Below are positions 1-64,000 of a stretch of DNA of 64,000 nt, in pieces (within the stretch, counting starts at the first letter, position 1; each line of letters opens with the position of its first letter). Source of the DNA: an uncultured Ktedonobacteraceae bacterium (GTDB lineage Bacteria > Chloroflexota > Ktedonobacteria > Ktedonobacterales > Ktedonobacteraceae); assembly GCA_964250765.1 (NCBI GenBank), contig CAXUHF010000016.1:192-64191 (forward strand). The letters are read 5' to 3'. The notes beneath the pieces are model-generated. The model searched no databases and had not been told where the DNA came from. It worked only from the letters and a program-made list of their open reading frames with translations. Made by a program: the position numbers and the translations under genes.

Positions 1-265
1 TTTCTTGGGCTTCTGGATGCATTGTTTTGAGCAACTATTGATACGTAGTATATCCAAAAAGCACGACGGTTCGCAAATCGGTTTTTGTTTAAAAAAGGGG
101 GTGATTTGCGAAGACATTTCTCATGTATGTGCCGATAGTAAGAAAGAAAAGAGGCATTCTTTTCTCCGCTTTGACTCCCTTTCGCATGTTTTCTGCTCAG
201 GCAAATTCGATTTGCGAAAGGACTGCATTTCTGCTTCTGTTTCGTGAACGTTGTCCTTCTGAGTG

Positions 266-862
266 TTAGACGACATCATTGCAAAAGCGGCGAAATTCAC
301 ATGTGACACAGCGATATTGTGAAGAAGGTGCAGCTGGCATCCGTTCACTCTCCACATTCTGTCGGATGTGCTGCACGGTTTGCATCACTTTCTTACGTAG
401 ATGCGGCGTAATCGGTATCTGTTCGGCCTGTTTGAGCGGAATAGAATAGAGGTATCCGCGCTTGACTGGAATGCTCCACGCTTCTTCAAGGAGCAGGGCA
501 TACGCGGCGAGTTGGAGAGCAAAATGTGGCCCTGCTTTCTGTTCGGAATATTTGTATTCGACGACGATCCCCTCCGCGTTCTCTGATGCACGGGATGGAG
601 TGGCAATCGCCAAGTCGAGTCGTCCTGTCAAACCAAGCTCTGTTGAACGAAGAGCAAGATGGGAAGTACGTTCTCCTTCACCCACTCCGTAGTTGCGTAG
701 GCTTCGCCGCTCCTCACGTGCGTCTTCTTCTTCGTGGCGAAGAATGCCCTCTGCCATTAATCCTGTAATCGGGCGTATCCGTGGCAGACAATAACGATAG
801 TAGACAATTCGTGGACAGACGACATATTGTTTGAGGTCCGTGACCTCGAAGAGCCAATCCAT
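266..862 (-). CDS. cas4: CRISPR-associated exonuclease Cas4 (RecB-like, DUF83)
   Basis: 198-aa ORF. N-terminal Cys context VVCPRIVYY, E-x-K nuclease motif (VVEYK), QLAAY motif, and a C-terminal Cys cluster CVTCEFRRFC. GAGGAG SD upstream. Lies directly after cas2. Confidence 0.85.
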   Translation of the reverse strand: MDWLFEVTDLKQYVVCPRIVYYRYCLPRIRPITGLMAEGILRHEEEDAREERRSLRNYGVGEGERTSHLALRSTELGLTGRLDLAIATPSRASENAEGIVVEYKYSEQKAGPHFALQLAAYALLLEEAWSIPVKRGYLYSIPLKQAEQIPITPHLRKKVMQTVQHIRQNVESERMPAAPSSQYRCVTCEFRRFCNDVV

Positions 863-868
863 AGGGTA

Positions 869-1129
869 TTACTCCTCTATTTCTTCTGTGCGTTCAATGA
901 CACGACGACCAGACCAGCTTTTTTCGTCAAGGGGGTAAAGTTGTACGCTTGCGGCATGTTTGCCCAAACGACGCTCAATTTTCGACAGCAGTTCGCGTTG
1001 ATGCGTGTTGCTCAGTTCACCAAAGAAGGCACTAAACTGGATACGCTCTAGTCCATAATCCAGACACGCGTCAGCAACCTTTGTTCGTGTTCCATCATGG
1101 GTGATATCATAAATGAGAAGGCAGCGCAT
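869..1129 (-). CDS. cas2: CRISPR-associated endoribonuclease Cas2
   Basis: 86-aa ORF with a Cas2-like N-terminus (MRCLLIYDITHD...). Typical size. Sits between cas1 and cas4. Confidence 0.85.
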   Translation of the reverse strand: MRCLLIYDITHDGTRTKVADACLDYGLERIQFSAFFGELSNTHQRELLSKIERRLGKHAASVQLYPLDEKSWSGRRVIERTEEIEE

Positions 1130-1135
1130 ATCCTG

Positions 1136-2155
1136 TTACCACCCCGCGATAAATGGTTCATATTGTTCACGTTCGCCACGAAGAAAGCTGGCAAGATGAC
1201 GTGCTTGGTTTTGAACAATGAAGCGGAGTGCCTGACGTTTCTTCTCGTACAGTTCAGCACTTTCAAGCCGCTCTTTAATTTTTTCAGCAAGTTTGGTGCG
1301 TGTTGCCTCTTTAAGCCGAGCATCCTCATCCTGCTCAACTGCAAAGTGCTTATTCACCAGACCAATCACGGTACGGTCCACTATGGGTTGACGAAACTCT
1401 TCAACGAAATCGAGGACAAGACTTGGTTTTCCAGGCCGGTCTGCATGGAGGAAGCCACCGTAGGGGTCGAGTCCGGCGAGCGTGAGTGCCTGCTCGACTC
1501 GTCCATACAAGATACCATAGCCATAGTTGAGAAGGGAATTAAAGGGATCCGTGGCACCGCGATGTTCACGTCCAGGCCACTGGATATTTGCTGGAATAAT
1601 GCGCCCAATCGCGGTCCAGTACTTGTGCGCGGCACGCCCCTCGACTGACATGAGTTGTTCGCGGATATCCTCTATACGTGTCGCGTGCAGTTGTGCGACT
1701 TCGTGTAAGGCATCGCGTATCTCAAGTGTGACGAGCGACAGTTCGTCATACAGTGCTGTATCGGTCTCTTTACGGTATTTGGCGATATAGCGCAACAAGT
1801 TCGACTGATTCTCAAGCTTGCCCGCGATCATCGCCTTTGCTGCAATGACACCTCGCTCGCTCTCATATGCCAGAAGTTGTGTACGTCTTGTGAGCACTGT
1901 TCCTGTCAGTCCGGCCGAATAGAGGCTTGCAATCGCCTGCCCACGATTGCTCAAAAAGTAAATGGGAATGCCTTCCTCCGCACACACGCGAACAACGTCA
2001 CTTGAAAGCGCAATGCTATTGTCCACGATAATCACGCGCTCAAGATGGATGAGTGGTACTTCCGTCACCATCTTTTGCTCACGGCTTACACGGAGTCGCC
2101 CTTGATGTTTAGAAAGAAATGTACCGCGCCCCTCGACAATAAGTTCCATAGACAT
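1136..2155 (-). CDS. cas1: CRISPR-associated integrase Cas1
   Basis: The ORF extends to 2323, but AGGAG followed by ATG at 2155 gives 340 aa (MSMELIVEG...). Cas1 motifs NSLLNYGYGILY and GFLHADRPGKPSLVLDFVEEFR are present. Confidence 0.9.
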   Translation of the reverse strand: MSMELIVEGRGTFLSKHQGRLRVSREQKMVTEVPLIHLERVIIVDNSIALSSDVVRVCAEEGIPIYFLSNRGQAIASLYSAGLTGTVLTRRTQLLAYESERGVIAAKAMIAGKLENQSNLLRYIAKYRKETDTALYDELSLVTLEIRDALHEVAQLHATRIEDIREQLMSVEGRAAHKYWTAIGRIIPANIQWPGREHRGATDPFNSLLNYGYGILYGRVEQALTLAGLDPYGGFLHADRPGKPSLVLDFVEEFRQPIVDRTVIGLVNKHFAVEQDEDARLKEATRTKLAEKIKERLESAELYEKKRQALRFIVQNQARHLASFLRGEREQYEPFIAGW

Positions 2156-2241
2156 CTCCTTGTCCGTATGTACTACTGATACTCTTTGTTCTATATAATC
2201 GACAACACCTGCCGTGATTCGTTTTGCCTTTGCACGTATTT

Positions 2242-3228
2242 CTATTGAGTTGGTGCCATCTCGATTTGGTACATTCCTGCTCCCTTCACAATGTTTTTCC
2301 CAACACGTAACAATTCGCCCCATATCAATAACTCATGAAGAGGAGCCATTGAACCTACGAATGAGGCACGTCCCACAATGCCACCGATTGGTATTACTTG
2401 GCGTTGACGTGAGGAATAGCTATGAATATCTACCCATCGGGTTTCGTTTCTTTCAAGACGCGTGTTCTGGGCTTGCCCTTTTATCGAAAGGTACCATTCA
2501 CGCCCAGCATAAAGAGTATTCGTGTCACCATTTCCGTGTTCTTGCTGAACCTGTTCCAAACGCTGAGCCATCCGTAGAGCAAGAACATCGAGACGTGGTT
2601 GTCGTAGTACCTGTGCATTTTGAATGAGACGTGTCGGTGATAAGAAATTGATGGTAAGCGAGTCAGGAGAAAGTTGCTTTGCTCGTTCTCTCACATCATC
2701 ATGAGAGATACCAAGTTGTAGCTTTTCGGGATGTGTTGTTCCTCGTTGCCAAAGACATATTCGTTCCTGTGTGAATGGATGAACAGCGTCTATCTCACTC
2801 ATTTGAAAACGTCCTCGTCTTCCATGCAGTTCCTGTAGGGGATGTCCTAGCGTGTGACGCTCCATTTCCTGGAGTGTACGTATGACATAGGGATACAGTT
2901 TTGCGGCGTTACCGATGAGGGTAAAACTGAACGTGTATGTCTCTCCTGACTCAAATCGTTTTTTCTCGTGATAGGATGGTGTAATAATATAGGGACGCGG
3001 TAGATCATGCCCACGTGGAGCCTCGTCGCGTAAGGGTGCTGCAAGCGAAGAGACTGGACAAGCGGCATTTAATGGACACTCGTAACATGTTTGAGCTTCA
3101 TGATTTGTGCAAAAGCGGCTCCATAAGGCACTGAAGAAAGCCCCACGTAAGGCAGAACCAGCGTAGGTATCGAGTGCAAGCGGAGTTATGGCTTCAAGCG
3201 TAATTTCTAATTGATGGAGAGTGAGCAT
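2242..3228 (-). CDS. cas6: Cas6-family RAMP protein (putative crRNA endoribonuclease)
   Basis: 328 aa. RAMP-like N-terminus (GSALRGAFFSAL) and a C-terminal glycine-rich loop (VGKNIVKGAGMYQIE). Position is between cas3 and cas1. The family call is by eye only. Confidence 0.55.
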   Translation of the reverse strand: MLTLHQLEITLEAITPLALDTYAGSALRGAFFSALWSRFCTNHEAQTCYECPLNAACPVSSLAAPLRDEAPRGHDLPRPYIITPSYHEKKRFESGETYTFSFTLIGNAAKLYPYVIRTLQEMERHTLGHPLQELHGRRGRFQMSEIDAVHPFTQERICLWQRGTTHPEKLQLGISHDDVRERAKQLSPDSLTINFLSPTRLIQNAQVLRQPRLDVLALRMAQRLEQVQQEHGNGDTNTLYAGREWYLSIKGQAQNTRLERNETRWVDIHSYSSRQRQVIPIGGIVGRASFVGSMAPLHELLIWGELLRVGKNIVKGAGMYQIEMAPTQ

Positions 3229-3266
3229 GCATTTCCTCGGATTGATGTATCTTACTACGACGGTAT

Positions 3267-5672
3267 CTATAACTCGTCATTTGGCATCGTAGGAAAGAGG
3301 TCGAAGTTTAGTCCAAGTTCAGGGTAATATTTCAGCCTCACGACCCAACACCTGTCTGATTTTTCTTCCAATTGAGTTGCTATGCCTTTATGTTTCAGAT
3401 ACATGAGTTTTTTGTGACTAATAGGGACGAACAGTTGAGATGCTTCGATGAACTCTTTCTTCTCAATATGTTCAAGGTAACAGAGAAGAAACTGTTCCGG
3501 CAACACCTCGGCACCATCAAACAAGGCTTCAAATTCTGCTTCTTTCTCCTTACTAGAGTTAAATGGACGTAAGTCTCGTAATAGGTACTCTGCTTTTTTA
3601 AATTGAGCGATAAATGTCTGTGTCCACGGATCGCCTATTTCTGGTGCGTCATAAATCGCGTTGAGCCAGATTTCAATCGAGGCTTCGTCTATCTCATCGC
3701 CGTCGTGTCGTTCCAATTCGTCGAGTGTCCGTCGTACAAGGTTTTGAAGATAGACCCCCTGTCCATCACGTGGCTCACGAAATACATGCACTGGAACAAT
3801 TTTTTTTGTGCGAGAGCGGTTGATACGTCCGAAGCGTTGAATGAGTGCATCGAATGGAGCAGGATCACTGTAAATAGTGTCAAGATCGATGTTGAGACTA
3901 ACTTCGACGACTTGCGTAGCGACGACCGCGAGCGACCCATTGCCCGTTCCATTTGCACAACGTTGCTGGATATCAGATTCATGTCGTAAACGGTCTATCA
4001 TCGTAAAGCGGCTATGTACGAGTTTCACTTGCTCAGGGTGCAGTCGCTTCAGGAGTACGGCCCGCATATCCTGTGCGCGTTGAACTGTGTTGCAACAAAC
4101 AAGTACTGATTTTCCTTGGCGAACATCGTTGACAATAGCGTCAATTCCTTGTTCCATCAAGTCTCCGTCTAAGAGCTTGAGTCGGTGGCGACGAAAACGC
4201 TGAAAAAGTGATTGTTCTGCACGAATGATGTGTGTCGTACCCAGAATATCGGGCATGATTTTGCTCAGGAGCGAGGGAAATGTTGCCGACATAATCAGGA
4301 AACGTGCTCCATAGTAGAGCCGCAAGTGTTTTACTAAGGCCAGAATAAGAGCAAGTCGTTCGGCTTCATATGCGTGAATTTCATCGAAGATGAAGGCGGC
4401 CTGTGTATAGTCAGCTAGCATGCCCTCGAAACCTTTTATTTGGAAAGGAACTTTGAGCATCTGGTATGGGCTGAAGACCTTAATTGGATAGGCATGCAAT
4501 TTGTTCAACTGTATCGCCAATCGTGAACCATCTGCCGCCGAAAGTGGGTCTCCATCCGTGCTGAGCAATTGTTGATACAGTGCTTGCAATGCACGTCCGT
4601 GTTGTAGTCCTACTTTGTCTTTACCGAAGTGGGACTCCAGCCGTTTGTGCATCGCGTTCATACTTGCTTGATAGGGGAGGGTATAAAAAACCCTTGGAAC
4701 TGGCGTTGAGCCATCACCCATGACCCAGTAGAGAGCACCCTCGGTTTTGCCACTGCCGGTGGGAGCAATGAGCATAGTTGAGATCGCTTGTTGAGCCGCG
4801 CACTGTTCTTGATGCATATAGGTCTCGACCTCTTCGGCTCTCTGCTGTTCTTTTAGCTTCCGTTCAAGCTCTTGTTTCACTTCATCGGCAAAGTCTTCCC
4901 ATGAGCGTTGTATGCCTTGTGGAAGTTGTGGTAGATGTGCTGATGCGGAATGATCTGCTGTTGTTGTGAGGCCACGCAACATGACGAGCGTTGAGATGAG
5001 TGTCATGTTGCGTTCTCTCTCCAGCTGCTCAATGAAATCTATATAGATTTCTAGCCATGCATTGATACTTTGCGCTCCCTCTGCACACACATTGTGTACG
5101 GCTTGTTCTTCCTGAACCACTGTAATTGGCTGAACACCAAACGCATCTAAACCAAGTGCTGCAATCCAGGAGGTGGAACACGCGTCAAGCCACTGCCAGA
5201 GACCACGTACTGTTCCTTCGTCTAGTTCCGATACCATGCCCTGTACGAGTTCTGGTGATTTGTACTTATCATAGGTCTTGATGATTTCTTCCGCGTCTCT
5301 ATGATGTGACGCAATAGCAGCGACTATCCATTGACGTTCTGTTTCAGAGAACGAGGGTGCAATCCAGTCAAGAAATGCGAGGGAAAGCACCTCATGACGG
5401 CGTTGCCAGCGCACGCCTTTCTCCTTTACCATGCTTTGAAATCCATGTGCCGCTTTTCCAAAGTCATGCAGAAAGCACGCCCAGAAGAGGCAATGCCAGA
5501 GACGAGGTGCATCGAGCAGTGCTGGAAGCTGTGGGCGAAGACGAACAAGATCAGCGAAGCGTTCGAGCACAAATTGTGTGTGTGTAGCAAGGCTCTCTCC
5601 TGTTTGTCCTTCCTCTGCACTGCTCTTTGCCCAGGTTGTCTCTAACCAATCAGGCCAGGGGGAAAGATTCAT
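3267..5672 (-). CDS. cas3: Cas3 HD-nuclease/helicase fusion
   Basis: 801 aa. N-terminal HD domain (FLHDFGKAAHGFQ, SHHRD). Helicase motif I APTGSGKTE and motif II DEIHAYE. Confidence 0.9.
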   Translation of the reverse strand: MNLSPWPDWLETTWAKSSAEEGQTGESLATHTQFVLERFADLVRLRPQLPALLDAPRLWHCLFWACFLHDFGKAAHGFQSMVKEKGVRWQRRHEVLSLAFLDWIAPSFSETERQWIVAAIASHHRDAEEIIKTYDKYKSPELVQGMVSELDEGTVRGLWQWLDACSTSWIAALGLDAFGVQPITVVQEEQAVHNVCAEGAQSINAWLEIYIDFIEQLERERNMTLISTLVMLRGLTTTADHSASAHLPQLPQGIQRSWEDFADEVKQELERKLKEQQRAEEVETYMHQEQCAAQQAISTMLIAPTGSGKTEGALYWVMGDGSTPVPRVFYTLPYQASMNAMHKRLESHFGKDKVGLQHGRALQALYQQLLSTDGDPLSAADGSRLAIQLNKLHAYPIKVFSPYQMLKVPFQIKGFEGMLADYTQAAFIFDEIHAYEAERLALILALVKHLRLYYGARFLIMSATFPSLLSKIMPDILGTTHIIRAEQSLFQRFRRHRLKLLDGDLMEQGIDAIVNDVRQGKSVLVCCNTVQRAQDMRAVLLKRLHPEQVKLVHSRFTMIDRLRHESDIQQRCANGTGNGSLAVVATQVVEVSLNIDLDTIYSDPAPFDALIQRFGRINRSRTKKIVPVHVFREPRDGQGVYLQNLVRRTLDELERHDGDEIDEASIEIWLNAIYDAPEIGDPWTQTFIAQFKKAEYLLRDLRPFNSSKEKEAEFEALFDGAEVLPEQFLLCYLEHIEKKEFIEASQLFVPISHKKLMYLKHKGIATQLEEKSDRCWVVRLKYYPELGLNFDLFPTMPNDEL

Positions 5673-6387
5673 ATTGCTCTCCTAGAAAGGTGTGAAACAT
5701 TAATCCCATATACATCCCTTCGATTTGTGGTGAGGTTGGGTCAATCCAAAAGGTACGCTGCTCATCCAAAGACCAGAAGGTGTTACTTTGTACGCGATTC
5801 TTCAACAGGAGATAGCGAGCAAAGGCTGGTGTGCGTTTGCGTTCGTAATCGAGGTAGCGTGGGAGAAGTTCTGTTACTCCCTGCCCAACCTCTACAGCCA
5901 TCTCATATGGTAACAAAGTATGCTCAAAGTATGCTTGCTCTGCCTGCTGTAACTCGATCTGTTCAAGAGAGGTGTAGGTAAACAAGTCTTGTGAGCGACC
6001 AAGCACGACAGCATAGCGTGGACGACGAAATGCCTCAATCCATTCTGGTTGTGTCAAGTAGAGCGTAAGACGTGGCTGAAAGAGTAATTCACGTTTGAAT
6101 GGTTGGACATTTCCCTGTAATACCTTTGGATAGCTTGTTCCCTCTAACTTCCCTCCCGACTCAGACAAGTAGATGACATGCTCGATATCACTAAAACTGG
6201 CTTGCGCCGTGAAGTGATAGGCAAAGGCAACCGCATCTGGTGGCACAACTTCTCCCAAGGTGCTACAGATGTGCCCGTAAATAGTTGAAGGTGGTGGCAT
6301 ATCGAAGGTTGGCTGAATACCATGCATGAAGTGTGGACGGCGGAAAGATGTGGTTACTCCTTCTGCCACGATTTTCAGAACGCGCAT
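5650..6387 (-). CDS. cas5: Cas5 (Cascade subunit)
   Basis: 245 aa. Cas5-type N-terminus (VTTSFRRPHF...PPPSTIYGHICSTLGE). Lies between cas7 and cas3. Confidence 0.75.
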   Translation of the reverse strand: MRVLKIVAEGVTTSFRRPHFMHGIQPTFDMPPPSTIYGHICSTLGEVVPPDAVAFAYHFTAQASFSDIEHVIYLSESGGKLEGTSYPKVLQGNVQPFKRELLFQPRLTLYLTQPEWIEAFRRPRYAVVLGRSQDLFTYTSLEQIELQQAEQAYFEHTLLPYEMAVEVGQGVTELLPRYLDYERKRTPAFARYLLLKNRVQSNTFWSLDEQRTFWIDPTSPQIEGMYMGLMFHTFLGEQYESFPLA

Positions 6388-6402
6388 TCTTGCTCTCCTT
6401 CT

Positions 6403-7479
6403 TTACTTCAACCAGGAAGCATTTTCTGCCCTTGCAAGGTCTTCGATAAAGGCTCGATAGGCATCACGCGGGTGACGTACAATGACGGGTCGCTGAGTGA
6501 GTGTAGGTATCTCCTGTTCAAATTGCTCACGTTGCTCATCCATATAGCCACGTTTCCATCCGATGTAGAGAGGCGAGAGAATTTCATCGTCCATTGTGGT
6601 GAGGGCCTCATGCAAGACATCACGTTTGATGATTGGTTTTCCATATTTATCGGCACCAACAAGATGTCCAAAGATATGATTGCCTCCGCGTGTGACCGCA
6701 AGGAGACAGAAGGCAGGGGTGACATCGGTATAGTGAATGGCCTGTTTCGCACCGCCTTCGAGGAGTGCCATACTCTCAAAGAGAGCCTGTACACGCTGAA
6801 CGCGTTTCTCAAGAGGAAGTCGATATGCCTTTTCGCTCTCCAGATGCTCTAAGTGCTGTTCTTGTGCTTGCTTTGTGCGAATGTCATCGAGGTTGCGGTA
6901 TCCTGCTCGGTTACGATAGGAAAAGGTACCACATTCATGGAGATCAAGCGAGAACAAGCCTTGGAGCGTTGTGCGATACAACTGATGCTCGAATGGAACG
7001 GGATTCCCCTCGTGTCGTGACATGACTCCAAAATCACTCGTGATATCGACTGGAGCAATAGAGACGAGCGTACTGACACGGAACGGAGAGACGCGTGTGA
7101 CAGTATCAACAACTTCTGTCGCACGATGTGGCGCGTTGCCAGCCGCTTGCTGTTCTTTGGAGAGTTTTTTCGGAGCACGCATGTACCCAAACAAGTCATC
7201 ATCCCACCAGCGAATTGGATTACTATCAGTATACGCAATCTTCTCTTCTCGATACATTGGAGCCGCCTCCCACTCATCTAGCTTCTCGGCTGTGGTGCGT
7301 AACCAGTAGCGATATGCTTGTGCAGAGACATAGGGATAACTTTGACCGACCGTTGAGGTGCCAGTGCGAATGACTTTCACACCGGACGTATTGTCGAGAC
7401 GTTCTCCTGGAATATTGCCGAGATTGTTCAGCGCGGAAGCTGGTGCATCAATAAGTAGCAGTCCTGTAACAAAAGCCAT
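6403..7479 (-). CDS. cas7: Cas7 (Cst2/DevR-like Cascade backbone subunit)
   Basis: 358 aa. N-terminal motif LLIDAPASALNNLG resembles the Csa2/DevR/Cst2 signature. Gene order is cas8-cas7-cas5. Confidence 0.75.
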   Translation of the reverse strand: MAFVTGLLLIDAPASALNNLGNIPGERLDNTSGVKVIRTGTSTVGQSYPYVSAQAYRYWLRTTAEKLDEWEAAPMYREEKIAYTDSNPIRWWDDDLFGYMRAPKKLSKEQQAAGNAPHRATEVVDTVTRVSPFRVSTLVSIAPVDITSDFGVMSRHEGNPVPFEHQLYRTTLQGLFSLDLHECGTFSYRNRAGYRNLDDIRTKQAQEQHLEHLESEKAYRLPLEKRVQRVQALFESMALLEGGAKQAIHYTDVTPAFCLLAVTRGGNHIFGHLVGADKYGKPIIKRDVLHEALTTMDDEILSPLYIGWKRGYMDEQREQFEQEIPTLTQRPVIVRHPRDAYRAFIEDLARAENASWLK

Positions 7480-7512
7480 GAACGTTTTCTCCTCTTTTCT
7501 GTTTTGTGAAAG

Positions 7513-9186
7513 TTATTCTTGTTCGTCATGCGGTGCTTGGGTGTCAAGTGTTCGCTCTTGAGTGAGAACCTGAATATGGTCATTCAATTTCTCTTCATCT
7601 TCGTGCTCGGAGAACCATTCGAGCATGCGAATAAACATAAGATCACGGGCAAGCTTCCAATCAAAACGCAAATCTTCGGGGCCATCCGATGCGAAGAAGA
7701 CAGTACAAAATGAATCGAATGTGAATAATGGCATTTTTCCAGGTGCAGCTGCATTTTTCGCTGCACGGAGCAACTCGTTACGGAACAAATCGCCTCGTGG
7801 TTCCGCATAAAAATTGCGGAAGAATCGATTGTCATTTGTGTTGTTGACGTAGGCCGCGAGTTTGTCACCAAGCTCTTTAATAGCGGCGATACGTTTCTTT
7901 TCCATATACATCACCTCCTGTAAAAATAGGTCAATAAATGACCAGGGAATGATAAGGGTTGCATACTGAAATGTTGTGTTTTCGGAACGTGCTTGTCCAT
8001 CCTCCGAAGCTAGATACAGGTCCGAGACATGCAAAAAGTATCTTCTTACAAATGGAACTGCATTCTGAGGCAAAAGAAAGATATCTTCGTAAAAGTAGTT
8101 GCGTGTACCTTTACGCACTACTACCTGCTCATCTCCCTTGTTTTCTTGCTGTATCCCCTGTTTGTCTTTTGCAGGTTTCAAGCGTTGTTGTCCACGTGCG
8201 ACCAACCTGTTCCAAGTTGTCTTGTATTCTGGAGTAGTTGTTACTTTGTGCAAGAAACGAATGGTACTCATTGGGAGATGATATATTTTGAGTGGTGGAC
8301 TCTTCTCATCAAGCGGTGAAGATTGACCACTATTCGTCAGATGGTATGCGGTGATAGAGTAGTGCTGATCTCTCCTTCGCCTTTCTATATGAGCTTGTTG
8401 AATACGTGTCTGTTTTTGATCAAGTGTGATAACAGACTCAATGATGAGCGATGGGGCCGATGGCGAGGCATCCGGCATTTTTGTCTGATCTGTTGCTCCA
8501 ACCAGAGTGAGTGCAGCTATATTTTCGTGCCACGATTTGTGTGCGGCAGCTTGAAGAATATCTGGATTATCAGAGTGGATTGCAAGCAGCCGTCCTGCAC
8601 ATTTACGGCAGCCCATTGGAAAGATTTGCAAGCATAAGAGTGCTTCACCTGACACTGGAAGACCAGGATCACCCCAAGGCGAAAAATTGATAATATCCTC
8701 ACCTGTGATGAGAGGAATGTGCTGACGATACGCACGCCCCGGCGGAAGTACCTCTCGCCCATCCTTATCTTGTTTCAATGAAAGTGCAAGTCCTAATGCA
8801 GGCTTTCCAGTGAAAACACATAGCTCATCACTTAATGCAACATCATCACCAAAACTTCGTGCGACGCGTTGTGCATATTCACGTCTACGTGAAGGATTAT
8901 CCTTGAATGCAGGTTGCGTGAAATCTGAGTTCATTAAGGACGTCGTCAGAAACGAGGTAAGTGGCTGCTTTGTATAATTCTCTTTGATAAAGGTAGCAGC
9001 TTTAATGAGGTCGTCTACTGTAAGTTCAGCAGGATATGCCTTTTCAGCACATGCCACGATAGTAGCAAGGCCAACATCGAAGAGTGGATGGCCTGTGTAA
9101 TCTAAATCAAGCACTTCAAATCCCCTTGTGAACCAGAAACTACTCGGTTTCGAGAACTGCACGTAGTATAGCAGAGTAGAGTGCAA
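7513..9186 (-). CDS. Cas8b-like large Cascade subunit
   Basis: First gene of the cas operon and of large-subunit size. The N-terminal LDLDYTGHPLFDVGLATI resembles Cas8b/Cst1 N-termini. The ORF opens at TTG 9186. GTG at 9114 preceded by AAGGGGA is a more plausible start. Confidence 0.6.
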   Translation of the reverse strand: MHSTLLYYVQFSKPSSFWFTRGFEVLDLDYTGHPLFDVGLATIVACAEKAYPAELTVDDLIKAATFIKENYTKQPLTSFLTTSLMNSDFTQPAFKDNPSRRREYAQRVARSFGDDVALSDELCVFTGKPALGLALSLKQDKDGREVLPPGRAYRQHIPLITGEDIINFSPWGDPGLPVSGEALLCLQIFPMGCRKCAGRLLAIHSDNPDILQAAAHKSWHENIAALTLVGATDQTKMPDASPSAPSLIIESVITLDQKQTRIQQAHIERRRRDQHYSITAYHLTNSGQSSPLDEKSPPLKIYHLPMSTIRFLHKVTTTPEYKTTWNRLVARGQQRLKPAKDKQGIQQENKGDEQVVVRKGTRNYFYEDIFLLPQNAVPFVRRYFLHVSDLYLASEDGQARSENTTFQYATLIIPWSFIDLFLQEVMYMEKKRIAAIKELGDKLAAYVNNTNDNRFFRNFYAEPRGDLFRNELLRAAKNAAAPGKMPLFTFDSFCTVFFASDGPEDLRFDWKLARDLMFIRMLEWFSEHEDEEKLNDHIQVLTQERTLDTQAPHDEQE

Positions 9187-9339
9187 AATATATGCGTTTT
9201 ACATGGATTACAAGATTTTCTAAAAACTGCACACTAATACAGAGGACTCTGAAAAATACAGACAAGATAATCATTGTGCTTACTGTTCTTTAATCCATAG
9301 AGGATATTGGTATGTGAACTTGTACCTACTCAATAAAAC

Positions 9340-10314
9340 TTAAGTGGAGGACTCATACTGTTGTAGGGTTGCGCGTAACTCGTCTGCTATGGCATCTGCA
9401 AGACTTGCGGGTTCCAGGATTTTGGCGTGCCTTCCATAACTCATAATTTGGCGTTGCACTTCTGCTAGTGCGCTTGTCTTAAAGCGCATAAGCAGACTCC
9501 CATCTGGTTGCTCCTCCGTCTGTTGTGAAGGGTGCAAGGTACGCTCTTTCATATAACGAGCTTGGTAGGGGTCGAAGAGTAAAACGATTTCAACGATCTG
9601 GTTGCCATGCTCGGCTTGAAAGCTCTCTTGAAGGTAGTTTTCAGGCGAAAAATTTGCATCAGGCTCGAAACGCTCTTCGGTGACGACACGCCAAGTGCGG
9701 ATACGAGGAAGTGCGAATTGACGGATCTTCTGACGCAAAAGGTCGTAGGAAACTACGTTCCACTCACCTCGTATGTTGAGGAGATGGTAAGGGTGGATAA
9801 CACGTTGATTTTCTTCGTCTCGTGATGCTGTGTAGTACAGCATATCAACAGGATGCTGATTTTGAATAGCATGTTGTAATGCTAGGAGTATTTCTGGCGA
9901 CGTTTTTGCGCTCGCTCCTGGTCGAATAGAGTAATGATGCGCTAATTCATGCATTGAAACTTGTACGTCTTGTGGGAGCATTTCTATCATTTGCTGGATA
10001 GCATCACGAAGTGGTTCCTCAAAACTTGTGCCGAGATATCGCTCCGTCAATTCTACACTGAGAAAGAGTGCAAGTAACTGTCCTTGAGCGATAGGGAGTA
10101 CTGGTAGTTGCCAATCCTGCTCTGTATAGACGTACCCATGATGGGCGCGGCTGTAGACGAGGGGAGCATAGAACCGATTTTTAAGAGTTTCAATGTCATT
10201 AATGACTGTTCGTTTGCTTACCTCGAAGCGTTCCATAAACGTTTGAACTGAAGGATAATTCCCACTTTGAATCATTGCACTCATATAAAGGATCCGTTCC
10301 AACCTTGTAGACAT
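9340..10314 (-). CDS. HTH-WYL domain transcriptional regulator (YafY/PafBC-like)
   Basis: 324 aa. N-terminal wHTH (ERILYMSAMIQSGNYPSVQTFMERFEVSKRTVINDIETLK), then a central WYL-type domain and a C-terminal extension. Confidence 0.8.
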   Translation of the reverse strand: MSTRLERILYMSAMIQSGNYPSVQTFMERFEVSKRTVINDIETLKNRFYAPLVYSRAHHGYVYTEQDWQLPVLPIAQGQLLALFLSVELTERYLGTSFEEPLRDAIQQMIEMLPQDVQVSMHELAHHYSIRPGASAKTSPEILLALQHAIQNQHPVDMLYYTASRDEENQRVIHPYHLLNIRGEWNVVSYDLLRQKIRQFALPRIRTWRVVTEERFEPDANFSPENYLQESFQAEHGNQIVEIVLLFDPYQARYMKERTLHPSQQTEEQPDGSLLMRFKTSALAEVQRQIMSYGRHAKILEPASLADAIADELRATLQQYESST

Positions 10315-10343
10315 AGTGTAACCTTTCCTTTTTACATGACCTA

Positions 10344-10368
10344 TGTTAAACGGTGAACTAGGAAATTT
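10344..10368 (-). promoter_or_regulatory. Conserved box (copy 1) upstream of the WYL regulator gene
   Basis: Plus-strand TGTTAAACGGTGAACTAGGAAAT lies 30-54 nt upstream of the ATG at 10314. A near-identical copy is at 12096-12118. Confidence 0.45.
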
Positions 10369-10785
10369 CGCTATCGTGCGTTGCTCCAGCAGCGAGGATG
10401 GCTATCTCATTCATTTCTTAATCGACTCACAAACCGTATTACTGTGGTATCTCTATCTCGCGTCAAGAGAAGAACATTGTATCCTAGTGTCAAACTATGA
10501 ATTTTTATGAGCTTGCGGAAGAACCTGAATATGCGAAGCCCATTTCCAGAAGCGAAGCGAGGCTCTTGCGAGCACATTTGTGTGCTCCGGCTTTTGAATC
10601 TTTTCTCTACCGCTTCTGTATTGAGAAGACACTGTGGTATAAACTCGTCTGGTTCAAGGAGCGATACCCTTCAACTGAAGCAGAAGCTCGCTATCTTTCT
10701 CATTACCTATAATTCAGAGCTTTTCCGAAAACCTATCAGGAACTGCATCAGTCCAGAGCCAAAAACAGTGTTTTCGTAAAAGCTC

Positions 10786-12042
10786 TTAGTCTGGTGAAAG
10801 TAATAAGCGTTTCATGACGACCAAATTCTGCTTTTCTTGCTCCCAATCTGGCTTGCCTTCCTTATCTTTGGGCATAGGCGTTTCCATGATTAACGCAATA
10901 TGAGCAAGGCGAGGGTCTTGCAGCAGCATTTGGATTCCTGCAATGCCTCTTTTTGACATTCGACCCATGCTCCATTGAGCATGTTCATCTCGAATACTTC
11001 CTAGTCCATGCTTTGCATCGTTAAGATGCAATAGCTGGACATGTTCGAGTCCAATATGCTTGTCAACTGTAAACAAAAACTTGTCCATTTGAGTACAGAG
11101 ATCATAGCCAGCAACCCAGCAATGAGCAGTATCTAAGCACACTCGTACATGGGACCGAAAAGTAGGTTGTAGTGCTGTGAGAATAGTTCCAAGCTCTTCT
11201 ATTTTTGACCCAAACGAAAAACGAGGATCACATCCATTCTCAAGAAGAAGACGTATTGGAGCGAGGTGTGTGCCGGGACCGTGTAAGAGACTATAGGTAA
11301 TAGCTTTTACAATACGCTCAGCCTGTATCCCTGATACACGAACAAAGGCTTTTTTATAGTTGTTGAGATGCACTACCACATCACTTGCTCCTATGAGACG
11401 CGCTTGTTCTAACGTAGACCGCAAGAGGAACACCGAATTGATCCACGTCCTCTCATCATTGGAAGCGAGGTCAATGACAAACGGTGCATGGACGACGATA
11501 GGCGATAAATGAGCATCAGAAAGTATTTGTGACATGGAGAGTGTAAGAGTAGGAGAGAGCATAGGGGATTGCCACGTGTCTGGATCGGTAAGGAAAATTT
11601 GGAGAGCACTATAGCCGAGCTCTTGTGCTTTTTGGACAGAATCGAGTAATGGTATTTTGGAGGGTATGTTTCGTCCCAAGGGAAAATGTAGGGCTTGATC
11701 CTTGTTTGGAGGTGGTAATGGCAACGTTGGTGACAATAATTGTAGAGGTGCCAACGTTGTTCTATTTGGTATGATAGATTGTTGAATAACTCTCTTTCTT
11801 GCCTTTGGCTTAGGTAACTTTTGCATTGTTGTAGGCGTCATTGCTTCTGTTTTCAATAAATCATCATGCTTTATTGGAGAAGATGAAACAGTGCCTTTCG
11901 TTTGTAACACCATGTTAGTTTCTTGCTCCTGGTGCTTTGTAGTAGACCGCTTTTTTCGTGTGGCTCGACGACGACATGTATCAGAACAATAGATCGTTCG
12001 CGGAAACTGGATTTCCTCCCCACAGAGGCATCGTTGTATCAT
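10786..12042 (-). CDS. nfo: Endonuclease IV (AP endonuclease family 2) with a Cys-rich/basic N-terminal extension
   Basis: The C-terminal ~280 aa form a xylose-isomerase-like TIM barrel with HLNDAKHGLGSIRDEH and VHAPF motifs. The N-terminus carries CLCGEE...YCSDTCRRR. Confidence 0.8.
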   Translation of the reverse strand: MIQRCLCGEEIQFPRTIYCSDTCRRRATRKKRSTTKHQEQETNMVLQTKGTVSSSPIKHDDLLKTEAMTPTTMQKLPKPKARKRVIQQSIIPNRTTLAPLQLLSPTLPLPPPNKDQALHFPLGRNIPSKIPLLDSVQKAQELGYSALQIFLTDPDTWQSPMLSPTLTLSMSQILSDAHLSPIVVHAPFVIDLASNDERTWINSVFLLRSTLEQARLIGASDVVVHLNNYKKAFVRVSGIQAERIVKAITYSLLHGPGTHLAPIRLLLENGCDPRFSFGSKIEELGTILTALQPTFRSHVRVCLDTAHCWVAGYDLCTQMDKFLFTVDKHIGLEHVQLLHLNDAKHGLGSIRDEHAQWSMGRMSKRGIAGIQMLLQDPRLAHIALIMETPMPKDKEGKPDWEQEKQNLVVMKRLLLSPD

Positions 12043-12095
12043 TCAATAACTCACCTTTCTTCATGAGTATCATAAACAACTTAAACTGCTCCATT

Positions 12096-12118
12096 ATTGA
12101 ACGGTGAACTATGAAATC
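12096..12118 (-). promoter_or_regulatory. Conserved box (copy 2) upstream of nfo
   Basis: Plus-strand TATTGAACGGTGAACTATGAAATC lies 54-76 nt upstream of the ATG at 12042. Orientation relative to the gene matches copy 1. Confidence 0.45.
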
Positions 12119-12285
12119 GGTCCTTCCTCTAAAAAGGATAGTAGGCCGATATTATGTAAAGCTGGGTTTTTAATCCGTCGAAAAAGCGGTTTGAGGACCT
12201 CACCAACTACCTTTTAGGTACGTGGCGAAAGACCAGACTCACATTACTCATAAGTAAAGAAATATGATAGGATTGTTATGCCCAG

Positions 12286-13557
12286 TTACAATTGGAAGTC
12301 TCTTTCTTCTAAAGGTCCCCACGTTGTAAGTACTTGTTTCTCCAACAAAGGGAGACGATGTAGTGCATTCATCACCTCATCGCTTGTCACTCGCTCAATA
12401 CGGGCAGCCTCTTCTTCCAAGCTAGATAAACGCCCTTCATACAGCCAATCCATTCCTAATGTACGCATGCGGTTATACGTGGACTCGCTATGAAATATGA
12501 TGTCACTCAGTTTCTTGTTCTTGGCACGCTGTAGCTCCTCTTCATCAAATCCATCATAAAGCACCTGTTTCAACTCGGTTTGAAGAAGTGTAAGGACATG
12601 AGGAGCGTTTTCTGGTGTTGTGTGTGCTTGCATGAACAACATTCCTGTTCCATCAAAAGCCCGCAACGCACTGCTCGCACTCTGTGCTAATCCCTTTTGT
12701 TGAATATTCCAGTGGATGCGTGAGCCATCAGAATCACCTAAAATGTTCCATCCCAAAGACGTTGCATAATAATCGGGATCGTTTGATGGTATTCCTGGCA
12801 TGCTAACAAAAAGTATTTGCTGTTTGAGATGCTTTTGCACTCCTATAGAGTGTGTAGATTGGTTTGGCTCATACGCTGTAGCAATACGGGCAACGTCACC
12901 CGTAGGCCAGCTTTCGCACACATGTTCAGCAAGTGCAATAAGGTGGTCCCAGTCGAAATTGCCAGCAACTGAAAGCACGATGTTCTTAGCACTATACCAA
13001 CGTTGCCAATACTCGCGCATCTGTTCAAGTCGCATCTCTTGAATGCTCTCCCGTGAACCAAGCACATAATTGCCCAATGGATGTGTGTCAAAGTAGACAC
13101 GCATCATACGCCTATGAGCATAGCCCTTCGGTTGGTCCTCAGAACGCGCGATCTCATTAAGAATGACCCCTTTTTCCTGCTCGAAATCGTTCTCGTCCAA
13201 CCGTGGTTCCATCATTTCGGTGAGCAACCTGAAGGCTTGGTCGAAATAGTCGCTTTGCACACGAAGGTAGTAGATAGTTCGTTCGGCAGATGTGAAGCCA
13301 TTTTTTTCTGCTCCAATTCTCGTAAACTCTTGTTTCAGCTGCTGCCAATCTCGCGTTTTTGTTCCTCTAAATACCATGTGCTCAAGAAAATGGGAAATGC
13401 CTGAAAGGGTAGCATCTTGCTCATCACGTGCGCCAGTACGGACAAAGTATCCCATAGATACTGTCTCAACGTCTGGCATTGTTTGCCCTACAATATGCAA
13501 GCCATTTTTAAGGCGATGTGTCAGTAAGAGAGCGTTATTTTCTGTACCATTTATCAT
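12286..13557 (-). CDS. M16 family (pitrilysin/insulinase-like) zinc peptidase
   Basis: 423 aa. Inverted zinc motif HxxEH is present (HFLEHMVFRGT). Confidence 0.85.
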   Translation of the reverse strand: MINGTENNALLLTHRLKNGLHIVGQTMPDVETVSMGYFVRTGARDEQDATLSGISHFLEHMVFRGTKTRDWQQLKQEFTRIGAEKNGFTSAERTIYYLRVQSDYFDQAFRLLTEMMEPRLDENDFEQEKGVILNEIARSEDQPKGYAHRRMMRVYFDTHPLGNYVLGSRESIQEMRLEQMREYWQRWYSAKNIVLSVAGNFDWDHLIALAEHVCESWPTGDVARIATAYEPNQSTHSIGVQKHLKQQILFVSMPGIPSNDPDYYATSLGWNILGDSDGSRIHWNIQQKGLAQSASSALRAFDGTGMLFMQAHTTPENAPHVLTLLQTELKQVLYDGFDEEELQRAKNKKLSDIIFHSESTYNRMRTLGMDWLYEGRLSSLEEEAARIERVTSDEVMNALHRLPLLEKQVLTTWGPLEERDFQL

Positions 13558-13845
13558 CCTTTTGCCCCTTTCATGCTACTATACATCTCATTATCTCACA
13601 TTCCCTTCAAATGGAGACGTTTTATATACTCATGCTTATATTGCTGGCAAAAATATCGTATTAGAATTCGTTGCATCCTTTAAATGCTTCTCTCTATTGA
13701 AGAAAACAAGCAGCTCTTTCTGTTTTGAACCTCTTCAAGACATCAAGCGAGTAATACTCTCTCTAGTCCTTTTACATTTGCCGAACATGTGAACATTCAG
13801 AAATTTTCTGCTCGCCCTGCTTGTCCTCATACCTCATTTTAGAGC

Positions 13846-14319
13846 TTACAGAACCTTTGGAACTTCAAATACCTCAAACATGAGGTCGTCGTGTCCCCAA
13901 AAGTAGGCAAATGAACATCCAGAGAATGGCCCACTATCGAGATGAATAGGGTCTGTGGTAAACTCTATGCCACGTTCTTTGAGTACTTCTCGTGTTGCCT
14001 CGATACTCTCCACCTCGAAGCAGAGGTGCATCACTCCCACATCATTATTCTGTCGGTCGAATGCTCTTCCGCGAGGACTCCGATATTCCATCAGTTCAAA
14101 GCTGGTATTGCCTACTTTCATAAAGGCGAAGCGAATGTCGGGATTGGGAACTTTGACCAGTTGTCCCAGTTCCGCACGGTCTATTTCAGGTCCAGACGAG
14201 TCATGGATGAAGACCGGCTCGATGCCAAAGAGTTCTTTATAAAAGAGCAGTGCTGCTTCGAGATCACGGACACTGATGCCTGTATGATGGATAGTGTTCA
14301 ATTGAGTCGTGGTCGTCAT
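13846..14319 (-). CDS. VOC/glyoxalase family protein
   Basis: 157 aa. HHTGISVRDLEAALLFYKELFG is a typical VOC N-terminal module. Confidence 0.8.
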   Translation of the reverse strand: MTTTTQLNTIHHTGISVRDLEAALLFYKELFGIEPVFIHDSSGPEIDRAELGQLVKVPNPDIRFAFMKVGNTSFELMEYRSPRGRAFDRQNNDVGVMHLCFEVESIEATREVLKERGIEFTTDPIHLDSGPFSGCSFAYFWGHDDLMFEVFEVPKVL

Positions 14320-14369
14320 ATTTCCTCCAACTAGTACACGATAGAAAAGAAGTACAGTATAAAAGCCTT

Positions 14370-16142
14370 TTACGCTTGGCGTACCTCCAGTTCCAGAAAA
14401 GATGGCTCGCTCCCTCCGATGAAAATAGTGTTTCGCGCTGGATACGGTGGTGCCTCATAGGGAAAGAAGATGAATCCATCGAAGGCGGTGGCCTTGAGCA
14501 GGTCAGGACGGCTGCCTATTTCCAACCGAAGTTGATGTCCCTGTTTGAAGAGGTTGGCAATCGGTGTGAGACTGAAATCAAGCGAGACGGGTGTTCCTAG
14601 CGTGAGTGGCTCAGGGATGCGATGCTCGTGAATGATTTCATCTGGTCGTGAACGTAGCATGTCTCTTTTCCGATGAGAGGCTTGTAGCCAACCAAAGGAG
14701 AGCAACCGTACTTTCCCCTTGGGAGCGACATCACTCACACGAGCGATGATGTGCGTATCAAGAGCGGTAGATGCGAGTTTGAGATGAAGTCTGATTGGTC
14801 CCACCACCTCTGTATCTTCTGTCCACGGATCTGTCAGAAAGGTGAGCCATTGTGCCTCATACCTTTCGAGTGCTTTGGGATACACCATTCCGCGTGGAAG
14901 AGCAACGAAACTCCGTGATGCTTCTTGTTGGGGCCGCTGCTCCTGAAGGTGCTGAGTGTCTGCTGTCTTTTCCGACGCTTCCGAAAGATAGAAGCACTTT
15001 TTGTTTGTTCCTGGTATCGGCCAATCGGGAGCGTCTTTCCAGCACTCGGCTCCTTGAAGCCAATAGCGCACCGCCGGAAGGTCAGCCACTCCTGTCTCAA
15101 TCCCTTTCAAGTAGTAGTCATACCAAGCAAGAAGTTCTTCCTGATAGTTCGACCAAGGCCACCTGGGATCGGGAGGACCGATAAAGAGCTTTTTGGGTGC
15201 GGAAATGCCATTCCATGCCTCAAATGCTCCCTTCATATGAATACCTGGATTCCCCCAGTTTGTTCCTATACAGACAGGGACTTGAATGCGATCCAGGACC
15301 GGCCATGCTGATTTGTCCCAATAAAACGGACCATCGAATGGTTCATCGAAGGCGATTTCCGCGAAGTGACGCATCCACGACTTCTCTGGACGCATCTGCT
15401 GAGGCATCTTCTCTTCATTTTTGAAGAAGAAACTCGTAATTTTCTTTTGAATCCACTTCCGATCAAACAGGTAGCTGAGAAGGTGGCGCACCAGAGGTGG
15501 AAGAGAGACGTTTTGCGTTGTTCCGACAAATGTATAATACGGGGCGAAGAAGCCTGAATGGAATGCTCCCCCGTGGTACGCAAAATGGCGATACAAGTCC
15601 GTAAACCCCAGATACGGAAAGATGGCCTTGAGATGTGGGGGTTGTTGAGCAGCAGCAAGATATTGAATTGCCGCGAAATAGGACATGCCAACCATCCCCA
15701 CCTGCCCATCACACCACGGCTGTTCAGCGACCCATTCAATGGTGTCTGCAACATCTTTCTGCTCACCAAGAGAAAAATGTATTTCGTGTGTTCCCTCCGA
15801 TTTCCCTGTCCCTCGTGCATTGACGGTCAGGTGACAATAGCCACGCGAAACGATATAGCTCACGACCCCTGTTTCATTGATTGGCAACGGAAGCCCTGTT
15901 TGCTGAAATGCTCGTGTGTAGGAGGACCACGCGACGAGTGCTGGGAAGGATCCCTCTGCTGCTGGTCGGTAGAGGTCCCCACGTAAGACGGTTCCATCTG
16001 GTAAACGAACCGCGATATTTGCTTGGCAGAGGATCGCGTAAGTAGCATTCGATTGCGTCTTTGGAGTCCAGCCAGCAAGTTGCACCCCGTTCAAGTGCTG
16101 TGTGGGTGGAAGTATTCCCGTGTGCTCTTTCTGCTTCTTCAT
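14370..16142 (-). CDS. CocE/NonD family (S15 X-Pro dipeptidyl-peptidase-like) hydrolase
   Basis: 590 aa. Alpha/beta-hydrolase nucleophile elbow GMSYFA. Length and C-terminal beta domain are typical of CocE/NonD. Confidence 0.75.
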   Translation of the reverse strand: MKKQKEHTGILPPTQHLNGVQLAGWTPKTQSNATYAILCQANIAVRLPDGTVLRGDLYRPAAEGSFPALVAWSSYTRAFQQTGLPLPINETGVVSYIVSRGYCHLTVNARGTGKSEGTHEIHFSLGEQKDVADTIEWVAEQPWCDGQVGMVGMSYFAAIQYLAAAQQPPHLKAIFPYLGFTDLYRHFAYHGGAFHSGFFAPYYTFVGTTQNVSLPPLVRHLLSYLFDRKWIQKKITSFFFKNEEKMPQQMRPEKSWMRHFAEIAFDEPFDGPFYWDKSAWPVLDRIQVPVCIGTNWGNPGIHMKGAFEAWNGISAPKKLFIGPPDPRWPWSNYQEELLAWYDYYLKGIETGVADLPAVRYWLQGAECWKDAPDWPIPGTNKKCFYLSEASEKTADTQHLQEQRPQQEASRSFVALPRGMVYPKALERYEAQWLTFLTDPWTEDTEVVGPIRLHLKLASTALDTHIIARVSDVAPKGKVRLLSFGWLQASHRKRDMLRSRPDEIIHEHRIPEPLTLGTPVSLDFSLTPIANLFKQGHQLRLEIGSRPDLLKATAFDGFIFFPYEAPPYPARNTIFIGGSEPSFLELEVRQA

Positions 16143-16178
16143 GTATCCCTCCTCATTCGTCGTCTTCTCACGTCGTCG

Positions 16179-17189
16179 TTAGGACACATGGTAGTCCTTC
16201 TTCTGACGTGGTTGTGGCATCCATCCGATATCTTGTGGCATTCCAATCCAATTTCGTAGCACCCCGATGCCCGTCACCTCCAACTCGACTTCGTCGCCCG
16301 GTTGCAATCGTCGCCCCAGTTCGAGACCACACCCGAATCCTACCGTTCCCGATCCAATCAGGTCCCCTGTATGGACTCCCTCAGCTTTCGAGATGTAGGC
16401 AATCAGTTCTTCAACACTCCACATGAGTGTCGAGCTAGACCCCCGTGACCACTCTTCGCCATTGACTCGTGCGATCATGGTCAGGTTGTTCACCTCCACT
16501 TCGTCAACGGTGGTAATCCAAGGACCAAGCCCTGTTGCGAAATCTTTCCCTTTAGCAGGTCCAAGTCCACCAGCACTTTCTTTGCGTTGCATGTCGCGTG
16601 CCGAAAAGTCATTGTAGATCGTCACTCCAAAAAGGGAGGCGTGTGCGGCTTCAGGAGAAAGGTTATATCCGGTGCGTCCAATCACAAAACCAAGCTCTAA
16701 CTCATAGTCCAGATGTTGAGTGTAATCAGGCCAAGGAACTTCTTGCTCATGTGCGAAAAGCGTGAGACGATTCGCTTTGTAGTAAAGGGGAATCTCATAA
16801 TACACATCAGGGATGGGACGGTGCTGTCCGACAACAAACGCATTGTGTAAATGCTGCTCGAATGCTAAACAGTCACGTTGCATCGGAGGATCAAGTGGTG
16901 GAAGCCATGCCACGCCATGCAGGTCGAAGAGTGCCTCCCGGGGTCGTTTCTCAAGACATCGACGTGCTGCATCGAGAAATCGTGGTCCTGTTTCAATGGC
17001 TGCTGTCATACTAGCAGGGAAGAGGGCTGATGCAACACGTCGTGCTGCCTCCTGTGTCGCCCCCTCTTGAAGCAAGAGCATATATTCTGCTGTCGCTAGA
17101 TCAAGGACCTTATATTCCTCTGGGAGGACCGCAACCAGTCGTGGAATATCCGAATCAAGTGACTCACGTAAAATTCTGCCAACCTTCAT
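16179..17189 (-). CDS. Fumarylacetoacetate hydrolase (FAH) family protein
   Basis: 336 aa. The C-terminal FAH fold region (YELELGFVIG..., GDLIGSGTVG) is recognisable. Confidence 0.75.
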   Translation of the reverse strand: MKVGRILRESLDSDIPRLVAVLPEEYKVLDLATAEYMLLLQEGATQEAARRVASALFPASMTAAIETGPRFLDAARRCLEKRPREALFDLHGVAWLPPLDPPMQRDCLAFEQHLHNAFVVGQHRPIPDVYYEIPLYYKANRLTLFAHEQEVPWPDYTQHLDYELELGFVIGRTGYNLSPEAAHASLFGVTIYNDFSARDMQRKESAGGLGPAKGKDFATGLGPWITTVDEVEVNNLTMIARVNGEEWSRGSSSTLMWSVEELIAYISKAEGVHTGDLIGSGTVGFGCGLELGRRLQPGDEVELEVTGIGVLRNWIGMPQDIGWMPQPRQKKDYHVS

Positions 17190-17297
17190 GTATTTTTTAC
17201 CTTCTAGGATATGAATAGAAGCTCACTTTGTACAAAGCAATCCAAACGACTTTTTCCCTGATGGTCTGCTTTTCTGAGACAGGTTCGTCGTCTCCTT

Positions 17298-18188
17298 TCA
17301 CGATTGTTCTGGTGCATGTTGCCTCGTGCTTGGTGGTGGGGACGAAACCGTCGTGGAATTGATCTCCCCTCGCGCCTCTTGAATGGCCCGTTCCAGGTTG
17401 AGAGAAGTGCGGTTAGACTCTCGCCACTCCGCCACAGGTCCTTTCTCAATCATAGAAAGGGCATCTTGAAACGGGATGCCCTCCGCAACGACTCGCTGAC
17501 CCATGCGATACACGGCAGAGAGATAGTCCCATACCACGATGAGGTCTTGTGCATTCCCAATGGCTCCATGTCCTGGCACAACAACTCTTGGTTTGAGTGC
17601 AAGCAATGTCTCGATGGCGTCAATCCATCCTGATAAGAGACCATGAACGGCTAACGGCGTCACTCCGTGAAAGCTGATATCTCCCACGATCAACACGCGC
17701 TGTTCAGGAAGCCACACGGTGACATCAGCTACGGTATGCGCTGGAGTGAAAACACGAAACTCTCCTCCGTGTGGAAGGACAAGAGCATCGAGTGCGGGTT
17801 CTGGGAGTGCCAGATCAAGATCAGCGAAACGTCCGCGAAACTGTGGCATCAACGTGTCATACAGCGTCGTTGGTTTGCCTATATGTTGTAGCATCTCCAC
17901 TGATCGAGGGTGAGCGACAAGACGAGCACCCTCAAAGAGCGAATTTCCGCCTGTATGGTCGATGTGATGGTGTGTGTTCACCACTGTCTCGACGTGTGCT
18001 CCTCTCTGCTGAATCTCATAGAGCAGAGGGAGAATCATCTCTGGAAAGGTCATAGTATCCACGACCATCGCGCGATTTCCGTCAAAAATGCATGACGCGT
18101 TTGAAACACCCATTTCGCCCTCTCCGTTGAGTGCAACGACAATGCCATCCTCCACTTCAACAATGCGTACCATAGGCCATGTCTGCAT
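17298..18188 (-). CDS. MBL-fold metallo-hydrolase
   Basis: HHHIDHTGGN metal-binding motif. The likely start at ATG 18188 (MQTWPMV) is preceded by GGGAGG and overlaps the upstream stop (TGATG). Confidence 0.8.
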   Translation of the reverse strand: MQTWPMVRIVEVEDGIVVALNGEGEMGVSNASCIFDGNRAMVVDTMTFPEMILPLLYEIQQRGAHVETVVNTHHHIDHTGGNSLFEGARLVAHPRSVEMLQHIGKPTTLYDTLMPQFRGRFADLDLALPEPALDALVLPHGGEFRVFTPAHTVADVTVWLPEQRVLIVGDISFHGVTPLAVHGLLSGWIDAIETLLALKPRVVVPGHGAIGNAQDLIVVWDYLSAVYRMGQRVVAEGIPFQDALSMIEKGPVAEWRESNRTSLNLERAIQEARGEINSTTVSSPPPSTRQHAPEQS

Positions 18189-19273
18189 CAGACCTCCCTC
18201 TTTTTCTTTGTACTCAGGTCGCCAAAGGGAGAAGAACTCAGTTCTCCAATCAGTTGATCCAGAACGAGTATCCGAGTACGCCACGGAAGCAATGGACGCT
18301 GCTGTTGCTTCGCTGTTTGTACAGCTTCCAGCAGATGGGCAAGCTCTCTACTCAAATGTTGTTGTTCGGCTTCGATCTGATTGTAGCGTTGAAGCCGCGA
18401 GATAAGAGTATTGAGCGAGTACGCGATTTGCCAGAGTACATTTTCTCTATTCAATGGGGCGCGTGCCTGGAAGTTGCCGTTTGCTACCTGAACGTGGGTT
18501 TGCAGGATGATTTGCATGCCTATATCAAGTTGTTGTTTTTGCTGAAGCTCTTGCTCTTGTCGCTCAATCTCGCGCCGTTCGAGCTTGGAGATTTCTTCAG
18601 CGCGGTCCGCTCGTGCGATTGCTTGTGTCGCGCTACGGACCCAAAGATACACAATCACCGCAACAAACGACTGCAAAATAATCGGACGTACCAGCACATC
18701 ATAGGTAGCTGTTGAGAGCAAGTAACCAAGAGCAATACTATGATGTTCGAGCGAAAGATCAATGATGATAAAGAGACAGTTCAGGAGAATGACCACAAAC
18801 ACGCTCCAAGACGGAAAAAAGGCCACCGCGACCAGCGTACTTTCTATAAGAAGGTCAAACGTTGGCAAGTTGCTTACATCTAACCCACCCGGATTCATCA
18901 CTAATGACAGAGCAATACCTGCGCCTAAGACAATGACAGATATCACTCCTGCAAGTGTGCGGTAGCCGAGTCGATTGAGGGCAAGTGCGAGGACGTTGAT
19001 ACATAGCGTGAAGACAAGCAGAACAAGAAAGGGGATATTACGACTTATAAGAGCGACGGGTAATGGAAGAAGTGTAAAGATGGTCATCCAAAATAAGGTA
19101 GTACTGGCAAGTCGTCCTCGCCGTGCTGCTTCTCGCTTTTGAAAAGAGGCTAAGGGTTCTGGTTCTTTGGGAGCCGTCAAACGATACCACCACTCCCAGG
19201 GGTGAGAGAGAGACGAGCGTGTGTGTGTTTGGGCATCCTTCAACAACATATGTGTTGATCTATCCATGTTCAT
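18188..19273 (-). CDS. Multi-pass membrane protein with C-terminal HAMP-like/coiled-coil region (paralog 1)
   Basis: 361 aa. N-terminal WEWWYRLTAPKEP...REAARRGRLASTTLFWMTIFTLLPLPVA, several hydrophobic helices, and a C-terminal heptad-rich segment. Paralog of 20861..21940. Confidence 0.6.
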   Translation of the reverse strand: MNMDRSTHMLLKDAQTHTRSSLSHPWEWWYRLTAPKEPEPLASFQKREAARRGRLASTTLFWMTIFTLLPLPVALISRNIPFLVLLVFTLCINVLALALNRLGYRTLAGVISVIVLGAGIALSLVMNPGGLDVSNLPTFDLLIESTLVAVAFFPSWSVFVVILLNCLFIIIDLSLEHHSIALGYLLSTATYDVLVRPIILQSFVAVIVYLWVRSATQAIARADRAEEISKLERREIERQEQELQQKQQLDIGMQIILQTHVQVANGNFQARAPLNRENVLWQIAYSLNTLISRLQRYNQIEAEQQHLSRELAHLLEAVQTAKQQQRPLLPWRTRILVLDQLIGELSSSPFGDLSTKKKREV

Positions 19274-19336
19274 ACGAATATATTGCTCCTTTTTAAAGAT
19301 GTGAGCGGGAAGAGAGACATGTGTATCTTTGCTTCC

Positions 19337-19717
19337 TTACTGTTGCTGTTCTTCCTCTAGAGAGGCGCAAGAAGAATATCCTTCTTCCCTCTTTTCCTTG
19401 ATGCTCGCACACGTTCTCTGTCTCATATGGGAATGAAGGATGAGTTCATCATCCTCTTCAGGTTGCATCCGAGCCTCTGACAGCCGACGAAGCGTTTGCT
19501 GGTAGAGAGACAGGACATAGCCGAGAGAACCTCCCACGAGCACGAGGAGGCAGGCGAAATCGACGACAAATATTTGCCATGCGAGAATGGTGAAGCCATC
19601 GAACGAGAGTTGTATGAAAAATACTCCACCAAGGACGACGCATGTAAGCACTCCTGTCAGGATGAGATTTCTCAGTGGTGGATGCATCATGAGAGCTTTG
19701 AATTGTCGGAGGTTCAT
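19337..19717 (-). CDS. Small membrane protein (hypothetical)
   Basis: 126 aa with two hydrophobic helices. Its ATG overlaps the stop of the upstream O-methyltransferase (ATGA-type coupling). Confidence 0.45.
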   Translation of the reverse strand: MNLRQFKALMMHPPLRNLILTGVLTCVVLGGVFFIQLSFDGFTILAWQIFVVDFACLLVLVGGSLGYVLSLYQQTLRRLSEARMQPEEDDELILHSHMRQRTCASIKEKREEGYSSCASLEEEQQQ

Positions 19718-20787
19718 AGAGGAACTCCTTCAAATATCCAATGAGGCGAGTGTGTTGGCAGTGTTTGTGTCAATCGAAAGCCAGCAGATTCATACAGCAA
19801 ACGAAATTCGTCTCCTGTACGTTCGCCACCTTCTTGCTCTAGGCCCATCCAGAGATCAAGACCCTTTGCAAAGGAACCTTCATTGTTCAGAGGTGAGACG
19901 ACCTGCTCACACACCAAAAGGACTGAATCGGGACGCATTGCCTGCCGACACGTCATCAGAATCTCGCGGCTGTGTTCATCACTCCAATTATGAAGGACTT
20001 CTTTGAGGATATAGGCGTCCGCACCTTTCGGTATCTCGATGAAAAAATCTCCCGCCACCAGTTCTATGCTATCTATTTCATCGTGTGTCATTGGTCCACT
20101 GTGTGTTGTCTTGATACCCTCAATCACCGCCGGACGATCAAAGAGGATACCTTCAATAGTTGGATGATGTGCAATAATTGAAGTAAGAAGACTTCCACGT
20201 CCCCCACCAACATCTACTACCCTCTTGATGAAAGAAAAATCATAGGCATGTGTAATAGCATCATCGACTATCGCCGAAAAGCTCGTGAGAGCAGCGTCGA
20301 AGAGACTGCCCTCTTCTTTGTGTTCATCAAGGTAGGCGTAGAGTTTCTTCCCGTAGAGCAATTCAACAGCGGGTACTCCCGTCTTCATAGTTTCCTCAAG
20401 GGCATTCCATTCCTGGCGGACGCGTTTGCTTCCCATCATGCACGCCATTGCACGTAGAGACCCTGAGATGTCATCACGTAAACACGCTGAAAGGTCTGTG
20501 TTGGTAAAGGTGTGTGTCTCTTCCTCCTCAGCAAAAATACCATATGCTGCTAGGAAGCGGAGCACTCGATACACCCATCGCTCCTGGGTTCCTGTTGTCT
20601 GTGCTAGTTCTGCTGCCGATTTGTGCTCCTCGCCAATGAAGGTCGCGAAATTAAAGTGGGCAACCGCTTGAAGCGCAAACGACTTCCATTCTGCATTCAG
20701 AGCGTCAAGTAAGTGTTGTTGTGGTGGTACCTGCATTGCTGTCCTGTCTTTCTGTGCCTCATCTTTCACAAGAAAAGAGACTTGCAC
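19714..20787 (-). CDS. Class I SAM-dependent O-methyltransferase (COMT-like, with dimerisation domain)
   Basis: 357 aa. SAM motif VVDVGGGRGSLL and an N-terminal wHTH-like dimerisation domain typical of natural-product OMTs. Confidence 0.85.
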   Translation of the reverse strand: MQVSFLVKDEAQKDRTAMQVPPQQHLLDALNAEWKSFALQAVAHFNFATFIGEEHKSAAELAQTTGTQERWVYRVLRFLAAYGIFAEEEETHTFTNTDLSACLRDDISGSLRAMACMMGSKRVRQEWNALEETMKTGVPAVELLYGKKLYAYLDEHKEEGSLFDAALTSFSAIVDDAITHAYDFSFIKRVVDVGGGRGSLLTSIIAHHPTIEGILFDRPAVIEGIKTTHSGPMTHDEIDSIELVAGDFFIEIPKGADAYILKEVLHNWSDEHSREILMTCRQAMRPDSVLLVCEQVVSPLNNEGSFAKGLDLWMGLEQEGGERTGDEFRLLYESAGFRLTQTLPTHSPHWIFEGVPL

Positions 20788-20860
20788 AAAGAGTATGAAA
20801 GAAAATGTCCCTATGCTATCCCAAAAAAGAAGCAGTGTTCCTCATGCATGTGCGATAGTG

Positions 20861-21940
20861 TTACATGCGTTCCCTTTCTGGACCCTGGTGAAGCTCTACA
20901 AGCCGTTCATTCTCAGACTGAAGGCGTCGAATGGTCCCAACGGCAAGGGTAAGTTGCTCTTTTAGTTGCCCTTCTGTCTGTGCTGCCCGCTTGAGTCTTC
21001 CCACCATATTCATGATCCCGACCGCAATCTGCCACAGTTCATTATTATGAATAGTGGGAACCTGAATCGTGTAATTTCCATTCGCCGCTTGTGCCAGCAT
21101 CCCCAGTATCTGCCGTTGGTGCGCTTCAAATTGTTGCTTCTCCTCGACGATCAGTTTTGCCTGCTCACCTCGAATGCGTGTTTGTTCCGCATTGTCTTGT
21201 GATAGCGCGATGATTTCCTCCGCACGATCAGCACGAGCAATCGCTTGTAATGCGCTACGGACCCAAATATAGACAATCACTGCGACAAACACCTGAAGGA
21301 TGACAGGACGCACCAGCACATCATAGATGGAGGTAGAGAGGAGATGGCCTAAACTCATCGTGTGTCGCTCAAGGAGTAGATCAGTCACAATAAAGAGGGC
21401 ATTGATGACAACAACGACGAAGACGCTCCAAGAAGGGAAAAAGGCTACAGCAACCAGCGTACTCTCTGCTAGCAGGTCAAACGTAGGGAGGTTGCTGACA
21501 TCAAGACCACCAGGATTTGCAACGAGTGAGAGGGCAATGCCCACGCCTAAGACGACTACCGATATGACTCCCGCCAAGGTACGTAGACCTTTTCTGTTGA
21601 GAAGAAAGCCACATAGATTGACGAGCAGTGTCACGAGCAGTAAGACAAGCAGTGCTGTGTTGTGACTGAGAATGGCAACTGGGAGTGGAAGGAGCGTAAA
21701 GATGGTCATCCAAAACAGGGTGGTACTGGCAAGGCGTCCCCGGCGAGCGGCTTCTCGTTGCTGAAGACTCGCGCCGAGAGCAGGTTCTGGAGGTGCCGTC
21801 CACCGATACCACCACTCGAACCATCCTGGTTGCATTCGTTGAAGAGAAGCCTCTCCTTGTGGCAATGGGGTTGAAACAAGAGGACGCGATTCAATGGAAG
21901 GTGTCCTCCGTGTTGTATTCATCATAGTACAAAAACTCAC
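20861..21940 (-). CDS. Multi-pass membrane protein with C-terminal HAMP-like/coiled-coil region (paralog 2)
   Basis: 359 aa. Shares WWYR.TAP.EP...QQREAARRGRLASTTLFWMTIFTLLPLPVA and most transmembrane segments with 18188..19273. Similarity is visible at the nucleotide level. Confidence 0.6.
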   Translation of the reverse strand: MSFCTMMNTTRRTPSIESRPLVSTPLPQGEASLQRMQPGWFEWWYRWTAPPEPALGASLQQREAARRGRLASTTLFWMTIFTLLPLPVAILSHNTALLVLLLVTLLVNLCGFLLNRKGLRTLAGVISVVVLGVGIALSLVANPGGLDVSNLPTFDLLAESTLVAVAFFPSWSVFVVVVINALFIVTDLLLERHTMSLGHLLSTSIYDVLVRPVILQVFVAVIVYIWVRSALQAIARADRAEEIIALSQDNAEQTRIRGEQAKLIVEEKQQFEAHQRQILGMLAQAANGNYTIQVPTIHNNELWQIAVGIMNMVGRLKRAAQTEGQLKEQLTLAVGTIRRLQSENERLVELHQGPERERM

Positions 21941-21970
21941 TTCTTTCGTTTCAGAATTGTTTCCCTCTCG

Positions 21971-22504
21971 TCAAGGGTTGGTGAGCGGATGCGTGATGGA
22001 AGGGGAAGCAATGAATCCCTTCTCTTGCAGGTTCATAAGTGCATCTCTCACGATGTCGTACCGCTTTGACAATAATGTTGCGATTTCGGCAACGGTTTTG
22101 TGTCCGTCCACCACAATGATGACCAAACGCTGTTCACGTGGGAGGGTCACGAGTTCCTGCTGTGTCACCTTGTGCAGAGCCATCGGCACTGTGTATGGAG
22201 TGAACTCTGCTGATTGCCTCGTCAATATATAAGATGACTGTTCCTCTCGTTCCACCTGAGATGAGAGCGGAGTATACTCCCAAGAAAGCTGCCCAAGGCG
22301 TTCTATAAAGTGAAATGCCTCGTCACCTGAGAGTCCTCTCCTTTGCTCATCCTGAAGAGAACATCTGCGTATCTCCCCATTTACGAGTACTACGCGCACA
22401 GTGCAGAGGTCCTGCATTCCAGGCACTTGCACTGCGTTCGCTCGTAATTCAATGCTTTGTTGCTCAAACATCCGTATCATTGTTCTGATATCCGTTCGGT
22501 ACAC
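21971..22504 (-). CDS. Hypothetical protein, DUF4388-like N-terminus plus wHTH-like C-terminus
   Basis: 177 aa. The pattern VVLVNGEIRRCSL...GDEAFHFIERLGQLSWEY resembles DUF4388. The C-terminal VDGHKTVAEIATLLSKRYDIVRDALMNLQEKGFI looks like a wHTH. Confidence 0.4.
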   Translation of the reverse strand: MYRTDIRTMIRMFEQQSIELRANAVQVPGMQDLCTVRVVLVNGEIRRCSLQDEQRRGLSGDEAFHFIERLGQLSWEYTPLSSQVEREEQSSYILTRQSAEFTPYTVPMALHKVTQQELVTLPREQRLVIIVVDGHKTVAEIATLLSKRYDIVRDALMNLQEKGFIASPSITHPLTNP

Positions 22505-22957
22505 GCCGCGTCCTTCCCAGCAGTCGGCTCCTTGACTGCACCTCTGTGGGCAATAGGCGAAGCGTACCGGATTGTAGCGCTGACACCTGCCCCTAGCTTG
22601 TGTTCTCTCTCATGTGACTTTTGTGTGTGCTTCGTGTGTGATGTATCATCTTTGGGAAGCTCCTCGTGCTAGAACACGATGCAAGACGATGGCAAGGAAA
22701 AAGAACCTTCCCTGATTCCTCTGTATTAGTGCAATACCAAGAAGGAGACCGATGATCAATCCTACTTGACCTTCGACATGACAGAAGAGGCTATACGCAC
22801 CCTCTCTCTGCCTCATGGGAAAATACTGCTCAGATCGTGTATGCTCAATCATCTGCTGTCTTTCTCCTGCATTTTGACCCACGAATGCCATCCATCTCGC
22901 ATCATGCGCGAGCGACCCCACACGATTCTGTCTGTGGTCAACTGGTTTTCGCATCCT

Positions 22958-23410
22958 CTACGAGAATGAAGATGCCTCCAATATCGTTTTGATATGTTCC
23001 TGGTTTTTCTTCATGTGATCGAGCATATATGCAAGCATCCCCTCGTTTGTCCTCCCAGATTGAGGGTCTACCTCAAAATCTTGCATCCAGGTCATCTTTA
23101 CCCCAACTTCAGTTTGTTCATAGCGCCAAAGGATGTTCATAAACAGGAATGGTGCAAGTGGAGACACACGCTGTGAGTTGGAGAGATGGTGCTTTCTATC
23201 GACCAATCGCCTTGATTGCCACGTATTTCCATGCACATCCGTCAGCTCGAATATGAGCCGCCAGCAAGTGTCTGAAAGTGGTATTTTTTCCAAGACACGA
23301 GCACCACCATACTCGACAAAGAGGTTCGGCCACTGCTCTATGTCGTTTGTCTGTGTAAAGATGGTCTCAATATCTTCCTTGATTAGAATGGATTGTTCTG
23401 CTAATGGCAT
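22958..23410 (-). CDS. SRPBCC-fold polyketide aromatase/cyclase
   Basis: Likely start at ATG 23410 (MPLAEQS) after AGGAGG. The EQWPNLFVEYGGARVLE segment is typical of Polyketide_cyc-type SRPBCC proteins. Immediately follows the ACP gene. Confidence 0.7.
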   Translation of the reverse strand: MPLAEQSILIKEDIETIFTQTNDIEQWPNLFVEYGGARVLEKIPLSDTCWRLIFELTDVHGNTWQSRRLVDRKHHLSNSQRVSPLAPFLFMNILWRYEQTEVGVKMTWMQDFEVDPQSGRTNEGMLAYMLDHMKKNQEHIKTILEASSFS

Positions 23411-23411
23411 C

Positions 23412-23693
23412 TTATTCCTCCTGCTTGACTGATGGGGGTGTTCCTGCCTGAACTGAAAGGGCATCTTGCACCAACGTTGTCACATCCCCAACTGTCAGAC
23501 AGCGTTTGACCTGCTGATCGTCGAGTGTAATGTGAAAGTGCTTCTCAAGTTGAAGAGCAAGCTCGACTCGCTCAAGCGAGTCGATGCTAAGGGACTCCAG
23601 AGGTGTTTCGACAGTGACGGTTGCAGGTTCAACATCACACTGCTCAGCGATCATCTGTTGTACGTCGAGAAAAGGAGTGTTTTGTGTTGTCAT
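23412..23693 (-). CDS. Acyl carrier protein (type II PKS ACP)
   Basis: Start ATG 23693 (MTTQN) overlaps the CLF stop (ATGA). Phosphopantetheine attachment motif LSIDSLERVEL is present. Confidence 0.85.
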   Translation of the reverse strand: MTTQNTPFLDVQQMIAEQCDVEPATVTVETPLESLSIDSLERVELALQLEKHFHITLDDQQVKRCLTVGDVTTLVQDALSVQAGTPPSVKQEE

Positions 23694-25009
23694 GGAAAGA
23701 TTTTCTCCTGTTTTTCTTTGAACTCTGAGGACCATCTCCGTAATATCAGACATGCGTTCGCTCCACCAATACCACGGGCGTTCACTGCAATGACATCAAG
23801 TCGAGAAACAGGGCGAGGCTGCTTAACGACAAAATCTAGCTCGCATTCAGGAGCGATGCTGTCGAGGTGAAGTGTTGCAGGGACCATATGATGCTGCAAT
23901 GCAAGCAGACCAATGACCACATCGACGGGTGTCGCTGCTCCAAAGAGATTCCCGAAGGCCGACTTTGGAGCACTGACTGGGACAGAATCCGCGTGCTTTC
24001 CCAGCGCAAGACGGATCGCTCGCGTTTCAGCAATATCCTCTTCAGGGACTGCTGAACCTGCTGCTAGGACGCAATCAATCTGTTCAGAGGTGACATGTGC
24101 TTTTTGCATGGCACGCTGTATCGTGGCTGCATAGCGTGCTCCGCTTGGTTCAGGTCGGATGGGATCATATCCATCATTGGTTGTGGCCCATCCTGCAATT
24201 TCTGCGTAGATGTGTGCTCCGCGACGGACCGCCTCCTCCTCCCGTTCAAGGAAAAGGAATGCTGCTCCCTCACCCGCAACGAGTCCATCGTGGCCCTGAT
24301 CAAACGGTCTATAGGCAGATGTCGGACGCGTTGCTGTTTGCATGGACATGAGGCCAGAGGTTTCATAGCATAAAGCCGCATACGGAGAAAAAGGAGCCTC
24401 AGCACCGCCCGCAAACATACTGTCAGCGTAGCCTGCTTGGAGACAAGAGGCAGCGTGTTTGAGTGCGTATGCTCCTCCAATGCGGTCCCCCAAGAAGGTC
24501 CGCCCTATTCCTTTCAGACCCAACTGGATAGAAATGTTTCCTTGCACAGCGGCGGGGAACCACGCCGTTGCCATATACGGGCTGACGTCACGCGGCCCTT
24601 TTTGCCAGAGATTGGCAAGTTCGCGTTCTGCAAACTCCCAGCCGCCCAGATTGTTGCCAACGGTTATCCCAATACGGTCGCGTCCTTCTGTCTGCCATGT
24701 GTCATCTTGGCTCAGGGAAGATGACACGGGTTTCGGAAGGAACTGAGCATCTGCAATGGCGTGTTGGGCAGCGATGATGCCAAACATGGAGAAGCGATCT
24801 ATTCTCCGCACGAGACGTGTGGGAAGAAACTCTTCAGGACGGAAGTCAGTCCATTGTCCTCCCGACTGACAATGGACATGCGAGACGTCAAACGAGGTCA
24901 ACGCCCGAAGTGCAGACTCACTAGAGGAAAGTTTGTCCCATAAGAGTGTGGGACCGATACCGTAAGGTGAGACGACGCCTACTCCTGTGATCACAATACG
25001 TGCCGTCAT
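23690..25009 (-). CDS. Ketosynthase beta / chain-length factor (CLF)
   Basis: 439 aa KS-fold protein translationally coupled to KS-alpha. It lacks the active-site Cys (LGDRIGG context) and both catalytic His (AAGSAVP, FGNLFGAA). Confidence 0.85.
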   Translation of the reverse strand: MTARIVITGVGVVSPYGIGPTLLWDKLSSSESALRALTSFDVSHVHCQSGGQWTDFRPEEFLPTRLVRRIDRFSMFGIIAAQHAIADAQFLPKPVSSSLSQDDTWQTEGRDRIGITVGNNLGGWEFAERELANLWQKGPRDVSPYMATAWFPAAVQGNISIQLGLKGIGRTFLGDRIGGAYALKHAASCLQAGYADSMFAGGAEAPFSPYAALCYETSGLMSMQTATRPTSAYRPFDQGHDGLVAGEGAAFLFLEREEEAVRRGAHIYAEIAGWATTNDGYDPIRPEPSGARYAATIQRAMQKAHVTSEQIDCVLAAGSAVPEEDIAETRAIRLALGKHADSVPVSAPKSAFGNLFGAATPVDVVIGLLALQHHMVPATLHLDSIAPECELDFVVKQPRPVSRLDVIAVNARGIGGANACLILRRWSSEFKEKQEKIFP

Positions 25010-26286
25010 CGTTCCTCTCCTTGCTGATACGTTCCCATAACCAGTGCCGCATGCAAACCTGAGAAGCCAGATGCTGTTGTGAGCAACCAGTGCATCTCGT
25101 GTGAGCGTGATGTGTTTGGAACATAGTCCAAGTCACATTGTGGATCAGGATCACTGTAGTTGACGGTAGGATGAATTTGTTGTGCCTGTAGTGAGAGCGC
25201 ACATGTCACAACTTCTATGGCACTTGCAGCCGCAAGTGAGTGTCCTATCATGGACTTCGTAGAATTGATGGGAATGGTATATGCCCGCTCACCAAGTGCG
25301 GCTTTGAGTGCCTGTGTCTCACGAACATCGTTTTGCGGCGTTGAAGTGCCATGAGCATTGACAAAATCTACTGCATCTGACGAAAGATCAGCGTTTTTCA
25401 ATGCAGTGACGACCGCTCGTGACAAATCTCGACCATCTGGCGACATGTCTGTCATATGAGTTGCATGTTCTGTAATGGCCCACCCTGCAATCTCCGCATA
25501 GATGGGGACTCCTCGCCGAAGAGCATGTTCTAATTCCTCAAGCACAAGGATGCCACTCCCTTCTGAAAGGACGAATCCATCTCGGCTGGCAGAAAATGGA
25601 CGAGATGCCGTAGTCGGTTCTTCGTTGTGGTGTGAAAGACAATGAATAATATCGAATGCCGCGATGGTAATAGGGGTAATGGGAGCCTCAGAAGCTCCGG
25701 CGACGATGACATCGTGCTCTCCACTGAAGATACTTTCATAGGCATATGCGATAGCGTCTACGCCCGCAACACAGCCGGTAGAGAGGGTAAGACACTCCCC
25801 TCCAAATCCATAGCGCGAGGCAAGAGAGAGTGCCGCTGAATTTCCCATAGCGGCAGCGTAAAGATGCGGAGAAACCTCTGAGGAGTGGATGGAGTGACTC
25901 CCCTTCCCGGTGACGGCGACAAACTCCTCATCGAGTGTCTGTGTCCCACAGATGGCAGTTGCAAGAACGACACCAACTTCAGAGGGATCAATGTCTTCCA
26001 GTCGAGCGTCTTGGATCGCTTGTCGGGATGCGACTGTCGCGAACTGAAGAAAGCGGTCCATGCCCAACTCTTCGGGTGGTACTCCTTGCGAAACTGCATC
26101 GAAGTTTTTCACTTCGCAGACGACCTGAGCACCAAACTCATGCCCCCCAAAGAGCGAACTACACGTTGTTTCGTCTAAATGGATGGCTCCTGAAACTCCT
26201 GTGAGTAAGCTCTCCCAAAATGTCTCTTTCCCGATGCCGACTGGAGAAACGACCCCTAGTCCTGTAATGACGACACGACGCTTCAT
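25006..26286 (-). CDS. Ketosynthase alpha (type II PKS KS)
   Basis: 426 aa. Active-site Cys in LSTGCVAGVDA. Catalytic His residues in AHGTSTPQND and MIGHSLAA. GAAGGGAG SD upstream. Confidence 0.9.
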   Translation of the reverse strand: MKRRVVITGLGVVSPVGIGKETFWESLLTGVSGAIHLDETTCSSLFGGHEFGAQVVCEVKNFDAVSQGVPPEELGMDRFLQFATVASRQAIQDARLEDIDPSEVGVVLATAICGTQTLDEEFVAVTGKGSHSIHSSEVSPHLYAAAMGNSAALSLASRYGFGGECLTLSTGCVAGVDAIAYAYESIFSGEHDVIVAGASEAPITPITIAAFDIIHCLSHHNEEPTTASRPFSASRDGFVLSEGSGILVLEELEHALRRGVPIYAEIAGWAITEHATHMTDMSPDGRDLSRAVVTALKNADLSSDAVDFVNAHGTSTPQNDVRETQALKAALGERAYTIPINSTKSMIGHSLAAASAIEVVTCALSLQAQQIHPTVNYSDPDPQCDLDYVPNTSRSHEMHWLLTTASGFSGLHAALVMGTYQQGEER

Positions 26287-26733
26287 GCTGCTCCCTTCTC
26301 AAAAAGTTTCACTGAAGAAGAATTTGTTACTGCATGGACAACCTGCCTCCATTGCCCGGTACATTCTCCGTGGAACAAACGACTATGAGCAAGAGATGGA
26401 GAAACGTTGAATGAATGCCGAAGAGGGAATGTCAGTAACGTTACATCATGGTCCAAGAGGGACCTTTCTCTTGAGAGAAATTCCCATCTTGGACGAGATG
26501 TTGTTCTGGAAGTATTAGCAAGCAGTATCACAGATATGCGGCATGAAATTGGTATAAGCGAGGATGTATGGACAAATTGGTAGTTTCTCCTCAATGTTGG
26601 TCGAGAACCGAATAGTGACTCTCCGCACATGCGAAGTTGCAGGTAGGATATCGTGGTCATTCTGATGTTCCTTGAAATAACAGTTGTGTTTCTACTGGTG
26701 TACTCGCATTCGTTGGAGTGAATTGTCTCAATC

Positions 26734-26752
26734 CTCATCAATCATTGATGAG
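26734..26752. promoter_or_regulatory. Perfect 19-bp palindrome (possible operator) in the long PKS upstream region
   Basis: CTCATCAAT-c-ATTGATGAG, read directly from the sequence. Lies about 450 nt upstream of the KS-alpha start. Confidence 0.35.
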
Positions 26753-27083
26753 TACTTCTGCTGAACGCATCATTGCCTCTTCGTTAAAAGTACGTTCACA
26801 GACCTTATTCATGTGTGTTTTTGCACAATTTCTGTCATGTCACTCTCTCCTTGTTTGAAGGAAAGATGTTTTGGTTCCCCTTATCCACACTCACATGTAT
26901 CGTATCAACAGCTTCGCACTACAGAAGCACAGAGAAGCACAAAAAAGAAAGAGGAAAGCACGAAAGACGTACAATCGTATTCGAGAAGTGAAGCGTGTAG
27001 TTGTATCATGAAGGTTGTGCCTCTTATTTTGTATGAGGTACAGGAGGAAAGGCAGTATGTCCTGTGGCTACGAGAAGAGGTTA

Positions 27084-27953
27084 TTACTCTGGTTTTTTTG
27101 CCAGGATAGTTGTCATATGCCATGTCGCGTGAAAATCGCTTCGCTGTAGTTCGAGAAGTGCTTGCTCATAAAGCGTATCGTACTCTGTTGATGCACAACC
27201 CCATTTGTGCAGGAACGGGGAGAGTGTTTGAAATCCGTACATGATATTTTGGTAAAAATTCTGTCCGCCAATTGTTCCCGCTACGTAGTCAAGCGTAAAG
27301 GTTGTCTTCTGTACCTGCTGCCATTCATCAGCTACAAGGAGTGGGGGAAGTGCGAGAACGAGACCAGCTCTATCTGGGGCAAAATGATGCCCTGCCTTGT
27401 AGAGCGCACATAGCAGCATCTGGTCAAGCTGTATATAGGCAGAGCTAGTACTCTCAGCACTCTCTTTGTCTGTGATACGTATCACGCCGCCCGGTTGTGT
27501 TACACGTTGTATTTCGTGGAGCAACCTCGTCCAATCCTTTGCTAACATGAAACTAGAAGCGAGACGTACATTCACCAAATCAAAGGAGGCATCAGGAAAT
27601 TCCAAGGGACTCAAGGCGTCCATCACACGAAACGAGACTCCATCAGTGAGATGATGTGCTTTCGCCAGTGCATTGGCATACTCAATCATGCGCCAACTGA
27701 TATCGCATCCTGTCACGTCCATGTGAGGATAAATCCGGGCAGTCTCTAGGACCCACCCACCAGGACCACACCCAAGATCAAGGGCATGTCGGATCGAGGC
27801 AATGTTCGTTTGTTCTGTCAATGGCCCACCCATGCCTTCAGTGAGGAGGCGATCTTGGATGAAGAGACGAAGCATTTCTGCGTCGTTACTCCGGTCTTCG
27901 ACGAAATAGGTGCTGGGATTGTCTTTCCCTCTTGGATCAATGGACTCTGACAT
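27084..27953 (-). CDS. Class I SAM-dependent methyltransferase
   Basis: 289 aa. SAM-binding motif LDLGCGPGGW. Confidence 0.85.
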   Translation of the reverse strand: MSESIDPRGKDNPSTYFVEDRSNDAEMLRLFIQDRLLTEGMGGPLTEQTNIASIRHALDLGCGPGGWVLETARIYPHMDVTGCDISWRMIEYANALAKAHHLTDGVSFRVMDALSPLEFPDASFDLVNVRLASSFMLAKDWTRLLHEIQRVTQPGGVIRITDKESAESTSSAYIQLDQMLLCALYKAGHHFAPDRAGLVLALPPLLVADEWQQVQKTTFTLDYVAGTIGGQNFYQNIMYGFQTLSPFLHKWGCASTEYDTLYEQALLELQRSDFHATWHMTTILAKKPE

Positions 27954-27982
27954 AGTGAAAGTTTCCTTCTTCTACATACTTG

Positions 27983-28237
27983 CTAAGTCATATCCACAAG
28001 AGAGACGTAAGGACTATGTACCTGTTGCGAAGTGCGAAGTGTAGTGTTGAGGTATTCAAAGAACTGAACGACTTCCATCGCTGGAAGAGCATCAAGAGTA
28101 CATACATGCCATTCCCTATTTCCACATGTTGCATGAACATGCCCAAAGGGGCAGCTCATGCCATATCCCCTGGCTTTGAGCAACTCACGTGCAGTATTTT
28201 CAGTAAGGGTCGTTGGTTCATTATCGACCTTCAGCAT
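27983..28237 (-). CDS. Hypothetical small protein
   Basis: 84-aa ORF overlapping the end of the upstream USP gene by 7 nt, an operon-like arrangement. No family recognised. Confidence 0.3.
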   Translation of the reverse strand: MLKVDNEPTTLTENTARELLKARGYGMSCPFGHVHATCGNREWHVCTLDALPAMEVVQFFEYLNTTLRTSQQVHSPYVSLVDMT

Positions 28238-28764
28238 ATATCTTCCTTATCTTGATCACTAGAACATTCTGTATCTTGGATGAGCCATACTCGACACGAT
28301 GCGTTAGTAAGTACATAGAGAATGGTGTCGTCCATCTCGTTCTGTGTTGTAAAGTACGTATGTTTTCGTATTGAACCAATGAGCAGGAGACAGCAATGGA
28401 GATATTTTGCTTCTTCAACAATCGCTCGTCCAGTATGACGAGCTTGCACGACCTCTACGACGGCTTCGCAGCCAACTCGTTCTGCCACATGTGTAGCTTG
28501 GTTGAGAAGTCTATCTGCATGCTCAGATGCTTGCGGAAGAGCAGCTTGGAGATGGAATGTGCGAGGGACTTCAATAATGTGAACAAGATGCACTTTTCGT
28601 CTCACCTCTTTTGCGATCCGGCAAGCAAGAATGGTAAGAGCATGATCAAGTGTTTCACCTCTGATTACGACTGCAATGTTCCCTGTTTGCAGTTCGCCTA
28701 AAGCAGCTTTGCTCATCCCTTCGGCGTTCTTCGTATTCGTACCCCATACTCTGACCATAGACAA
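28231..28764 (-). CDS. Universal stress protein (UspA) family
   Basis: 177 aa. USP-like alpha/beta pattern (VHLVHIIEVP..., AIVEEAKYLHCCLLLIG). Confidence 0.65.
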   Translation of the reverse strand: MSMVRVWGTNTKNAEGMSKAALGELQTGNIAVVIRGETLDHALTILACRIAKEVRRKVHLVHIIEVPRTFHLQAALPQASEHADRLLNQATHVAERVGCEAVVEVVQARHTGRAIVEEAKYLHCCLLLIGSIRKHTYFTTQNEMDDTILYVLTNASCRVWLIQDTECSSDQDKEDIC

Positions 28765-28796
28765 GTCCTTCCACTAAAACGGTAGTCCTGACGTTA

Positions 28797-29345
28797 TTAC
28801 ATGCTTATGTTGCCTCTTACGAGGACATGTTGTTGGTCATTCGAGAGCGAAATTCCGAGTTGCGTCTTAACAACGGAAACAATATCCTCCATCTTGAATG
28901 GTTTAACGAGGTAGGCTGCTGCTCCGGCAAGACGCCCTTTGAGCTTATCAATAACGCCGTCCCTACGTGTAAGCATCACAATAATGCTTTGCGTAAATTG
29001 TGCTTTGGCTTTCAGGCGTCTTGCGACTTCGTAGCCATCTATCTTTGGAAGGCAGATGTCCAAGATAACAAGGTCGGGAACACGTCCCTCTGGTCCTGTG
29101 AGCCAACGCATCATCTCGACGCCATCGGGAAACGTGTGTACCGTAAAGCCTTCTCGACGAAGGTATGTCTCGATGATTTGTCTTACCGTCGGAGAGTCAT
29201 CTACAACAATAATGGAACGAGATACTATTATGGTATGATCAGAAGGAATGTTTTTTAAAGAGGCCTCTGCCACTGTGTTCGTTTCAGGTAACAGAGTGTG
29301 AGTGTCCTCTGAAGAAGAATCTGAGCGTAGTAGAACTTTTCGCAT
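28797..29345 (-). CDS. Single-domain response regulator (CheY-like receiver) with N-terminal extension
   Basis: IIVVDDSPTVRQ..., phospho-acceptor context DLVILDICLPKIDGYEV, and the KPF motif (YLVKPF). Confidence 0.85.
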   Translation of the reverse strand: MRKVLLRSDSSSEDTHTLLPETNTVAEASLKNIPSDHTIIVSRSIIVVDDSPTVRQIIETYLRREGFTVHTFPDGVEMMRWLTGPEGRVPDLVILDICLPKIDGYEVARRLKAKAQFTQSIIVMLTRRDGVIDKLKGRLAGAAAYLVKPFKMEDIVSVVKTQLGISLSNDQQHVLVRGNISM

Positions 29346-29904
29346 TGTGTCTCTCCTAGAGATGTGTTTCTAAAGTGAGGAAGACAAAGAATGTAAGACG
29401 TAAATGTCTTTCTAGTCCACAACACTCCCTCATTACAAGAAAATAGTTGAGCATTGTCTTTCGATAAGCTCACATAGTATCTGCCAACATGTTTTTGAAC
29501 GTCACTTTCGCGTAAGTAGCTCTCAGTACAACGCAATGCACTTATGAAACTCAGATGATCTAACGACTAATGATAGGAAGTGTATCTCCCTTTACACTGG
29601 TCGAACAGTTCTGAATGTTTGTAAATGAGTTAGAGCGCAATGCTATTGGACAGACCGATAGATACGTCCTTTAGTAAGATAACAGGGCTTTTACACATCA
29701 AGGGTACGTTGAGGCACGAAATCGGCACGTCAGGATGTCTCTAAATGTTCATTTCTGTCGTAGCCAAGTTTCAGGTAGCGGTATTGGAAATGGAAATACT
29801 TTTTGTCCTACTCACTTACAATGCATTTTCTTTAGTAGAAGAAGGTACTGGCATAATTTTCAAGAGAACAGTGCGGTGCATGGATTCGCCCGCGCACACT
29901 CAAC

Positions 29905-30450
29905 GTGGAGGAGGCTGAACGCGTTGGTTTCCGAGCAAGTGGAACTGACCACCTTTACTCATGTAGTGTTCGTAGTGACATCGATTCACCCTATGTGCAA
30001 ACAATAGACCTTAAGGTACAATTACAGGGGGATGTTGTTGAGATTGATTTACCACAAGAAGCGGTCGAGCGAAAAGACTTCGAGCGATGGATAACAACCT
30101 TACAAGAAGCCTTCAAACTGGGGCTGCAACTAGAACTGTTCATCAAGCCGGGAGAAATTCAATCTTACGTAGCGAACTATAAGCTGAATGGTCGTGATCA
30201 TAAAAAGCTCATTCTATATGATACCATGCCTGGAGGCACTGGTTACCTGAAACGGATCTACGATTATCTTCCTCAGATTGCAGCGAGTGTTCTCTATCAC
30301 TTGCAAAAAGATGCAAGTGAAACGGCCTGTTACTCCTGTCTCAAAGAGTTCTGGAATCAACGCTTCCACGGTCTACTCGACAAGAGACTCGTCTATGATG
30401 TACTAGAGCAACTCGCGGCAGAGAAAACTGAAGTTGCTGTACTCGTGTAG
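29905..30450 (+). pseudogene. C-terminal remnant of a DUF1998 (MrfA-type Zn-binding) domain protein
   Basis: The 181-aa ORF opens with GTG. It ends with YDTMPGGTGYLKRIY...CYSCLKEFWNQRFHGLLDKRLVYDVLEQL, which matches the DUF1998 C-terminus. No helicase or N-terminal part lies upstream; the in-frame stop is at 29854. Confidence 0.5.
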
Positions 30451-30453
30451 TGT

Positions 30454-30960
30454 TCATGGCTGAGAATTTATGCGTATTTGATGAAAGCTTAGGACATCGC
30501 GCAAGGAGATTTCGATGCTATGTTCTACATTGATGATATAGATGTTCATTGCTCCTCTATACAATCCTCGGTTTCCAGTAAGAGGTCCATAGCCAACGGT
30601 AGCGAGCGCAGCATTACAGGTCATGATGCGCTCTTGAGAAAATGGTCCAGATGTATCAATGAGTAGGATTGCAAGCGTTGGACGGAATGCCTGCACACGT
30701 TGTAAAAATCGTATAACCTGTCCCTCATCGACCTCACTGCTCGATTTACACTCTACCACGACTACGCTCTCGTCCAAGAAAGCGACAACATCGAGGTCTC
30801 CAGGAAGAGGAAGTTCTGCCAACTCGACCCCATGACGGACGGGCACAAGATGGGCAATGCTATACGTCAAGCGAAACCATTCGGCGACGTACCACTCAAG
30901 TGTCCTGCCAATATTCAAGATGTTTCCCTGATAGGGTTCCCTGGTAAAACCAGCGACCAC
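30454..30960 (-). CDS. PD-(D/E)xK nuclease-fold protein (possibly the C-terminal half of a frameshifted gene)
   Basis: 168 aa. GDLDVVAFLDESVVVVECKSS is a classic D...E-x-K motif. The GTG start lies inside the 3' end of the upstream ORF. Confidence 0.5.
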   Translation of the reverse strand: MVAGFTREPYQGNILNIGRTLEWYVAEWFRLTYSIAHLVPVRHGVELAELPLPGDLDVVAFLDESVVVVECKSSSEVDEGQVIRFLQRVQAFRPTLAILLIDTSGPFSQERIMTCNAALATVGYGPLTGNRGLYRGAMNIYIINVEHSIEISLRDVLSFHQIRINSQP

Positions 30961-31321
30961 GGGCGTGAAACCACTCTTGGTCGAGAAGAAAGGTCAAATA
31001 GGACGTGAGGAGTGTATCATCTGGACAAACTTGCTCAAGCATTTCTCGTGTATAGGAAGTGTGAGACACGGCGTAACGCAAGAGCTTCCGAAACGTAGTC
31101 GTGCCAAACAACCGATAGAAGGTATGCCCGGAATACTGTCTTCCATTTGGACACACAAGCCATTGTTGTTGAAATACATCGGGATCAGTATATACCTTAC
31201 GCGTTCGCGCAACTGTGAATCCATGCTGAGCCATCCGATACTCAAAGGCAAGAGTAAGAGGAGAGGCAACCTGCTCACGCTGTTCGTGAGGCAAAGGAAC
31301 AGGAACGATGTTTTGCTCCAT
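30896..31321 (-). CDS. Hypothetical wHTH-like protein (possibly the N-terminal half of a frameshifted gene)
   Basis: 141-aa ORF overlapping the downstream PD-(D/E)xK ORF by 65 nt in another frame. Confidence 0.4.
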   Translation of the reverse strand: MEQNIVPVPLPHEQREQVASPLTLAFEYRMAQHGFTVARTRKVYTDPDVFQQQWLVCPNGRQYSGHTFYRLFGTTTFRKLLRYAVSHTSYTREMLEQVCPDDTLLTSYLTFLLDQEWFHARGRWFYQGTLSGKHLEYWQDT

Positions 31322-31580
31322 AAGGTCTCCAAAAAGGAACTACGCATACTTACCCTACTCTTTCTCACTTACGTCTACTATACCCTGATGGCGTACTTTT
31401 CCATGCTTAAGACTATTAACAATTCTTGATATGTCCCTTATAAAGATACGTTTGGTATAACATGCAAAATACACATTTCTATTGTATACTTTTCTTTGTG
31501 TAGTGAAGGCGTTCAGGAGCGTTATGCTATGAAAACGTTATTGTATTATATGAAAGCATATAGAGTGAAGAGGAGAACGG

Positions 31581-32588
31581 ATGTCAGACCAGCACGAGAG
31601 GCAACACGAACCATTTTCGGATATTGCCCTCTCTGAGGCCAATGCCATAGACGAACGAGTATCAGAAACTGTTCTTGAACGAACAGAAGTCCAAGGCATT
31701 GCTATCGATGATGTCAACGCAAAAGACTTAGATGACGCATTTTGGTTAGAAAAGATGCCACAAGGGGGATATTTGCTTTCCATCAGCATTGTCGATGTTG
31801 GTTCATTCGTTACTCCTCACACCACCCCAACCATCGACAGCGAAGCTCGAACGAGGGCGTTTACGCGTTATTCTGCTGAAAAGGTGGTCATGCCTCTTCT
31901 GCCTCAAAAGGTCTCACAAGGAAAACTGAGTCTTTTAGAAGACCAACTCAGTCCAACTCTGACCCTTTCCATCCCACTGGACACCAACTTGTCTGTCGGA
32001 AAGCCATCCATCCATGTAACCGCTCTCAGAAGCAAGCGATTGACATATGAGGAGGTAGATCACGAAATAGAACACCTTCAAACTGAATTTGCTCAGCTCC
32101 TCCGAGATGCATTTCATCTTGCACAAGGGTTATGGCATCAGCGAAGGGCAAAAGGAGCGTTTGCGTTGTACGATCTTTTTAGCGGTTGGGTCACAACCGA
32201 AGAAGGTGTCTTGTTCTCTCTTGCACAAGAGAAACGACACAAGGCGCATATTATTGTGCAAGAATTTATGATCCTTGCCAATCAAGTTCTCGCCCTGTTT
32301 CTTGCGGAAAGGAATCTCCCTGCTCTCTACAGAAACCACACGGCAAAAGCTCTGGTTCCAGAAAGGTCTGCTCTGCTAACTCTACTTGAGGCGGTGGAAA
32401 AGTATCCACAACTAATCACCCCAGAGCATATACAAACAACTGTAAATCTTGTGCTTGAACGTGCCATCTATGCTCCAACCATTGTAGGACACTTTGGTTT
32501 GAATCTCCCTGTCTATATTCATGCCACATCGCCACTCCGTCGCTATTCAGATGTTGTCAATCAAAGAATCCTTCTTGCAACTCTTTAA
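31581..32588 (+). CDS. RNB-domain exoribonuclease (RNase II/R catalytic domain only)
   Basis: DDVNAKDLDDAFWLE (Asp-rich RNB motif I) and HFGLNLPVYIHATSPLRRYSDVVNQR (RNB motif IV). Ends at TAA 32586-32588. Confidence 0.8.
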   Translation: MSDQHERQHEPFSDIALSEANAIDERVSETVLERTEVQGIAIDDVNAKDLDDAFWLEKMPQGGYLLSISIVDVGSFVTPHTTPTIDSEARTRAFTRYSAEKVVMPLLPQKVSQGKLSLLEDQLSPTLTLSIPLDTNLSVGKPSIHVTALRSKRLTYEEVDHEIEHLQTEFAQLLRDAFHLAQGLWHQRRAKGAFALYDLFSGWVTTEEGVLFSLAQEKRHKAHIIVQEFMILANQVLALFLAERNLPALYRNHTAKALVPERSALLTLLEAVEKYPQLITPEHIQTTVNLVLERAIYAPTIVGHFGLNLPVYIHATSPLRRYSDVVNQRILLATL

Positions 32589-32612
32589 GAAGAGCCTTCT
32601 CCTTACACAAAA

Positions 32613-33209
32613 ATGGAGCTTGAGGTAATCGCAGTTCATCTCAATGAGGAAGAAGCAATCATCAAAGAGGCAAAAAAAGTATACTTTTTAGCGGAGTACG
32701 ACGAATTACTAAGAAACATGGTTGACGATGTAACACAGATACAACAGCTTGATACGAAACAGTTTCACAGTGTTATAAGAATGGCTGCTGGAAGCCATGT
32801 TCTTCCCTTGATTGTTGAGCAAGAGATTGCAAGGAGACTCGAAGCTCATCTTCTTAGGGCCAACGACCTCTTTACGCTGGTTTTTCGCTTCCAGAATATC
32901 GGAGAGGAGTGGATGCGAGTCAAGATAGCGGTGTTTCATACACTTCAGAAATATCCATCTGATGCTACCCTTCTCTTCATGGGAAAGCAAGAAGGAATAT
33001 GGGACGTACCACTATATGAGGAAATGACCGAACGGAGCGTCAGCTTTAACCCTTTCCACACAAGAGTGTTGGTACAGGTGAAGGGACAAAGCTATATGTC
33101 TTCTTTTCACACCGCACCACAAAAGAAATTGGCAAAGCAATATGCAAGCGTAGAGGTCTTGGCAAGCATTGCAGGAGTGACGTTATCGACTACGGCGTCT
33201 GAGCCATAG
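32613..33209 (+). CDS. RNB C-terminal helices plus dsRBD-like domain (in-frame continuation of the RNB ORF)
   Basis: Same reading frame as 31581..32588. The N-terminal LEVIAVHLNEEEAIIKEAKK resembles the post-motif-IV helix of RNase II/R. The C-terminal PLYEE...NPFHTRVLVQVKGQ...APQKKLAKQYASVEVLASI resembles a dsRBD. Confidence 0.6.
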   Translation: MELEVIAVHLNEEEAIIKEAKKVYFLAEYDELLRNMVDDVTQIQQLDTKQFHSVIRMAAGSHVLPLIVEQEIARRLEAHLLRANDLFTLVFRFQNIGEEWMRVKIAVFHTLQKYPSDATLLFMGKQEGIWDVPLYEEMTERSVSFNPFHTRVLVQVKGQSYMSSFHTAPQKKLAKQYASVEVLASIAGVTLSTTASEP

Positions 33210-33244
33210 GATATACTGTTTATGTAAAAACATTCTTGCCCTTT

Positions 33245-34378
33245 TTACTCAACGCTCTTTGGTTGAAAGGACTCAATAATCTGAGGTATTTGCCCCGTTG
33301 CTATCAGGTCAGAAATAGTTTCACCCGTGATGGCACTTAGCGTTACCCCAAATCCTCCATGACCACTAGCGACAATAACATTGTTCCAAGATGGTAAAGG
33401 ACCTAAAAGAGGACGTCCATTTGTCGTTTTTGGACGTAAGCCAGCCCATATTCTGTGAACTGCACTTTGTTTGAGGCAGGGAACAAGTCGAGTGGCGACA
33501 TCAAGCAAATGCAGTACTCCTCCAGCAGTCACAGAGGTGTTAAATCCTACCTCTGCTTTTGTTGCTCCTATGATGACTGTTCCATTTGGTTTTGGAGCGA
33601 TGTAAATGTCTTCATCATAGACTCCTTCGTCAAAGATAATGGAGCGAATAGGCAGTACAGGTTGCTCTAAGGCAATCAGTTCTCCTCGTACTGGACGAAC
33701 AGGAAGAGGAACATGAAGCCACGTTCCACATGTAGCAGACCAAGCACCAGCCGCAATCACAAGATGATCACAAGAAAACGCACCTTGATTGGTAAGGACT
33801 CCTGTAACATGTGAGTCTGCTTCCGCTTGTTGAACTTGTATGACCTCAGTGTGAGAGTAAAGAAGAGCACCCAGGTGAACAGCAGCTTGTGCATATGCTT
33901 TTACCAGTCGTGTGGGAGTAACTTGTGCCTCTTCTGCAATACTTACAGCCCCAGGAACCTCAGCGTAGAGGTTGGGTTCTCGTCGAAGTACTTCATCGTG
34001 AGAAAGAATCTCTATATGATACCCAGCTTGGCACCAAATATCCGCCCATGCTTGTACAAGGCCAACCTTCTCTTGAGGGAGGATACGTAGAGTGCCACTT
34101 TGTTCATACTCGACTTGGACACCACTTGCTTCTTCTAATTCGGGGACCAGTGTTGCTAAACGTTGTATGCCAACAAGTTGAAGTGTTTTGAACGCATCAG
34201 CTATCTGTGAAAAAGGTCTAATTGGAGCAAGAAGTCCAGCCGCTGCACTTGATGCTTGTGTCCCGAATTCCTCTTTTTCCAAGACAATAACATCAATGCC
34301 ATGCTTGCGTAGAAAGTAAGCGATAGAACACCCAATTACCCCGCCTCCAACAATGAGAACATCTGTCGAACGTTTCAT
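33245..34378 (-). CDS. FAD-dependent oxidoreductase (glycine oxidase ThiO / D-amino-acid oxidase family)
   Basis: 377 aa. Rossmann motif DVLIVGGGVIGCSIAYFL. Length is typical of the DAO family. Confidence 0.8.
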   Translation of the reverse strand: MKRSTDVLIVGGGVIGCSIAYFLRKHGIDVIVLEKEEFGTQASSAAAGLLAPIRPFSQIADAFKTLQLVGIQRLATLVPELEEASGVQVEYEQSGTLRILPQEKVGLVQAWADIWCQAGYHIEILSHDEVLRREPNLYAEVPGAVSIAEEAQVTPTRLVKAYAQAAVHLGALLYSHTEVIQVQQAEADSHVTGVLTNQGAFSCDHLVIAAGAWSATCGTWLHVPLPVRPVRGELIALEQPVLPIRSIIFDEGVYDEDIYIAPKPNGTVIIGATKAEVGFNTSVTAGGVLHLLDVATRLVPCLKQSAVHRIWAGLRPKTTNGRPLLGPLPSWNNVIVASGHGGFGVTLSAITGETISDLIATGQIPQIIESFQPKSVE

Positions 34379-34489
34379 AGTTTTCTTTCTAAGAATTTTT
34401 GCCTTGTTTTGGACATACGGTTAATCAAGCATTTTAAGCTAGGGAAAGGTTGCCTTCTGGCATTTGCAACTCTTGGGTGAACAATATCC

Positions 34490-35305
34490 CTACCTATGAA
34501 GAGCAATTAGACTCGCAAAACGTCCTGTCTTGCCCTTTTCGGCGCGATGAGAATAGAACTCGTTGGTGTGACAAGCTGTACAGATGCTCGACTCTTCAAT
34601 GTGGTTTGCGAGAATGTTGCTTTCACTCAATTGCCAACGAAGCGCGGTCCACATATCCAGATGAGTGCTCTCGTCTGGCTGCCGTAGAAAAAAGTGATGT
34701 GCTAGTGTGGGGAAAGCTTCGGTGAAAATCCTAATCACGTCCTCACGAACCTGAAAGCAGCATGGTCCAATGCTCGGACTAATTCCAACAAGAATATCAG
34801 ATGGATTGCTGCCAAAGGTCTCATGCATTATTGCAACCGTCTTCGGCACAATTCTTGCTACAACTCCTTTCCATCCTGCATGAGCTAAGGCGATAATCTG
34901 CTGTACTGGATCGAAAAAAGCAACAGCAGCACAGTCAGCAACAGGAAGAAAAAGTGGTCTATGGAACACATTCGTGATCAATCCGTCTGTTTTGGGAAAG
35001 GCATAGAAAAGTTCAGAAGGAGATTGCTCCGTTACGATCTCTATATGTGCATCATGGACCAACTGGCCCTGTACAACGGTGTTGGTCTTGGCGTCTATAA
35101 GAGCGTAGAAGCGTGAACGATTGGTGATAACACTCTGTTCGATATCACCCACGCGAAATGAAAGGTTGAGTGAGTGGAAATATTCCTCGCTTACACCTCC
35201 CAAGCGTGTAGAAGTAATGCATGATACCTGAGAAAATGGCTCAAAAAGTTTGTATGAGTAATAGACAAGATTTTCATATGTCTGATGATGCTCGTGTTTT
35301 ATCAT
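34490..35305 (-). CDS. YfiH/PgeF (DUF152) purine-nucleoside phosphorylase / laccase-domain protein
   Basis: HAGWKGVV and CTACHTNEFYSHRAEKGKTGRF motifs. Likely start at ATG 35305 (MIKHEHH). The ORF extends to 35362. Confidence 0.8.
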   Translation of the reverse strand: MIKHEHHQTYENLVYYSYKLFEPFSQVSCITSTRLGGVSEEYFHSLNLSFRVGDIEQSVITNRSRFYALIDAKTNTVVQGQLVHDAHIEIVTEQSPSELFYAFPKTDGLITNVFHRPLFLPVADCAAVAFFDPVQQIIALAHAGWKGVVARIVPKTVAIMHETFGSNPSDILVGISPSIGPCCFQVREDVIRIFTEAFPTLAHHFFLRQPDESTHLDMWTALRWQLSESNILANHIEESSICTACHTNEFYSHRAEKGKTGRFASLIALHR

Positions 35306-35495
35306 ACAAGTTCGCCTTTCTCCTCGCATAATGATACTACAGACGTAAGTGTACTCCAACAAGTTCTATCAGGTCAAAAGAAAACGATCTCAATCTTGAA
35401 GGAGATAGGATCAACCCGTCGAGACAAGTAGCGGGAATGCTTGTTTTCTTCTACCCATCTAAACTATTCTGTTTCGGAACAGTGTAGTTTACTCT

Positions 35496-36527
35496 CTATG
35501 CTTGAGCGAGATGCACGAGTGCTAAATGGGCGATTGGTTCAGCAAGGTTATATCCTCTTTGTATCCGTGCTAACAACCTCTCTATCTTAGGGGACCAGCC
35601 ATCACTGTTCGCGCGTGTAAATATCCATGCTCCTCCCCATGCAATGCTGAAACGAATCGCTTCAAGTAATATGTCTAACTCATCTTGTACAGGACGACGC
35701 CATTGAACATACCCTGAAATGACCGAGGTAATACGTGTCGGTTCTACCTCTGTTGGAATCTCGCCATGCTGATTGTACTGACATCGCAATAATAACGCTC
35801 CTAGATCAAGAATAGCTGCTCCTCTGCCTGCACACTCCCAATCAATCAATACAACTTCTTGTTTAGCACTTCGTACCGCATTGGGTGCCCAACAATCTCC
35901 ATGTATGATTGTTTCGGGAAGCCGAGGAATACTATCCTGTAGCATGTGAAGTGTTCTGTAAATAGTTTCATATAAGTTTTTGTGGGTGATAGGAACTGAT
36001 GAGGCAACAGTATTTAACATCTCAAGTGCATGTGGAATGCTATAGGTCGTATTCCACCAGGAGGAACCGAGTGACCCGGCTGGATGAAATGAGAGAGTGT
36101 GTAGCTGTCCAAGCATGTAGGCAAGGAGAAACATATTTTCTGGTGAGAGTTCATTTGCTAGTCCGTCAATGAATGTAGTGACTACTATGTTCCATTGCTG
36201 ATATGTACAGATCAATGTATTCGCCTTTGATGGAAGAACACGAGGGGCTGGATAGTTCTGCTGGGCAAGAAAGGTAAGAAGGGTAGCCCTCTGTTGTAGC
36301 CAAGCTACAAGCGTTAGGTTACTGCCCCAGCTGTACGTCTGACTATGAATAAAATCATCGTAGTACGCGAATACTACATGAGAATGCGCGGTCCCTTGCA
36401 CTATGTGATACATGTGATAGACAGTACGTTCATCTTCTAAAGAATGGGTGTTAAGCTCCCGTAATTCGAGAACTGTAAGTTCATAAAGCTCTGTCAGTGC
36501 TTTGGTAAAAAATGCTTGTTCGTTCAT
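35496..36527 (-). CDS. Aminoglycoside-phosphotransferase-fold (APH/choline-kinase-like) kinase
   Basis: 343 aa. Catalytic loop IHGDCWAPNAV followed by LIDWE. Immediately downstream of the lasso B gene. Confidence 0.75.
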   Translation of the reverse strand: MNEQAFFTKALTELYELTVLELRELNTHSLEDERTVYHMYHIVQGTAHSHVVFAYYDDFIHSQTYSWGSNLTLVAWLQQRATLLTFLAQQNYPAPRVLPSKANTLICTYQQWNIVVTTFIDGLANELSPENMFLLAYMLGQLHTLSFHPAGSLGSSWWNTTYSIPHALEMLNTVASSVPITHKNLYETIYRTLHMLQDSIPRLPETIIHGDCWAPNAVRSAKQEVVLIDWECAGRGAAILDLGALLLRCQYNQHGEIPTEVEPTRITSVISGYVQWRRPVQDELDILLEAIRFSIAWGGAWIFTRANSDGWSPKIERLLARIQRGYNLAEPIAHLALVHLAQA

Positions 36528-36617
36528 TCTCTCTTTTTCCTTTTTGACTTGTGATAGTAGACATTGTGTATAACGTTTCTTAAAAGTTCTGTGCTTCTGT
36601 CAAGAAGAAACATGCCT

Positions 36618-37574
36618 CTATGCATCCGAAGGTACGCGTTGAATCACTGAGTACCCAGTACGAAGTTCATCATTATCATTGACTACCCAATCAGCAAGCT
36701 CAACCCATGCATGGAAGGCAAAGCGATCAGATATGCCATAACGTTCGCGTCCCATAATCACTTGTGATGGAAAACCTAGTGCCCGTAAATAGGTGCAAAA
36801 AGCGACTGAACGTACAAGGCATAGAGCAGTTGGAGCAAGAAGTCTGACGATCATTTGGCATGAGACAAGTTCTCTTCGCGCCAGACGCTGGAGCATTTCG
36901 GTATCTAACGATAGAAGCTCAGTCTTTGGAGGGCAAGGGAGAGAGGTGAGAAATTGGCAGATGTTGCTCCACTCTTGCTCGTGGATATGTTGCGCAAGTT
37001 TGTAGAGGTGTCCTTGTATGAGAAGGTACGTCACGAGGCGGTAGCAACCGAAGATGAATAGAACACAAATAGTATTCCACAAGGCGTACCCACGCCGACG
37101 CTGTGAGAAAGAAGGGAGTGGTTCATTGACTAGTTTTCCAGTAAAGAAGACATCCCAATGTACACTACTCCTTTTCAGGACCCTTTGCTTATGAGGCTGT
37201 GATATTACAGGAGGACTGGAAGATACATGATGGCTTGTAGTGTCCTCATCTAACTGGAACGGCGTTGTAATAGAAGGTGGAAGCTCTTCCCGTTGCTCTA
37301 CGCGAATCAATTGCAAGGCAAGTAATTGTTGAATGACTTGCTGAAGCCCGCCTTCCAACTGTTCGTCACTTGCTTCTATACGTGTATGCACGTAGGCGAT
37401 GGTTTCGCGCTTAGTAGAACACTCTAGTCCAGCCTGCAAGAGCACTGTTGCAATAGGATCGAATGCAAGGCATGCGCCACTGAGAGAATGTATCATGCGC
37501 CCTTCTGTGTTGGTCGTGTCGAAAACGACTCCTTTCATCAATGTGACAAAGCTCAAAATTGTTGTGCCTTTCAT
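36618..37574 (-). CDS. Lasso peptide biosynthesis protein B (fused PqqD-like RRE B1 plus transglutaminase-like protease B2)
   Basis: N-terminal PqqD-like segment (VVFDTTNTEGRMIHSLSGACLAFDPIATVLLQ). C-terminal Cys/His/Asp core (CLVRSVAFCTYLRALGF...FHAWVELADWVVNDND). Confidence 0.8.
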   Translation of the reverse strand: MKGTTILSFVTLMKGVVFDTTNTEGRMIHSLSGACLAFDPIATVLLQAGLECSTKRETIAYVHTRIEASDEQLEGGLQQVIQQLLALQLIRVEQREELPPSITTPFQLDEDTTSHHVSSSPPVISQPHKQRVLKRSSVHWDVFFTGKLVNEPLPSFSQRRRGYALWNTICVLFIFGCYRLVTYLLIQGHLYKLAQHIHEQEWSNICQFLTSLPCPPKTELLSLDTEMLQRLARRELVSCQMIVRLLAPTALCLVRSVAFCTYLRALGFPSQVIMGRERYGISDRFAFHAWVELADWVVNDNDELRTGYSVIQRVPSDA

Positions 37575-37600
37575 CTCTCTTCTAATCTCAGGAGCTTTCG

Positions 37601-39322
37601 CTAACTATGGTTAGTATAGTGTCGAAGAAATAATTCTGTCATCGCTGTCGCAATCAACACTTTGTAATATGTCCGAATAGAGCGTTCACTGCTAAGAACT
37701 TTCTGTAGCTGTAGAGGGTCTATGATGCCTTGCTGAACAACCTGAGATGTAGGACTACTAAGCAATCGTGCGAGATAGGGAGCGAAGGAAATACAATACT
37801 CCTGACTGGGAACACTCAGCCACGCTCCTCGGCGATACCTTACTACTGACGGTGGCAAGCAACTTGCGTAGGCCAATCGAAGTACAGGTTTGACGACTTT
37901 CATGCCCTGAAAAGGAATGAGTCGATACGCGTTTGGAAGACTGGCCGATAGCTGTTGCACGGCTGCTTGATGATATGGATGAACAACACGAATACCATGA
38001 GGCTGCCAGATAGAAGTCTCCAGTGCTAAATCTTGTGGAGAGAAACGTGTTACATCGTAAAGAAGGTGGTCTTGGAAGGATCGCACTGTATGCTGACGGA
38101 AAAAAGGAACTTCTTGCGTTGCAGATTGACTATCGGTTGTTGAAGAGAGGCTGCTTTCGTTAATCAGAGAAGAGGATGTTCGTATACTTTTGAGAAGTTC
38201 AGGCAGTATCCAGTCAGTAGAAAGAGCACCACTCAGCATTGCGAGTTTTTCTTTTAAAGAGATAGGTGCAGAGAAGATATCATACAGACCATAGGAATAC
38301 TGAGGACCAAAGGAGATATCTCCGCCTCGCCCTGTAGTTAGAATGGAGATGCCATCTTTCTGCATCTGATCTGCTGCTTGCTCGAACCATCGCATACCAG
38401 CATGATTGTAAGGGTGTGGGAAACGCCAGTCTTCCGAGAGGTAATCACTTCCAATGCTCACGTGAATCGGGATAAATGGGATAGATAGAGCTTGGCAAAC
38501 TGCTTTTGCATAGGCTGACTCGTCGGCAGCCGTGTTTGAAAAGCTGAAATGGTACGCAACCACATCGGCTCCATGCTCTACAAGTGCAGCCGCGACTACC
38601 GAAGAATCAATTCCCCCGCTCAATAAGATACCTATCTTACATTGTAATGATGTGAGAGGACGCGTGGCTTCCGATACTGCCTCATGACACAGGACAGAGA
38701 GTTCTGGTAGGGCGACACGATGCGGAAGTGCTAAAGGTTTGATTTCGTCAAAAACAGCGTTTTGTACAGATAGCTGGTCAATACGCACTACCGTTCCAGC
38801 ATGTACACGCTCTATGCCATAAAAGACAAATATATCGTTTCCCATACAACACTGGACAAGAGCATTCGTGTCAATGTTCTGACTCGTGACAAGGTCACGA
38901 GGGTTAGTTGACCATTTGACGCTTCCATTGTGATGCGTATAAAAAATGGTGGTATTCGAGGTGCGGCTTTTGAAGAACCACACGGCGTCTAATGTAATGA
39001 AACAACCGCAATAGTCGCCAGATGGTAGTGCGTTAAGATGATTGTCTTTGAGGGCGTTCGTGATTTTTTCCACAGTAGCCAACACGTGGGCTGTAACAGG
39101 TAACACGAGACCCGCGAGAAACAGGTGTTCATCTGCTTTAAGCTGAGGAAGTGGTGCGAAGATATCTTGTTGTAGTGAGATGCTCTGTGCGGCTTGATTT
39201 ACCATGTATGGTATTGATGAAGGAGCAGTGTGCGTGTGACAATACGTTTTTACTTGTAACCCCTTCACAGGAAATTGGATGTATCCACAAAAGCCATCGT
39301 ATGCAAGTGCTCGTTGCACCAT
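37601..39322 (-). CDS. Lasso peptide cyclase C (asparagine synthetase B homolog)
   Basis: PP-loop motif LLSGGIDSSVVAA. AsnB-like length. Likely start at ATG 39322 after GAGGAAGG. The ORF extends to TTG 39337. Confidence 0.85.
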   Translation of the reverse strand: MVQRALAYDGFCGYIQFPVKGLQVKTYCHTHTAPSSIPYMVNQAAQSISLQQDIFAPLPQLKADEHLFLAGLVLPVTAHVLATVEKITNALKDNHLNALPSGDYCGCFITLDAVWFFKSRTSNTTIFYTHHNGSVKWSTNPRDLVTSQNIDTNALVQCCMGNDIFVFYGIERVHAGTVVRIDQLSVQNAVFDEIKPLALPHRVALPELSVLCHEAVSEATRPLTSLQCKIGILLSGGIDSSVVAAALVEHGADVVAYHFSFSNTAADESAYAKAVCQALSIPFIPIHVSIGSDYLSEDWRFPHPYNHAGMRWFEQAADQMQKDGISILTTGRGGDISFGPQYSYGLYDIFSAPISLKEKLAMLSGALSTDWILPELLKSIRTSSSLINESSLSSTTDSQSATQEVPFFRQHTVRSFQDHLLYDVTRFSPQDLALETSIWQPHGIRVVHPYHQAAVQQLSASLPNAYRLIPFQGMKVVKPVLRLAYASCLPPSVVRYRRGAWLSVPSQEYCISFAPYLARLLSSPTSQVVQQGIIDPLQLQKVLSSERSIRTYYKVLIATAMTELFLRHYTNHS

Positions 39323-39461
39323 CACGACCTTCCTCAAAAAAAGCTCTAGAGCAAATGGATTTTCTCAAGAAGCCAAAAGTGAAATAAAATGGCTTCATTT
39401 GTAGTCGGAGTTTTTGTGCCTGAGAGCACGAAAAACATAGATGAGGGAAGAGGCAACATGA

Positions 39462-39629
39462 CTATTTACGGTTGTCACTATAGCTATCGTATTCGCTCGA
39501 GTTTCCTCCTTGCCCAGTTTGCACCGTGATGTTACCGATAGAACGAATACACGGAGTGGTGAATGGAATCTTTTGAGACTCACGGTCTGCACCGCTCTTG
39601 GACGTTTCTAGTTGTTGAGTAGTGTCCAC
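39462..39629 (-). CDS. Putative lasso peptide precursor (A), 55 aa
   Basis: Hand-translated ORF below the 60-aa track cutoff, GTG 39629 to TAG 39462: MDTTQQLETSKSGADRESQKIPFTTPCIRSIGNITVQTGQGGNSSEYDSYSDNRK. The leader fits YxxPxLx3Gx5Tx spacing. An AGGGA SD lies 6 nt upstream. The ORF ends 139 nt upstream of the cyclase gene. Confidence 0.6.
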   Translation of the reverse strand: MDTTQQLETSKSGADRESQKIPFTTPCIRSIGNITVQTGQGGNSSEYDSYSDNRK

Positions 39630-40100
39630 GCTTTTTCCCTTCGTACTTTGTGCTTACTGCTGCTATTGTATCTAACCGTAATGATAAAGCAGCTAAGCAT
39701 CTGATGAAAAGTGTCCCAGCACGGTACACATTCTTCGTTGATTCCCCTTGGACAGTTAAGCCCTCTATTCAACGAAATAATGGAAACACCATCGTTTACC
39801 GTGTGGGTGCGAGCAGTCATTCAGGATATGCTTCTGTAAGCCTAGCAGACTCTTCGCACGAAAACCATACACTACAGCACGAAATAGGCACAGTGATGTA
39901 AGCCGACTTCGCGCTGTACTAGAAACAATTACTATAATTGAGTGGCAAAGGACTAAAAGTTTTTTTAGCATATATTACTGGACTTCAAGGCAATTTGGGC
40001 GTACAATTTTAAGTAGGTAGTACATCTGCTTGTCTATGAAGAGTGTAGAAAACGATTGAGGCATAAAGCAATTGGTGTCGAGAAAGGTGTTGTAGACGCT

Positions 40101-42163
40101 ATGGATAACGAGCAAAGAGGTCACTCGCGGACCAACGAAGACTTCGTGGTGAAGGTGTTTCTCTGTGGACCATTGCGTCTCCAGCGTCTTTGCGTAGACA
40201 ACAACCCAGAATCATGTATCTTCCTACCAAGACATTCCTCCAACAGAGTGGGGAGAGCGACCAGGACCAACCTTCAGCTTGCTCAAACTACTCCTCTGCT
40301 GTGAGAACCGCCACGCCTCCAAGACGTTTCTTGCTAGTACGCTCTGACCCGATTATGGCGAGAGAGAAGCACGACACAGTCTCAGTCAAGCAACACGAGT
40401 GCTCCGTTCCCTCCTCCGTATAGGTGAAGAGGACTCGAAGAGCGAGGGCAAAATGAAGAGTTTGCTCTACGAGTCGCCAGGAGGGGAAGGGTTCCAACTC
40501 GCCGATCAAACGTTGCTCTGGGTAGACATTGATGCCTTTGAAGATGCGATGAAGCAGGCCACTTATGCGGAACGTCACAATCAGAAGGAAGAAGTACGCT
40601 TTTGGTGGGAACGAGCATACGCGCTCGGCAGTTCGGGAAGCTTCTTGCCCGATGACCTGTATCGAGAATGGACCAATGCTCGTCGTCTCAGACACGAACT
40701 GCTGGTTCCCAGGTGTGCTCGTCGTCTGGCAGAATGTTATGTCGCTGAAGAACGCTATGGGGAGGCGGAAGCGGTCCTTCGCCCCTATTGGGCGACGCAT
40801 CTCACCGATGAAGATATTCTGATGCTCTTGATGCGGACGCTGCAAGCACAAGGGCTGGAACAAGAAGCCCTTCGCTGTTATGAGCAGAGTGTGCATGGGT
40901 TGGACGAGGAACTAGGGGTCAAGCCGCATACGTCTACTACGAACTTAGCGGACCATATTCGGGGGCAGCAACACGAGCGTGATCGCACTCCCACACTACA
41001 TTTTCCTTCTCTTACACAGCAGAATAAGATGTCTTTTCCCTTTTCACAGGCAGTTACACAGGATATAATGAAAATTGTTCGTGAACTAGAGGGAGCAACT
41101 GAATTGAAATCACAAAGTAGTGTTAACCGTCGTGCCGTGATTGCACATCTTTTAGGGTTGCCACCCGCGCTTTTTGCTTCAGATGGTCATGTGGTTGATA
41201 CTTTGACGGATGCAATGAAGTTTCAAGAAGAAACGCTATCTTCCTTGTATGAAGACATGCTCGTCATGGGATGGGATAGCTTTCGGCGAAGTAAATCCCC
41301 ACAAATTATTACGAGGATTGATGAGCATGTGAAAAAGCTTACCGCACTTGCTCGTTATGATTCAACAGGGGATACAGAGCACTGGCAATCACTCTTATGC
41401 CGTTTCAGCCAACTCTCCACAAGAATTGCACAACATCGTATGAATGAACCCCGCGCATTGAATATGGCAAAACAAGCAATCATGATTGCCATAGACCTTG
41501 ATGATGCTGAAGCTATTGCTTCTACGTTTTATGGGCGTGGAAGAGTACATATGGAATATAGTAATACCTCTACTGATGTCAAACAAAAGCGGAAACATTT
41601 TGATCTTGCAAAAGCAGACATTGATGCTGCATTGGGGCATGTCGAACGAGTACGTATACCACTTGCAGGAAACATTTATTTACTTGCTGCTGAAATTTAT
41701 GCACTGGTAGCTGGGTAATGATATGCTCCTTCGTACCCAATGTGAAAAGTGGCAAGACAAGGTTGCATTCTTTGTTGACAGCGAAAAGATCGAAGATGAT
41801 GGAACGTTTCTAAAGCTCAATCCGACAGCCTTGCATCACGAAAGAGCAAAGACCTTACTTCGGTTTGGTCGGATCGAGGATGCACGTCGTGAACTCAACA
41901 CAGCTTGGAAAACGCTCCAACCAAATCTTTTTACGTGGCACATGAATATGCATCTTACACAAGCGAGTCTATTTCTTGCTGAACACGATATTGAAGAAAG
42001 TGTACAATCAAGTCTCAAAGCATACACCCTAGCAAAGACAATCCATTCACACAAGGGAGAGGTAGAGGTACGGTATCTGCTTGAGCAACTCCAGCAACTT
42101 GATACATCACATTCCTCTGTCCGAAATCTCACAATGACCATAGAGGCGACTCATGAGCAATGA
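40101..42163 (+). pseudogene. Decayed SARP-family (wHTH-BTAD-TPR) regulator, paralog of 45870..47777
   Basis: The N-terminal wHTH region is spread over three frames (40056..40304, 40190..40423, 40399..). The BTAD/TPR body 40399..41718 is intact. A further frame change leads to 41723..42163. About 80% nucleotide similarity to the intact paralog by eye in the BTAD region. Confidence 0.6.
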
Positions 42164-43031
42164 ACAGAAAAACGTACTGGCAGATTTACGATATCCTCCT
42201 GAGTCTATAGATACCAGTGAGGGCAAATGGTCTCAATGGAGTTCCTTGCCGATGATTGAGATGAGCGCATTAGATACATATCACTTTGTGAAAGCAATGA
42301 TGCCACATCCAAGACAGAAGATACTAGAAATTGGTAGTGGGAATGGCTATTTATCACTTGAACTTGCTAGAGATGGTCATGAGGTTATCGGCCTTGACAC
42401 CTCGCAAGAGATCATTGAGGTTGCAGAAAGAACAAAAACTGCTCATTCTCCCACTTCTGAGTTTGGAAAATTGACCTACTATTGTGCAGATATTGGAACA
42501 TGGCAAGCAGAAGAAGGCAGTTTTGATGTCGTCATCATTAACCGAACGCTTCATCACTTGCATCAACTACAACCGCTATTAGCAAAGGTGCAACGTCTTT
42601 TAGCAAGCGAAGGACGGATCATTTGCCAAGACTACGCATATGATCGCTTGAATGAGCAAACAGCGAGTTGGATGTATTCAATGCAAAGAGTCTTGTTTTT
42701 GAGCGGTCTTTCTGACGAAGACCCAGCAACAACGGCTAATGATGCTCAATCTATTGAAGCTCTAAGAGAGGCGTGGTTCAAAAAATCGGAGCATCGCCTT
42801 AATCGTTACGAAGATATATTTCAGGCGTTCCAGACAAACTTCCACGAACAGTTTTCTTCCTGGGTACCATATCTTTTTGTCTATATTGGAAATGAAATTC
42901 GTCACACTACGCCTGAGAAAGAGCGTGCGTTGCTTACCTTTCTTAGAAACATGGAGCACCACTTGACCAAGGAAGGGACTATACAAGCTGTTGGCTTCCG
43001 TTATGTGGGAGGTGTCAATGCGACACATTGA
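42153..43031 (+). CDS. Class I SAM-dependent methyltransferase
   Basis: 292 aa. Motif ILEIGSGNGYLSLELARDGHEVIGLD. Confidence 0.8.
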   Translation: MSNEQKNVLADLRYPPESIDTSEGKWSQWSSLPMIEMSALDTYHFVKAMMPHPRQKILEIGSGNGYLSLELARDGHEVIGLDTSQEIIEVAERTKTAHSPTSEFGKLTYYCADIGTWQAEEGSFDVVIINRTLHHLHQLQPLLAKVQRLLASEGRIICQDYAYDRLNEQTASWMYSMQRVLFLSGLSDEDPATTANDAQSIEALREAWFKKSEHRLNRYEDIFQAFQTNFHEQFSSWVPYLFVYIGNEIRHTTPEKERALLTFLRNMEHHLTKEGTIQAVGFRYVGGVNATH

Positions 43032-43146
43032 TGTAGAACATTTCCGTTGATAAAAGTGCTTTTATTGGTGTTGTATGGTTCAAAAGAACAAAAACCTAGA
43101 AGGAGGAGTATATCTTCGCCAAACAGTGTAAAGGGCGCAACTTTTC

Positions 43147-43623
43147 ATGAAAAGCACGATATTAACATTGGGAAGAACGTTTTCTGTGACATTTGAACAC
43201 GGAAGAGATTTTTTCTCTGAACTCAACGAGTTTTGTGCAGTGAACGATGTCAAACAAGGATACATTCCTTTTTTTATTGCTGGTATGAGCGAAGTGGAAC
43301 TTGTAGGAACGTGTGAGAAAATTGAAGATAAAAATGCGCCGCTCTGGTCAAAGGTCTATCTGGAGAATGTGGAAGCTGTTGGAGCAGGCACATTGGCCTT
43401 TGATGAAGAGACAGGATACATTTCTCCTCACATTCATGTCTCTATTGGTCAAAAAACAGACTCTGCCGTCTCTCGCATGAGCCACCTCCTCAACGCCAAA
43501 GTCTTATTTTTAACCGAAATGGTTGTTGTCGAAGTCCTCAAGCCACATTTTCGACGAATTAAGAATCCAGCTTTGTACAATGTCGGCTTACTCTCTTTTT
43601 TAGAGGATAGCGAAATTTCCTAG
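43147..43623 (+). CDS. PPC/DUF296 domain protein
   Basis: 158 aa. GRDFFSELNEFCAVNDVKQGYI...ISPHIHVSIG resembles the PPC (DUF296) fold signature. Confidence 0.65.
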   Translation: MKSTILTLGRTFSVTFEHGRDFFSELNEFCAVNDVKQGYIPFFIAGMSEVELVGTCEKIEDKNAPLWSKVYLENVEAVGAGTLAFDEETGYISPHIHVSIGQKTDSAVSRMSHLLNAKVLFLTEMVVVEVLKPHFRRIKNPALYNVGLLSFLEDSEIS

Positions 43624-43744
43624 TTCGCCGTTTAATATAAGAACTAGCTCAGTATTGGGAGGAAACTCACATCTCTACTTGTTGTACGTCCTGCTATTAG
43701 TGCCTATTGGCTCTACAAACCATGTTATCCAAGCTATAAATGTC

Positions 43745-43778
43745 GGGAAAGCACATACATGTATATGTGCGCTTTCCC
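43745..43778. terminator. Hairpin between convergent DUF296 and tag genes
   Basis: GGGAAAGC...GCTTTCCC outer stem with an inner ACATA/TATGT pairing. A T-rich tract (aatttctgtttatt) follows on the plus strand. Confidence 0.5.
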
Positions 43779-43856
43779 AATTTCTGTTTATTCCAGTAGA
43801 GAGCGGCTCTACAAGATGTTTTACCTATATCTGTTCCTCAGAGGCCAGCAGCATTT

Positions 43857-44426
43857 TTACTGGTGTTCCAGCTCTTGCCAACGGTAACAAGTCACGATGT
43901 GATCGTTCACCATCCCAACGGCCTGCATAAAAGCATAGCAAATGGTCGAACCGACAAAGGTAAAACCGTGCTGCTTGAGTTCCTTACTCATCGTGTCCGA
44001 TTGCGTAGTACGTGCAGGGACTTCCTGCATCGTTTGCCAAGTGTTCTGCAGGGGATGTCCATCTACAAATCGCCAGAGAAAGGCGTCGAAACTGCCATAC
44101 TGGGATTGGACCTCAAGAAACGAACGTGCGTTCTGAATGGTGGCCTTGATTTTGAGCTTGTTTCGCACGATCTCAGGGTTTGCCAGTAGCTCCTGAACTT
44201 TCCGGTCATCATAGTGAGCGATTGTGTTCGCATCAAAGCCATCAAACGCTTCAAAATATCCATCGCGCTTTTTGAGGATGAGCGACCAACTCAAACCCGC
44301 CTGAGCCCCTTCGAGGATCAGCATCTCAAAGAGCTTGCGGTCATCATGAACAGGCACTCCCCATTCACTATCATGGTAATCGGTATATTGTTGGCTGGTT
44401 AAAGCCCAAGCACATCTTTGTAACAT
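43857..44426 (-). CDS. tag: DNA-3-methyladenine glycosylase I
   Basis: 189 aa. YHDSEWGVPVHDDRKLFEMLILEGAQAGLSWSLILKKR is the Tag signature. Confidence 0.9.
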   Translation of the reverse strand: MLQRCAWALTSQQYTDYHDSEWGVPVHDDRKLFEMLILEGAQAGLSWSLILKKRDGYFEAFDGFDANTIAHYDDRKVQELLANPEIVRNKLKIKATIQNARSFLEVQSQYGSFDAFLWRFVDGHPLQNTWQTMQEVPARTTQSDTMSKELKQHGFTFVGSTICYAFMQAVGMVNDHIVTCYRWQELEHQ

Positions 44427-44728
44427 GATGTCATCACTCCTTCTATCTCCTCGTTTCTACTGCAAACCCTAAACGGCTCCACTAGATTGTCTCGTTTACT
44501 CTACTCCAAACCCTAGCTCGCTCTACTGCAACGTCACAGGTGACAATATTAACGAAAATGGTCATATTTCTTACATCTATCATATCCTCTTGTGCATAAG
44601 CTATGTTATACTCACCATCAAAAGAAGACATTTGGCATAATATACTCTCTCCTCGCATATTCATGAGATAATTTACACTGTGTGAGGAGTTGTAAAAGTT
44701 GTGTTCTGCTCTCTATGTTCTATAAAAT

Positions 44729-45688
44729 ATGATGCTAAAGAGGTTTGTAATGCGTACTGTCGTTTCATCTTCTGTAAGAACAGGAACATTTAACGCAAAC
44801 TTTACACGGTCACTTCACTATTTTTGTACTGAAGCTACACAAAAGCTCACCTATCCAGGGTATTTTGACTCTCGAGCAAATTGGTATCGTCTTATCTCAG
44901 TAGATAATAAAGCTGTAACCATTATGGTATCTCCAGAAGGATGTATCCAGTGGGCATGTGAAGAAGCTATTGAGGATGTCAGAGTGCAGGATGTTGTCAA
45001 CCATCTCCTTATTTCGATGCTACTGCCAAAGGATGTCGAGAGGCAGCTTCCTCGTGAGTTAGAGGAACGCTTTCGCCCTCTCTCACCCCTTGTTCATATT
45101 CGTAGCCTCTCTCTTGGTGAAGCGGTCATAAAGGCGATTATTCGTCAGGTGATAACAGCGGGTCATGCAAAGAAGCTGACTGATTCATTCATTAGGCACT
45201 ATGGCACAAGACAGGTGCATGATGGCAGAGAATACTATGACTTTCCAACATTGGAAGCACTCACAAAAATTCCTCTTGAAGACTTACAAGCAGAGGGACT
45301 GGGGTTCAAGGCAAAAGTTGTTCGCTGGGCGGCTTGCAGCATGCTAGAAAACGATATGGAGGCAAAGATCGCTACAAGGACTCCAGAGGAAATACTCGAT
45401 ATGTTGACCTCAATAAAAGGCATCGGTAGGTGGACAGCACATGTTGCGATCTGTGATGTGCTTGCTGACTGGTCTCTCTATCCTTTTGAGGATTTAGCGG
45501 TCAGAACGTGGGCACGGAAGCTTTGGAGTGAGGTGCAGTGGCCTCAAGACGAACATGCGTTTGCAGCACTCTGGCAACAAATGCACGGAGAGCATACTGG
45601 CATTGTGACGTTTTACCTGCTTTCTTGTGCAGCAATTCCGGCAATTGTACAAACACCACAACAGGACATGCAGAAAGAAATTTTCTAG
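44729..45688 (+). CDS. HhH-GPD superfamily DNA glycosylase (AlkA-like)
   Basis: 319 aa. Helix-hairpin-helix IKGIGRWTAHVAI followed by a conserved Asp context (PFEDLAVR). Confidence 0.7.
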   Translation: MMLKRFVMRTVVSSSVRTGTFNANFTRSLHYFCTEATQKLTYPGYFDSRANWYRLISVDNKAVTIMVSPEGCIQWACEEAIEDVRVQDVVNHLLISMLLPKDVERQLPRELEERFRPLSPLVHIRSLSLGEAVIKAIIRQVITAGHAKKLTDSFIRHYGTRQVHDGREYYDFPTLEALTKIPLEDLQAEGLGFKAKVVRWAACSMLENDMEAKIATRTPEEILDMLTSIKGIGRWTAHVAICDVLADWSLYPFEDLAVRTWARKLWSEVQWPQDEHAFAALWQQMHGEHTGIVTFYLLSCAAIPAIVQTPQQDMQKEIF

Positions 45689-45869
45689 CACTCTCTATTT
45701 CGTATAAAAGCGACATGTTACGTACTTGAATAGTACTTGTTCTCCTGGATAGGCTTGTACATACTTGGCTATGGGTAAGACAGTGCTATAATCAGGCCGA
45801 GGAACATATTTCCTGAATATGCACGTTACATGAGCATCTCTTAGGAAAGTAGACAGACGTATACACCCA

Positions 45870-47777
45870 ATGGATATCGAAAAGGAAGTAGTTGCCATGA
45901 ACGAAACAGTACAACCGCATTCGCTCACCGATGCTCCTGTTTTCAAAATCTCTCTGTGTGGACCCCTTCACCTCCTCTATAAAGAGCGGATTGATGGTGA
46001 TGCACCTTCCATATACCGCGATATTTCTGCAACCGAGTTGGGCGAACGTCCAGGCACCACCCTCAATTTGCTCAAGTTGCTCCTATGCTGTGAGAACCGT
46101 CATGCGACCAAGACCTTTCTTGCAGATGCTCTGTGGCCTGAGTCGGGTGAGCGAGAAGGACGTCACAGTCTCAGTCAAGCCACGCGCACGCTTCGCCTTC
46201 TGTTACGGGTTAACACCGAGGAACCAAAGGGGAAGAGCAAGAGTCTCTTGTTCGAGTCGCTAGGAGGAGAAGGGTTCCAGCTTGCCGACCAGTCGCTCTT
46301 ATGGGTCGATGTTGATGCCTTTGAAGACGCGATGAAGCAAGCCACCCGCGCGGAACGCCAGAAACAGCAGGAAGAAGCGGTCATGTGGTTGGAACGAGCG
46401 TATGACCTGGGCAAAGCTGGTACCTTCTTGCCTGATGATATTTACAGAGAGTGGACCAATACACGTCGTCTCAGCCACGAGCTCCTTTTTCCCAGATGCA
46501 TTCGTCGGCTAGCAGAATACTACATCGCCGAGGAACGGTATGGCGAGGCCGAAGAGGTCCTTCGTCACTATTGGCTCACGCATTTGACCGATGAAGAGAT
46601 GCTCATGCTCCTCATGCAGACGTTGCAAGTACAAGGACTAGAGAAGGAAGCACTCAAATGCTATGAGCAGAGTGTAAGCGCATTAGATGAGGAACTAGGA
46701 GTCAAGCCTCAGCCGTCTACTACTGCTTTAGCAAATTTTATTCAAGAACAACAAAGAACACACAAACTCATTTCTTTTCCACATGTTTCTACAGTAATGA
46801 AAAAGGAAGAAGTACAGGTAGAAACGAATATACCAGTTAAAGCATTATCTGATAATGCTTATGACCATGATCAATTATTTAATGTTGAAGAGACCACGCC
46901 TGAGACGTTAGAGAGTTTTAGAACTTTGCTAGCTACGTGCCAACACCTTAGTGAAGGGAATAAACTCAAGGTTGCAGAGCGCATACTCTGGTCCTATCTT
47001 CCATATGTTGCGTCTCTCGCAAAACTTTCGTTAAGTGACCAGAGAACATCGGCAAATATTGCTTCACAAGGCTACTTGCTTGCAGCTTCTCTCGCCGGAC
47101 ACCGAAACGATCTTCACGCGAGACAGCAATTAAGCGAACAATCCTTACTGTACGGGAAACTAGCAAGCGACCGTAACTTACAAATTGCGGCGATACGAAA
47201 GCTAGCAATCACCTATGATTATTTGGGACGCCCAGACAAGATACTCCAAATCTATCAGCAAACTTTTCCATACTTAGAAGAAGTTTCTTCACTCTTACGT
47301 GCATGTCTCTATGCAGATATATCGGCTGCCTACGCTCAGTTGAATCAGCAGCAGGAAGCTCTCCGCTTCTTAGGACTAGCGTATGAGCATTTCCCTGAAA
47401 AGTATAATAACGAACCAAGTTTCCTTCATACCATTTGTAGATATTCTACACTCATCATTTGCGATGGACTGCATCACCTTCACTTTGGTCAACCGCATGA
47501 GGCAGCGAAAATCTTTGCTCGTATTGATGGGCTACAGCCAAAGGTAGCAATGCCAGAACGAGTTCGTATTGGTTTACTCAATTGCCAAGTAGAGGTTTTT
47601 ACTGAGTTAAAGAATATGGAACAAGCTACTCACTACCTCGAAGCTGCTAGCAAGGCATCTATCGCTATTGGAAGCGAAAGACGCTTTCAAGAGTCTTTCA
47701 CAGTCTTTCAGCAATTGCAAAAGACATGGAAAGATGAGCCGATGATCCGAAATTTAGAGAGCCTCTTTATTCGCTAG
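45870..47777 (+). CDS. SARP-family transcriptional regulator (OmpR-type wHTH plus BTAD plus C-terminal TPR)
   Basis: 635 aa. ISLCGPLHL...LLKLLLCCENRHATKTFLADALWPE...SLSQATRTLRLLL (wHTH). VDVDAFEDAMKQA...ERYGEAEEVLRHYW...LMQTLQVQGLEKEALKCYEQ (BTAD). TPR-like repeats follow. Confidence 0.8.
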   Translation: MDIEKEVVAMNETVQPHSLTDAPVFKISLCGPLHLLYKERIDGDAPSIYRDISATELGERPGTTLNLLKLLLCCENRHATKTFLADALWPESGEREGRHSLSQATRTLRLLLRVNTEEPKGKSKSLLFESLGGEGFQLADQSLLWVDVDAFEDAMKQATRAERQKQQEEAVMWLERAYDLGKAGTFLPDDIYREWTNTRRLSHELLFPRCIRRLAEYYIAEERYGEAEEVLRHYWLTHLTDEEMLMLLMQTLQVQGLEKEALKCYEQSVSALDEELGVKPQPSTTALANFIQEQQRTHKLISFPHVSTVMKKEEVQVETNIPVKALSDNAYDHDQLFNVEETTPETLESFRTLLATCQHLSEGNKLKVAERILWSYLPYVASLAKLSLSDQRTSANIASQGYLLAASLAGHRNDLHARQQLSEQSLLYGKLASDRNLQIAAIRKLAITYDYLGRPDKILQIYQQTFPYLEEVSSLLRACLYADISAAYAQLNQQQEALRFLGLAYEHFPEKYNNEPSFLHTICRYSTLIICDGLHHLHFGQPHEAAKIFARIDGLQPKVAMPERVRIGLLNCQVEVFTELKNMEQATHYLEAASKASIAIGSERRFQESFTVFQQLQKTWKDEPMIRNLESLFIR

Positions 47778-47886
47778 GGCTTGCTGTACCATGCGTATTG
47801 ACTGCTCTACCACTCTCCTGTGTTCAGGAAGTAAGGAAGGCTGGAATACATGAAAATAGTTCGTTCTATCTAGGCTCAGAAAACTT

Positions 47887-48513
47887 CTATTTTTTTGTCG
47901 CGACAAGGAGTTTAGTAGACCACTCTATAATCGTAAGATGTATGTCTGATCGTTGCTCAAGAGCAGCAATTGTCTGATCCACTCTCGTCGCATGCGCCAT
48001 CTCCTCTTGTGTCATTGGAGGGAGGTAGTGCAGATGGTCAATGACGTAGATCCCTCCTGGTTTGAGCAGTCGAAGTGTTTCGTCAAGGAGAAAATACTTC
48101 CCTGCCGACGTGTCGGCAAAGATGAAGTCGAAAGAGTTCGTCGAATGAGATAGGATGTATGTTTCCGCATCTGCTATGAGAAAAGTAATTCTTTGATCGT
48201 CTCCCAGCGTTTGTATGGCTATTTCGGCAAGTTTCTTACGCTTTTCTACTGTGATCAATCGAGTCGTTGATGGCATACCATCGGCGATCCATGACGTTGC
48301 AATGCCTGTTCCTGCCCCTAGCTCTAACAGCATGCCTTGTGGTTTAGAAGCGACGAGTGTCCTTAAAAGTATTCCTGTTAATGAATCACATTTAGCATCA
48401 GTGAATGAAGGAACCTCTTTTTGTGTTCTTTCAAGAATTTTATGTAACGAAGTAGGAAAACAAAGGACACTTTTATCTTGCATAGCTGTTGTTCTTGCTT
48501 TCATGTTCATCAA
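47887..48513 (-). CDS. Class I SAM-dependent O-methyltransferase (family 3-like)
   Basis: 208 aa. Motifs LLELGAGTGIATSWIA and IFADTSAGKY. Confidence 0.7.
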   Translation of the reverse strand: MMNMKARTTAMQDKSVLCFPTSLHKILERTQKEVPSFTDAKCDSLTGILLRTLVASKPQGMLLELGAGTGIATSWIADGMPSTTRLITVEKRKKLAEIAIQTLGDDQRITFLIADAETYILSHSTNSFDFIFADTSAGKYFLLDETLRLLKPGGIYVIDHLHYLPPMTQEEMAHATRVDQTIAALEQRSDIHLTIIEWSTKLLVATKK

Positions 48514-48816
48514 GAAAAATAACTCGTCAAAGATTTGTTCGTGCTATTGATAATTCTACTCACCATTATATGCATATCTTGTTATGTGTGAAGACAGTAC
48601 CAAGCAACTAGTACTGATCAGGTTGGCTCTAAGTAGTTCTAATAGGTGGTGGAGTGACCCTTGCTCATAGGATGCCTGATATCGGTGGACAAGGCTTGAT
48701 ACATCGTTTTGGTGTACGGAAGCCTCGTCTTAGCAGCTTGATAGAGAGGTGTGGACGTGAAAAGATTATTTGGTATGACGAAAATACTGGAAATGAGTAG
48801 TTGTACCCTGTTCGCT

Positions 48817-48910
48817 TCCTACCCTACCCACGTCCTATGGTAAGCATATCTTGACCTACCTGTCCCCTACCCACATCCTACCCGTACCCAAAAGCTATAG
48901 TGTTTCTATC
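48817..48910 (-). repeat. GGGTAGG-heptamer array A plus 20-nt head
   Basis: Five CCTACC copies on the plus strand, starting at 48818, 48823, 48855, 48866 and 48877. Followed by aaagctatagtgtttctatc, the reverse complement of the head of array B. Confidence 0.8.
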
Positions 48911-49096
48911 AGAACGTGCATGACAGCTTGTACAGGGTACAGGTTTCTTGTTGACACAGAAAGATATGTCTTCTAAGGATCAACAAAGTGCCGTCTGTAA
49001 AAATAACTGCCTCCTGTGCAATTACAGGAGGCAAAGATAAAACTGCTTGTTAAATGTGACGTTTTCTTACAAACACCTAGAGAGATAAGAAGTACG

Positions 49097-49345
49097 ATGA
49101 AGGAAGCTGAACTCACTCCTGCCAAACGAAAGCGATTGCTCAAGTCCTTTGGTTCCTGCCCAGCAGGATATACAACGAAAGAGCTTGAACAGGTACTTGA
49201 TGTGCTCTATGGAATGTACAGCCATGTTTATACTCTCTCCGAAATACGCCAAATCATCGTGAGCGATCCCTTTGATCGTTCCGAAAGCCCACGTCAGATC
49301 AAACTCGTTGATCTTACAGATTGGTTAGAGGCTGTTGTGGCTTGA
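49097..49345 (+). CDS. Hypothetical protein
   Basis: The ORF 49016..49345 has a likely ATG at 49097 (MKEAELTPAKRKR...). No family recognised. Confidence 0.35.
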   Translation: MKEAELTPAKRKRLLKSFGSCPAGYTTKELEQVLDVLYGMYSHVYTLSEIRQIIVSDPFDRSESPRQIKLVDLTDWLEAVVA

Positions 49346-49553
49346 CCAAGCGAGGTAGTTCTACAAATAGCATCAAATAAGAGTTTGTTGAGTTCTATCG
49401 AAAGAAGAGCTAATAACAACTTCATCCCGGTATTCACTTTAAGGAACCTCAACATATCCCAAAGCTACCCGAACTTAAAAACCACGGCTCGGATGAGTAT
49501 CGTTTTGCCTTCGAGCAAAACGAAATTCACCGTTTGTAGGAAGAAAGAGAACT

Positions 49554-51497
49554 GTGGAAGCAACTACTCATACACAATCTCATACTGAGAACACAGTATC
49601 AAATCACTCTGTGGATATTCCGCAGAATGTATTGGGGAGTGCAGCCCCACCGCTTTATGATGGATTCCGCGCACTCTTTGCAGAAACACTTACTGTCTCA
49701 CTTGATAAGGAAGGTATACATACGCGGGCCGTTAGTGAACGTATTAGAAATTGTGCTGCTAGAATGCTGTGCTTTATTAACTTTTGTCTTAAAGCGAATA
49801 GTAAGCCGGAGGAAGGGCTAAAATACTCTCGCCCTGAGTTTCAAGACCTTTTTCGCAATGAGTATAGCTTAGACATCATTGAGGTTGCCCAAGTTCTCAT
49901 TATTTCGTTAGGCTTTGTGTCCCCTCCTTGTCAAGATGGCACAACAGAGCGTGCTTTTAGCTGGAAGATCAACGGAATGAGACTAAGAGAAGCTTTCGAT
50001 TCTGTTGCAGCGACACAAGCATACAAGCGAGTAAAAAAACGCAAGCAGCGTAGTAACCGTTCACATGTAACTCTTGTTTCTACCACTGGAAATAATACAT
50101 CGACAGATGCTTTACAAAAGAAAGGTGAAAACACCTCTCAGATAGATGAACTTTCTCATGACCAGAAGTCCCTTCATGGAAAGAGCGATATCGACGTTTC
50201 GACACAAGGACATCAGGTTGAGGAAGCGAAGACATCTTTTTATGCAAGCAGCGATATAACGGCATGTAATACGAAGATTACTCAGGGAGATGTAGATGCT
50301 TCTGTAGATACCCTCCACCCTCCCTCTAAAAAAGAATATGATGGACTGGAAGAGAACATATCGCCATTAGAGGTGAAAGAAGATGCTCAAAAGTATGACG
50401 TGTCATTTCAGCCTATGCAACCAGAAGCAGTTGTCACTGCTTTCTCAGAAGCTCCTAAATCGCCTGAAACAGTCCTTGCATTCTTCGATCAATTGCGAGG
50501 ATACAGTCTAACAGATGGTTCCTTAAAATTAGCTCAAGAGAAAGCCTATGAGCTTTGCTATGGAAATGAAGAGATTCAACGGCCTGGGTATAGCTTTCTG
50601 GCGATTATGCTTACAGCAGTCTATCTTCTCAAACATGATCCAAAGTGGCAGGAAAACTTCGAGAAATATTGCGGAAGGACGGGTATCCCAGAGGTTTGGT
50701 CCGTCAACAAGTGGATTGGGGCAAAATGGCCCCTTGCAAAGCGTCGATGTCTTAACATCGGTGAATATATCGAACTTGATGATGGAACCCTTCTCTCACA
50801 GGCACAGTATCAGGTCCTCATGAAGCGTGAGCGAGAAGAATGGCGGACTGAACAGGAACGTTGGAGAGATAGCACACTACAGAGTCAAGAGTCCAGCGTG
50901 GAACCTGATGAAAGCGATGTGGTAGTGATAACAACTAGTAGTGAGACGGAGATGCTTGTTCCTGCTCTAGCATCGTCAGAGCAGGAACTGGAGGTAGTAG
51001 ATGGGGGTAAGCCAATTGGCTGGACGAGTGCAACTATCGCTGGCTGGCATGCGAAACGGCTTTCATGGTCGCTCCCACCCTATTTTGTAGTAGAGGTGCA
51101 ACCAATAGATGAGCAAGTTCACTTTGGGATCGTAATAAAAAATGCTTGCCTTGAAGATGATACAGAGATCACTCTCCTCTGCAACAAAGAAGTATGTACC
51201 TTCTTGGAAGTGATACGAGAGGAGCGAACTCGTGAAGGACAGGAAAGTGGCTGGATTGAGGTGGCAATTGCTTACTGGTGGACTGATACACTCCTAAAAA
51301 AACTTCCTTCTGACTGTCTAGTGGAGGTGTGCCTGAATGGTGACCGTTATGTTATCGAAATAGACCGCTTGCCTCAGAATAAAGGATGTATTACACTTGC
51401 CAATAATTCACAGGTAGAAGCATTTCTTCTTGCACTAGCTTCTGATAAAACTGAACAGAAAACGAGGAGAGGAGGTTTAGGGCGTCGAAAGAGATAG
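49554..51497 (+). CDS. Large hypothetical protein (ORFan, acidic central region)
   Basis: 647-aa uninterrupted ORF opening with GTG after AGGAAGAAAGAG. No recognisable motif. Confidence 0.55.
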   Translation: MEATTHTQSHTENTVSNHSVDIPQNVLGSAAPPLYDGFRALFAETLTVSLDKEGIHTRAVSERIRNCAARMLCFINFCLKANSKPEEGLKYSRPEFQDLFRNEYSLDIIEVAQVLIISLGFVSPPCQDGTTERAFSWKINGMRLREAFDSVAATQAYKRVKKRKQRSNRSHVTLVSTTGNNTSTDALQKKGENTSQIDELSHDQKSLHGKSDIDVSTQGHQVEEAKTSFYASSDITACNTKITQGDVDASVDTLHPPSKKEYDGLEENISPLEVKEDAQKYDVSFQPMQPEAVVTAFSEAPKSPETVLAFFDQLRGYSLTDGSLKLAQEKAYELCYGNEEIQRPGYSFLAIMLTAVYLLKHDPKWQENFEKYCGRTGIPEVWSVNKWIGAKWPLAKRRCLNIGEYIELDDGTLLSQAQYQVLMKREREEWRTEQERWRDSTLQSQESSVEPDESDVVVITTSSETEMLVPALASSEQELEVVDGGKPIGWTSATIAGWHAKRLSWSLPPYFVVEVQPIDEQVHFGIVIKNACLEDDTEITLLCNKEVCTFLEVIREERTREGQESGWIEVAIAYWWTDTLLKKLPSDCLVEVCLNGDRYVIEIDRLPQNKGCITLANNSQVEAFLLALASDKTEQKTRRGGLGRRKR

Positions 51498-51822
51498 CAA
51501 CTCTCTAAATTCTTATAGCTGTTGGGATATAAAGCAGGAACATTTAAATAACTGTCGTTGAACGGCTCTTTGATGGGTGTCTCACTTGGAGGCTGTGGAA
51601 GAAGAGATAGGTACTTCAGGAGAGAAAGAACTACGAGGCTTATTAATCGATTGCATATCGTAGAGGAGAGTTTGCTATTGCTCGTCTGTAGTTATAGCAT
51701 GTCTGGCTACAACATAGTGGTTCAAATGAAAAATAGATCGAGGCCACTATACATTCTTAAAAGCTGGAATTGTCGGAATCCTTCTGAATTCACATCTTTT
51801 AGCTAAAATTCAATATATGTTG

Positions 51823-51851
51823 TTTACATTGATATATGTCTATGCTACAAT
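51823..51851 (+). promoter_or_regulatory. Sigma-70-like promoter
   Basis: TTTACA (51823-51828), a 17-nt spacer, then TACAAT (51846-51851), read directly from the sequence. Confidence 0.5.
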
Positions 51852-51857
51852 GAATGC

Positions 51858-51964
51858 AGACATTTTTACTTCATACGATTTGTTCCACCTGTCCCCCAAA
51901 CAGATGTTGAGCAATCCGTAACGCAAGTAGGCATCACTTTCTTTATGTGGTGCCTGCTTTTTTT
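51858..51964 (+). ncRNA. Candidate small RNA (~105 nt) bounded by promoter and intrinsic terminator
   Basis: Begins about 7 nt after the -10 element. Ends at the hairpin GGCATCAC/GTGGTGCC (51930-51954) followed by a run of seven T (51958-51964). There is no SD-preceded ORF inside. Confidence 0.4.
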
Positions 51965-52428
51965 GTTTAGCACCTCGACCAAACAGAAGAATACCTGACT
52001 CTTGGACAGAAGTCAAACAGTTTTTCATCAGGGAAAAATAGTGAGTTTAAATAAATGATGATGTGAGAAACACAGGTCGCGATGCGGTTTATATCTAGTA
52101 AGGGCATAGAGGAGTGAGCAGCTTCGCCAATCATGGGACGATGGCTCCGCAAGATTCAGCGTACCTTGACTTCAAAGCCACTCTTTGCTCCCACAAGCAG
52201 GGGTCTGTTTGTGTTTGCTGGTAGGCCAGAGGTATACCCAGAAGGTAGACTTCTGAACTACTAACTACATAGAGAAACGAGTCAAGAACTTGAATAGTGG
52301 CATCTTTCAAGTGAAAGTTAGAATGAAAAAGCCAAAAAAGTTCCTTTTTCGTTCCAAAGGCAATTCTTCTTGTTCGGTTCGTCGGTCCCCAGCTTGCCTC
52401 TATTGTTGAGCATAAGTAGGAGAAATGT

Positions 52429-52629
52429 ATGAGTGCTAACAAAATCCGTCCATCTCATGGACGCAAAGCACAGGTCCAGAGGCAAGGGAAACTGGAGCGC
52501 ATTATCAAGTTAGTCTTTCGTATGCCGCCCTTCGTAAAGCGACTGCTAGAGTATGCTGTGATAATACTGCTTACCAACCACACGGCGATCACTGACTTGA
52601 TCAACCTGATTAAAGCCATTCGCTCATGA
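52429..52629 (+). CDS. Hypothetical small membrane protein
   Basis: 66 aa. AGGAG SD lies 7 nt upstream of the ATG. Basic N-terminus plus one hydrophobic helix. Followed by a strong terminator hairpin. Confidence 0.4.
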   Translation: MSANKIRPSHGRKAQVQRQGKLERIIKLVFRMPPFVKRLLEYAVIILLTNHTAITDLINLIKAIRS

Positions 52630-52698
52630 AAGCAAAAGGATAGGCACACCATCAACGTTGATGATGCGCCTGCCCGCCTTACTCAACACTTTAAAACA

Positions 52699-52735
52699 GA
52701 AGCACACGTTCATTATTGAGTGAAACGTGTGCTTC
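52699..52735. terminator. Bidirectional intrinsic terminator
   Basis: Perfect 12-bp stem GAAGCACACGTT/AACGTGTGCTTC between convergent genes 52429..52629 (+) and 52762..53352 (-). Flanks are T-rich on both strands. Confidence 0.6.
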
Positions 52736-52761
52736 CAATAATAATTGTTTTCCCTGACCGT

Positions 52762-53352
52762 CTACTGCTGAACACCTCCGACATATTGGGGTGTATCAAG
52801 GACAGCACTATAGGTCTGCCCATCGAATGTTGCCTCAGCAGACACACGCCCTGTGCGACTCCACTTCATCGGAGACCAAGCATCACTACCGTGAATAGAG
52901 CCACTTGACTCCTCAGAATTGAAGTACTCAAAATGTGTTCCGTCTATTGTGTCGCCAATTCCGCTATGCTCAATTACTTTGACAGTAATGGTAGCTTGTC
53001 CCTGGAAGGAGGTTGCATGAGCGAAGTATGTCTGACATGTCGGACTCCAATAAAGGTCAACCTCTGCTGTAGGATTGTTATTGGCATCTTTGAGAACCTG
53101 TGGGAAAAACTTCGTTTGACCGTCGATACAAGCACCACTCCCTAATCCTGGTTTTGCGTGTACTGTAACAGGGTACTGACCATCACAGTTCGAGCCATTC
53201 GAGTTTGCCGCACATGCTCGTGTGTCAAATGCGTTTTGCATTGACACGCTAAGAGCAGAAAGTGCCTGTACTGATGTACCTCGAAACAGAAATGCGCTAC
53301 CTAGACAGAAAAGCAAGAATAGCACTGATGCGAGAATAAAGAGTTGTTTCAT
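52762..53352 (-). CDS. Secreted protein, DUF2690-like
   Basis: Likely start at ATG 53352 (MKQLFILASVLFLLFCLGSAF), which is a signal peptide. The Cys pattern and EVDLYWSPTCQTYFAHA resemble the DUF2690 core. Confidence 0.55.
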   Translation of the reverse strand: MKQLFILASVLFLLFCLGSAFLFRGTSVQALSALSVSMQNAFDTRACAANSNGSNCDGQYPVTVHAKPGLGSGACIDGQTKFFPQVLKDANNNPTAEVDLYWSPTCQTYFAHATSFQGQATITVKVIEHSGIGDTIDGTHFEYFNSEESSGSIHGSDAWSPMKWSRTGRVSAEATFDGQTYSAVLDTPQYVGGVQQ

Positions 53353-53536
53353 GTGTTCTTGAAACCTTTCATTAGAGTCATAGACAAGCATAAGGTGTAC
53401 GAATTTTTACAATTCTTTTTCCATCTGTAAGAGGCTTGAAAACAGAACCATCTGTCATCTGTAGTACATGATTATGCGAGTTTAATTGGCCTTTTCATCA
53501 TGGCCTACTAAGCAGGTATGTCCTCTTACGCACTTG

Positions 53537-53662
53537 GATAAAAACACTATAGCTTGCAAGCACTGGTAGAGCGTGGGTAGGTGGGTGGGTAGGCTAATGG
53601 ATAACGTGGGTAGGTAGGGAGGTAGGACATGGGTAGGTTAAGGGGTAACGCGGGTAGGTAGG
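53537..53662 (+). repeat. GGGTAGG-heptamer array B plus 20-nt head
   Basis: Head ggataaaaacactatagctt, then GGGTAGG copies starting at 53575, 53587, 53608, 53631 and 53652, plus extra GGTAGG copies. Confidence 0.8.
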
Positions 53663-53779
53663 AAAGTATATAGGTTTGCTTATTTAATTGAGATGACTGT
53701 ATACACACGATGAAAAGAAAAAATGGCAAGAGCAACTTGAATTGTCGTTACTCTTGCCAAAAAAGTCTAAAGCTTAGAC

Positions 53780-55456
53780 CTATTTTGAATCGATGGTTTC
53801 CGATTTCTGAGCCGAAAAGCGATAGGCACTTGTTTGCTTTTTTGCATCTGTGACATCATTTTCTGTCTCTCGATCTGGCTTCCAATGACCCTCGCTCTGT
53901 GAACTCATCTTTTCCTTGAATGCGGCATATCTTTGATCAATCATGTCAGTTTTACCGAGTTTCCCAAGTTCTACTACGCAACGCCGTATGGCTCGCTCAG
54001 CTGCACTGACACGTGCCCCATCCCGATTCGCTTTATAGCTAAATTTCAGCTTATTGTCCACACGGCTGTTGATGGCGTACATCGCGTAATCGTTGAAGAG
54101 TTGTGCTGCCCTTCCGATATGATGTCTTCTCTGCTCCTCGTTTTGTTCTGCTGATAAATTACCTGCAAAGAAATTTTTTCCTAGAGCACTTTCGTGAAGA
54201 GCGATCAACCACAGTGCATCAAGATAATAGTCTCGGTACAGTGTATACGGCTCACGCACCCACACGCCAAATTCATCAGGGAATGTTTCTATAAGTTCCT
54301 GCAAGAAGTCTCCTGGGTAAGCCTCGATGAGTTGTTCACAAGCTTGTAATACTTCGACAGGAATGGTGCCATCAAGTTTCTCGTCAAGCAAGCCTTCTTT
54401 TCGTGCTTGTCTTATGATAGTATGATACTGTTCTATTGCTTCAAGGTCGGTGACGCGACACGAAGGGTGAAGTCGATAGAAACCAGACTCGGTACTGAAA
54501 AAGTCAACGGCTTTCTCTGAAAGTACCTCTTGTCCAGCATCCCGATTGAGGTCTGCTACAGCTTTTCTCAGATCATCTCGGAGGAATTTCTTTGCCGCGT
54601 CAAATGCTTCACTCAGTTGCTCCGTGTTCATATCCCGCCGCCGTCCACGACCCAGAACATACGTCAGTAGCTTGTCGCGATCAACAAGCTCGCCTTTTCG
54701 CCAGGCGACATACGCGAGTAAAATGAGACGAATAGCATTTTCGCCACGTCGAAGTCTCACCTCTTTTACAATACCATCTGTTCCATGAAGCTGAACACGT
54801 ACTCTCCTAAGAAGCGAGATGCTTACAAGAGGAGTGGATGTTTGAGCCATGACCGGAGTTTGTACGGTTGGAATAGTACGCATTTGCGGTGAAGGTACAA
54901 TTTTTGTTTTCTCACCGATTAATTCGCCGCTCCCTTCTGTCATATCTTCGTTTGAGAGCCACGACAGATCAGGGGTAGGTGGAATTGGGGTAATTGGTAA
55001 GACAAGTGAGTTGTACTGCTTTGCTTGAGAAGAGTCCTCTAGCTGAAACAAAGGTGGAACCGCAATCGGTTTCTGGGTATATGTCTGTTCTTGTATCATA
55101 CTTTCACCTTTGTAGAGTGAGTATGATACATCACTATTCGATGACTCTTTAGACCGAGAGGGCTGTATGTCCCACTCACTCTGATGTGCTCTTTTTAAGA
55201 ACCGAGAGTCTCCCCATTTCCATAGGATAACCCATACCCATCCGCCGAAGATGAGCAGGCAGAGAATGGGAGAAAAAACCTTGACCAATATTGACGCACG
55301 TATGATGGACGAGAACTGGAAAAATTGTGGGAGTAGTCCCCAGTTAGGGAGAGACAGAAGAAACAATGCAAGAATACCTGTTGCGACCCCGACAGCGACA
55401 GCAATGATCAGACGCATTCGGGCATACGGGGATGACGTATACTCATCAGCAAACAT
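53780..55456 (-). CDS. Membrane-anchored SARP-like protein (2-3 TM helices plus wHTH plus BTAD-like domain)
   Basis: Likely start at ATG 55456 (MFADEY) after GGAAGAGGAAG. N-terminal hydrophobic helices. LRRVRVQLHG...AIRLILLAYVAWRKGELVDRDKLLTYV looks like a wHTH. A helical BTAD-like C-terminus follows. Confidence 0.6.
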   Translation of the reverse strand: MFADEYTSSPYARMRLIIAVAVGVATGILALFLLSLPNWGLLPQFFQFSSIIRASILVKVFSPILCLLIFGGWVWVILWKWGDSRFLKRAHQSEWDIQPSRSKESSNSDVSYSLYKGESMIQEQTYTQKPIAVPPLFQLEDSSQAKQYNSLVLPITPIPPTPDLSWLSNEDMTEGSGELIGEKTKIVPSPQMRTIPTVQTPVMAQTSTPLVSISLLRRVRVQLHGTDGIVKEVRLRRGENAIRLILLAYVAWRKGELVDRDKLLTYVLGRGRRRDMNTEQLSEAFDAAKKFLRDDLRKAVADLNRDAGQEVLSEKAVDFFSTESGFYRLHPSCRVTDLEAIEQYHTIIRQARKEGLLDEKLDGTIPVEVLQACEQLIEAYPGDFLQELIETFPDEFGVWVREPYTLYRDYYLDALWLIALHESALGKNFFAGNLSAEQNEEQRRHHIGRAAQLFNDYAMYAINSRVDNKLKFSYKANRDGARVSAAERAIRRCVVELGKLGKTDMIDQRYAAFKEKMSSQSEGHWKPDRETENDVTDAKKQTSAYRFSAQKSETIDSK

Positions 55457-55884
55457 AAAATCTTCCTCTTCCAAGAGATATGACGATAGATGAATGGTAG
55501 TTTGCTCTCGTAGATTTCACCTTGCCAATCTACCAACCACGCTTGGGCAATGTTATTCCCTTGTGTCTGGATGACACAGAGAAGATACCACTGCACCTTT
55601 TGACTCTGCTATTACATGAAAAAGCAGGAAAAAGTCTACAAGATAGAATTATACAACAAAGACAAACAATAAATGAAGATATGCGTAAAAAATGACGATA
55701 CCATAAACGCTGCTGAAGCTGTTCCTTTCCATTCCTCTTTGTTTACATCCTTTGTCGGTGCGTGTGCTCTCACAATGACTTCTTGCCTGCCTCTTACATC
55801 CCATACTACTTCCACTAGGAACAACTCGTAAAAAATGGTTGAAACGTGCTGACATGTTTTACCCACTGTTGTGAGAAAGAAAAA

Positions 55885-64000: not shown

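Follow-up and report, generated by a model that had tools for sequence, protein, structure and literature searches.

The window, a 64,000-nucleotide stretch of DNA from an uncultured Ktedonobacteraceae bacterium, carries on its minus strand (39629..35496) four genes, A-C-B-K, which probably constitute an intact operon for a class II lasso peptide, in which the precursor would be cleaved after Gly39 and closed into a Gln1–Asp9 ring, and the kinase would phosphorylate the core; we assign this reading a probability of about 0.7. The analysis establishes which genes these are, that the precursor is conserved, where its leader motif lies, which cleavage site and ring acceptor the conservation pattern selects, and that the kinase is obligately linked to the cluster; threading, the plug residues and the activity, substrate, site and timing of the kinase are inferred. 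The features are listed in Table 1.

Table 1. Features of the lasso-peptide cluster and its flank, in window coordinates.
Feature	Coordinates	Strand	Description
Precursor A	GTG 39629..TAG 39462	minus	55-aa ORF translating to MDTTQQLETSKSGADRESQKIPFTTPCIRSIGNITVQTGQGGNSSEYDSYSDNRK
Leader, residues 1-39 of precursor A	39513..39629	minus	motif F23-x-x-P26-x-I28...G32...T38-G39
Predicted core peptide QGGNSSEYDSYSDNRK, 16 aa	39465..39512	minus	stop codon 39462-39464
A-C intergenic region	39323..39461	minus	7-bp/14-nt-loop hairpin, 5-bp hairpin, GCUCUAGAGC-U7 element
Cyclase C, 573 aa	37601..39322	minus	Asn-synthetase homologue, PP-loop SGGxDS
Fused B protein (RRE + B2 Cys protease)	36618..37574	minus	NF033537, Transglut_core3, PqqD in orthologues
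APH-fold (eukaryotic-like) kinase	35496..36527	minus	Pfam APH; fourth conserved cassette gene
SARP-like regulator (BTAD + NsdA-like TPR)	40056..42163	plus	divergent; apparently split over three frames

Precursor, leader cleavage and ring

Profile searches recovered 33 homologues of the precursor, with E values down to 1.5e-30, and 12 further ones came from searching 1.84 billion representatives exhaustively; the family counts given below rest on 47 distinct sequences. An orthologous cyclase adjoins each homologue wherever the genomic context is readable, and the invariant precursor residues are encoded with synonymous codon changes across the family. By these comparisons, the conservation of the small ORF as a gene goes far beyond chance. 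The earlier note had described it as an untracked minus-strand precursor and had proposed looking for its conservation beside related cyclases; its coordinates and translation were confirmed, and the conservation was found. The window's own 55-aa peptide is absent from the called proteins of a 5.8-billion-protein collection, which is consistent with an untracked ORF.

The leader of the window precursor, F23xxP26xI28xxxG32xxxxxT38G39, reproduces the YxxPxLx3Gx5Tx recognition motif except that Phe replaces Tyr and Ile replaces Leu, as the earlier note had read it, and agrees with the family at the motif positions: an aromatic residue or Leu occupies −17, Pro occupies −14 in 45 of the 47 precursors, I/V/L is found at −12 in all 47, and Thr (Thr38) is likewise universal at −2 (47/47). 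Position −1 is Gly in 42 sequences and Arg in five. The canonical −17/−14/−12/−2 numbering is recovered only if cleavage follows Gly39, and the family alignment then gives Q22/E16/D6/S2/G1 at core position 1, with canonical first residues represented by Gly (TR/GGG, the slash marking the cleavage site; P0134) and Ser (P0135, P0139). An Asp/Glu acceptor at core positions 7-9, which lasso peptides require, is present in the family. Core position 9 (Asp48 of the precursor) is Asp in 46 of the 47 members, with Asn in P0138; core position 7 (Glu46) is Glu in 40, the others having Gln (four), Thr (two) or Asp (one), so that a non-acidic residue, Gln or Thr, is found in six. The variable −1 residue, the fit to the motif and the retention of Asp48 against the loss of Glu46 thus point to the core QGGNSSEYDSYSDNRK with a Gln1–Asp9 ring. 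Cleavage after Gly39, leaving Gln at core position 1, is most likely, and the most likely ring acceptor is Asp9, a residue that the earlier note had not named; this gives a predicted nine-residue macrolactam with a 7-residue tail. Elsewhere in the core, Gly3 and Arg15 are invariant, and no hydroxyl residue is strictly so (Ser10 45/47, Tyr8 44/47, Ser5 43/47, Tyr11 42/47); the window core ends in Lys, and the last residue across the family is Pro (21), Ser (8), Lys (6), Ala (5) or another.

Of the two cleavage sites that the earlier note had weighed, the literal one after Gly39 is therefore favoured by the alignment. The other, after Thr38, would release GQGGNSSEYDSYSDNRK with an eight-residue Gly1–Glu8 ring, as in albusnodin and MccJ25, and we consider it very unlikely. 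It draws on the resemblance of GQGGNSSE in the window to the albusnodin core GQGGGQSE with its Gly1–Glu8 ring (precursor sequence in PMC5974421), on Gly being the commonest first residue, and on the presence here of Gly in 42 and Glu at the matching position in 40 of the 47 sequences. However, five members carry Arg instead of the required Gly and seven lack the Glu acceptor (Gln in four, Thr in two, Asp in one; six of them non-acidic); since these two groups are different sequences, 11-12 of the 47 precursors would be unprocessable. Cleavage after Thr38 would moreover shift Thr to −1 and remove the Pro and the aromatic residue from their canonical −14 and −17 positions, and albusnodin itself has Thr at −2 (ELTQ/GQGG; PMC5974421). 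As for the Gln1 start, which the earlier note had called non-canonical, Gln, Glu or Asp in first position is unusual but has ceased to be unprecedented: palassoptide A2, characterised in 2026, begins with Glu, and the paper describing it states that large predicted sets contain cores starting with every residue but Pro (PMC13632552).

Maturation enzymes and cluster surroundings

The cyclase matches Pfam Asn_synthase (PF00733; E=1.9e-20, 74.3 bits vs a cut-off of 21), as a lasso cyclase requires, and its PP-loop residues S240, G241, G242, D244 and S245 are invariant in 22 homologues; about 60 homologues were found, at 33-60% identity. The mechanical ORF begins at TTG 39337; ATG 39322 is preceded by a Shine-Dalgarno-like GAGGAAGG, and the start in Table 1 agrees with a 573-aa database protein (P0001, 100% identical). 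The B protein matches NCBIfam lasso_biosyn_B2 (NF033537) with 45.9 bits vs a cut-off of 33. Its B2 part, a transglutaminase-like leader peptidase (Transglut_core3), spans roughly residues 219-312, and the Cys-His-Asp triad expected of this protease, Cys252, His288 and Asp300, is invariant. The RRE (PqqD-like) part spans roughly residues 7-90; the PqqD match of the window protein itself is weak (E=0.14), and PqqD (PF05402) is matched by five of the seven aligned B orthologues (best 3.2e-8), as expected of a fused RRE. The best PDB sequence match of the B profile is the lasso RRE TbiB1, over residues 7-85, with a weak E of 0.079; the single-sequence AlphaFold2 model of B was unusable (pLDDT 35). 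These matches uphold the earlier view of an AsnB-like cyclase and a fused B1-B2 protein as the core lasso enzymes.

Based on these assignments, the RRE domain of B would bind the F23xxP26xI28 leader motif, and the B2 cysteine protease (Cys252/His288/Asp300) would cleave after Gly39, with Thr38 at −2 as a guide. The ATP-dependent cyclase would then form an amide between the free α-amine of Gln1 and the Asp9 side chain, closing the nine-residue macrolactam; the tail of seven residues, SYSDNRK, is predicted to thread through this ring, with the bulky Tyr11 and Arg15 as likely steric locks. The kinase is predicted to phosphorylate a core hydroxyl, with Ser10, beside the isopeptide junction, as the best guess, either after cyclisation or beforehand on the linear precursor.

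Between A and C, the 7-bp hairpin noted earlier at 39369-39396 was verified as a pairing of GAAGCCA (39396-39390) with TGGCTTC (39375-39369) around a 14-nt loop. The fold of the A-C intergenic region does not differ significantly from shuffled sequences (z=−1.49), and a consensus scan found no terminator in it; relatives have stronger hairpins at the equivalent place, with stems of 11-23 bp. The hairpin region is possibly a partial terminator or a transcript stabiliser. The regulator encoded divergently from the cluster matches BTAD (1.6e-13) and NsdA_fam_reg (1.1e-7), and its three ORFs (40056-40304, 40399-41718 and 41723-42163) each occupy a different frame. It is tentatively a cluster-situated regulator; its membership is uncertain because, among the related clusters, L007 alone has a homologue in its flank. 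Pfam scans of the neighbours from 31.5 to 51.5 kb found no ABC exporter, none within about 10 kb of the cluster, in line with the earlier note, and none was found in the examined flanks of any related locus.

The kinase: fold, linkage and possible roles

The kinase matches Pfam APH (PF01636) with 48.4 bits vs a cut-off of 23.2, and its only Pfam matches are APH, EcKL and Choline_kinase. According to its AlphaFold2 model (pLDDT 94.9), it has a bilobal APH-type fold; the top Foldseek matches are homoserine kinase II, NahK, AmiN, YtaA and APH(9), at TM about 0.6-0.7, and the probability is 1.00 to 2ppq, 6sui and 3i0o. Fold and Pfam matches alike agree with the earlier assignment to the APH type rather than the HPr-kinase type. 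Across 21 sequences, the most distant at 29% identity, the residues H209, D211, N216 and D229 (HxDxxxxN plus the Mg-binding Asp) never vary. At the canonical β3 Lys/Arg position the window has Phe53, most close homologues have a hydrophobic residue and remote members have Arg; a mostly conserved β2 Arg (His41 in the window) might act as a stand-in. Given this loss in its clade, the kinase may be atypical or inactive.

Kinase orthologues, 40-56% identical, adjoin A-C-B in each of the 13 other loci whose flanks reach far enough, and these loci have Ser10/Tyr11 cores; the gene order is K-A-C-B in 11 of them and A-C-B-K, as in the window, in two. Divergent loci share nothing in their flanks besides K-A-C-B. 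Outgroup clusters, whose cores are unrelated, have no such kinase, and neither does one divergent family locus in which Ser10 is replaced by Ala and Tyr11 by Trp (a single locus, seen twice as L098 and L099). On this pattern of co-occurrence, the kinase belongs to the cassette of Ser10/Tyr11-type cores, and Ser10 as the phosphorylation site is a best guess resting on that one kinase-less locus.

Three other roles for this protein have to be weighed. It could be a non-catalytic scaffold or chaperone, like TvaE of thioamitide biosynthesis, or act on another molecule; the loss of the canonical β3 Lys/Arg in the lasso-linked clade, the presence of TvaE (8jsu) among the profile matches (E=2e-4) and the lack of a single invariant hydroxyl residue in the cores speak for this. 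Nevertheless, pseudokinases usually lose catalytic residues of the kind that His209, Asp211, Asn216 and Asp229 represent, and the invariance of these four, together with the strict linkage to Ser10/Tyr11-type cores, makes such a role unlikely. A less likely possibility than the main reading is that the kinase acts on the lasso peptide for self-protection rather than maturation: it would inactivate the peptide inside the producer, as AmiN does with amicoumacin or as APH/Vph-type enzymes do for antibiotic producers, and so make up for the lack of an exporter or immunity gene. Its closest folds include AmiN and antibiotic phosphotransferases, an exporter appears neither in the window nor in any related locus, and triculamin and lariocidin are lasso peptides for which self-resistance by Lys acetylation is documented (PMC13352647); however, no linked phosphatase or exporter would reactivate the product, no bioactivity or target is known for the family, and a plain tailoring role fits the same data equally well.

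Highly improbable, in our view, is that Ser10 phosphorylation is a first step to dehydroalanine, as carried out by kinase/lyase pairs for class III-V lanthipeptides and for thioamitides. The APH-fold kinases LxmK and TvaC work in this way in other RiPP pathways, the window kinase has a weak NCBIfam LxmK match (E=0.0032), and a dehydroalanine-containing lasso peptide from a 'hybrid' system is cited in PMC13352647. Yet the match to LxmK (NF038156) reaches 16.6 bits vs a cut-off of 315, and in divergent loci K-A-C-B is joined by neither a lyase (HopA1-like or other) nor another conserved gene.

Relation to known systems

Analogous to the albusnodin/mirusin-type clusters of Streptomyces and Actinosynnema, the window cluster is compact, lacks an exporter, encodes a fused RRE-protease B and one obligatory-looking tailoring enzyme, and specifies an xGG-rich polar core. 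However, its cyclase matches the albusnodin/ikarugamycin cyclase model (NF033561) weakly, at 32.4 bits vs a cut-off of 300, and albusnodin is tailored by a GNAT acetyltransferase and has a conserved Lys10 and a Gly1–Glu8 ring, whereas the window has an APH kinase with no GNAT gene in the cluster, Ser10 and a predicted X1–Asp9 ring; membership of the albusnodin family was rejected on these three differences. The paeninodin-type systems (PadeK, ThcoK, SyanK, PsmK) resemble the window cluster in devoting a single kinase gene to a lasso peptide, and in both a core Ser is expected to be O-phosphorylated. Their kinases are HPr-kinase homologues acting on an invariant C-terminal Ser, in contrast to the APH/eukaryotic-like kinase and variable C-terminal residue here, and this membership was likewise rejected, on the fold and on the missing conserved C-terminal Ser. 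Palassoptide A2, from an oral Actinomyces, is a characterised lasso peptide of class II whose core opens with an acidic residue, Glu, but it has an eight-residue ring, split B1/B2, no kinase and an unrelated core, and comes from another phylum (PMC13632552).

With homoserine kinase II, NahK, AmiN, APH(9) and YtaA/CotS, the window kinase shares its fold, the Mg-binding Asp and HxDxxxxN, the Brenner motif; identity to these APH-family small-molecule kinases is only 11-15%, its family lacks an invariant β3 Lys, and its probable substrate is a ribosomal peptide rather than a small molecule. LxmK (class V lanthipeptide) and TvaC/TvaE (thioamitide) are, like it, APH-fold proteins of RiPP clusters expected to act on core Ser/Thr, but those systems dehydrate with a lyase that the window cluster lacks, and the sequence similarity is marginal; a class V lanthipeptide-type kinase/lyase system was rejected, LxmK falling below its cut-off and the flanks holding no conserved fifth gene. 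An Acidobacteria metagenomic lasso cluster, 482.1, also encloses a kinase, annotated as an 'aminoglycoside phosphotransferase family protein'; uncharacterised and compared by description only, it differs in its split B1/B2 and its two Gly-started precursors (PMC9064862). The lasso family of the window is itself uncharacterised, and the APH-type kinase is not yet studied for lasso peptides; the phosphorylated lasso would be the end product or, alternatively, a self-protected form.

Organization of the cassette and its surroundings

Four intact ORFs follow one another on the minus strand from 39629 to 35496, according to the window ORF calls, and encode a precursor (A), a cyclase (C), a B protein, and a kinase (K). 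The coordinates proposed in the earlier note are all correct, including those of the 7-bp hairpin, and its reading as a lasso peptide cluster is borne out by the identities of the enzymes, i.e., a lasso B2 peptidase and an Asn-synthetase homologue, together with a conserved precursor. The mechanical ORF of the cyclase begins at TTG 39337, vs. the ATG listed below; the database protein P0001 (573 aa) is 100% identical to the window cyclase.

Features of the cassette and its neighbours in the window
Feature	Position	Strand	Description
Precursor A	GTG 39629 to TAG 39462	-	55 aa; GAAGGGA upstream; product MDTTQQLETSKSGADRESQKIPFTTPCIRSIGNITVQTGQGGNSSEYDSYSDNRK
A-C spacer	between precursor and cyclase ORFs	-	139 nt
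Hairpin between A and C	39396-39369		7 bp, GAAGCCA/TGGCTTC
Cyclase C	ATG 39322	-	573 aa; preceded by GAGGAAGG; Asn-synthetase homologue
B protein	after C	-	318 aa; lasso B2 peptidase in the C-terminal third
Kinase K	last ORF	-	343 aa; APH family; PF01636, 48.4 bits (cut-off 23.2)
SARP-like regulator	40056-42163	+	BTAD and NsdA-like TPR; ORFs 40056-40304, 40399-41718, 41723-42163
Base-excision repair genes	43857-44426 and 44729-45688	- and +	methyladenine glycosylase and HhH-GPD protein
Second BTAD-TPR regulator	45870-47777	+	635 aa, intact

The PP-loop of the cyclase, S240-G-G-x-D-S245, is invariant among 22 homologues. In the B protein, which matches NF033537 with 45.9 bits (cut-off 33) and Transglut_core3 at 7.3e-12, the C-terminal part contains the expected protease triad, Cys252, His288, and Asp300, all three of which are invariant. 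The N-terminal ~90 residues are also conserved; a PqqD match is found in five of seven orthologues (best 3.2e-8), with the window protein alone reaching only E=0.14, and the best PDB match of the B profile is the lasso RRE TbiB1, matched over its full length at a weak E=0.079. A single-sequence AlphaFold2 model of this protein (pLDDT 35) was discarded. The orthologue PqqD matches, the weak TbiB1 match, and the lasso B2 C-terminus support the fused B1-B2 protein described earlier.

No ABC transporter was detected by Pfam scans of the larger neighbours between 31.5 and 51.5 kb, in agreement with the earlier view that the cluster lacks such an exporter. Neither Rfam nor tRNA scanning gave a match in the window, and PADLOC returned no relevant match to anti-phage defence. 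Recent horizontal transfer is rejected on account of composition, the GC content of 0.43-0.47 in the cluster being as in the flanks. The SARP-like regulator gene, divergent from the precursor gene, appears to be split among three ORFs, each in another frame, and would thus be either a pseudogene or an assembly error; a homologue (37% identity) lies beside only one related cluster, L007. The second BTAD-TPR regulator and both repair genes appear to be unrelated to the cluster.

The precursor family and the start of the core

The window cyclase has about 60 homologues (33-60% identity), nearly all of them metagenomic, and the named ones belong to Ktedonobacteria (Thermosporothrix, Reticulibacter) and Streptomyces. 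The earlier note had taken the untracked 55-aa ORF as the precursor and had suggested looking for it upstream of related cyclases; an ORF of 55-68 aa, alignable with the window peptide, is indeed present directly 5' of the cyclase in every readable related locus. A profile of six such peptides retrieved 33 proteins (E as low as 1.5e-30) from a collection of 5.8 billion, and 12 further, more divergent precursors came from an exhaustive HMMER search across 1.84 billion cluster representatives, so that the set including the window peptide, itself absent from the called proteins of the 5.8-billion collection, comprises 47 distinct sequences with 38 distinct cores. A scan of genome contigs with the single cyclase sequence gave no confirmed relative, an alignment-based genome scan picked generic PP-loop patterns (80 loci, only L007 being a family member), and a metagenome scan with the precursor motif gave 5 loci only. 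Across loci, invariant residues are encoded by synonymous codons (Thr ACT/ACC/ACG/ACA, Tyr TAC/TAT, Asp GAT/GAC, Ser AGC/AGT, and Arg CGT/CGC), and therefore selection acts on the peptide, which, along with its conservation, substantiates the ORF as the precursor. At the Thermosporothrix hazakensis locus L087, an IS630-type transposase gene (5357-5966) takes up the expected precursor site 5' of the cyclase, and no precursor-like ORF is present within the 13.6-kb locus; this cluster may be inactivated.

The start of the core is ambiguous in a single sequence, as stated earlier, and the family of 47 settles it. Read literally, the leader motif places cleavage after Gly39; counted from there, Thr occupies position -2 in 47 of 47 precursors, Ile, Val, or Leu position -12 in 47, Pro position -14 in 45, and Phe, Tyr, Trp, or Leu position -17 in 46, which is the canonical lasso numbering of YxxPxLx3Gx5Tx, and Thr at -2 is a stated rule for lasso leaders. 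The alternative, cleavage after Thr38 with a Gly1-Glu8 ring, would make the residue following Thr the ring-forming residue 1. This residue is Gly in 42 precursors and Arg in 5, thus behaving as a variable -1 position instead, and the supposed ring acceptor Glu46 is replaced in seven members (Gln 4, Thr 2, Asp 1); altogether, 11-12 of the 47 precursors would be unprocessable under Gly1-Glu8, as opposed to one under X1-Asp9, and the former ring is rejected. The albusnodin core GQGGGQSE... looks alike, yet it also has Thr at -2 (ELTQ/GQGG, the slash marking cleavage; PMC5974421) and therefore gives no support for moving Thr to -1. With cleavage after Gly39, core position 1 is Gln in 22 members, Glu in 16, Asp in 6, Ser in 2, and Gly in 1, and it is exactly this register that puts canonical residues first in the Ser and Gly cores (TG/SGG... 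and TR/GGG...). A seven-residue Gln1-Glu7 ring in the same register is likewise rejected, since six members have Gln or Thr in place of Glu7 and yet their cyclases are still orthologous. Asp48, at core position 9, is kept in 46 of 47. We thus infer the core QGGNSSEYDSYSDNRK, with a predicted nine-residue Gln1-Asp9 macrolactam and a seven-residue tail. The single exception, the database protein P0138, has Asn at core position 9 (QGGSSDTYNSYDGKRS) and shares an additional Asp at core position 6 with its relative P0130; it may reflect gene decay, an error in sequencing, or another ring. Comparison across a precursor family can hence resolve a cleavage-site ambiguity beyond the reach of one sequence.

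Palassoptide A2, a lasso peptide starting with Glu1, was termed 'unprecedented' on its characterisation in September 2026, and in large predicted sets position 1 can be any residue but Pro (PMC13632552); a Gln, Glu, or Asp start is therefore uncommon rather than novel in kind. Two outgroup precursors with canonical leaders also have non-Gly starts, LTA/LLSNGTPDLLSHGNIL at L089:5662-5832 (Leu1-Asp8, with a C39-ABC exporter) and LTA/HGGFPRPSEPLL at L088:5788-5940 from Streptomyces (possibly His1-Glu9). Their cyclases belong to the same clade (36-39% identity), neither locus has the kinase, and tolerance at position 1 may thus be a trait of the cyclase clade. Orthologous cyclases and proteases acting on Gln, Glu, Asp, Ser, or Gly starts constitute a natural experiment on this tolerance.

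The A-C hairpin exists as described, although it is weak: the fold of the intergenic region shows no significant gain over dinucleotide-preserving shuffles (z=-1.49), and the terminator scan did not flag it. The stem-loops of relatives are much stronger, with stems of 11-16 bp in the A-C spacers of L004, L005, L007, L093, L095, and L097, and a perfect 23-bp stem directly after the precursor gene at L001:6054-6193 (-70.5 kcal/mol, z=-8.4). Therefore, a hairpin placed after the precursor gene to raise the precursor-to-enzyme ratio is probably a family trait, degenerate in the window.

Fold and linkage of the kinase

The earlier assignment of an APH-type rather than an HPr-kinase-type enzyme is upheld by the PF01636 match and by the modelled structure. 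The alignment-based AlphaFold2 model (pLDDT 94.9, pTM 0.92) best matches homoserine kinase II (2ppq), N-acetylhexosamine kinase, the amicoumacin kinase AmiN, YtaA, and APH(9), all of them APH-family kinases, at TM values of about 0.6-0.7 and 11-15% identity; a single-sequence search of the PDB gave no match, and matches came from a profile search. His209, Asp211, and Asn216 of HxDxxxxN and Asp229 are invariant. The β3 position, normally an ATP-anchoring Lys/Arg, is Phe53 in the window kinase and Phe, Leu, Ser, or others in the lasso-linked clade; in the kinase alignment A4, close homologues are mostly hydrophobic here, and Arg is retained in the remote P0118 and P0122-P0126. In strand β2, an Arg conserved in most sequences (His41 in the window) might replace the lost residue.

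Kinase orthologues (40-56% identity) adjoin A-C-B in all 13 other loci having a Ser10/Tyr11-type core and enough flank, in the order K-A-C-B in eleven (L001-L007, L090, L091, L093, and L094) and A-C-B-K, as in the window, in two (L095 and L096). That this linkage has been kept through rearrangement and ~60% divergence in sequence speaks for a common function, and the kinase is part of the cassette. An all-against-all comparison of flanking ORFs found no further gene conserved between divergent loci, be it a lyase, an exporter, or a phosphatase. The kinase is absent from three outgroup clusters with unrelated cores and from the family locus that diverges most, represented by both L098 and L099, whose core QGGTSKEYDAWDTKRSK has Ala for Ser10 and Trp for Tyr11 and retains Ser5 and Tyr8. 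Within the precursor family, P0093, P0129, P0132, and P0135 carry Trp or Phe at core position 11, and P0136 carries Ala at core position 10. In that locus, a 376-aa protein follows B instead of the kinase (L098:3527-4657, L099:3398-4528); it matches no Pfam family and is not similar to the kinase profile, and an ISL3 transposase lies just downstream. At L001, a phage-type integrase gene (3186-4379) is immediately upstream of the kinase gene, and a PCMT-type protein methyltransferase (12766-13710) is encoded ~4 kb downstream of B; PCMT homologues form aspartimide in lihuanodin-type lasso peptides.

Proposed action and relation to known systems

In the proposed pathway, the leader would be bound by the RRE domain and cut by B2 after Gly39, whereupon C would adenylate Asp9 and join it to the amine of Gln1, closing the ring around the threaded tail; the candidate plugs are Tyr11 and Arg15, both at invariant or aromatic-only positions. 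The kinase would then O-phosphorylate the core. Ser10 is the best, though doubtful, guess for the site: it is nearly invariant and is lost, with Tyr11, in the single kinase-less locus, where Ser5 and Tyr8 are kept. Phosphorylation could be either a maturation step, perhaps even a required one, or self-protection. Self-protection by a kinase has an AmiN-like precedent. Acetylation offers a parallel for both, being a prerequisite for albusnodin and, on Lys, self-protection for triculamin and lariocidin (PMC13352647).

The characterised lasso kinases PadeK, ThcoK, SyanK, and PsmK are HPr-kinase homologues that target an invariant C-terminal Ser, whereas the window cluster has neither trait. It also differs from the albusnodin family in lacking a GNAT and Lys10, in its predicted ring, and in a cyclase score of 32 bits against a cut-off of 300. 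One Acidobacteria lasso cluster, itself uncharacterised, has an APH-family 'kinase' in its annotation (PMC9064862). Literature searches, thin on subscription journals, turned up no characterisation of an APH-fold lasso kinase and, in full text, no paper with EYDSY-type core strings.

The whole system is thus of an ordinary kind, a lasso peptide cluster, from an uncharacterised family with two unusual traits, and the original observation is confirmed and its interpretation supported and sharpened. We give a probability of roughly 40% to the reading that the APH-fold protein represents a second, independent class of lasso kinase. Its substrate would be a lasso peptide that starts with Gln, Glu, or Asp and closes at Asp9, and the phosphate would go to an internal residue immediately following the isopeptide junction, Ser10 or Tyr11. 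Antibiotic discovery and peptide engineering both make use of lasso peptides as stable scaffolds, and each new tailoring enzyme extends the range of what can be made from them; this kinase fold is, as far as found, uncharacterised on lasso peptides, the candidate sites are few, and the four-gene cassette, being compact and free of an exporter, should pose little difficulty for expression. If the reading is true, it would give, to our knowledge, the first lasso peptide phosphorylated at an internal site, as well as the first lasso family to be characterised from Ktedonobacteria/Chloroflexota.
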